From positions 4,526,001 through 4,590,000 of the forward strand of contig CM120641.1 in assembly GCA_051362555.1 (NCBI GenBank): DNA of 64,000 nt, given 5' to 3'. The notes under the pieces were generated by a model that saw nothing but the letters and a program-made list of their open reading frames with translations, did no database searches and was not told the DNA's origin. This DNA comes from Lingula anatina. Taxonomy: Eukaryota > Animalia > Brachiopoda. This document shows, one piece after another, positions 1 to 64,000 of the stretch (its first letter is position 1; every line of letters begins with the position of its first letter). Position numbers and translations under genes: made by a program.

Positions 1-3000
1 TCGTAGAATCTCTCCTGACTGAAGGAAAAGTTGGAATATGTGCTGGGTCTGTGCGAGTAACAGACATAAAATCAGGGTAAGAAAATCTATCTGTCCAAGG
101 GAGACTGAGATACATCACATCCTTTCAATTTTTCTCAATCATTATGATGTCTTTGTCACTGTGTCACTGACTGGCATTAAGTGATACATTTCAGACACCG
201 TGAGCTCCAATATATGTAAATCATGTGCTTGACTAATTTTCTGAATAAAAGAAATCACTTATGTAAACCCTAGGTAATGAAAAACATTTTTGAATAATTT
301 CTTTTTTAAAATTTCATCCTGACTGCTACGCCTTTTTCTTCAAGGGCTCCATCTCTGACCAACATACCATGTGGTGATAGATTTAAAGTGGTTATTCCCT
401 ATGCTGGAAATTCTCTCACGTGTGAGTATGGAGCATCAAATATAATCACATATAGCATATCAGAAAAGGTAAATGGGAGTGCTAACACATGAAAGATATA
501 GGTGCACACAACTGTATAATGATGGTCACCTAGTGGCTCTGCCCAGATATTTGCCCAATATTTTGCTTACCTGTGACCTCAAGTCTCACATTTCTGTAAA
601 GGGAACCAGTTTTGGAGGAGAACGAGGTAAAAATTACATGGCTGTACATGTTACTTTATTTTAGGGGAGATTATATTCAACAGTTGTTCTCCAGATGATC
701 CACCAGATTTCCTTTTTAGTGCAGAAGACAAGGACTTTTGGCCACAAATTGAAAATATAAGTGTAAGTTGATACACAGAGATGAAGTGTAGATTTTATGC
801 TCTCCTTAAAAAAGTTTGTCTTTAGAAGTATATTATAGTATTTAAGGTTTAACTTAATTTTAGAAGTTTTGATAGTTGATAACTTCAGTAACCATATGTA
901 TATTTCACATTTATATTGTATGTTATTGTTCAGTTTCCCACTATATATGTTACTGAGCATATTAAATGACTAATGGCTATTCACAAATATATGGTACAGA
1001 ACAAGCACCTTAATTTATTTTTAGTTTTTAACCTTGGTAAATGAATCTATTTCTAGAATTTATTTTCTAAAGACTGAATTTGTTATCTCTTCTCCAATTT
1101 CAGCATTTAGCCAATTGGGACAATACAAATCCCAGGTCTCTTTTTCTGGTCATACAAGAACTGTTGGAAGAATACAAAAAATATCACCAGTCTCTGAAGG
1201 ATGAGAATGCCAGACTGCAGTGGGAATATAATGCTTTGATGGAGCAGGATAACTTTAGTCCAGAGAATGTGGAAGTTTGGGTCAATAAAAAGGGCAATGT
1301 AAGTGTCGTGGATTAAATGTGTCAGCTGTGTTAATTATACATATGAAAATTATCATTTGTGTAATTTCAGTAGAAATACTGAATAGTTCTTTTGTTGATA
1401 GCTTTTGTTACCAACATGTCACAATGAGGATGCTGTTGTTATATTTATTTTTCCCTTTTGAAGTCTGACTGCAAGCAGACAAAATAATGGATGTTTAAGT
1501 AGTGGTTTATTCTCAGGCTGTCGACATTCAAGAACTGCTACATTTCTATTCAAGAAAGTTGATATGTTTCATTATCTTGCACCACATTAAAAAAAAATAC
1601 CACCAACTTAATATCACTTAATTTACTTTGATTCATGTATGAAGAGTATTAATGCAAATTTTATAACCCTACTAACAGCACGATACTTATACCAGGAAAG
1701 TAAATTATTTAAATGTGTTTTTATTTTTTTTCAGAAAAACTGTTGAATTATATAAAATGCATGTTTATGCTGTAATCCTTATATATTTCAGAGACTAGGC
1801 CCTATCAATTTTCTGATGAGGTTGGATGTAGATTTCTCCAAAATACCACCCTACCTTATAGGAGTATGTATATATTTATGTTATGAAGCATGATTGCTAA
1901 ATGCAAGCAAAATACACCTTACAAAGAATTGTTGATAAAATGATACCATCGTTCCTGTTGAAAACTTCATATATATATCTAAAAACTCGTTATATTTTAA
2001 TGTTATTTTAATAAATGTTCAGCATTTCAAAAGCCTTGGTCATATATTTTATTTAAGTGGTGTAGAGAAATTATGGGAAAGTGCTTTCAATTTATATTTG
2101 TGAGGAGTGTCGTTAAACAGACACAGATTACTATGTAATTGGAGAGGTGTGCATAACTTTAACTTTATCTAAGAGTTGTGGTTGTTCACCAGGTGATATG
2201 GAACTCACATTATTCAAGTTGATTATCTTGGAGAGGTTCAGTAACACTATACAGTACATACTGGTTTTTGGAGTTTCAGAGAATAATATAACTGTCAAGT
2301 TTGTTCAATTTGACATGATAATTTCCACTTCCAGTGCAGTCCTGGTGAAGACTCTGCAGTCCTGTTGGTAACATTCCAGTACCCAGACGGAGGGAAGGTC
2401 TTACCACAGTTGTACTTGTCACCCAGAGTGGAACAGTAAGTAACTCAGTTGAATTAATAAATAAGTAAATTGAATTAATTCATTATACAATTTTGTGGTT
2501 CACAAGTCGTAGTTTAACTTGACTTTTGAAGTAAATATTGTGCTTGGAATAATAGGATTAAAGAAGAAATTGATTATTTTGAACACAAACATTTTAATGA
2601 TATTTTGAAAGTTCTTACAACATTTATTAAATTATATTTCATCAGTTTTTACTGCATTGCCTGATGGAGTTTGATATATATAAATATCTCTAAGTTATTT
2701 ATATATTCCCAGTGCCCTCGGTGGTGCAGCTAACCTTAGAATTCCTGCTTTCCCAAGTGGAGGTTGCCTGATTGATTATGTGCCAAATGTTAGAGAGTTG
2801 TTGAAAAATAAGGTATTATAAATAACTTATCTGAAAATCTGTTCATTTATAAGTATTTCCACAATATGACCACTTATGCCAGAATAAGTACTGGAGATAT
2901 GGCAATTGCTGAAGATAAAAATAAAGAAAAGTTTTGTTTTCCAGGTTGATCAGATTGTACAAGGACATGACAGAAGGAAAGAATATGTAGCAGCTTGCCT

Positions 3001-4597
3001 TAGTGCATTTGGAAGGTATATTACGTAATACCAGTGGAGTTGTTCATTTGAAAACATGTACTTTTTATCTTAGAGTCTGTGCTTGCACAAATTTGGTTGG
3101 TTGTGTAACCATGTTAAAACTAAGGCAAATATCCTTTATATTTGTTGAAACAAACCTGAAGGTTTTACCTTCATGAAGTTGTTATGTATACAAAAATCCA
3201 TTTGTGTTATTGGTGACATTGTATATTTCAGGTCAATTATAGAATATGATGCTGAAAGCTTTTTCAAGATTTCATTTCTACTGGAATGGAATGATTTCTT
3301 TTTCATAGTGCACAGTAAGCTCATCACTTATCATTTATGTAATTATAATATTGTCATTTATTATTCGCCATAAGTGACTTTGGTGAGGACTTATAATTGT
3401 TTAAGAAAAAACTGAACCTTGTGTTACAGATCCCCTGTATACAAAGAGGAAAAAATCTTTAAATGGTGTAATCCATAATAGAAATGCGTAATTACACCCT
3501 AGTCGCTGTCATGTACTATCATCCTAGCTACTGAATTTTACAGATAGGATGATAATAATGATTATTGTTAAGTTGTATGTTTATAGACTTGGGCAGTTTG
3601 GCTAGCAGATACTTGTATGGATTTCTATCCCTTATACTTCTGTTTTCAGTCGAGTTACCCCTGTACTTCCCAGTGGACAGTCCCTCTCTCACTGTACAAT
3701 CAGTCTACCATGAGTCCGGGGGAAGACCATACAGTAAAGTGACCAGGGAGTACCCCTATAGTCCAAGGTGGTCTGGGAATGAAATGGTAGAAAGAGTCAG
3801 GTAAGATTCATATTGCATTAGTCTTTCATTTGCAGAAATTATAATTTTTGTTTTCTTGTATTTAAAAAAAATGCATAGGCAGTTAGAAAATACAGCACTG
3901 CAGCTTTAAAGGAATTTTTGACATATGACATTTTCATCTTAGAATAAATAACTTTTAACACTCAAAGATTTATCTTTTACTAAAAGAAATGTGTTTGTGC
4001 TGTAGCATGTTTCTACTGTACTAGCTGCCATGATTGTACAATGTATTGATGTTACTCCAGTATGATGATGATGATGATGCTCAGTATTCAGCTGCTGTAG
4101 TTATAGGAACATCTTACTGTTGCAAATGGCCTTTTTTCACTTAAAACCACTGTACATAATCTGTGGTGATCATATTTAGCTCTTGGAGTATCTTACCATT
4201 TCTTAACGTTATTAGACCATGTTTCGGGTCTGCCTATTGCCAGTAGTTTTGTGCATTATAGGTCAGATTTTACTTTGACAAAGCCCAAAGCCTTTTTTCT
4301 TACAGTACGTATGCAAACATAGACTGCCTAAATTGGACTGCCTCTGTGGAAAGTGGCGTGGTATTGTGTATTTTGTGCAGTCTTGTTTGAAGTTAGACCA
4401 TGATATCTATGTATTTGACATTGCAATGATGGGCATTGAAATTATCCATGGTTACTTTAACAGCCTCCAAGCAGTTAGTTGTACATTTGTATAGCATTAT
4501 TTACTAGATGTAATATTCATTTAATTTCAGAACATATCTGCTTGAAAATATTGCAGCTTTTCAAAGGGCCTCAGTACAGAATGGCAGTCTTTCATGA
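1..4597 (+). CDS. BABAM2: BRISC and BRCA1-A complex member 2 (BRE/BRCC45), multi-exon, 5'-truncated by the window edge
   Basis: Manually spliced GT-AG exons 1-76, 345-421, 665-762, 1104-1298, 1792-1863, 2335-2435, 2713-2812, 2945-3015, 3232-3314, 3650-3800, 4531-4597 keep frame. Translation includes [62 protein letters not shown] and a final [21 protein letters not shown], matching recalled BRE motifs in order. Confidence 0.95.
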
Positions 4598-5369
4598 CTG
4601 AGATGGACTGAAGTTGGCAAGTTCTTCCTGCCTCTGTAAAAAAGAAACCTGCATTTGCCTTTGCCATTGAATGGCAGTTTGAGACAGCATTACTGGCGGT
4701 TCTATCTGGTGTGAACACCTTAAGCTTGGTGATATATGTGGATGCTATTAATTATTGAATGGATTAACTCTTATGTGAGAGACATGGTTTAAAGCAGCAG
4801 TATCAACAAAGACAAAGAAAACCTGTTTTAATGCATTAAAAGATTTATTAACAAATGGTCAGAATACATAACCAGAGAGGAGTATTTTTCATGGCAGTGA
4901 AGAATTTATATCAACCTTTCAAATTTCTGGCTTACTTGTTCTGATATATCTTGTAAAAAAGCTGCTAAATCAGTTTTACTTGGAAAAGTTGTAGAAAAAA
5001 AAAAGAAACTCGCTAATTCAGTCATGTAATATCATTCTTGACTTGTACCTTTTAGTGTTAACTATTATACATAAATACCATTTTAAACAATTCCATATTT
5101 ATATAAAATGCAATTTAAAATGATTGAGGGTACTGTGCCTTGTATTTTCTCTTTTGTATATTGAGCCTTAATAGTCTTCTGGAATTATTGAACATCAGTT
5201 TACAATTATTGGACATTTGTAATCTCATAGTGAAAAAAAAATCATTTGTGAGACAGTATCACTTAATGATAAATAAATTATACTATGCCTAATATGTCTT
5301 TTAAGATATGCCTTTTATTAAAATACATTATATTCATATACACTTACACCCTACACTTATTAATTTCAT

Positions 5370-7274
5370 TTATTCGTACTCGATAGTAACGGCTTCCTCA
5401 GGGTGCTCATTGAAATATTCTTCCATTCTCTCGAGAATGGCATACTGTAAACAGAGGAAACCTTGTAAAAGTTTGGTTTTCTCAGCAAAGAGTTTAGCCT
5501 CAGAACCTGGAACACTTGCTTTAATGAAATTTAAGAACTGTTGCCTTTGTGGTGTGTGCAGACAGAGGGGGAGAGGAAACTTCCCATCAGTTCTCACGTA
5601 ATGGATGACGGCTTCAACCAGCTGGAGCGGAATGATCTCTCCCTGCATGAATAATTTCTCAACCTGTCTTTCGCTGAAGTTTTCTGGGACAAAGTTGGAA
5701 ATCTGGTTAAAGGCTGCCAATGCTTCCAGCCAGGTGAGGGTGATGTTGCTGGGCAGGTAGGGTAGGTGACTTCTTTGGGATCCACACTCTGATCCCTCTG
5801 ATATATACCCCATGATATCTGGGCACTGGATGCTGTACTGGAGCTCTAGGGCGCCTTGGTACGCTAGGGTCCTGTCATTGCTTGACCAGGACTTCAACAT
5901 GTTGTATTCTGGCAGGAAATAGGATGGGCAACTTTGGGTCTTTAAACACTGCATAAGTTTTTTGATGAGTAGTCCCAGTTTGTCTGTGTCATTTTCACAG
6001 TTTCTTTTGGAAACGTCACTGACAACGTGGCAAAGGAGATTTCTTACAAGTTCGTCAGTCATGGCAGTGTCTATGAGATAAACGTGACAGAGCTTTTTGA
6101 AAGTAGCAAAGCTGTGTCTCCACTCTTCACAGAGAGAATTTATCATGGTCTGACATGGAAGGTCAAAGCAGAAACGCCACAGCAAAGAGCTGTTATTGTT
6201 CTGAGATCTAGCTGGTACAATATGGCAGCCAAGCTCCCTGGCTTTGGCCAAGGCCTCTTTACAGGGCCAGAATATGTCCGTCTCTTGTGGCCAAGATTCA
6301 CATGGAACAGCAAGTGTTAGTAGATCAGAGTGGAACTGACTCTGAACCCAGCTTCCTTCCTCACAGAGGCTGTGAGTGATACACTGTAGTCCACTGCCAT
6401 TGTGATTCTGCCCCACATAGCACATCATTTGTGAGTGTGTGGGATTCTGAATACTTGCACAATTACTGCATGCAGATAACAGGCTGCAACTGTGGTGAAT
6501 AGATTCCTGAAGTAAAGTAGGTGACACTAAAACCTCATTTCCCTTTTTTTCACAAAATTTGATCCACTTGGGATCAAGCCTGGGTGGATCATTTAGCTTC
6601 AGGTAGAATAGTCCTGGGACAGTCCCTGGAACCACACTGAGTGGGGTATTGTTTGACAGCATACAGTTGTTATTGTCAGTGAATGATATTGACACTGCAG
6701 ACATGGGTGTGGTAAGTTTTGGTGTCAAAAAGAGCTGTCTTTCGTTCAAAGATGTGGTCTTAAGTTCTGCATCAGACAGTTCATCTGAAGATATGGTTGA
6801 AGTCTCAAATAGATCTACCCTTGAAGACTGAAATTTCTGCTCACACGAATCAATCAGATGGAAGTTGAAATCTTCCAAGTTGATCAGTGTTTCTCTAGTC
6901 ATTTGATAGACAGTGCTGTCCAACACTAGTTTATTGTCCTGGAAATGTTTTAATATGTTTGGAGTCTCTTTATCCTTTTCTTTTTGTTGCCAAAATTCTG
7001 GATTTCCATTTTCAAGTTTGGTTTGCTGTGGTAACAATTCTTGTGAGTGGAACTCCCAATTAACAGTCTCTGGTGAAGAATGAAGCTCCTGGTTTTGGTC
7101 TGTCTTCTCGACATCTTTGTTTTTGTCATCTCTTCCTGTCAGTCGATCTTTGAGCTCACCCAACAGGTAAACTATGCTGTGCCACAGAATGATCATCTGA
7201 AGAGTGAAATATAGCAACAAATTTAAACGAGGACTGAAGTACAAGGAAAATACTACACCTGTCATGATTGCCAT
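5370..7274 (-). CDS. Mab-21/cGAS-like receptor (cGLR) family nucleotidyltransferase-fold protein with N-terminal hydrophobic segments; single coding exon
   Basis: Long ORF 5370-7364, first in-frame ATG at 7274 (MAIMTG...). Mab-21-type motifs in order: PGLFYLKL, DLLTLAVPCESWP, WP...GCHIVP, WRFCFDLPCQTMINSL, LMQCLKTQSCPSYFLPEYNML. Two hydrophobic stretches at the N-terminus. The true start could be altered by upstream exons. Confidence 0.82.
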   Translation of the reverse strand: MAIMTGVVFSLYFSPRLNLLLYFTLQMIILWHSIVYLLGELKDRLTGRDDKNKDVEKTDQNQELHSSPETVNWEFHSQELLPQQTKLENGNPEFWQQKEKDKETPNILKHFQDNKLVLDSTVYQMTRETLINLEDFNFHLIDSCEQKFQSSRVDLFETSTISSDELSDAELKTTSLNERQLFLTPKLTTPMSAVSISFTDNNNCMLSNNTPLSVVPGTVPGLFYLKLNDPPRLDPKWIKFCEKKGNEVLVSPTLLQESIHHSCSLLSACSNCASIQNPTHSQMMCYVGQNHNGSGLQCITHSLCEEGSWVQSQFHSDLLTLAVPCESWPQETDIFWPCKEALAKARELGCHIVPARSQNNNSSLLWRFCFDLPCQTMINSLCEEWRHSFATFKKLCHVYLIDTAMTDELVRNLLCHVVSDVSKRNCENDTDKLGLLIKKLMQCLKTQSCPSYFLPEYNMLKSWSSNDRTLAYQGALELQYSIQCPDIMGYISEGSECGSQRSHLPYLPSNITLTWLEALAAFNQISNFVPENFSERQVEKLFMQGEIIPLQLVEAVIHYVRTDGKFPLPLCLHTPQRQQFLNFIKASVPGSEAKLFAEKTKLLQGFLCLQYAILERMEEYFNEHPEEAVTIEYE

Positions 7275-7546
7275 ACCATATCTATAACTGTACTGTACCT
7301 TTATGGAACTACCTTTATAGCCAAAGATATTTATAAGCTCAAAAGTCAATGCACTATTATGCAATACTTAAGCTGAATAGTGAACTCATTTGTATTATCA
7401 CTGACAAAATCCCTTTATGACAATAAGCTGGTCACACTGTATGGTAGAAACCTCTTAATCCCAGCAGTGTACAATAGCAGGTACAAAGACCAATGATTGG
7501 TTTATGAAGATGAAAAGAAATGGAAGAACAGTTCCCTGGCAGACTG

Positions 7547-7663
7547 TTCCATCATTACAAATGCTGACATGTCTTGATTAAATATCCTCACCGTGAAATA
7601 AGACTATTCCATCAATTACTAATACTGACATGTCTCATATGAATATCTTCACCGTGAAATAAG
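7547..7663. repeat. Diverged ~60 bp tandem duplication
   Basis: Two copies of ttccatca.ttac.aat.ctgacatgtct...aatatc.tcaccgtgaaataag starting near 7547 and 7607. Confidence 0.8.
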
Positions 7664-8430
7664 CAATAAATCACTATGAAGACCTACTAGTCAGCTGACT
7701 TGTAATGCACTTAAGTTGGTAAAAGTCTGGTCATTTATGTAAATAACAAGATGTAGCAATCTGGATGCACCTTGTAAGAGATGCTAATTCAGTTGATAAT
7801 TAACTGGCAGCCATTTATTTCCCAGGTAATGGAAGAGAAATCGTGACACCTGACATGGTCGATAATTGTGTCGTGACATCTGATATCATCTTCACAATTA
7901 TGCAGAAACAATGTCACAATTTTGGGGGGATCCTCCACAATTTTCTGTATCCTATCAATTATTACCAGTACTGCCAACTTCCAAACTGAAATTAAAGCAT
8001 TCTTCATCTCTACGCTTTGAAACAGTGAATAATTATGTGTAATGTCTTTCTTGCAATTTTACTTGGTGGAGGAAATTTAATTAATAACAAAGATGAAGTG
8101 CCTTTTATTGACAAATCTTCCTGGAAAGAGGGTAGTTTTAACACAAGAAAACCCTGTTTAATGTCTTTTTAATGGCAAGATTGCTGGAGAGGAAAATGAA
8201 ATGCATAGTTGATCACAATTAATACATGTGTAACATCACATCATTCTTGTTTAAGTGAGATAATGGTGGAAATTGATGATTGAAAATGCATAGAAAATGC
8301 TTTATTGTAACATTTATATTCTGTCCTTGTTCCTTAAAATCCCTAAAAATAGTGCCCTTTCATATTTTTCAAGACATGGTATACATTCCTGTAACAACTC
8401 TGCATATTCTTGTTCAGTTAAGTCTCTTAC

Positions 8431-8663
8431 CTGGCTCAATAAACTTTAAGTTCGGCGGATTGACTTTCCATCCAGGGTACAATTTAGAGGTAGAAAATAT
8501 ATCTTTGGCTCTTTCTTTTATGGAATAGAGGCAGATTAATGCTCTGTTGGGTCCTACAAGTTCAGACTTTTTCAGAAGGAGCCCTGCACAAGAACCTGTC
8601 TGTTAATTTGATACAGGGTCTTCACCCTCGGCTCAGGTAAGAAAAAATAGCTGTAGCAAACAC
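8431..8663 (-). other. Probable 5' (likely untranslated) exon of the cGLR gene
   Basis: Minus-strand acceptor ttgcag near 8664 and donor CAG|GTAAGA at 8430. A further minus-strand donor AAG|GTAAGA at 9618 suggests another upstream exon. No transcript support. Confidence 0.4.
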
Positions 8664-8877
8664 CTGCAATAAACTTTATACTTGACACTGATACCACACA
8701 CAACAAAAGCTGCCTTGTCCTAGTTATCTAAAGAAGGAGGCCAATATTTTTACTTTAAACCTATTTGTAATAACAGACATTTTTAACATTCCAAAATACT
8801 CAAAACCACATGACTGATATCCTTTTGTCATACAATTAATTGTTTTTTTTAGGGCAAGATGCTTGTAGAGGAGTTAA

Positions 8878-9222
8878 AGGGATAATAACTCTTCGTATGA
8901 GATCTATATTTCACCACAAATACATTGTAAACTCATAGAAATATAATATATTCTATTTCACCACAAAAACGACTTATAGCAATAAATCTGAAATAATGTG
9001 CTCGTCATCTACCCACGTGACCTCCATAGATGGCTATACTCTGTAATAATATCTTATTCAGAGATTATTACAAAAAACAAACTTTTTAGAAAAAAAAAAA
9101 AAAAAAACAGGGACTAACTTTGAATGTAGAAATGGATTCATTAGCCATTGGTAAGTATGGGAAAATTGCTGTTTACCCCAGGAAAATTAATTTTTTGGCC
9201 AAAATGAACATTTGTTATCCCT
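8878..9222. mobile_element. Kolobok-like non-autonomous DNA transposon (copy with degenerate right end)
   Basis: Starts TTAA|AGGGATAATAACTCTTCGT and is collinear along its length with the complete copy at 18428-18764. Confidence 0.78.
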
Positions 9223-11049
9223 GTTGGGTGTTTATCATGGACAATTTTGGCATAAAAACAAGTTCAAAATTTAGACTTTGAAACTCCAAGTAGTTATATG
9301 TTTATTTAACTGCTTGAATTTAATAATGATTCAATTAAATTAAAAAAAAAACAGCCCGAGCTCAACACTACAACATCAGTTTTTTGAGCTCATGTGCTAT
9401 CCAGAAAATAATCACCTATGAAATGTTGAGAAAAAAATTCCAACCAAATGTACCATTTAATTCTTTTTCCACCAGGAACTACTTGACTCAAAAATAATTT
9501 AAAAAGAAAACCTATGTCAGTGTAATGGGGCATATACCTGGAAATATTAACTTCTAGATATTTAAAAAAAAAAAGATTTTAAAAATTCACATAAGTAAAT
9601 AAGCTTATCTTATCTTACCTTCTCCAGGTGAGCGTCTTCATACATGAGAAACTGAAGACTTCTCTGAGCATCAATGTATGCGCGAGTCTGATTAGTGACA
9701 CACAAAATGACAGGTTAGATGGAAAGACGTGTAGGGTTACACGTTTACAACCCATCATGAGGGCTTTGTGAACCAGACCCTGCGACTTTGAAGTAATCAA
9801 AGGGCCCAGCCAACCTGTACCCCTATTATTACTAGCAATAGAGCACATAATGAGAAGCCCCTCTAATCTCTTATGAATCACCTTTGTCACCCCGGTTCAT
9901 ATTATCCAATCTATCTTCATTTTTGTCATGCATGCTTTTGTCATTGAAATAAAGTTGTCTGGAAACTCTCCCTTTGAATTTGTTCTGCTCAAATAAATTC
10001 TGTTTACTTAACATCTTTCAATTTCGCTTTCAATTATTTATATCTTTGGATTTCATCTAGGGGTTACTGACTAGGAAGACACTTTTGTATACAAGGGGTA
10101 CATTCTGATTTGATTTTTTGCAGTAAGCCTTTGTATGGCTTACTTTTTACCTAAATTTGATTGATAAAAGTTAACCTGTGTTTTCAGCCTGTCATGTTGT
10201 CACTATACAGCATCAGGTGTTTGCTTAATGCATTATCAACCAAAGTCAACAAAACAAAATAGTATCATTATCTTCAAAGATAGATGCTGCTTTGATCTCA
10301 GATACAATTTTCTTTTCTTTTTTTTTTTTTTTTTTTTGGGGGGGGGGTGTTTTTCCATTACACTTTTAAATGGGCAAGTGTTTATAGAGAAAAAAGAATA
10401 ACATTTCTTAGATATTTAGGTTTTTATTATACACCTTAAATGCTTCAGTTCACCTTTCCATGTTATCTGATTATCTGGCAGCTACACATGATGTTATTAA
10501 TATAACTGCAGGGCATGAAGATTTAATAACTTTTCTCTCCGCCCTTTATTCACTTCTGATATCACATGAGCCATCTCTCCTATTGTCAGCATTAAATTTT
10601 CCTGTCACAGGATGCTAAATAACACTTCAGCATCCTTTATGCACTGGGTCCCCAACATCATTGTAATATGATGTAATGCAGGCACACAAAAAGCTGCAAT
10701 ACTTTAAGTCTTCCTGGTCGTTTTCAACTGGCATTGTTGTAAGTTGATTGCCTTGTGACCCTGACACACAATTCCATATATTCCAGGTGTGTGCAAATTT
10801 CCAGCTTTTACACACACGTAATTATATTCCATGCAGGCACCACAGAAGCAAATGTACTTGATAATAGGGAAAACAACCAACTAATTAACATTTTTCTCCT
10901 TTGAAAACTGCCATTTTTCATACTTTGGCGTGGTGAAGAGACATTTTAAAGTAACACTTGTTCATGTCTGGAACATGTATTAAATCAAGTTATTTCAGGA
11001 ATTTAGATGCCTGGGACCCTCTCTGTTATCCAGCACTTCCACAAAGGCC

Positions 11050-21667
<10,618 letters not shown>

Positions 21668-22405
21668 CTGTAATTGGTCATGTTAAACAACAAATAAAAT
21701 CTTAGTTCAAACATAAAAGGTATATCGAGTGAAAAACTTGGCAGTCCTTTAATCAAGAATATCAAATAAAAATATAGAAATATCTACATGTACTTCATAT
21801 ATGTTTTTCATGTAAATGTGCAAATGTCACACAGATTCTCTAACAACCAAAAGTGAGGATAACTGATATCAGAAAAAAATAAAAAAGAAGTTGGTTTGTA
21901 TGAAGACATTACCCATCAGATTCTTATTTGGAAAAACTAACCCCCTCCCCCCAATTCTTAGGTCTCCTCCAACTGACATAGACAGGAAAAGTGGGAATGG
22001 AGATTTGGATATATAGTCGTATTTAGGTGGGCCAGATTAAGACATCAAATCAGGACAATGCATTATTTAATAACTGAGTAACCATCATCACCAATGATGA
22101 GAGCAAGCAAAGACGAACAGGCAGAGGGTCGGACGAAAGAACAGATCATCATAGATGACAAGAAATTGGCAGTAGCCCATAAGAGCATTTTTGACACCAA
22201 TTTTTGAGCCAGATTTTTCAGTCTTTTTACAGTCTGGCAGCAACAACATTTGTTTTCCAAGCCGTAAAAAGCTGGAAATAAAAATATGGATACCATAAAT
22301 AGCTTAGCTATATTTACCTGATAAATCGGCTAACCCTAAAGTTTCCAGTGCAATAAATTAGTTCCAGACACTCAATATAGTTAAAATCACTTCTTTTGTA
22401 TTTAC

Positions 22406-22580
22406 CTTATTGATCTCTATTTTTAAGATGCTTCCAAAGTCGCTGAAATATGCTACATCTTCATAAAATTTGACACCCGCCACAAATCAAAAGGACGCTT
22501 TTCTACAAATTGGAGGTAGGAAATTATGTAAATTGCACGATAGATGTCGCCGTGTCAGAGAAAAGCCAATCACGCGATCT
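22406..22580 (-). promoter_or_regulatory. Probable MCM8 non-coding first exon and promoter
   Basis: Minus-strand donor AAG|GTAAAT at 22405 and acceptor TTACAG immediately before the MCM8 ATG. E2F-like TGGCGGG (22476-22482, minus), CCAAT box at 22566-22570, and CpG becomes common here. Confidence 0.55.
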
Positions 22581-25500
22581 TGCCCGAGTTCTTGTAACTC
22601 TGGACCAGTTTCTGGTTTTGTTGTATCCATGACATTGTTGAGTTCTTGAATTTCTATAAACATATTAAAAACCACCCTTGATTTTACTATACCACTTTGT
22701 TAACGTTACAGGGAGAATTAAACGGAAAATAAACCGATGCACCCCATAGGCCTAATTATTGCATACAGTAAATTAAATCTTAGCTTCAAATAGCAGGACT
22801 AAAAATATCCCCCCCCCCCCCCCAAAAAAAAAAAAAAAAAAAAAAAAAATGTCATTCTATCTTTTTTTTTAAATTATTTCATGTCAGGTATGCAATGGTA
22901 TTAATGATAAAATTGACGTCATTTTAGACCCCTTTAACGTGATGTTCTTTATACACCGTGGGAAGTGGGGTTGAATTTCTCATTCGAAGGGACATTTTAC
23001 TATGTGCAGGCTTAAATGCATGTATAATTAATATTGTGACCTGAAATGTAATACAATAGGACCTGAAGGGTTTTCGATAGACCTAAGCACTGAGGCTAAA
23101 GCTAACCCTCTGACCACAGGGTGCGCTAGGACCTGTAGTCTATTACAAAACGTTTATTGTATCGCACTTTATATTGTATACTAATTTAGAAGCCCCTCAT
23201 ATCAGAAGGTAGCTATAGTAAGGCCTACGCGTTCTACATTGGTCTACAGGTACCAGTACAGAACTCGCTTACTCTTTCACTCACCTTCGATTTACGGGTA
23301 GGGTTTGATTTCTGGCGTTTCAGAGTGGAGGAGTCTTTCCATCCATTCTGATCCCACCCCTCCTCGAAGTTTAAGAATGATATCAAAGATGGATCAGAAG
23401 GCCTCGATCGAAGTGTGTGTGTGCTCTTTTTTTAAATTCGACCATTCTATCTCAACTTATTGGTGTCAGGTATGCTTTGGTATTAACGAGGACAATGGAA
23501 TAATTTCAAGGAAATTTCGTTTCTTTGCTACAAAATTTAGTGTCTACATGGTTAAGTCATCCTTTCACGTTTTCAAATATGAATTTGAAGACCTCATAGT
23601 TTTTTTTATTGCATTATGTGATTGAATCCTCAATTCCAGTTTGCTAAAAGGGGGGGGGGTGCAGCAAGGGCGGGGTCGTTTGATAAAGCCTGTGTATAAT
23701 AAAGTCCAGTTGTAACTTTACCCATTACAAGGAAATATGGAATAAAGTAATTAGGTTAAAGTCTTATATTGGCAAACATAATCAACATTAATCAAGCTTA
23801 CTAGAGGGCAGAACGCATTTGACTCTCTATCCGGAGTAGGTTTTAAATGAACGTTTTGTGGATGGCATTAATGAACTGCTAGTTACACTGGCGGAAATTA
23901 TATTACACTCAGTACATTTGTATTTTATCTTCTAATTAGGACTCATACAAGATAACAAGGTGATTACTGTAGGCTACCGAAGCCAGTCGAAAGATATCCC
24001 TAAAACGAGTTTCCATATAAATTGATCCCCAATATTTAATCTCCAACAAGAGATCGGGTAGTAATGTCGTAAAATAAAATGTATATCAACAGTTTCGCTT
24101 GCTTTGGAACACATTCGCTTTATGATACTCTTCTTTTGTATTGTATTGTATAGGTCAAACTGAGACAAAAAGGATGATTGCCACAAAAGTCAGCTGAACA
24201 CCCAACGAACAGTTGCCAAATATGCTTGCTGAAAACAATAAAAAGATAGGGTCGATAATCACTGGAATTTTGCTGTTTGAGTTCCGAGTTGGCGTTTTCA
24301 TGCCAATTGAACTCCGACCGATCCACAGATGAAGCGGCGATCTATGAATCAGCCCATTGATGATGATGGTACATCAAGTCAAGTTATCATTATTGCCTCA
24401 ATGACACACGGAAACGTGAGTATCAGAAATGCTTGTTAATTTTTAAATTTTGCATTTTTATTGTGCCTTAATTTTAACTGTCTTAACGTTAAGAAAACAG
24501 ATTAAGCGTCATGGCCTGATGCTTGTTTGATCTTCACAAGAAAATAGATGGTGGATCTCGACGTCTGGGTCAGGGGCTCAGGTGTGGGGTAGGTTACAGT
24601 TGAGAGCTTGAAGATACATGGTATGGACAGCGTTTGTACTGGTATTACACTATGAAAGGTTAAAAACGAAAATATAAGATATTTCTCCGATATTGGAAGT
24701 TTGAACAGTTGGTATTTTTCACTTCTGAATATTTTTCATGGAATGCACGGGTGTTTGTCTTAATTTTTAAGAAAATCAAATCGATAAATCTAACAGTAAA
24801 TAGAAGCATTTGGCTTTGCATTTTTAAGAAAGAAATCCCCAATAGTCTCAAAGGTATATCAAAGCCAAATTGAGTGCATTATTTTGCCTTTGCATCACAT
24901 GCACAAGACTGCTGCAAAAAGTGGTAAGTAGTAGTTTGTCATGATGATTCAACCGAGCAACGAGTAATGGTAAAAGGAGTGCATTTAAGAAGCCTTCAAC
25001 TGACCATATAACGTCCTACTTGGATCATTATATAACAGTCTTTTGGCTCCTTTTTTCCTCGGGTCTACATCAATATCACCGTTATTACAAGCCATTAGTC
25101 TATCGAGTTCCTAACTGAGAATTATCCTACAGATGAACGTTTTTAATACCACGTTCTTTGTACTTGCCTTAAGCCGAGAGATAAAGGTACTTGATTTTCT
25201 TACATTGTCACTTCGCTTAAAAATCCAATTTGGGCATTGGTATGGATATATTTTATAATTCGAAAGTGACGCAACATGCCTTTGGGGTATAAACACAAAG
25301 GAAATAGAAATATTAAGCTCATCGCATGTACAGCCCATTAATGTAGTTTACTCATAACAAGCAAAAGCATAAAGGCCAATGTTTGCTACTCAAATAACTT
25401 CCTTCAATACAAGAAATTGATTATGAAAATACATTTTGGCGCGTATGTGTTATTTGATGACCCTTGTAAAGAGGTTTAACACCCTCGAGAAAAATAATCG

Positions 25501-28500
25501 CATAAAACATAATTTGTTGAACGGGTATTTAGATAAATGATTTAATCATAAACAGGTAGTGTGTGTACTGAACCATTGTGTTGTACTCTAATTTTGGTAA
25601 ATAATCAATGCTTTTTAATCTTGGTCTATTTAATGTTTCATGTAGATTTTTCAATTCGATAAATTGTGCACACGGCAATTTTAAGCTATGAAAACCAATT
25701 TCTAAAAAAATGTTTCCAGGAAGAACATTTCATATTTTTCTTCTTAATCAATGCATTATGTTATAATGAATCAATCTGAAAAATGACTAATTCCCAAATG
25801 ATGCAGAAGCGGGTTTTAGATTTGACGCGGCGTAAGCAGTTCCAGAGGGTAGCCGGGTTTCTGCCCCACCACCCAACCATCCCAAAGTCTGAAAAAAACT
25901 AGTGCTCATAATGTTTTAGTAATGTTTTGTGGGAGGGAATAAAATACCAGCTCAACTTTCGCCCCTACACCACTTCTTGGTACCCTGGGACTGTTGGAGC
26001 ATTGCATGCAAAAATTGCCAACAAATGGTACTTTTAAAATCACTATTGTAACAGTGACACAATTGGCTTGTATACAAAACACTTAATAAATCGATGTATC
26101 TTGTTCAAAAGGTTTCCCAAATGCTTTCTTCTATATGTTACAAACGCCCAGGGTTTTCTGGCGATTATCTGTTTATATGTTACTTTCTGTCTCCTAGAAG
26201 AACGCCTATCTTCAATAGTACCGTTTTTGTACAAATGAATATCTTAACATCCATTGCTTTTTTAAACTTCAGTTCCTGAATTGGTGACAGATCTGGATAC
26301 CAAGTTTCCAACATGGATAGGCTTGAGGAGTAAGTATTCAGAGCGTAAAGGGCTGTGTTTCAGTCATATATTTCAATGAACAAATTTCGGCTTGCTTTGA
26401 TTGGAATTGTCGTGAATTTGATTAGATTTTCGAGCGACCATTATGTCCACTGTACAATGGAATCTATTATAGGCCTTTTGCACCAAGATGACGAGATCTT
26501 GACTTCTTTTTTTACTGAATAGTTTGCACTCCAGCATTCTTTGGGTTACTGGAGAGCAAGCTCTGCTGTAAAAAAAAAAAAAAAAAAAAAGTCAATATCT
26601 AGTCATCTAGCTGCAAAAGGTCTATTCTACTATTCTTTTTGAAGACCTAGTTTAGCACCTGTCCACCAAAGACAGATCCAACGCAAGGAAAAAAGTTACA
26701 ATTACAAAGGTGGATCTTGGATTATAGAGCAAAGATTGCATATGTCAAGACAACAGATGCTTTCAATCCCAGTGCATTCCTACTGACCCACACCTTAAGG
26801 CCCGTTCAATGGTTTATTGAAACCCAAGATCCCCCAGTGGTTTGTAGGAAAGGATTTCTGTTTCATCTTTCCTTATATACAACAATGATGTATGGTAGTA
26901 AGTGATACACCGTATCATACACGTAATAATAGTATTGACTTGTAGGAAAAGGCAGTTTGTGGCTTTCGCTGTGTGATCCAGCATGGAATGGTGGACAACC
27001 TGTGTGTGTGCGTGTGCGTGTGTGTGCATGCGTACGGGCGTGTGTGTGAGAAATAATGATCTAGAGAGAAAGAGAGATAAGGTGTAAACGTGTATATGTA
27101 TATATATGTGTGTGTATTGGAGAGAGGGGGGAGCCAAAATGAAACGGTTGTGGTGCAACTGAAAGTTCTGGCTTGTCTTTAGTTTTGGCAATGAAATGGA
27201 GGTGTAACCGCCGTTCTGTTACGGAGATGGGATAGTGTCGAGTCCTGCCATTGGATCTGATTTGTGATATGAGTACTGCCGCCGTGTTTCATATCTCGTG
27301 TACCAAGAGGCCAGGACATGTGCTGCCACCTGGTGACAATGCATACAGTTAATACACAAAGAAAAATTACTCATACGTAATCTTCCATAAACAATACATG
27401 TATATTTAATATATACATCGGTTCTGCAACAAATTATTACTGCTTTCTTTTTTTTTTTTATTATAACACCATCATAGCATCGTTTTGCTGCATATAACGA
27501 TGAATTATCGTAATCTTGATGTTGTCTACATGCCACTCCCAAAAAATCACAGTTCGCGTCTGCAGGTCTGGAATACAGGAATTACAGACTGGGTAGACAG
27601 AAAAGTGCGTTTATTCTGGTGCGTGATAACCCTAGTTGAGACGAAAATGAGGAGGCGTTCACGCTCACCAATAAAAAGTATACTGCCCAGGGATGGTGTT
27701 TGGTGAATCTCACCAGGAAGAATTGGTGAACTTGGTGACACCAGAGTGGAGCCAAAGAGTTGTTATACCACCTAATACCGATGATAGAAAACTACTTTAT
27801 CCATATGAACGCGCCTTTCTCTAACTTAACATTGTAGACTTTCACTCTGAGACTCGCCTACAGAGGGTGGAAGAAATTCATCTCCAAAGCAAGCAACAGT
27901 CAAAACAAAGACCGAATGAAGGGACGTGAGGTTAACTACTTACATGCACAAGTACGTGTTGTACCAGAGTATTTTACGACTTTTTTGGTTTAATTCGTTC
28001 AGTTTAGTCAGGATCATTCTTTTGACATCTTTCTCTGATTTAAGGAACCCCCTCCCACAAACAGAAAAAATCTTGAATCTCTTTTTTCTTTGAATCGACT
28101 ACAGAAACGAGGTTTGCCAATATTTATATATTCAGTGTAATCCCGATGTGTAGCCCACGGGGTCCTAAGTAACAAACGAGCGACGCTTGTCTTTATTATC
28201 AACAGTTGGAAATGATTTCTCTGCCAATAATGTGTAATACCCAACACGAAATTTAAACCGCCTTTGAGAAAATGCTTGGCAGTTTATTTAGGTATTGCAT
28301 CCAGAGGAAAAGACATCCACGCAATATTGCTATAACGGCTATCCATTCTAATCCGGTTTGTTAGATTTAATGATTTTGTGCTTGGTGTTATTAGGTTTAT
28401 GTACAATTGTCATTGTGGTTTAACTTCAATTATATTAGTGTTTTTTTCTCGGAATTTAGAATCGCCATGATATTGCGACTATTGAAAACAAAAACTGCTG

Positions 28501-28930
28501 GGCCCGCTGAGGTGGAGTGCAATGGTATTCCCTCAACTGAAAATCAAGAGTCTAACTCTTCAAGTTAGAAGCAAAACGTTAAAATATTTTTGTTTAAACG
28601 CCAACGAACTCGACCAGGAAGTTAAAAACAACATAAAGCTTGAATAAAAGAATGGCTGGTACGGCACACTTAAAACAGTGAGCAGTGAAAGTGTAGCTTC
28701 AATGACGGCTAATATTTTAGGCAGAAGATTTGAAGTACTGGTTTCTGTGTATTTGTAATCTACGGTCATAATACATGAATATAATATCTTCGTTATAAGC
28801 ATACCTGTATGTGACCTTTGCTAGGTGTTTAAAAACTGATGATCCAGGTAGCACGTTTGGATCCCTCTCGCTATCATAAATACCAGTTAAGTAGAGAGAC
28901 GATTTCCAAGTTGATGTGGTAAAAATCTAT

Positions 28931-28945
28931 GCAGATTTTATGTTA

Positions 28946-29041
<96 letters not shown>

Positions 29042-29108
29042 CACAAACCCACACACACACACACACACAACGACTGCAAAATGCATAAAAAAGGTCACTT
29101 GCAGATTT

Positions 29109-29186
<78 letters not shown>

Positions 29187-29215
29187 CGACTGCAAGATGC
29201 ATAAAAAGGGCACTT
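28931..29215. repeat. Duplicated compound microsatellite unit: GCAGATTTTATG-(TC)n-(CA)n-ACGACTGCAA.ATGCATAAAAA.GG.CACTT, two copies
   Basis: Unit 1 at 28931-29100 and unit 2 at 29101-29215, read directly. Confidence 0.9.
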
Positions 29216-31545
29216 GTCGGCCCATGCTGGCCTCTAAGCTGGTTTGGTCTACTGTGGCCAATCAGACATGCAATAGTTGTGGTTTCTTTCAACCTAACTG
29301 ACACATCTACTTCACTTTTAGACATACATTTGAACCAAATTTGTCTGGCTCTGTCTGACATTGGAAGCATTGAGTACTATGGCATGGTATCTTATCCGTA
29401 CGTTTCAATTTGTTGCCGTAAGGCCCGTAATGTACCGAGTCACGGTGCCTTATTCATTTACCTTAGTAATAAGGCAAAGGTGTACCCTGGCCACATTCTT
29501 GTAATGTCATAATTCCACTTTTTGAAGTCATGCTTCCGTTCATTACCAATAAATGATCACCTGAATCTAATTTAAATCGTAGTTAGACCAGGATATGTTT
29601 ATTGCAAAATTGATAGGGATGAGCATTTTTTACTGCATTTCGATGACGTTATTATTGTTTTTTCCTCTTATTTTCATGTGATAAATCGTTACGATAATCC
29701 TTGTAGGGTCATCCTACGAAAACAAAACGTGTAGGTGAGAGTGTTGTATTGGGTGAGTACCTGTCAGTTCGTTAAGGGCAACTTGAGGGCTCTTTATGCC
29801 GTGGTATACACTCGACCGAGCGCATCGAAAAAATGGCCTTAGGGAGTTCTTATTTACTATGTGTCAAGAACATTACGGAGAACATATCAGGAACGAACTC
29901 ATAGATTTCTTAGAACCTTGCAAAAGGAGTTATGAAATCTGGGTTGAATTAGATCTCAAGTGTATTCTTTATGTAGGAGCGTACATTTAAGGTACCACAC
30001 CGTCGAGTCATGTTTAAAGTTTACCTAATTGGTCTTTTACAGCGAATTAAACTGCCACTTCGGATCCACCGCATTGGCCGTATCCTTGCGTTGCCAATAC
30101 TCATCACGGTGGAATCCCACATATTGCGAACATTTGCGTATTATTTTACGGTGTATATATGTTTATAAAAACAACTTGAGGCCAAAATGGTGGAAGTGTG
30201 AACTCAATTCAAGGAATCAATTACCGGTGGAAGTATCACTCAGGTGTCTCTCAGGCCCATAGAAAAAGTGTATTTAATCTTCCCTGCCCCGTAGTTTCAA
30301 TTACGGCGTCTTACTGGTTAATAGGAGCATACACTTAGAAAGCATTGGTTGCTATAAAAACGAAAGTAGGACTTTGCGTTCAAGGTGTAAGATAGGATTG
30401 AAAGTCAGTCTATGAGGCCGAGAGGCTTATTTGACCTAAACGCGTTTGTCACAAATCTCAATTTAATCCATTTCATAGTACTTTAGAAGTTATTCAAATC
30501 TGGCTGTTCACCGACTCTAAAGGTAAGCGAGTTACGTTATTCATTTATTCACTATTCCTTAGTTAAAATATAAAATACAGGTAACGTTTTTGTATTCTGG
30601 TAAAGGAAGAAAATTAGAAGAGCCCAACTGATAAAGTAGCAGGCTGTCTGTTTCTGTGGAATTTTCTATTTGTTTCAGATTCTAATTAGGGTTGGCTTTA
30701 AATTTTCGTAAACAAGCATCTGTCTATTTTGGGAAGATTAGTTTGTAATGTTGAAGGAACTTCCCAGACATGAAAAAGTTTTATCTTTCACATAGCCCAT
30801 TGACATTCTAGTTGCATTCAAGGAAACACGTACTATCTGCTAGGCATAGTACCTGTGTAACACTTGGCGCCCAGGTTAATTGTTACCAGACAGGTTTACG
30901 TGGAGGCACTTTTTGATGTCTATATCTTTTAAGTGACATTACCTTATTTGACGCTAAATCTTAGTTTCAAAATGGAAACAAAATAACTTGCCATGTGGAC
31001 ATATTTATTTTATTTTATTTTCGTCCTGTAAATGATACATTGGTGGCTGAGCGAAATCGAGAACGTTTATATTGTGCGCCGCCTTTGCCTTGTTCCGAAA
31101 ACGTACCTGTAAACTACCTACGTGTCGGCTCACCCTTTGGTTGTCTTTTCACTTAGTTATGATACTTGAAAACTTGCTCGTCCTCTTTTTTGTATACCTT
31201 ATGATTTAAATATTTATCCTTGGGTTACGTACTTGCTCCATACGGGGTATGTATACACAATTCAATATAGTTCATCAGGAAATAAGGCCCAATTGAAAGA
31301 TTACCGACTGGACCAAAGTTAACATCACCTTAAACACTTTCTTTATAGAACCAAAACCAAATAAGATCACTCTAGCAAACCCCTATTGAATTACTATGTA
31401 TACCGTCAGTATGACCCGCCTGGGGATCTGTTTTCTGTTGGATCACCTGAAATCGCTTTCCACAATCCTGGTAAATGTTTAAACTGAATTTTCTCAACTG
31501 CAATCAGAAACCCGCTGATAGGCGAAGGATTGGTTAACATGGACG

Positions 31546-31553
31546 TGACGTCA
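31546..31553. promoter_or_regulatory. Full palindromic CRE-like site (TGACGTCA) ~230 bp upstream of the distal candidate innexin exon
   Basis: Lies inside the 12-bp palindrome CGTGACGTCACG (31544-31555). Function is inferred only. Confidence 0.35.
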
Positions 31554-31780
31554 CGAAAGGTCCAAGATCCCGGCATGTTCTTCACACTTGAATATTTCGC
31601 TCTCCCGATTAGAGTTGGAAAATGTTGCAAACTAAGAGAGTTCGATGATAATTATGGCAAAAGACCTGGATACTCCTCAACAACTTCAGCCCCGCTACCG
31701 TGCCAATACCTCATCCATTGTAGATACCTGTGCTATTAATATTACAGCTGCCGTGCCAGCTTCCTAGACGTAAATAACTC

Positions 31781-32013
31781 ATGCCCAGGTTTTTTCAACG
31801 GCAACAGTCGCGGACACAACAACGAGTCAGGGAGCGCGAAACTGGCTGCCGTAGCATCCGTCGTCAGGCACGAATCTTGCACCGTCTACCGTCCAAAGTA
31901 GCCGGAGAACCCAGAGTTCAACAACTCCGAGAACAGCACGGCCAAGGCACAGGGTCCCATATAAGATACGTCCACTCCTCTTCCAGCCTGGGGTTCTTTA
32001 CGGGAATAGGAGG
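31781..32013 (+). CDS. Candidate distal alternative first coding exon of the innexin (77 codons + phase-2 donor)
   Basis: ATG-initiated ORF MPRFFQRQ...VAGEPRVQQLREQH...VHSSSSLGFFTGIG ending GG|GTGAGT (consensus donor). In frame with the acceptor at 51582; weak similarity to the 50995 peptide. Confidence 0.6.
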
Positions 32014-33880
32014 GTGAGTTTAGCCCCTTGTTATTATAATTATTTTGTTTTATCGAAAAATGAAAACACATTGAAGTCAGCCTTTTTATATGTATATATA
32101 CCGGGTTATAAGAAAAGAAACATGTTTCACGTATTTGGAATGTGCCTGCTCAGCTATACAACACAAATAGCAATACATGCATATTAGTATCCACCTGACT
32201 TCTGTGACTTGCCTATATGGGAGCTGCATATTCAGCAATGGTTCGTAGTATAGCAAAAGATATAGACCTATGCCGGTATATACACTGATGGAGATCTGTG
32301 GTTTTCTTTGGGGGAAATGGCAGGTATGGCATTTCTCCTCTAAATCTCTTCTGCTTGCTATTGCAAGGGTTTCTCGAAGTGCCTTAAATTACAGGAGTTA
32401 GTGATCTAAGAAAGGTGAAAACAGGTGAAGATGCTAAAGCCAGACTACATATTTGAAGTGCGGTAGATCTTATGCTCATCAAAGAATTGTATATTTGAAA
32501 TGCCAAAGCCTGTTTGAGCGAAGGATTACATTCATCCTTAGTTTGTTGATGTATTCTGTAGCTCATGATCTTCACATTGTGCGTAGGAGGTTTCCTTCGT
32601 TAAATGGAAAATATATATTAAATACATACATATACATGAATTTTTATGGGTAAATGAAGGTCGCCTCTATATAGAGAGGTATATATAGTTATTCGGAAAG
32701 AAAATAACGCCATAACTTTGCTCTTCCCAAATGAAATGTTTCGGAGTCATATATCGTGCAATAGGCTTGCCAGCCATAACATCACATTTTCCTTTAATTC
32801 AAACATGTTTGCAGAAGCTCTATCCCAAACACATGCGAATTAGATGCGTAACCATTTTGGGTCCATCCTTGATATTTCACCTGTACGTCATGATAGCTGC
32901 TCTTAATCCACAAATTAATCCAATACTTTTGAATCTACCCCATGTAAAGTCATTAATGCGAACACGTTCACGATTAGTCTCACGTCTAATAACTGATGAC
33001 ATCATTCAGCGGTACGTTACCTCAGTGAAACAACTAGGTTGTTTTTCTTTCCCAAAACAAACTTAGACGTAACTTCTCAATAACCCCTTTCCCTAAGAAA
33101 AAAATGAACTCGTATATAACTGAAGGCAACAAATCAAAGACAAGAAAAGATGCATAGAAGCAAACAGAGGTTAATAGCTGATTTCGCAAAAGTACTTACC
33201 AAGCAGAGTTTGAAATCTGACAGAGGTCTCCAGTCTTGAGATTAAGATAGCGGTAAAGGTGAAACAAGATAAAATGAAACGCTAACAACTTCACGTTTTT
33301 CAGATTTCTTTTACCAGACATGTCTTCTCTGTCAGGAATTTGTAAAATAATTAGCTGATACTTTTAAATTATCATTTATTATTAAAAATTATAGTCTTTT
33401 TAAATCCATGCGTGGAAATGAATAGGTGGAATAGAAGTGTCGTATACTCAACTAAATGCCAAAAAAGCTAGGGAATGGCCTTTTCTTGATAAAATGCTTA
33501 CTCTTGCCAGATTGAACTTGAAAATAGAAAGCATTTGCAGATCGCTGTATAAATTACGGTTTTTATAATCAATGTCGCTTTTTCCTAAATATCTGACGCA
33601 ATCTCTATATTAAACGACGGCAATACTTTTCACATAAAAATAATAAGGATACCAATGTTTATCGATTCATTTCTTTTGTACATAATGTTATAAAAAATCC
33701 TGTAGTGAGTTTTAAGCTCTGGTGCACAGATATACAGGTTTTTGTTCATAAATTGAGCTTTGGTTAACAGCGTTCATAATGCCACAGCTAGCAAAAGCCT
33801 TGGGTTGGCAAAAGAAGCAGAGATTCAACTCGAAATTCCGCGACACTATAAATGTACAACTTCGCGTATTCCAATAATTT

Positions 33881-34100
33881 ACTAGAACAGTACTCGAAGA
33901 GCGCAAACCTCCACCAAGGAAGTTCAATTCTCGTTATTTATTAATCAATCTATGTATCCCCACCAAAATCTGAACAATTGTAAATTGCCCCATTTCTGAT
34001 TTATCCTGAAAATTTTATCAAAATCCGACCATAACTTTTGTATTACATCATTAACTAACAACCGACAAAGGGAAAAGCGTGCCCTCCTTGGCCTAGGTAA
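33881..34100 (-). mobile_element. Helentron-associated non-autonomous element (HINE/DINE-like)
   Basis: Subterminal inverted repeats ACCTCCACCAAGG / CCTTGGCCTAGGT, a short terminal hairpin (GTACTC-GAA-GAGCGC) next to ACTAG, and an internal AAC-rich simple repeat; this layout is typical of HINEs. Confidence 0.6.
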
Positions 34101-37100
34101 TTATTCGGAAAACAATGTTAATATTCTTTGGGAAAAAGTACAGTACAATGTTTTTTTAACAACTGTGATACTTGGTCACAGAACTGAGGCAGTTACAGAT
34201 GTCTACGGTTAGAAGATAGAAAATGATATGAGATGCAACTGATAAAAGAAGATTTTGATATCAAGCTTAAGTCAGTTAGTTAATGAACGTGTATGGTCAA
34301 CATTTTAAGACTTCACGCGTGTAATTGGTGTTATAATGGTACGTCTACTTATTTTTCCTGCCGTCCAACATTTCATTTTTGAACCACTGTTGACCTATGG
34401 TAGTAATTTATATCAGTAATGCATACAGACTTTTTTATATTCTCATGGCGCGGTTACTATATTGAGAAATCGGTAGGTATAAAACATCTTTGGAACGCAT
34501 ATTACTCTGGCAAATAAAGTATATACATGTATTACAAACTAAATCATTTAAATAGAAATAACTGTAAAAACTCACTCTCTGAATGCTTCATCTATTGTCA
34601 CGCCTGGATACAACAGGAATGGCACCGTTACTATATCTCAAAATGTATTGCTGTTAATTTACTACAAAATAACAACAACAGAGTTATAGTTACAATTTCC
34701 AAGATTAGGAAACCCATCTCATGTCAAGAATAGCAACATCTAATGGCCGCTAGATGGCAGCACGAGAACGTTAGAACAATTATAATTCTGCCTCTTTTCG
34801 GAGCTTGACTTTTGTTCAGTAGCGAATCGGGGGTAATATAAAGGACATTCATCAAACACACTTGTATCCTTTTATTTGCTATGAAACCATTGGTCCACCT
34901 GTAATGCTTGAAAATTGATTAAAATTTCTAAAGCATTTAATTTTAAAAATATTATGGGTATAACAATCATAAGAAGCTCATGTCACGGTGGCCTTGGTAA
35001 TTTTAGTGGTGAAAGGCTGATGTCCTTGTTGACAAGTCGGATTGTTGACTGGGATTTCTTTTGAGTATTTCATTCGGCATGTTATCGACCAGTAAATTCT
35101 ACAAAGTTGTCGTTTATACATGTAATGATGTTGAATAATTATGTCAAAGATAAATATTGTACGCATGTTTATCAATTTTTTATTAAGAATTGCTGTCTTC
35201 CTTAGTGCACCTTTTTACACGTAAAGTACATGCAACATTTTCACCAAATACTTATTCTTGTTTGCATTCCTGATACAACTCCAGTGTTATGCTGATTATA
35301 ATTTTGCAGTATTGTAGTTATTAGTTCTTATTATAATCAACTAGATTTTTTTTGTAAATTATTTTTATCTAATAGAAAACAGTTTCTTTCTTTTAAAAGA
35401 TTGCACCTGTTCTATCACACAGTAGTACGTAAAACAAGTTTGCACTTGTCATTTATTATAGCGACCTTTGGGCGAAATATGAATGGTCGGATGATATTTC
35501 GGCAATTGTGAAAACATGTATCACGGGATCGTAATCCCGCTGAGTTGGTAATTAATGGCATGGCATATACTTCAGGTACAGCACAAATGCATGTGCACCG
35601 TAAATGTATAAACAGCAAAATAGGCTCACACTGACTGCTGCCAGACAGCCGACTGCAGACGGAGCTCGGATATCCTACCAGTGTTAAAAGTAAGTTGGAA
35701 CTCTCTCACCTGGTTCTGGCTGCCCTGATAGCACTTACCTATGCTATGTAAGCGTATGGTCTGCGTTGCTTGCAGATGGTCAACCTACATGTGTATTGCG
35801 GAACGCTTAGCTTATACATAAACCCCTCTGCATTGCCCCTGTGTTGTTCGCTTAACACGAATCAGACAAGAACACTTGAGCTAAAAGCTACTGAAGATAC
35901 CGCCTCATCTGCTGCAGTGTGTTGCACCACTCGTGTTTGGATTGAATGTGTTTTTTAGCTTAAGGTGAACAAATGGCTCTACTTTACCACTTTCTTTAAC
36001 CACCTGGTTAAAGCTTGCCAACTTTCATAAACTTACCATGAAATGAAAAAGCGAAAAAAATAAAGAATCAACCCTATCTTGCCGAGTGTTTTCGCTCCAG
36101 GTAATCAAGTGACCTGCACTAGACCCCTGCCCAACTAGATTTCTTTGATGCGCGGTGTAAATCTCCACTCGACAGGCTACCTGAAGGCCGTGCGTATTAA
36201 CAACACATCATTTTCCAGGGAATGTTTTTTACTTGGACGGTTAAGTGGCTTCCTGCTAGGCGAGGTTTACTCGGAATGGTGAACTTAGTGTTTCGTTTTT
36301 CATTTAAATGCTCAAAAAAGGCTTGGGAATGGGTTCTTCTTGTAGAATTGTATTACACTTTGGAAAGGCACACATACATATTTCGCCTGAGAAAGAATTG
36401 AGTTAAGGTGAGCAGTATGTGAACAACTGAAAAGATAACAAATATTAGGTCTAAATGTCAGTGTTTCACCGTCTGTTTCCAATTTTCGATAGCTAGTTTC
36501 TGCCAATACGCTTTCTAGGACAGTCAAGGCCATCTCCACCCTCTCTAACCCCTATCCTGATTTGCTTTTTCTTTCTTTCTTTCTTTTTTTCTTTTCTTTT
36601 TTTCCATATGATTTCGTTGCGTCAAAATTATATATTGGTGTTTTATTTCTTAACACCACGTCACGAGAAGATAACCCTTCACCCGTGCACATTAAGAAAA
36701 TCATATTGTTTGGTTTTTTTATAAATCACCATCTTCTTTTGCCTACGTGACAGAGTGTGCAGCATTCCAAGTTTATCCTCAGCTTAACGAGTTAATTTTG
36801 ACAGAAAAACGTTTTTTTTTGTCCCGATTATTATTATGACTGAAGACGTGTATAAGAAAATTAAACACCGTAATGTGAAGCACGTGCTTGTGTAACCTTT
36901 TAATACCTGGCGATATGTTTACGAGTACTTAATAAACAAATGAGGGATTATTTAGATTTCCGATGAGACAGGTACACAGCCAAAACGGGCAGAATTGATC
37001 AATTATCTGAAATATGATACCGGTCAATCCTTAGGAGAATCAATAAACAAGCGGAAAGAAATAGATCTTGTTTAAAGAGTGAAGCCTCACTCTTGTAAAA

Positions 37101-40100
37101 CACGACCCTCTAGGAACCCTTGGCTATCATACAAAGATATATATTGACTTAGAATCTCGTTTCCTAGCTCCAAGTAATCATATAAATCAAAGAAAGTAGT
37201 AAAAAGAACTTGAGTACATAAACCTGCTTCTCAGCTGTATCGAGTTAGAGGGTTTCCTTGAAAATCGCTGGGAAATAGTTCACGGGTCAACGCAAGAAGG
37301 CAGGTAGAATTGTCAATTAAAACTGTGATGTGGCATGCTTAGAATTCACTTCTCTCATCTGCCTTTTTAAATTGCACTTTGAGTGTTTCTGAATGGTTAT
37401 TTGGTTGTTTTTGTATTGAATCCCTCTCCCTTTATTGGACCTGGACTGGCTAACCCTTGTGTACATACGCACGTCATTTGTACCCCCTTAACACTAACGT
37501 TAACCTCCACGCGTTCATACGTAGACATTGCATAAACATTAAATCACTCTCAGGGTCACTTCAACGCCATCTGTGGCATTGATGGATACGAACCATCTTT
37601 TCTGAGAGACGTGTTGTTATCTCTTTATCATTGATTGTTCAGTTAAAGTAAAGTTAAAGCTATGAATTACGTGCCTAAAGGTACCCTGGCATTTGTAGGG
37701 CTCACCTTTAATAGTGAGTTAAATGGTAAAATGTTTGGACCTTTGCACTCATTAGCCGTTCAAAGGCTGTGCACTGAAAGCTATCGTGTCTAAACATATA
37801 TTAGGCGCTCACTATTTTTTTCTCTTTAGTGTCATCATTCAACTTCTTTTTGCACAGTTGATGTGTTTTTCCTCTGCCGTGAACATTTCTGTTTTTAAAC
37901 AGCAGTGAATCTTGGGGATTTTGCATGTTTTCGCGTGATGCTAATTCGTTACATTTGAAAACACTAATTTAAACCAACTGCATTTTGAATCTTAATGCGA
38001 AAAAAATAACATGGTGGTTTTGAGTAAATATTCAGACTTTAAGTTTGTTACGTCAAAGGGCAGAACCAATGCTAGGGAGTGCCAGTTTCGGAAAGAGATG
38101 AATCACAACAGTCGACAGATATGACCATATAGGTGGAAGATATCTCATTTAAACGGTTTCTTTGGTAAACCTATTTCCAAATGTTACGTTTTTTCTGATG
38201 TACCGACAAAAATGGACCAATCGACGACTGATTTGATCGGACCAGCAGCCGATAACTTCATTAGCAAGAGATAGAAGTAGTGGAGAATAAATCAGGAAAA
38301 CGCGTCTGGAAAAGTGCTTTTGCTGATAACGCTCCTTCACCCACGTAGCCAAACGTACTCCAACCGCCAAGACTATCACTCGGCTTTCTCGTACGCCGGA
38401 AGAGGTTATGTTTTCACCTTTGCCTCTGGACGGAGATGGCACTGATCAGTGTGCCACGATCGATGTTGATAAACCACCGGTGGTTCCTCTTAACTTCACG
38501 GTTTACCTGTAGTGATTAAGCACATGATAAGAGTCAGAGTCGCACGCTGATGTATTACCTTCGTGAGACTGCCACCAACTACGGTAATACATGACAGCCA
38601 CTTGGGCTTCTCCAAACTACTGACACACAGAGCGGAAATTAGTGGTGGCTCAGTGGTGGCTACTTCCATGGAATTTTTTTTCTTTAATCATTGGGGGATT
38701 TAGGTAAGGCATTGCGATCCTGTCTATTTGCCGAAAGCGTTTTCGTTCACCTGCGGAGCTGGGCACCCCTGTAGTTGTTCTGGCTCCTGGACCGCGGAAT
38801 TTTGACCGGTCGCCCTGATACGTGCACCAACAAAGGAGAGGTATATAAGGAAAATTAGTTATCAATATAAACAAACAGCGTGGCCAGGAACTGTGAACCG
38901 AATCTATGATGTACCAAAAGGGAACCCACCCAGAGGGACACACTAGGTATAAAAGATAAAGGAGACAGCTTTATGCCGAAGTTTCATGCCAGAGGAAAGA
39001 CGAAGTGGTCCGTGCTCCGGATGGTGACATGGCCTTTCTGAAGTTTATTTTTCACGGGTGTGTACAAGGTTAAAACAGTTTCCACGGTAAAGGTATGCGT
39101 GTGTGTCAATGTAGGACTCTTGTTCATAATTTCTAGAGCGTCTTAATGTTTTTTTTTGTTTTTTTTTTTGTTTTGTTTTGTTTTGTTTATCTAATATTAC
39201 CAATGGCATGCGAATACAATTTAACCATCTGCTTGTAGCGACTTCGTTTTCTAGGAAAAGTAGTGTAGCCGGTAAAATATAAATTTTTTGCATCAAGATT
39301 AAAATTTCAGCCAGGAAAATTCTAATACGTTATTTCCTACCAGTGGTTTGATTAGATAAGTGCACTCAAGAAGTAATTACGAAAAAAAAACATTTATTCT
39401 AAAGATGTGACATATTCGCCCTTTTTCCTTTTCCTTATGTTTTCCTGCGAAATTAAGTGCCAGAGGAATTTCTAAGAAGCTTAACGTGAACGTTACGTAA
39501 GCCATGATTACCAGGGGTGAAAATCTAAAACGAAAAAAGTTCATTTATAACAAGATTCGACTTTTTCTCATCGTTGAGATTCGTAATTTTTCAAAACTTG
39601 AATACTTGAAGGGTTTACGTCTTTACAGATATGAAATAAATTACCCCGCCCAGGCAATTAATAAACTAACGAGTTCATTTTGAGTTGTTTCAAAATAAAG
39701 CCTGTTAATCATCAATTGAGTTTGGAGCAAAGACAGAGCAGGGTCTAGCCGAAGCTTACATAACTTCCCATAAAAGTAGTTTTTCCGCCAAGTTACAGAT
39801 TTCAGGATGCGTTCACCCTCTAGACAGTGGAGCAGGTTAATTGATGGTTTGGCAACCATTAAGTTAGGAAAAGAAGCATTGACATTTAGCATGGGATCAG
39901 TCGTAGTTCTCCCCAGTATGATTATATCTATCATACGTTTAAGGTTTGACAACTCGGTTCATTTAAAAGACTGAAACCTACCTGGAGATATAATCATCTC
40001 CAGATCCCGTCTGTTCCTCAGGCGGATACCTGCAGTACCTTGTGGTAAAGTGCTGAGCATTGACGTTAAAAGTGTGAACAATCTGAGCGTTTGCTTAGTG

Positions 40101-43100
40101 AATGACTTGTAAAGTCTTTTGGATATAGGCACAACCGCCAAGCAACTACAGAGGTAAGAATTAAGTGGGTTCATGTTATCCGCGTTCAAAAAATCAATGG
40201 AAGCTGTAATAAGATAACAATAACAGTGCGTTTTATACACGTATGTCTTTTTTGCGAATATTTTCACTTGTCGGTGGCATTAAAGTTCGGCATAGATAAA
40301 TTTACAGAGCTTATATTTACTTCTTTAAATGTGATGTTTGATTTTTACGCTTATAATAGAACATGATAGAACTTATAATGTAATATAATAGAAATTTTGT
40401 TAGTTTTTACAAAACAAAACAAAACTTCCAGTTCTGCGAATTTTTTAAAGAACTAACGTCAGCACCTTTTTTTTGTCAGTTTCTTCCATGCCACGGCATA
40501 CTGCTGTTTGACATTGGAGATGTTGACGTTCGGTTAGCAATGCATGTGCACCGTCATGACTCTTTTTTTTTGACATTTTCCCAGATATGTTACGTATAAT
40601 TCGATAAGGTTTTCACCTGGATTCGCTGTAGGTCGCTGTAGGTCATACTGAGAAAATTATGCATTTATTTTAAAGAGATTAAGAAGAAAATGGCCAGAAA
40701 GGAGCTGTTGTCTTGGGTGTAAATGTAGCATTTTAATATACACACTTAGTTTTCCCCTGTGGAGCGCGAGCCCAACAGGTGCGCCGGTCATCACTAATGA
40801 GGAGGTTAATTAAGGAGCTCCACGCCTTTCGCACCGTATCTTGCCTAGCAGTGTCATAAATGTATACCTTCACTGCCCAGGTGCTAACTAAAGAAGCAAA
40901 TCTATAAATATTAGTTTCATCTAACACACACATTCGTCATCACGCGTCTCTTTTTCTTTCAACAATCTCTCTTGAAATAAAACCGATGCCAATCTGTTTG
41001 GAAATTTTACAAGTTTTTCCAATTATGAATAGGTGAGTAAGATTGGCACACCTTATGAAGTTCGAGTCCGCTTCTTTGAAGAACAGAAAATGACTGTGCA
41101 AGTAAAATTATTAGATAAGCAGTAACAGTGAACTGTTCAGTTATGGTTAAGCCTCAAGGCAATAGATACTTCTTCTAAAAACAAAGTACCTTGACCTTTG
41201 ACAAATTTGCAAGAAAAAAATCTGAACAAACGGACATGCTCTGATATTTTCCGTTTACAATAATTTTATTACCTTTCTCGTTAAATTTGGCATTGTTTTC
41301 ACCTCTTGGAAAAGAGTATAGCTATGTGGCAGAAGGTGTTAATTCTGTTCAAAGTAATTGAGAGAGATTTTTAAAACAGAATATAAAACCAAAAGTTATT
41401 CCACATTCAGGTACATATTTGCCACGCCCTCAAATATGTTATGTATCCCAGATATCCCAGGATGTGCGCGCCTTGTTTTTCTTCCTGTGGTTTAAGAGGA
41501 ACATAGATCATACCTGCCGCTGTTTAGAGCACCCTCTTTTTACTTAGTTCTGAACAGAGTGCTAGGTCACCTATTGTTACTGTATAAGGCCGTGGCCTTG
41601 AAAGGACCGCCCAGGAATACAATAGCATTTCATGGGGATGTAAAAATTCCCGACGAACGCCAAGCATAACACGAAAGGCTGTTGTTCGTTTAAATTTGGA
41701 GTTTTTTACGTAACCTTTTTCTTGCCGTTTTCTAAGTGTTTGGGAAGAGCGATGGTCAACTGCCTGTGAAGCGATCAATTGTGGTCTGGTTCCATTAACC
41801 TCTTGTTGTTTTTCCGTTAGGTCTTGTTTCCGGGCACTTTATTGTTAATAGGGGGTGGGGCGAAAATATGCGTTTACCTTTGAGCTATAACATTATTAGA
41901 AGTCTGGTTTTCTTATAGGCAGTACACCCCGTGAATTAATCAAACGCTAGAACAACAGTTCCAAATATAATTTTCTCTAATTGCCGTTTGAGCTGCTTAT
42001 CTCATAAGAGCTTTCATCTATCCGTCACTTTGTGAAAGTGCGGAAAGTGAATTACGAAGGTTGTGCTGTCTTACATTATTGAGGCAATGAATTTTGTTGT
42101 TGTTGTGAGTTTTGATTTTATAATGATCAAACTACGACTTTGGGCAATAAAATGTGTATTCTTAATTCTGATTAAAATCGGTGATGATCGATAGTTAAGA
42201 GTTTTATGAATGCTGGCGCGATGGAAGTCTTGAAACATGCTTTAGCGTTATACAAATAGTGCAAGCAAGATTGGAAATTACAGAGCAAGACATAGAGAAT
42301 ATGACACCTGCACTGTGCAAGATGTACAGCGTACCAATGCTTGATATTTGCAATGGAATCCCCCTTCCACTTAAACCTTTACATGTAAACCCATGCGTCA
42401 TCTCGTTTGAAGTAATTTTGGAAGCGGTACAAATGAAGGAATAGAAGGAAATTGGGGAAAATAAGACACGTGACGCAGAGATTGAAACTTATTTTATAAA
42501 TCAAGGCGCAGGACTATTTTATTTTAAAATGGAAGAAAATGCAGGTCCACAAAGTAATATATTTTGAATACAGCAAAACATGATATATTTGATAAGAAAA
42601 CGTTTACTATGTAAAGTATCGCCTTCATATTACGAATTGTAACGAGTTTTCCGTTCATTTCCAAATCATTGACTTCTAATTTTCTTTAACATGCATCAAT
42701 TGATGAGTAAGATAACTTAAGAAGACATTGAGAATAGTTTGAGTTTTTCCTGTTTGGATTCAATTTATTTAACACCGTGAGAAAAAATCTTCAATTACAC
42801 CATGTCAACAGTCGGCCCTTTTCAGTGATTTTAATGTCACCTCAGGGCGTTTCATCCATCAGTTACAATGAACGTTTTTTCATTCCTTTTTTTACTATAC
42901 ACTGTTGACTATTGAAACTTTTTCAACTTGCGGCCCTAGGACCAAAAACTGTATGAGAAATATACTTTCGAATTCCATCCAGTATTTTTTTTGCACAAGC
43001 TTTCTTGTAATGTAACAAAAGATTGGCGGTGACTCGAAGTTAATAGCAATACGTGGTTTCTACAACATCAACATTCCTTCTTTTAATTTCAAACATTGTG

Positions 43101-46100
43101 CATAGTAAATATTGAACACAATTTAAATTGTGAAAAGACGCATGGCATATCAATTGCTTACTAAAACACACTGCTTTCACTGATTGTTTATAGGTGCAAA
43201 CTTCCCAATGAGCTAATTCCCCAAAGCGGAGATGTGATTAATCTTTTCTTTTGTTGAAAAGAAACGTTGAGGCAGTCGTATGTATAACTGTTAGTTTTCC
43301 GGCGATTTTCCGCATGATTACGTGCATTCGAACAGAATAACATTGGACGCCATTATGTTATTTCTGTAGGTTTTGGATAGTAATCTCGTAACTGGCTGAG
43401 ATTTCGCCATGTTGATGAATCATGTCTTCTGTCGGGTTTAAGAACAGTCATCTCAACGTTTGCTTCACTTAAGGTGTTTGGATGATGATCTCAATGAAAA
43501 TTTGCTCAGGTCAGTATTGAGTCTCTTTGCTCCAGAAAGCATTTGTAAAGACTAAAACAGGTGAGTTCGGCTCCTTACCTGAGAAACAGAATGGAAAACG
43601 TAAACAGTATATAGTACTAAAAGATTCCTTGTAGGTCGACGGCGTTGTGGAAGCAATAGCTTTCCTGATGCGATAGATGCGAATGGCAGAATACTGTACT
43701 CTATCGATCTTGCTGAGAACCGAGCTGGTAGTGCTGCTATATAATTGTGCTGTGTCTTGATCAATGACTGGATGGCGGGGGTTTTAAACTACTGTATGTC
43801 ATGTTATTAATTAGCTTAAGCCAGTTGTTGGGTTACATTTGGACGCTTTCCCCATCTTTTATGTTGCTATGGTCTGGCGATAAACCAGTTTATATAGTAA
43901 TAAATCCGTATGTTATTGAAGGAGATGTCGTCGGTTTGTGTAGAACGTGCCAGAGGGGCATTGTAGGCTGGGGGTATGGGGCATCTGCAACACACCCTCC
44001 TCTGGTAGCAGAAGAAAGCCTGTGGGTTGGCTGTAAAATAATGATACTAATAGTCAACACTGTTCTTAGGATAAAAAACCAACTGAAGAGCAACACCGTG
44101 CCTGTTGTCTTGAAACGATAGACGGATTCACAGCAGCAACAGCATTATTATGTGTCTGTTATCATGTTATATTTGATATTCACGTAATCATAATTTATCA
44201 TAACCAAGGTTATGATAACAAGTACACGTGTTAGTGTGAGTTGGGAGGGGGGGAGGGGTCAGAGCTTAAAGTGCGTTGACTAACGCCAATTGAGAGCATG
44301 ACTAAAAAGTCTATCTTGTCTTTTCTCCTCATTTGGCCTGCTTGCTCATCTCCATTACACGGGTAGTTAGCTCTCTAATATCATGTACGAACACATAACC
44401 TGGGAGACATTCATCAAATATTGGCGGAAGTTAGACTCATTAGAGGTAAGACAATGTAATATTATAAGCCCTCAAGCTGCTGACAGACTCTAGAAGATTT
44501 GTAAAAGTGATCGATTTTTAATCACAGCCACAGGTTGTAACCAAATTGACGAGTGAGAAATGACCTTACGCTGCGTTCTGTTTTTTTATTTTTTTCGCCA
44601 CGCGATACTTGTTTTAGAAGCAGTATTTGCTGTCGGGATGTCGCCGCGCATCGTAACGGATTAGTCCTAAGAGACGTATAGGGTTTTCGATATCGAAGCA
44701 ATGATCATCCATGACTCCTGATCACGACATTTTATCCTCATTCATAATTCAAGGATATCATATCTACCCTCACAAAACAGAACAGTCAAACACGGAGCGC
44801 TTTGTTTGCTACACTTTCAGACAGCACCCCGGTTTTCGATTCATTTTAAGCCCCTAATCAATAATAAACAAAACAACGCATTTCAATAGCATCACTTATA
44901 ACTCATCCCGTTTGAAATGTCTCCATTTAAATGTTTAGATGGTGCATTTCTGATGGCGAGGATCGATAGCTCGGCAGCTGTGCATATTACAGCTATTGGC
45001 CAGCTTAGGCTCAGATAAAGTACACAACATATTTATCGATATACTTTTCAATGGGCATGTGGACATTTCTCTCAAGCAAGATGGAGGTTATAGACTTCTC
45101 AATACGATGTCTTCTACCCTCCGTTATTACGATACCTCCTATCGCCTGCTGCCACAGATAATTCTTGAAGAGATTTTGTTAATCTTATTTAAAGTTGCCT
45201 GTTTATGTTACAATGCCTCATCGCCTTAAAGAAACTCGTCGAAGCAATCCGCCTCACGCCAAGTCGGGGGAAAGGTAGAGTATCGCCTTTATTTTAACAA
45301 GTCATAACAAACAATTGTGCAAATAGTCGTCTTTGTTGGTGTATTTTACAAAAGCCATATGCCATTCGTTGCCATAGGGATTACGGAGAACCTCAAGTAT
45401 CCCATGGGTTTCATTAAAACTTTCAAATGTGGGGGTTAATCAGCCAATTCTTATGATTACTTGCCAAAAGCCACAGTGTTATGAATCAACGGTAGATTAC
45501 AGCAGCCTGCATTTGGCAATGAGATGGGCCTTGGCGTAAATTATATTCAAACTTTGAGTCGATATAGACAATTTGATGCTTTAGTTATAAAGATATGTTA
45601 TAAAATTAATAAAGAATATTTTATCAACACGTGCATCTATTACATTGTTGTGATTTTTCTCCAATCCATCATGGCGGCCCTGTCTTAATGGATCCCCATG
45701 GCTGGACACCATCAGGGGTCTCCTCTGCTCCCACACTCTTTTTATAACAATAGGAAGCAGTGAGATAATCCAGTTTGTATCGAAATTAACACACCCCGTT
45801 TCGCACCATTCTCTGTGCCGGTCGAAGGTTTAAAAAGTGAAGCACAGTGGGTTTCTTAGCGGTACTCTAAGCAGAAACACACCAGTGGACACATGGGCTC
45901 AGGATGAAAATGCCTTGATCCTCGAAACTAAGAATGTTTAAAACAACAACACCTAATAAAACCCAAGCAGAGACATGTTTTTCTTTTAAGCTGCCTTTCG
46001 AAATGTATTATTTTCTCATTTAAACTGATTTAAACTGGACTGCCGTTGCTGTACCCATGCGTCTGGTACGTGTCGCGGTCTCGTAAGTATTGGTCAGGTA

Positions 46101-46365
46101 TTGTGGAGACAAAATGTTTTTGGGATTTCCGACCGGTGCTGCTCTTGCGACACAAGCTCACAAAACTGTCAATGGGAAGCATTCCTCCAGGTAAAACTGA
46201 TAGATAGCTACGACTGCCAAGACTGGTCATAGTATGAAACAAGTAGTATTTTTCTCTTTAACATAAGGCTTGGTGTTCGTGGTGTTTCTTGGTCAGATTG
46301 GATGGGCGTAAGGTCCGAAAAACGGACTTTGGGTGCGTTTTTGATGTGACACAATAGCATGCTGA

Positions 46366-46531
46366 CAGAGGCGGATTTAGACCGTCTTCTGGGTCTTTCA
46401 AAAGACGGTCGGGTTTTAAGTTACATTGACGGGTATCTAATTTTATCTGTCGGAGGACGGTCAAAAATGTAGGATATATCAACAAAGATAATTTGGAAGA
46501 CTGTCAGAATATATATCTGGATCCGCCCATG
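46366..46531. mobile_element. MITE, copy 2 of the 12744-12911 family
   Basis: CAGAGGCGGAT...ATCCGCCCATG ends; shared internal blocks gtcttctgggtctt, ttacattga, tctgtcgga, tcaacaaagataat and ggaagactgtcagaa. Confidence 0.8.
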
Positions 46532-47329
46532 CTTGAAGTGATTTTTAAGAGGAGGCTTACATGTTTGTTTTATGAAATTAACACTATTAATAGCCAGAAT
46601 AACAGAATACAGCCTGTGTATAATGCTGGTATTTGTTTTTCATTTATACTTCGCAGCTAAAGATTGTATCCCAAAATATGATTTATCGTTGCTAATGCTA
46701 TCAGGATTAAACTTTTATATATCGTTTATTCAGGTAAAACTCGGGTATGAATTGTTCGTCGCATCTTCGCTGTGTTTGACTGGCCGTTTGCAGCATTTTA
46801 ATTTTTAGGGAGCGAATAATGACGACAAATACTGTTTTGTGAGAAATTGATAGCATGTTGATATAACCTTGACGGAATTTTAAAAAGAGGACCGCGGAAG
46901 AATCATTGCGCTTGTACGCGTATTTTTCTTTCACTTGTTTTTTTATTGTTGTGCATTCCTCCTAACAGCTTACATAATTTTCCAGTATTTGCTTTTCTGT
47001 TACTTTATTGGCATTTTCTCTGCTACGAAACGAACTATTAAGTCGTTCAACATCAAATGCTTCGGAAAAAAAGAGTTTAATTTCCGTTTCGAAAGTGACT
47101 GCCACGTTTGTTGTCTACGTTCGAAGGCCCACTTCCGCGTCTGTGAGAAATTAATGAAGCGGGTTTTGTAACTTTATGTATCATAACATCACTGACATCT
47201 TGATGTCAATAAATCCTGGGCATTTTTGGGTGAAGGACTATTGACCTCTTCCTATAATCTATGTTTTGAAAGAACCATATCAACATTACAAGTAGCAGGT
47301 ATTTTGGGAAAGTATTGTAAACCGCCATC

Positions 47330-47343
47330 ATTATTTATTTATT

Positions 47344-47397
<54 letters not shown>
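47330..47397. repeat. (TTTA)n/(TAT)n microsatellite
   Basis: Read directly. Confidence 0.9.
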
Positions 47398-50300
47398 TTT
47401 TAATGTAAATGTGTACTCTTTATGATAATGTTCCATATATTGAATGAAAAAAACCTGCCCTTGCTATTTTAATTTTCCATGTATTTAATGAAAACTTTCA
47501 TCTTATAATGACCATTTTTATGTATTGAAAAAAATTAATCCTTTTTATCTAGGACCATTTTTCATGAAAAATTTTGCTCTTACTTAATAATTTTTAAAAA
47601 TGTATTTAAATAAAATCCCATGTATGCCTGTTGGTTTAGACTCATGTAGTACCAAGCAAAGGGTAATTTTTGCAGCTGTGGGATAAAAACTATCATTTGT
47701 TCATGAGGTGCATTCGGTATACAATTGATTCGCGTCACCCGTTGTTGTTTCAATTTTACGACTGTCTTACCCCTTTGTTAGTCAACCAGAAACATTCGAC
47801 AAAGATCGCCCAACAATCGTAGGCTAAACGATCTTATAAAAATTGAGAAAATCGATGAAAAACAAGTCTCCGAATGAATGTTTTCTGACTTTTGCCCGCG
47901 CACCTGCGTCTTGTATCCCGTTTCAGTTACCTCTAGGGTCAGTAACAAAAGAACCACTCAGCGCACAACTCACCGAATGGAGCTGGTTTATTTGACGTTG
48001 TTTAACACTGATGCAATTTTACGTGGGCTTCGTACATGTGAACGCGGTAATCGGGAATAAAATCAGGCTAATAAGTTTCAGATACATGCTTAAATAAACT
48101 TGCTTGAAATTCAGAAACAAACAACAACTCCTCTGATAATCTGGGAATTATCGATGAAGTGCGGGCCTCTGCTTTGCCTAAGAACATTATTTGCATGATT
48201 TCATAACGTTTTAAACGTGAGAGTTTGTCCGAAGTGTATTGAATAAATCATTATAGGTGTGTATATACTTGGAAATTTAACACAAAAGACATCAAATGTG
48301 GTATCTGTGTAGGCATGTATGATTAAAATTATCACTCATTCCATGAAATTACTTGTTTCTTTTCCAAAAGAATACGCATCAATTGAAAAAGTTTGGGATC
48401 AATTGTTTTTTTTCTGTTGCCCACGCGGTTGACATGTTTATTATAGAGTAGTACTTGGAATTCCTCTCATAGAAAATCGAACAACAATCGTTTTAACCAA
48501 ACATTCACATTTGCATACCAATTAATCGTGGGTGGTTTTGAAACTGAATTGTTTATAGGTTGATTCATTGAGTATATAAGCCAGCTTGCAACTTTAAAAA
48601 CTTTGCAGATAGTACGTTCCCCAGCCACCCGCAAATAATTATTGATAAAACTTTGAAAGTGTCAGCTACTCAAGGTTAACTGATATAAATGAGCACTAAT
48701 TTTTTTCGACAGAGGACACCGAAATTAGCTTAATCTAATCGTTAGAAGAACAGAGAAATGAGATACCTATTTTAGCAGCTGGTGCTTGAGGAGCGCGTCT
48801 CCCCACGGCATCATTTATTCAAACAAAGTTAGTATAGGTACGCAATATCAAAGAGAGCGGCATACGTTTACTTTACATATGATCGTTATCTCTGTACATC
48901 ATCCATCAAATGTGCCTCTCCCATGGGCCAGCTCTCACTAGTTGTGTACGTGTCCAAAGATATAACCATAGCACAGAGCAAGAATAACCGGAAAAATAAA
49001 ATTTGTATCAGTTTCTTTTTATGTCCTTCGTGTTCCGAAGCATGACACGAAGACATTCGGCTTTATGGATTTAGGTTTCTTCTCTCTTTCTCTCTCTGTA
49101 AGTTGTTTATTAGTTGATACGAAATGGTGAATTGTAATTATTCATATCACAACATCGTGAAAATCAATATGTGTTGGAAAATCCACCATCACGCCAGGTG
49201 ATGCTACAGATCTTCGACCGTTTTGTGCAAGAATTGCTCGCAGCGCTTCAACCAAGATTGGCACCGCGTTATCGTCTGCCTACTTCATTCTTTCCATTTG
49301 AAAAATTCTGGGATCTTACAGTCTTCTGCTATTGATTCCGCCATATATATTTCTATTAAGATGCTGTATACCTTGTTCCTTGATGAACAATTGTAGTTGC
49401 TGTCTAATCGATAGCTATTGTTTTGTATGGCACATGCCAAAAGAACACAAATATCGAAAAATTTATAATAGAAACTATCGATTCTGTCCTTCCGTATAAC
49501 AGTTATGTTTTCTGTTAAAGATTTACTGACTCATTTAATATTTTTCTTACATTTCTGTCAAATGAAATGGGTGTAAAGAATCTTGGTCTTTCATCTTTGA
49601 TTACTACGACCGCGGGTTGGAAGATGAGGGGATTATCCGGTGCACTTATAAATAGATTTTATAACTGTAAAACTTTTTCATGATTCATAAAATTGCCATG
49701 ACTAATTTTCATATAAACACATCCACGCATGACGCCTTAGTTAGACACTCCAATCGCCTACTCGCCATCGCCCGATGAATAAATGATAAACAAATATTAA
49801 TTGCTAAGGAGATTTCCAATAGAAATGGTATCTAAAATTTGTATGACAGCTCAGAATACTGGTGACAACGTAGTCGTTTAAACTCGGTCCGTGTCTTTTG
49901 TTGAAAGATTACCTATGCTCTGCCGTTATGTATATAAACCTGTTACGGTTATGCACATAACGGCACAATGCCATGGAATATGTAGAACGAAGCTGATTAA
50001 AATGCGTATTGAAATCGAAATTTCTATCCCGTTGCTCATAACGCCTGAATCAACGCTTATGTTTACATTAGTACACTTTATGCATAATGCATATTTGAAA
50101 TCGTCCCTTCAACATAAAGCGTATTGTTTGAGGAAAGGGCAGGCTGTTAAGGATCTTTAAAATTTCAGCGCTGGGAAACAGATGCTATTATATCGGTATC
50201 CTATCTGGCGCACTTGTGAGTAAATCGATGATGAGCCCCGAGTTTGATCTTGCGTAAAGAAGGGACATCGATGGTATTAGAAAAGGCCTCGCATTCTGGA

Positions 50301-50542
50301 GCTTACTCTGCTGTGTTTTAACGCTGATATCGAAGCCTTTCAGAGCGCAAACAATGCTATTGAAAATCAAACACAATAAGAGCTATTATTGGTGTTTGCC
50401 AAGCCCAAAGCTTTTCACTGGGGATCCATTGGCAGTGTGAGAACAGCAGCGAACCGACGGTCCACAACTCTTGACGCTAGGAAACTCCCTGTTCAAGAAG
50501 AAGGAAATTTAGATCTTTTCGCGTTCCTTAACAAGCAAATGG

Positions 50543-50697
50543 ATGGCTCGCAATCGCGGTCGTGCTGACGCTGCTGCTGGACATAACCGACCGAAAGTCC
50601 GGAATCTCGTTAATCTTCACAAAGAGCGACACAAACCACACGAAAATGCATCTGAGGCGCATGCTGCGGGAGTCGCTGGTCTAGCTCTCGGATTCGG
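50543..50697 (+). CDS. Candidate alternative first coding exon A of the innexin (or conserved uORF micropeptide)
   Basis: MARNRGRADAAAGHNRPKVRNLVNLHKERHKPHENASEAHAAGVAGLALGF then GG|GTAGGA (phase 2). In-frame stop upstream of the ATG; paralogous to 50995-51146. Confidence 0.68.
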
Positions 50698-50994
50698 GTA
50701 GGACACGGGTGTTAGTAGAGAGAGAAGAAATAGAAGAAAATAGTTAGTAGTTTCCCACTCGATCACTTGCTCATTAAAACACTTTGATACTAACCCAAAT
50801 GAGTGGTAGTCGCCAAACTAACCGCACCATCGTTCGTTAAACAGAACAACCGTGTGATGACAGAGCCAGTGTATTGATCGGTGAACACTTATTGGTCAAA
50901 ACAAGTGGAATTAATATTTTTACTAACACAGGCAGCCACACGTTAGGATCTCGCATGGCATTCCGGACTCATCTGCTGGCCGACGTTTAATAAC

Positions 50995-51146
50995 ATGGGT
51001 CGGAATCGCTGTCGGGCTGACGCGGTCGCCGGACATCATCGCTCTCGGATTCGCGGACAACACATGCACCCCCACAAGGAGCGTGTTAGAGAGTCGGACG
51101 AGGGCTGGGGAGTTCACGCTTTAGGTCTAGTCGCTGGCTTTGCAGG
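50995..51146 (+). CDS. Candidate alternative first coding exon B of the innexin (or conserved uORF micropeptide)
   Basis: MGRNRCRADAVAGHHRSRIRGQHMHPHKERVRESDEGWGVHALGLVAGFA then GG|GTATGA (phase 2). 13 of the first 20 residues identical to exon A, with several synonymous differences. Confidence 0.7.
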
Positions 51147-51583
51147 GTATGAGCCTTGATGGCATACGTGTTAGATAGTTTACGCTTATCTTCAGTTGTC
51201 GGTCTCTGAATCTTGTTTTTTTTTTCGCTTTTTTTTCTCCATTTTATTTTCAGCGTTTAACAAGTTTGTGTGATTATGGGCTTTTAGTTGTGTGCGTTAC
51301 CATACCCCGTAGTTCTAGGTGTTGTGGGGCATGTGTGTGAGCAGCAGGTAGATTCGATTTTCCGTTTTCATACAGCATCTATTAGTTGCCTTGGTGATTG
51401 TCTTGTTTCAGATCCCGTGACGATATTCATCCTCGGCTTCGGTTATTTTTGTGGTTTGGTCTTGTCGTAAGATGCACGCTCGATGGTTCATTAAACAATG
51501 GGTTCCGTCAGGGGACCATTACGTGAGCGGGTCATCTAATGAGTAATAATTAATAAGACCTGTACAATTTATTTCGTTTCAGA

Positions 51584-52780
51584 ATGTCTGGATTTCTGGA
51601 CGTCCTAGGCAAAGTTGGCAAGGGACTTCGAAGTGATGATGATTTCTTCGACAGACTGAGCCATCGCTACACAGCCATTATTTTCATTGTTTTTGCCCTT
51701 GTGGTCAGCACAAAACAATATGTCGGCGACCCGATTACGTGCTGGACACCAACTCACTTTACTGATGCTCATGAAGATTATACCAATAACTATTGCTGGA
51801 TAAAAAATACGTACTATACTGCATTTGATGAGCGGATCCCGGAGAAATGGGAACCGCATGAGCACATTGGGTACTACCAATGGGTGCCCATTGTGCTGAT
51901 GGTACAGGCACTCATGTTTTACATACCCTGTATAGTATGGAGACTTTTGAATGGAAGGACGGGGGTGGATATGAACACCATCGTGAAATCATTAAGTGGA
52001 AATGAAAGTTTAAACCCAGATGCGCGAGAGGGGACGATCCGGTACCTTGTGCGCCATTTAGATAGATACTTTGATCACCAGAGGGACCTAAGCAAGGGCT
52101 GCTTTGCCAACTGCAAGCAGCTAATCTCAAAACATTGTATATGTCTTTTTTGTGGAAGGCGATATGGTAACTACCTTATAGCATTATACCTTATTATCAA
52201 AGTTATCTATTTGGCCAATGTAATTGGTCAGTTGTTCCTCCTCAATGCATTCCTTGGGACCAATTACCACATCTACGGCTTCGAAGTTATAGGTGACCTG
52301 ATGAACAAAAGAAGTTGGAAAGAGTCGGGTCAGTTCCCGAGAGTTACCCTGTGTGACTTTGAAATCCGTTTCCTTGGAGGAGTCAGCAACATTCACCGCC
52401 ACACCGTCCAGTGTGTGCTCCCCATTAACCTTTTTAATGAGAAAATCTACATTTTCATCTGGTTCTGGTTGGTCTTTGTATCCGCTGCCACCGTGTTCGG
52501 GTTCCTAACCTGGCTTAGCATGCTATTCCAACGGGAGAGGAGACATTACATCCGTAAATATCTCAAACTAATGGAGCGAATCGAGTCAAACTGTGATACC
52601 AAAATGACCCACGCCTTCATTGAAAAATACCTGCGTCAAGATGGGGTGTTTATATTAAAACTTTTAGGTAGGAATACAAACGATGTTGTAGTGGCTGAAA
52701 TGATTGACGCTTTGTGGGAGTACTTTACAGAACAAAAGCGAAACATTCATCCTGGAAATGGAACAGAGATCGATGTTTGA
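51584..52780 (+). CDS. Innexin (gap-junction channel, unc-9/unc-7-like), intronless 398-aa coding exon
   Basis: Innexin motifs DDDFFDRLSHRYT, QYVGDPITCWTP, NNYCWIKNTY, YYQWVP, FPRVTLCDF, QCVLPINLFNEKIY, LRQDGVFIL; four hydrophobic segments. Acceptor TTTCGTTTCAG ends at 51582, 1 nt before the ATG. Confidence 0.97.
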   Translation: MSGFLDVLGKVGKGLRSDDDFFDRLSHRYTAIIFIVFALVVSTKQYVGDPITCWTPTHFTDAHEDYTNNYCWIKNTYYTAFDERIPEKWEPHEHIGYYQWVPIVLMVQALMFYIPCIVWRLLNGRTGVDMNTIVKSLSGNESLNPDAREGTIRYLVRHLDRYFDHQRDLSKGCFANCKQLISKHCICLFCGRRYGNYLIALYLIIKVIYLANVIGQLFLLNAFLGTNYHIYGFEVIGDLMNKRSWKESGQFPRVTLCDFEIRFLGGVSNIHRHTVQCVLPINLFNEKIYIFIWFWLVFVSAATVFGFLTWLSMLFQRERRHYIRKYLKLMERIESNCDTKMTHAFIEKYLRQDGVFILKLLGRNTNDVVVAEMIDALWEYFTEQKRNIHPGNGTEIDV

Positions 52781-55700
52781 TACACATCTAAAATGTAAAT
52801 AAGGGGCCCTGATCTTTTGACATGAAGACTTTCGCACAAGCGTATGATCTCAGCAAGAAAGCATTACCATTTTGCAAAGCCCTCGCTGCACTTGTGGAAT
52901 GGCCAAAACATCAATGCACGTTACGTCGTTTTTATTCGTCTTCCAAGGCCTCTAGCAAAGTTCACCCTCTCCATAGGAATTTCGGTACTCAGTATTGATA
53001 TGTCACATACGAAATCATGAGTGGCCAAATATTTTAATACAGCGGGCCGTTGAATGACGTTAAAATGGCGGCCATATTTAGACAAGGGTTTATTTGAGAA
53101 CCAGAGCAAACATCAGGTTATTTGTCGCCGCCAGGAAAATCAATGCTGAAGGTGTATGATCATAGTGGTGTGAACAAGAAAGGTACCTTCACTCACACAC
53201 TGGGGCTGTGGCCTAACAATAACTTGGTGCCATTGACGATCTAAAATGTCATGTTTTTGTGACATTGATGTATGAAAAATAAAGCCTATATGTAGATAGA
53301 TATATCGAATAACATTATTCACACGTAAGCGTAAGTGTTATGCAACAATTTTAAATAATTTTTAAGCAGAGTAGATGGTGCGAATCACGTACTCATGTTC
53401 TTAATGTAAATTCCTTAGGTACATTTTTTGTTTGTTTGTTGACTTTTTTCTGTGATATAAATGATGCAATTTAGACATCTATGGAAGGAATTTAGACACA
53501 GAGAATTGGAATTTTGTTTTCACCTTGTATTTTAGTATTTTGTTAACCAATTCACTTTTTTGTATTAACCCTATAAAATGTTGTTTTTGTCGTCACCTTT
53601 ATTTATACATAGAGATATTTACTTTGTTCTCCTCGTGTACAATTGAGGTACAGGTGTGTTATCTAATTTATTTATGATTTTTACTCAAGTATGCATTAGT
53701 GAATTAAATATGTATCCATTGATTATCACGGTGTACTGGTACTTTGCAAGTAAAGTTACAGGTTAACGATTTTACTTCGACTCCACAATAATTACTCTGT
53801 ATGCTGTTTCCCCTTTATCTTGAGTTTGTTTAATTACTGGCCTTTGTGTCTTAACTTCGTGTTCTTCAACCTCACAAGATTGTCCCCAGGCCAAATACAG
53901 AAATATTTACAATAAGTATAGAAACGCAAGTATGACTTTTGCCAGTTGTCTACTGATTGCATTAGTTTGTTTCGTGTTGGGAATCCCGAAGGACAGTAGG
54001 TACTGGAAGTTGAGCAAGTCAGGTGGAAAGGTGTGGGAACTAAATTAGGAATTGTTCAAATGCCCTGGCTGGCGCTATCGACAGAAGAAGAAGCAAGAAT
54101 TTGTTCAGGAGATTGGAGAAGAGAGGGGGAAACTCAATGAAAATTTACAATGATTTGAAGAAAAGTAACAAAAGAAAATAAATTACGACAAGAATAGAAT
54201 GGAAGACATTTAAACTCAGAAATATTTGAAAGAAAAGAAGAAATGTAATTAAACATACAGTGAGGCGAAGCGATAAAAGTAAAAACGAAAAGGATGAATT
54301 ATATCAGAAATGAATTTGGAATACATTTGGGGGGGGGGGGGGAATTAAAACCGTTATTATTAATTAAACCGCAAAATATCATTTCAATTTTGAGCACATT
54401 AATCTATGCCACTAGTCATCATCTGCTTGTGATCTCTGACGAGGATGGCCTGATGGGCAAATTAATGGTTTGTAAATGATCGCTCCCATCGATCAGTGAT
54501 GAGAAGAGAGTCGGGTGTGTCCCTAATTGATACTAGTACAGTTATCTCATTAAGTGACGTCAAACTTGTAGTACGGGCTCTCGACTATGCCAAATTAAAG
54601 AAAACAGTGGTATCTTGTAACAGGAACCAGTAGCAATTGCTAATCAGATAAACACTCCGAGCGTAAGTTTCTCACTTAAGCAAAATTCCCTTGAATATTG
54701 AACAAAAAATGTAAGCTACTTAGGCATGTTATTCCCTTGACTGAAATATCTATTTATGTCTGAATACATGAGGGTAATGCGAAAATTGTTTTGACTCTTC
54801 GGGGACGATTAAAACTAACATGTGCTAAGCATTGTACTTTGCGTGCAAAAAGCAACTTTCTTTACAGGTATTTTTATTAGTAGTACGTTCAGGATACAGT
54901 GTGCACGGTAGTATAGTTACTTATACACTTGATTTTTTATGAAAGAATATTATGACATTCAAGTTCATGATGTTTGCGTGTACAAGTGTGATACCTGGTT
55001 AAAGTAGGCGGTAAGATAGTGTTAAAATTATTATTTCTCTTATATTCAAAACACAAAATTCACCTACATATAATTATATATTATATACGTGTTGATAAAG
55101 TATCTAGTGTTAAGAACCTGTATTATTAATTAATTATTGTATTGTAGTTTGAATCTCATACAACAACTTTAAAAACTGTGCTATGTAAAAGTTCCAAACG
55201 CTGAGATTATATACATTATATATGTCTGGTGAAGCACAATCGTTCAGTACTGTTTGAAAACTACTGATTCACTTGAGTCATATCTGTGAATAATGTGAAG
55301 ATTGAGATTGCTCAAAGAACACAATTTGCTGAACAAGACAACCTAGGAGAATAAAAAAGTTTAAATGAGTGTTACAGAGCTCTCCCTTTGAAAACTACTT
55401 TTGTCGATATTCCAATAAGAGCGCTGGATTGAAGACTAAATATATGGCTTTTCCGTGATCGAATCCCGGGTATTGTCTTCCACCTGCGCCATTGATTGTG
55501 GACGGGCGGGAGGAGCCGGGGATCGATGGTTTCAGGCTAGTTCATCAACATCGTTGAATAGGCTTGTTTATACAGAGAGGCTTCTTTCCTTGTCTTCCAC
55601 CCTCTTTATTGATTCCCCCAGAACAGCCGGTGCGGAGCATCGATCAGCCCTTACTTTACAAGTGCTAATTAGACCTCTAAGTAGCTGGAGTGCTGAAAAA

Positions 55701-57764
55701 TGGAAAACATATTCATGGGGAGAATGACACTCTTTCGCTCCTTGGTATTACATTTCTGCTAAATTGGCAATAAATCGCGGTAATAATGTGAATGTACAGT
55801 TAGAGAAACGATGAATAAATATTAGCAAATTGTAAGCATCAGACAATTTGGTGAATGAGAGAGAAAGCTTATCTGTTAGAATTGTGATTCATTGTTTAAT
55901 TTTAAGTGACTCACTAGTGGTAACAAAATTGTTCTCTTCTAAGTTTCGTTTTCAAAATTCCAAATTCTTCTTTGAATATCAAGTTTAAAATCTAATTGAA
56001 TAAGTGCTTTTTGGTCTAGCATAAGACCCAGGATTCTCACTTAACAAAAATTGCGTAAATTGTCTTGCACAAAATCTAATTGCATTTTTCTGAAGCAGTT
56101 TCACTTCTTTTTTTTTTACGAAGTAATAAATATCAAAACTAATAAGGGTGTCATTTATGATTTTAATTGTGACAGACCCTCACCTACTACAATGTGGAGT
56201 TTAACTGCCTCATGGTTTACTGCGATTGTGCCGGCGAATTTCCCCATACGTAGGCCCTACTTATCAATACTGGGAACATTTCAGTTGCTTTTTGTTCCGC
56301 TCACCTGCAGATTAGCTACGGAATGAATCTAAGGTTTATCTTAATGCGGTCCCTTTAATACAATGTTGATAATTTAATTTGGAATCGGCCTACATCACTC
56401 GTGTTAAATTTTCATTGGTCTTGTGATAGGCCTACATCTTGTACCAGATTGGAAATAATAATGGTCATAAAACTGTTTAAATACATTTGTTTTACTATCT
56501 ATATATACAAAAACACGACAATTCTAAAGATAAGATCCAATGATCCACAATTGCTTACAAAATTATTTTTGAGCAAAAAATGTACAAAAAGAAATCCAAT
56601 CCTGCATTGTTACGAACAATAGATAAAATGTTGTCAATATTCTTGTAGTCTTAAATAATTTTTTTCTGTAGTCATGGAAATTGCAAAAGCGCCATTTAAT
56701 ATTCTTTGACATTACTAATTGTATTAATAAAGCATTACATCTTATATCCAAATAAAAATAAAAAGTGGGAAGTGGGATTACAACCAAAATGGACGTTTTA
56801 TGAACATGTTTATTTGAGCGCCCTTCCCTCGTCGTATTTTCTTTTAGCGTTAAAATGTTTTATTGATCTTGAAAGAGTCTTGTTTCGTCAACAAAAATTA
56901 TGATCTGCATGTCTCCTTGTTCGTTTTTGTACAAAAGACAAGAGCCAAATGTTAGCGCAAAAAGATCCCCACAATTGTAAACATCGAGACTGGGGAATCT
57001 GATCTTACAAGAAAACACTCTATTTGAGTGGAAATTGGAGAAAACTGATATCAGAATAATTATCAATAAAAATTCTGAGTAACCAGATTAACTTAAATGT
57101 CATCATTTCTTACGAGCGAACAACGCATGGTAGGCTCTATGAACGATTGCGTTAGTTGTGCTATGTCACAACAGTATCTCAACCAGCACAATGACATCCC
57201 AGTTTAGAACACATTCCAATCTGATTCTCATCCCTGCAGTGATTGCGACAATTTTGTTAAAATTCACAAACAGTTATCAAACATTTTGTGAAAACTGAAT
57301 ATTCATTCATTTCATTTGAATTGTAAAGGATTCCAATTCTGACATCAAGCTTTTCTTGTACGGTTACTTTTCAACGCGAGGCAAAACAGACCACCATGTT
57401 GCTTCGTGATACAGTGTGAAAGATGCAAGCATAAAAAAAAACTCTTTTATTTTGGTAAATTAATGTTTTTTTACTGTTAGAGTGAGATATATAATAAGAG
57501 CCTATTTACCTTTCACAGAAAAAAATCAGCATTATTTCTTGATAGCATCTGATCTTCTCGATTCATGTGATGTCTGAAGGCAGTTTGCCTGCAGGTCCAG
57601 TCGTGTCAGCAGAAGACCAACTTCCAGTTAAGGTAGGTACAATTTACACATCACCTTTTGACAAAAATGCCCAGTTTTGACCGTAAAACATTTTAAATAT
57701 AAATTAAAATGTTACAAATTCATTTTAGAACATTTAATTATTTTCATTTGACTTAAAAAGTAAA

Positions 57765-58606
57765 TTAAAGGGATAGCAGCTGTGCATTTTGGAAAAAAAT
57801 TATAATAATAAAGGATTTTCCCGGTGTAAACAATATTCCCATACTTACGAGTGGTTAATGAATCCGTTCTGACATTTAAAATGAGTTCATGTTTTTTTTA
57901 AGTTTGATTTTTTCGTAATAATCTCTTAAAGGGATAACAACTTTGTTTTGGAAAAAAAAAACAGATTTTTCTGGGGTGAACAACAATTTTCCCATACTAA
58001 CCAATGGTTAATATGATGACAACTCTTTGTATTTCATAATAAATACATTGTAAACAACTCGTAGAAATATTATAAATTCCATTTTACCACCAAAATGGCA
58101 GTTAATACAATTATTTTGGAATTTGCTTGCCACTGGACCATGGATACCCTCTGTAATAATTTCTTAAATGATTATAACAAAAACCAAACTTTTTAGAAAA
58201 AGAAAAAAAGAACAGAGAATAACTTTGAATGTATAAAATTCAGTATAAAAAGAACTCCAGGGAGGGCTGTGTATGTAGCTAGAGGCCCAGATGGAAGCTA
58301 ACCAAATTTGATTTCATGATGAAATGTTAAGCTTGTGGCAAATAATTCTACGTTGGGATAGTTAATTCGTGGTTGGAGTCATTAATTTGTGCATTTGTGC
58401 TTCCAAATCTAAGGTTAGAAAACAGCAATTATCATTTATAAGGCCTGTATGAAGGTCCACATGGTCTAGTGACAAGCACAGATTCCAGATCAATTGTGAT
58501 AACTGCTGTTTTGGTGTGAAATAGTGTTTATTATATTTCTGTGAGTTGTGTAAATTGTTTTTATTGTAAAATATGAATCTCATATGAAGAGTTGTTATCC
58601 TTTTAA
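57765..58606. mobile_element. Cluster of fragmented, mixed-orientation copies of the Kolobok-like family
   Basis: TTAAAGGGATA ends near 57765 and 57926 followed by reverse-complement right-end sequence, a forward internal piece at ~58020-58230, and a reverse left end GAAGAGTTGTTATCCTTTTAA ending near 58606. Confidence 0.7.
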
Positions 58607-59195
58607 TTAAAAAAGGAATTTTCTTTTTCATAAGTATTGAAATTGACCAGTGTATGCTGTTGTATGATGACAGTAAATTTGCAGTCATGTAATTTCATGT
58701 TTTTCATGTTAAAATTTCAATATTTGTGAATGAAAAACTGAAAGAAAATATACTTTGTTGCTCAATATGGATATACAGATATTTTTTTTACATTTTTACT
58801 ATTTTGTGTTCCTTTTTGATTGCAGTTTGTATATATTCGTGATAAATGGATAAGACAGTGCAGATAAGCCTGATGCATATTTACAAAGATTTGTAGATGG
58901 TGTTATTCAATTTACATCCAACAATCCTGTTTTCCTGTTAAATTTCATTGTGTCAGAATATTAATGCAACACATTTTATTAGCACATGTTCCACATTTTA
59001 TTGATATATTTTCTGTTGCTCTTTGTGTGCAAATATCATTGATATTACTGGAAATGTTTTATATGGCCATCAGATAGCCCATATAATGTAGTGTTATGAT
59101 ATACGATATGGGCCCCCTTGCTGGTAATGACTCTATGATAAGCACTCTAAGTGATGCTCATCTTGCAGGTGTTCACACAAATGGACAGACACTAA

Positions 59196-59369
59196 GGCCC
59201 CATTCAGAATGGGGGACTAAGTAGTCCGAGGGTCAAATAGGGCTGACCCACTTGAATACTTCCCCACGAATATCTATTCAGTGTCTATTAGCAGACTAGG
59301 CAGCAAGCTTTGTAGTGGGTTGCCATATTTGAAGCTCTGACTACTTAGCCCCCTATTCTGAATGGGGCC
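59196..59369. mobile_element. PIF/Harbinger-like (Tourist-type) MITE
   Basis: Imperfect TIR of ~45-50 bp GGCCCCATTCAGAAT.GGGG.CTAAGTAGTC... / ...GACTACTTAGCCCCCTATTCTGAATGGGGCC, flanked by TAA and TAT. Confidence 0.8.
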
Positions 59370-60630
59370 TATGTTATATTTTGAAATAACATGCCCCTAT
59401 TGCCTCATTCATAAATACTACCATATTTCTGCTGATTAATATTGCCAGTCAATCTTATTGTGTGTAAAACTTAGTCATTTATAAAGATAATTTGTAAAGA
59501 CAGTAGTTTTATAAGTAAGCGTAAGGAATCTAGGTTTTATTATATCTAAAAAAAAATTTGTAATTTTTCTTTTTTGTAATTGTAGTAGATAAAGTTGTAT
59601 AATGTACAATATTTAAAATATTGAAATGACATCTTCAAATGATTATGAAATAAGATCACGACATTTCCATCCAGTATTACAATTAATCTATTCATTATCT
59701 TAAAATAATATAACTTGATGAATCAAAACCTTCACTTTGACATCTACCCGTGACTTGATTATCTCTCCGATATTTTATCTATAGTGTAGGATCAGATTTG
59801 ACCATCCTTTTAATTTATCGACTTCAGTCTGTGTTTGACTCTCACCCACAGGCTGTATATCTTATGTCATTTTTTTTACTTCTAGAACTGTTTCATTTGA
59901 TGCTGCATGCACATTGGTAATAAATTACTGTTTACTTTTCTGTGGTATTTTAGATTATTGACATGATATGTATATACATGTCAGTACGTTGGCCATTTTC
60001 CCCCTAATCTCTCTCTAAGACTATCATCATTCGACTTATGATGTACTGTAAGGGAAAAAAGTAAAGTCATGGTACACTGTAGTTGTTATATTTTTGTTTG
60101 CTTAACACAATAAGGGTTCATATTTTCTTCTTCTGTTTATGTACCGAAAAATTCATCTCTTTGACACAACTCAAGTATGTGATAAAAGAATGTAAGATTA
60201 AGTTTGTTTGTCAGTCTCAAGTCTCTCAAGAGTAAAACATACTGGGTATGCCTATCCCAAATACTTGTCATCCAAAACAGGGTTAGGAATAAAAAGAATC
60301 ATGCTTGAAACAGACAGTGTGTAATAGTAGACACAATTGTGTTCATTGGCCCTATAATAATACAAATCACAAATGTCACGACTGTTAATGCAATCAGCAT
60401 ACACTCTTACATGCAACCTTAACTTTCTCAGTTAACATTGAAGATTAAGTTTTGATTATGCAGTTAAAATGGCAGAGTCATGATGACTTTTCTTATGGTC
60501 AGATTGTTGAAATATCAAAATAAAATTTAAAAAAAGAACACAGGATTTATGAAGTGTGTTGTTCAGGCTTACCCTGCACTTCGATATGGATACGGAAGGC
60601 GTGTAAATGCAGAAACGTTCGCTCATGCAG

Positions 60631-60632
<2 letters not shown>

Positions 60633-60661
<29 letters not shown>
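60633..60661. repeat. (GT)n microsatellite
   Basis: Read directly. Confidence 0.9.
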
Positions 60662-61888
60662 ATCCAGTAACCCCTTTTTCACACGCACATTGTCAGTAGG
60701 GTTTATTTCTTGCATTGAACTTGGTCTCAAGTCAATTTATTGCATCACTGTAGTTCTTAAGAAAGTCCATTTATCAGGCTGCACCTGCATAGTGAATGTA
60801 TGAATAGATGACTGCAGAAATGATAATGGAAAACTGTGTTTGTGTCTGAGAGGGCCTGCACCTACACATTACACTACAAGTAGTGTGTTTGATTTACTTA
60901 GATGATAGAGCAAACTGTATTAGCTCTGGCTGCTTCATATTGTAACTCATGCCATAAGAATTTAAAGTAAAAGTCAATGCATTGAAATGGTGAAGAAGCG
61001 AAATTAACTCTCTGTATACTGAAAGTTTTTTGGTACTCCAACTACTAGATGACTGATAAGAATACAAAGCAACCGGGCATCAGTTTAATGAAGCAAACTA
61101 GACTGACTTTGTATGCACCAGGTTTACAGAAAACACGACCAAACTGAAACCATGATGCTGAAACCCAGACGGGGGAGCTAGAAATACCAGAGTCACATAT
61201 CATTGGCTTTAATCATGAAAACTATACGTCCCCCAGACAACAAAGACTGGATACCCTTTCACAATTTAACGATTGAAAACCCTCAAGAAGTCCTCACACA
61301 TTACGGCACACATGATAGGATCGCGTCTTTTTTTTTTCGGCGTCCCTCATTTTCATACAAATTAGTTTTTTCGGTGGGTTTTGTTTGCACAGTGCGTCCC
61401 CCTCTCAAGTTATTGAAATGCCGCCCAGGACAGCTCTTCTGCTGCGTTAACCCGGCACAAAGGGACGCGCCCACCGCCAAAATGTGTTTGTCTGGCGTTG
61501 AATTGGCTCACTGGGGCGTTGCATGACACATTGCACTGGAGATGTGTTTGTGAACTCTTTGACCATTGTCCAGTTGTTTTCTCACCCCTTGCGTGATGTG
61601 ATTGGAAAATAACGCACGTAGAGTTTGAACGGGTGAAGAATTGTCAGAAATTGTCAGAAATGGATGGAGGCACTTTTAAATCACTACCCTGTCAAGTTTG
61701 GTACTGGTACTGACTGACCCGTTCTGACATGGTTTTCGTTTTTTTTTTTTTCATTCTCTATTTGTTCGTGATGCATATTTATTAATGTGTTTATTGATAT
61801 TTTCAGAATTGTTTTACCTACTAATCAACCAAGCGATGCGAAAAAATACTGATTGGAAATGGATATGTCGCTGCAAATCTTCGTTTTA

Positions 61889-62790
61889 TAATAATAATAA
61901 TAATAATAATAATTTATTCGAGCATTAAATGTGGCAGTTACATTTTTTAGCCCTCTAAACTACAAATATATAAATAAATAAATAGTTATACATCACTATG
62001 GATTACTACTAATACTAATACAGTGTTTAAGATTATTAATTACAGTGTATACGTTGTTTAAAATACTTATTACAATTGTAAATAGTTCAATACACTGAGG
62101 GAACACACATTTTCTTTGATAGGCTTATAGCTATATGTATCTAATGTGCCATACTTATGGTTCATATAATATATAGCAGGATGAGGCTACTTCAGTGTGG
62201 CAGATGCTCATTTCTTTTGGAAATTGCCGTCTGAATGTATTTACCAACAGCGTACAATTATTTCTCATTTTCTGGGCTTAGTATGATTTTAACCTTCTCG
62301 TCACTGCTTGCTAGGTGATGCATGTCACATTTAGGGAATTGTTTTAACATGCCCTCCCTCTCTTTTACATGGTGTCTACATTCTAGTAGGAAGTGCACTT
62401 CGTCCTCGATTGCAGGACAGTGGGGACAGAATCGTTCCTCGCGTGGTGTTTTAGGTCTGGTGTAGCGTCCTCTTTCCATTTCCAGAATATGATCACTGAC
62501 TCTAATTTTAGCCACTTCCCTTTTTAATGACTGAGGGGCATTAGTTAGCAGGTACTTTTCAATTTTGTAGGACTTTTTTATCAGACTATAAGTTTTTAAC
62601 TTGGTGCTTTGAGGATCAGTTAACTCTTCCCAGAACATTTTTTCAATTTTAGCATTGATTTTTTCCTCAATATTGCAATGTGTTTGGATTTGCTGAACCC
62701 CTGGGACATTTTCACTGTGAAGATTCCAAGTTGTTAACATAGTATTAATCGCTCCTGGCCAATCTTTTTCCCCTATTGTACACACTTACA
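61889..62790 (-). mobile_element. 5'-truncated non-LTR retrotransposon (RTEX-like LINE) 3' end, ORF2 C-terminus with premature stop
   Basis: KLKTYSLIK...EKYL...AKIRVSDHILEMERGRY...R.CPHC..IEDEVHFLLEC is a LINE ORF2 C-terminal Cys/His motif. The frame continues past TAA (LYAVGKYIQTAISKR). Minus-strand AATAAA followed by a (TTA)n tail at 61889-61918. Confidence 0.85.
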
Positions 62791-64000
62791 GGAATATACA
62801 GAGATGTTCCATAAGCCAAACAACGCCCCCCCCCCTTTTTTTTTTTAGAGCACTTGACATAAAATGACATAATATTCATCCAGACTTCTAAGAATGGATC
62901 TACAGTTGTTTTACTTTTGGTGTCTAAATTGTTTGAAGAAAGTTCATGGGAGTTTCTCCGTCATATTTCTCAACTTGAGGTCCGAGTTCAGTCGCAAGAA
63001 TTAGAAACTCCCTTTCAGCATCACCTCAAAGACGGCGAGAAACGGAACCCTGCCACGCCAGGGCGCACCAAAATACACTTCAAATTAACAAAAACAAAAG
63101 CCGCTTAAAATCTTGTTAACCCAAGTATGCAGAACAACTGTTTTCCTTTTAAATTGGAAGAAAAACTTTTTTGACACTGCACTTAAAATTGATTGCAGAG
63201 AGTCACGAATACCGCATGATACTGCCGTAGGAAAGGAGGCGTTTTAACGTCTCGGTGTATAATCTGCCTCTTCCCCCCCAGCTGTGTCACCATGGGTTTC
63301 TTGATGCTTGTCTTTAAGTTACATAATTAAAGTGTTATTAGTATGAACGCACTGTCCTTATGTTTCACGATGTGTTTACCTCCTGCTCCAATCTCAGCTG
63401 TCACCTACAGTACTGTAGAAGTCTTCCTATATAATTAGAAATCACCCGTCCAAACAATTAGTCTGTGAAATGATGAGGAAGATTATCGGCTTGGGGAATT
63501 TTGAACCCTGCGTTTACTTTTTTCGCTTAGGGGGATATGTTTTTAACAGATTGTGACGAACTTTAAACACGGGAGTTTATTTTTTGCCTCCGTTATTTCA
63601 TCTGTGCCTTTCTCTTTATTGCATTTTTTTTTTCAAATTGCAAAATTCCCATGTCTGGTGCTATAGATCAGATAGCAAATGTTTATTATTATGGGGGAAT
63701 TAAACCGCTCCATTTCTGATGTAACCAGGTTTTTTTCTTTTGCTTGTCTGCAGATTTCGTTTGACAATTGCCATTTCACGTATCATTCACGCTTTATTTC
63801 GGTGAAGTGGTAATGTGTACATGTAACCTGTTTTTTTTTTTTTTTTAATTTGCATTTTTATTTATTTATGACCATAATTTAGAATTTTCCATTAAATTGT
63901 CTTTTATGTCGACAAACAAATTAAAAAATAGACATAAGAAGAGTAGTGGAGGGAGGTCTGAAAGAATTTGAACGAAATCCACATAGTGCAACGTAGATGA

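What the first reader, a model, noticed from the sequence alone, without database searches (positions are those of the whole stretch)
50543..51583. Tandem paralogous mini-exons poised to give the innexin interchangeable N-termini
Seen: two ORFs ~450 bp apart, too short for the ORF track, encode MARNRGRADAAAGHNRPKVR..HKER..HAAGVAGLALGF(G) and MGRNRCRADAVAGHHRSRIR..HKER..HALGLVAGFA(G). 13 of the first 20 residues are identical and 6 of those codons differ synonymously (e.g. cgc/cgg, gct/gcg, cga/cgc), with two more synonymous changes in HKER. Both end at a phase-2 GG|GT, exactly the phase needed to join the acceptor at 51582 (GG+A, then ATG TCT). Established: the innexin N-terminus lines the pore and affects gating, and N-terminal isoforms are known for Drosophila ShakB and C. 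elegans UNC-7. Inference: duplicated variable first exons spliced to one constant innexin exon, organised like clustered protocadherin loci, could diversify electrical-synapse subunits.
Basis: partly seen in the sequence, partly recalled or inferred. Interest (0 to 1): 0.88.

Follow-up and report, generated by a model that had tools for sequence, protein, structure and literature searches.

The report
Duplicated alternative innexin first exons
A brachiopod gap-junction gene splices either of two duplicated small exons onto its single channel-coding exon, which would add a short tail that likely tunes the channel; both forms are already in public gene annotations and the layout resembles the worm gene unc-7.

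Summary
The gene is a Lingula anatina innexin, and both peptides are already RefSeq isoforms X2 and X3. RNA run X6 has 4 reads for each predicted joint, 50697>51583 and 51146>51583. The exons are paralogues that look protein-constrained: pS 0.70 against pN 0.19, with unalignable flanks. They are only two of at least seven upstream exons: three unrelated coding ones and two non-coding ones, the latter giving most junction reads. They do not swap the pore helix, which lies in the constant exon; they prepend a basic, predicted-disordered tail of 51-52 residues. The closest system is C. elegans UNC-7, whose N-terminal extensions set voltage gating and rectification. Protocadherin-like organisation fails the tests I could run. 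Mollusc innexins show the same many-starts layout, and the scan noted related layouts in Octopus and Owenia. Translation of the tails and their function are untested, and no homologue was found in another species. Verdict: real, a new member of a known kind, modest interest.

The parts
50543..50697 (+). Exon A coding part (RefSeq isoform X2): 51 codons + GG, phase-2 donor; gives a 52-residue extension
   Evidence: 4 junction reads in run X6; depth rises from about 8 to 31 over 50413-50554 with no joint into it listed, as expected of a first exon (start not mapped)
50995..51146 (+). Exon B coding part (RefSeq isoform X3): 50 codons + GG, phase-2 donor; gives a 51-residue extension; paralogue of exon A
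   Evidence: 4 junction reads in run X6; whether it is a first or an internal exon is open (candidate acceptor ending 50931)
51555..51582 (+). Common 3' splice site used by all upstream exons
51583..52780 (+). Constant exon: one base, then the complete 398-aa innexin ORF (own ATG 51584, N-terminal helix, four membrane helices)
   Evidence: PF00876 E 1.2e-106
31781..32013 (+). Upstream coding exon of RefSeq isoform X1 (78-residue extension, phase 2), unrelated to A/B
   Evidence: RefSeq model only, outside both read lays
35660..35689 (+). 3' end of a non-coding upstream exon (no in-frame ATG); yields the 398-aa form; 5' end unknown
   Evidence: 11 loose-end reads in run X4, placed
39029..39057 (+). 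Upstream coding exon of RefSeq isoform X5 (10-residue extension, phase 2)
   Evidence: RefSeq model only, no joint listed
43476..43509 (+). 3' end of a non-coding upstream exon (no in-frame ATG after the last stop); yields the 398-aa form; 5' end unknown
   Evidence: 15 loose-end reads in run X6, placed
45213..45274 (+). Upstream coding exon of RefSeq isoform X4 (21-residue extension, phase 2)
   Evidence: 3 loose-end reads in run X6 match its end
50539..50568 (+). Out-of-frame 9-codon upstream ORF overlapping the exon A start
50955..50990 (+). Out-of-frame 11-codon upstream ORF ending 4 nt before the exon B start

Best explanation
Exons A and B are two homologous upstream exons of a Lingula innexin gene, each spliced in phase 2 onto one constant exon, and each is predicted to add a basic, histidine-rich, disordered tail of 51-52 residues in front of an unchanged channel, a tail that likely tunes voltage gating as UNC-7 extensions do. 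Shown: homology, splicing of both, frame, and five further upstream exons on the same acceptor. Inferred: an old tandem duplication; separate promoters used differently between samples; translation from the upstream ATGs (from the synonymous-change excess); a cytoplasmic position of the tail at the pore mouth. Untested: any effect on conductance, gating or rectification. About 0.85 that the tails are translated and selected; about 0.6 for the whole statement including gating.
For: Junction reads for both exons. RefSeq X2 and X3 are identical to the predicted products. Codons 2-20: pS 0.70, pN 0.19, Fisher p 5e-4; differences fall at codon positions 3/1/2 = 11/5/3; coding DNA aligns (0 of 1000 shuffles as high) while 200 nt upstream and 250 nt downstream do not (645 and 483 of 1000). 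19 random substitutions keep 12 of 19 residues in only 190-287 of 20,000 trials per setting. Model: residues 1-50 mostly pLDDT under 50, helix starts at Met53. Exon use differs between runs: X4 lists 11 reads, all from 35689; X6 lists 15, 3, 4 and 4 reads from 43509, 45274, A and B. UNC-7 has six N-terminal groups of 24-168 aa before TM1; longer ones give stronger Vj dependence, and UNC-7b rectification needs HKK(45-47) and DDD(70-72) (PMC7455501, passages and Discussion read). Both Lingula tails keep HKER, and the core DDD is at 70-72 in isoform A; this is a lead only, as UNC-7 was not aligned.
Against: Support for the two joints comes from one of six runs laid and 4 reads each; overlapping mates could count twice. 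X4 had no depth on A or B, and X7 and X8 listed no joint. 15 of 26 listed junction reads in X6 and 11 of 11 in X4 come from non-coding exons that make the plain 398-aa protein. The exon A ATG has a weak context and an out-of-frame ATG 4 nt upstream; exon B has an upstream ORF; the core ATG stays in every mRNA. No homologue of the tails was found in another species, so selection rests on one paralogue pair. Low pLDDT partly reflects that few of the 91 rows cover the tail. The HK-to-DDD spacing is 44 here and 25 in UNC-7b. PMC7455501 itself reports an earlier study that found little effect of the UNC-7 N-terminus on gating.
Confidence: 0.6

Rival explanations
1. The tails are translated and selected, but act as trafficking, retention, lipidation or partner-binding signals and leave gating unchanged.
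For: The best-conserved part is the first 20 residues, rich in Arg (R3, R5, R7, R16, R20 invariant) and far from the pore helix. Arg-based retention signals in membrane-protein tails are recalled, not tested. Both tails end in a Gly-rich apolar stretch that gives a 19-residue hydropathy of 1.59 with the core helix and could sit at the membrane.
Against: No motif was tested. The one functional precedent read, UNC-7, concerns gating. The two roles are not exclusive.
Confidence: 0.22
2. A and B are mainly alternative 5' untranslated exons or promoters; ribosomes mostly start at the core ATG and the extensions are incidental.
For: Two of seven upstream exons are non-coding and give most junction reads; upstream ORFs precede both ATGs; the core ATG is kept.
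Against: Synonymous excess in the spliced frame, loss of similarity outside the coding part, and retention of ATG, open frame and phase-2 donor in both copies.
Confidence: 0.12
3. A protocadherin-like variable/constant locus that gives cells a stochastic identity code for electrical coupling.
For: Several upstream exons join one constant exon, and two are tandem paralogues.
Against: Only 1 of 10 pairs of coding exons is homologous. The docking loops and all membrane helices are constant. No third paralogue among 2990 six-frame pieces of the window; no upstream similarity survives correction over 21 pairs. CTCF-like motif 19 matches against 16.9 expected.
Confidence: 0.04
4. A and B are copies of a dispersed repeat that happen to lie in the intron.
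For: The genome could not be searched for further copies.
Against: No further copy in the window. Reads laid on the region are 95-100% alike with few loose ends, unlike the true repeat at 46366-46530. Both are spliced in frame.
Confidence: 0.02

Closest known systems
RefSeq Lingula anatina innexin unc-9 isoforms X2 (XP_013415387.1) and X3 (XP_013415389.1)
   Same: Identical to the A+core and B+core products; isoforms X1, X4, X5 of the same gene map to three more exons in this window.
   Different: They are automatic models. The paralogy, the signs of selection and the two non-coding exons placed here are not visible in the protein records.
C. elegans UNC-7 N-terminal isoforms (PMC7455501; passages and Discussion read)
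   Same: One innexin gene, several N-termini of different length on a common channel, a short form without extension, charged extensions; isoform A has DDD at 70-72, the numbers given for UNC-7b.
   Different: UNC-7 function is measured, here not. Duplicated exons are not reported in the passages read. No homology of the tails to UNC-7 was tested or found.
Drosophila ShakB(N+16) and ShakB(Lethal) (PMC7455501 and PMC5412853, passages read)
   Same: Transcript variants of one innexin that differ at the N-terminal end.
   Different: ShakB variants differ up to TM2, so they replace the pore helix, TM1 and the first loop; the Lingula exons only add residues before Met1.
Mollusc innexin isoform sets in RefSeq (cores beginning MDSIIG and LDSVLG)
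   Same: Many alternative N-termini on one constant core: 10 distinct ends among 15 Haliotis records, 11 among 13 Octopus records; junction residues fit a phase-2 intron.
   Different: The Lingula gene falls in a Lingula clade apart from both, and its tails show no significant similarity to 43 mollusc extensions.
Clustered protocadherins alpha/gamma (PMC7811963, passages read)
   Same: Variable upstream exons spliced to constant downstream sequence.
   Different: There, more than a dozen large similar exons each encode ectodomain plus membrane helix, with a conserved CTCF element and stochastic choice. Here one pair of 150-nt exons encodes a cytoplasmic tail.

Membership tests
Innexin | PF00876 domain over the protein | tested here: met
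   357 bits, cut-off 25, profile 1-332 of 333; INX-6 (5h1q) E 1.2e-49
Innexin | Four membrane helices after a short N-terminal helix | tested here: met
   four hydropathy peaks; model helices 53-65 and 73-94 onward, mean pLDDT 82.7
UNC-7-type N-terminal isoform system | Several alternative 5' exons on one constant channel | tested here: met
   seven exons; five with reads here, two as RefSeq models only
UNC-7-type N-terminal isoform system | Extensions are translated | tested here: inconclusive
   synonymous excess supports it; no peptide or ribosome data
UNC-7-type N-terminal isoform system | Extensions change Vj gating or rectification | not testable with these tools
   needs electrophysiology
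ShakB-type variants | Variable part replaces N-terminal helix, TM1 and first loop | tested here: not met
   the 398-aa core is identical in all six protein records
Tandem exon duplication-derived alternative exons | Two homologous neighbouring exons used as alternatives | tested here: met
   homology; each joined directly to 51583; A+B+core would stop after 115 or 69 codons with either candidate acceptor
Clustered protocadherin organisation | Array of more than a dozen highly similar variable exons | tested here: not met
   two paralogues only
Clustered protocadherin organisation | Variable exon encodes the recognition ectodomain and membrane helix | tested here: not met
   10-78 residue extensions only
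Clustered protocadherin organisation | Conserved CTCF-binding element before each variable exon | tested here: not met
   A-B upstream 24 of 200 shuffles as high, best of 21 pairs 1 of 200; recalled CTCF motif 19 against 16.9 expected, one 2-mismatch site before B and none before A; promoters are unmapped, so the test is rough
Clustered protocadherin organisation | Each variable exon has its own promoter | tested here: inconclusive
   no start sites listed; depth step before A; candidate acceptor before B
Clustered protocadherin organisation | Stochastic single-cell promoter choice | not testable with these tools
   needs single-cell data

The most novel reading that the evidence does not exclude
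Spiralian innexins share a phase-2 intron just before the first core codon that works as a socket for plug-in gating tails. In Lingula the socket gained a duplicated, selected pair of ball-like tails whose HKER motif pairs with the core DDD as HKK does in UNC-7b, so one gene would build rectifying and non-rectifying junctions by exon choice.
Probability: 0.2. Interest if true: 0.62.

Novelty: new member of a known kind. Interest (0 to 1): 0.32.

Why it matters
If the tails tune gating, this is a clean natural test set: one identical channel with zero, one or the other of two related tails, with which the UNC-7b ball-and-receptor model can be tried outside nematodes. It also points to a layout that is common in mollusc annotations and that searches did not find described as such (open-licence PMC and bioRxiv only). 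It does not establish a protocadherin-like code.

Tried and rejected
No whole genome is held, so genome-wide copy number and the region beyond the window are untested. No RNA holder was listed by index; the nine runs came by species label, and six of the nine were laid. The first lay (X1, X4, X7, X5 on 36000-55500) was swamped by a repeat at 46366-46530 and listed no joint into 51583; 194 loose-end rows were not shown. Homologues of the tails: region search of residues 1-60 returned only the protein itself among 306 candidates; the A/B profile against 1.84 billion proteins gave one hit, a 1614-aa Arg/Ser-rich protein that I judge compositional; ESM Atlas scores were 0.78-0.79, innexin clusters, below its lead threshold. 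A by-eye likeness of the X1 extension to the mollusc VRFF extension failed (144 of 500 shuffles as high), as did a His-rich mollusc profile against A and B (54 and 58 of 500). Signal-peptide-looking text in the +1 frame was rejected: 8 of 19 residues kept and the frame stops before the donor. An extra membrane helix from the tail end is not supported: hydropathy 1.59 against 1.68-2.27 for true helices, and the model leaves it without secondary structure. Four further ATG-to-donor phase-2 candidates (27702, 33011, 43973, 46744) match the chance level of the other phases (5 and 3) and were dropped. The careful tree did not finish; the quick tree of 51 chosen proteins was used. 20 of 251 proteins had no anchor motif and were left out. 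PMC8049302 (8 passages read) reports Limax splice variants but no first-exon layout in those passages. No supplementary files were read; isoform tables there could bear on novelty.

Full report
Observation. The two ORFs start at 50543 (A) and 50995 (B). 13 of the first 20 residues are identical, 6 of these by different codons, and HKER carries two more synonymous differences. Both end GG|GT after 50697 and 51146, and the acceptor gives GG+A before ATG 51584. The peptides align with score 99 against a maximum of 45 in 5000 shuffles; 25 of 49 aligned residues are identical and 12 of those codons differ.

Identity of the gene. The ORF 51584-52780 is a complete 398-aa innexin (PF00876, 357 bits; INX-6 E 1.2e-49). 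The best database hit is Lingula anatina innexin unc-9 isoform X2, 100% identical. Its cluster has six members of 476, 450, 449, 419, 408 and 398 aa. All share the identical core, and the five extensions map to single exons at 31781-32013, 50543-50697, 50995-51146, 45213-45274 and 39029-39057, each with a phase-2 donor. A and B are therefore already annotated as X2 and X3.

Splicing. Six of nine offered RNA runs were laid. Run X6 shows 50697>51583 in 4 reads from 3 starts and 51146>51583 in 4 reads from 4 starts, both GT..AG. It also shows 15 reads entering the acceptor from an exon ending at 43509 and 3 from 45274. Run X4 shows 11 reads from an exon ending at 35689 and no depth on A or B. The exons ending at 35689 and 43509 have no in-frame ATG after their last stop, so they yield the 398-aa form. 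X7 and X8 have depth 1-2 on the region and list no joint; X1 and X5 list none. So A and B each make 4 of 26 listed junction reads in one run: real but minor there. X6 also covers the intervening introns at about 3-13-fold on the sense strand, so unspliced RNA is present. Start sites were not resolved. Depth rises from about 8 to 31 over 50413-50554 with no joint into A. B has a candidate acceptor ending at 50931; A+B+core would stop after 115 codons (69 with the next AG), so the two are alternatives at protein level.

Selection. Over ungapped codons 2-20, pS is 0.70 and pN 0.19 (Fisher p 5e-4); the 19 differences fall 11, 5 and 3 at codon positions 3, 1 and 2. A more cautious simulation, 19 random substitutions without stops, keeps 12 of 19 residues in 190-287 of 20,000 trials, p about 0.01. 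Coding DNA aligns (0 of 1000 shuffles as high), the flanks do not (645 and 483 of 1000). I infer an old tandem duplication with constraint on the peptide. One search lists no variant in the coding part of A (X6 depth 11-31) but three in the 55 nt before it; B is too thinly covered to tell; 12 of 14 listed core variants are synonymous. Against: no homologue in another species was found, and upstream ORFs and a weak ATG context for A may let ribosomes skip to the core ATG.

What the exons add. The model of isoform A (91-row alignment, mean pLDDT 82.7) leaves residues 1-50 mostly under pLDDT 50 and starts the N-terminal helix at Met53, the first core residue; few rows cover the tail, which weakens the disorder call. 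The tails have net charge +5 and +4 with 5-6 His, and end in a Gly-rich apolar run. The pore-facing helix, docking loops and membrane helices are the same in all isoforms. That the innexin N-terminus is needed for function and affects gating is stated in PMC5412853 (passages read).

Mechanism. Exon choice decides whether a subunit carries no tail or one of five. By analogy with UNC-7, where six N-terminal groups differ in Vj dependence and UNC-7b rectifies through HKK(45-47) and DDD(70-72) (PMC7455501, passages and Discussion read), the tails likely act at the cytoplasmic pore mouth. Both keep HKER, at 26 and 27, and the core DDD is at 70 and 69. The spacing differs from UNC-7b and I did not align UNC-7, so this is a lead. 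A trafficking role is the main rival; a purely untranslated role is less likely given the codon pattern.

Comparison. Clustered protocadherins have more than a dozen large similar exons that encode ectodomain and membrane helix, a conserved CTCF element and stochastic choice (PMC7811963, passages read). Here 1 of 10 coding-exon pairs is homologous (A-B, 0 of 2000 shuffles; others 129-1975 of 2000), no third paralogue lies among 2990 six-frame pieces, no upstream similarity survives 21 comparisons, and a recalled CTCF motif occurs at chance level. ShakB variants differ up to TM2, unlike here. Mollusc innexins in RefSeq show the same layout: 10 distinct ends among 15 Haliotis records and 11 among 13 Octopus records. 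Of 76 distinct ends before two mollusc cores, none ends in a residue lacking a G-ending codon (background 203 of 730) and 47 end in W, R or G against 6 in Q, K or E, which fits a phase-2 intron; these ends are not independent and no mollusc DNA was read. One mollusc extension is conserved across bivalve, gastropod and cephalopod records, so such tails can be old. In a quick tree of 51 chosen proteins the nine Lingula innexins and one unnamed protein form one side of a branch (SH-aLRT 100), apart from both mollusc groups. Lingula and mollusc tails show no significant similarity.

Novelty. Searches listed no paper on these exons or on spiralian innexin first-exon sets; I saw listings and abstract starts, and passages of PMC8049302. 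The scan's own unchecked notes report related layouts in Octopus and Owenia, the latter with nine exons that do carry the pore helix; nothing was noted near this place. The finding is a real, annotated, modestly extended case of a known kind. Interest 0.32.

Noticed in passing
window 46366-46530: High-copy transcribed repeat, SINE-like by size: hundreds of reads per run at 88-95% likeness with unrelated loose ends on both sides.
   Followed up: no
window 42510-43811: Low-depth reads (0.5-1.6) of the strand opposite to the innexin in stranded runs X4 and X5, around the non-coding exon ending at 43509; possible antisense or divergent transcription.
   Followed up: no
window 52781-55500: Sense-strand depth continues for at least 2.7 kb after the stop in X4 and X5: a long 3' untranslated region.
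   Followed up: no
window 50912-50935: Candidate splice acceptor with a branch-site-like TACTAAC (consensus recalled) 64 nt before the exon B ATG; no joint into it was listed.
   Followed up: partly
window 5370-7274 (-): 634-aa ORF with a Mab-21 C-terminal domain match (PF20266, E 5.2e-6, above cut-off).
   Followed up: partly
window 62258-62740 (-): 160-aa ORF that by recall resembles the C-terminal end of a LINE retrotransposon protein; no Pfam match.
   Followed up: partly
window 21356-21667 (-): 103-aa ORF with tandem GNWRGG repeats.
   Followed up: no
outside the window, proteins P0004, P0005, P0006, P0024, P0104: Five more Lingula innexins are listed on a contig of the same length (271,367) as this gene, suggesting an innexin cluster; none is listed with several full-length isoforms.
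   Followed up: partly
proteins P0134, P0140, P0174, P0243, P0244, P0247: A 60-67 residue innexin N-terminal extension (VRFF ... RRGS/RRAS) conserved across oyster, abalone, Babylonia and Octopus records, a stronger case of a conserved tail than the Lingula pair.
   Followed up: partly
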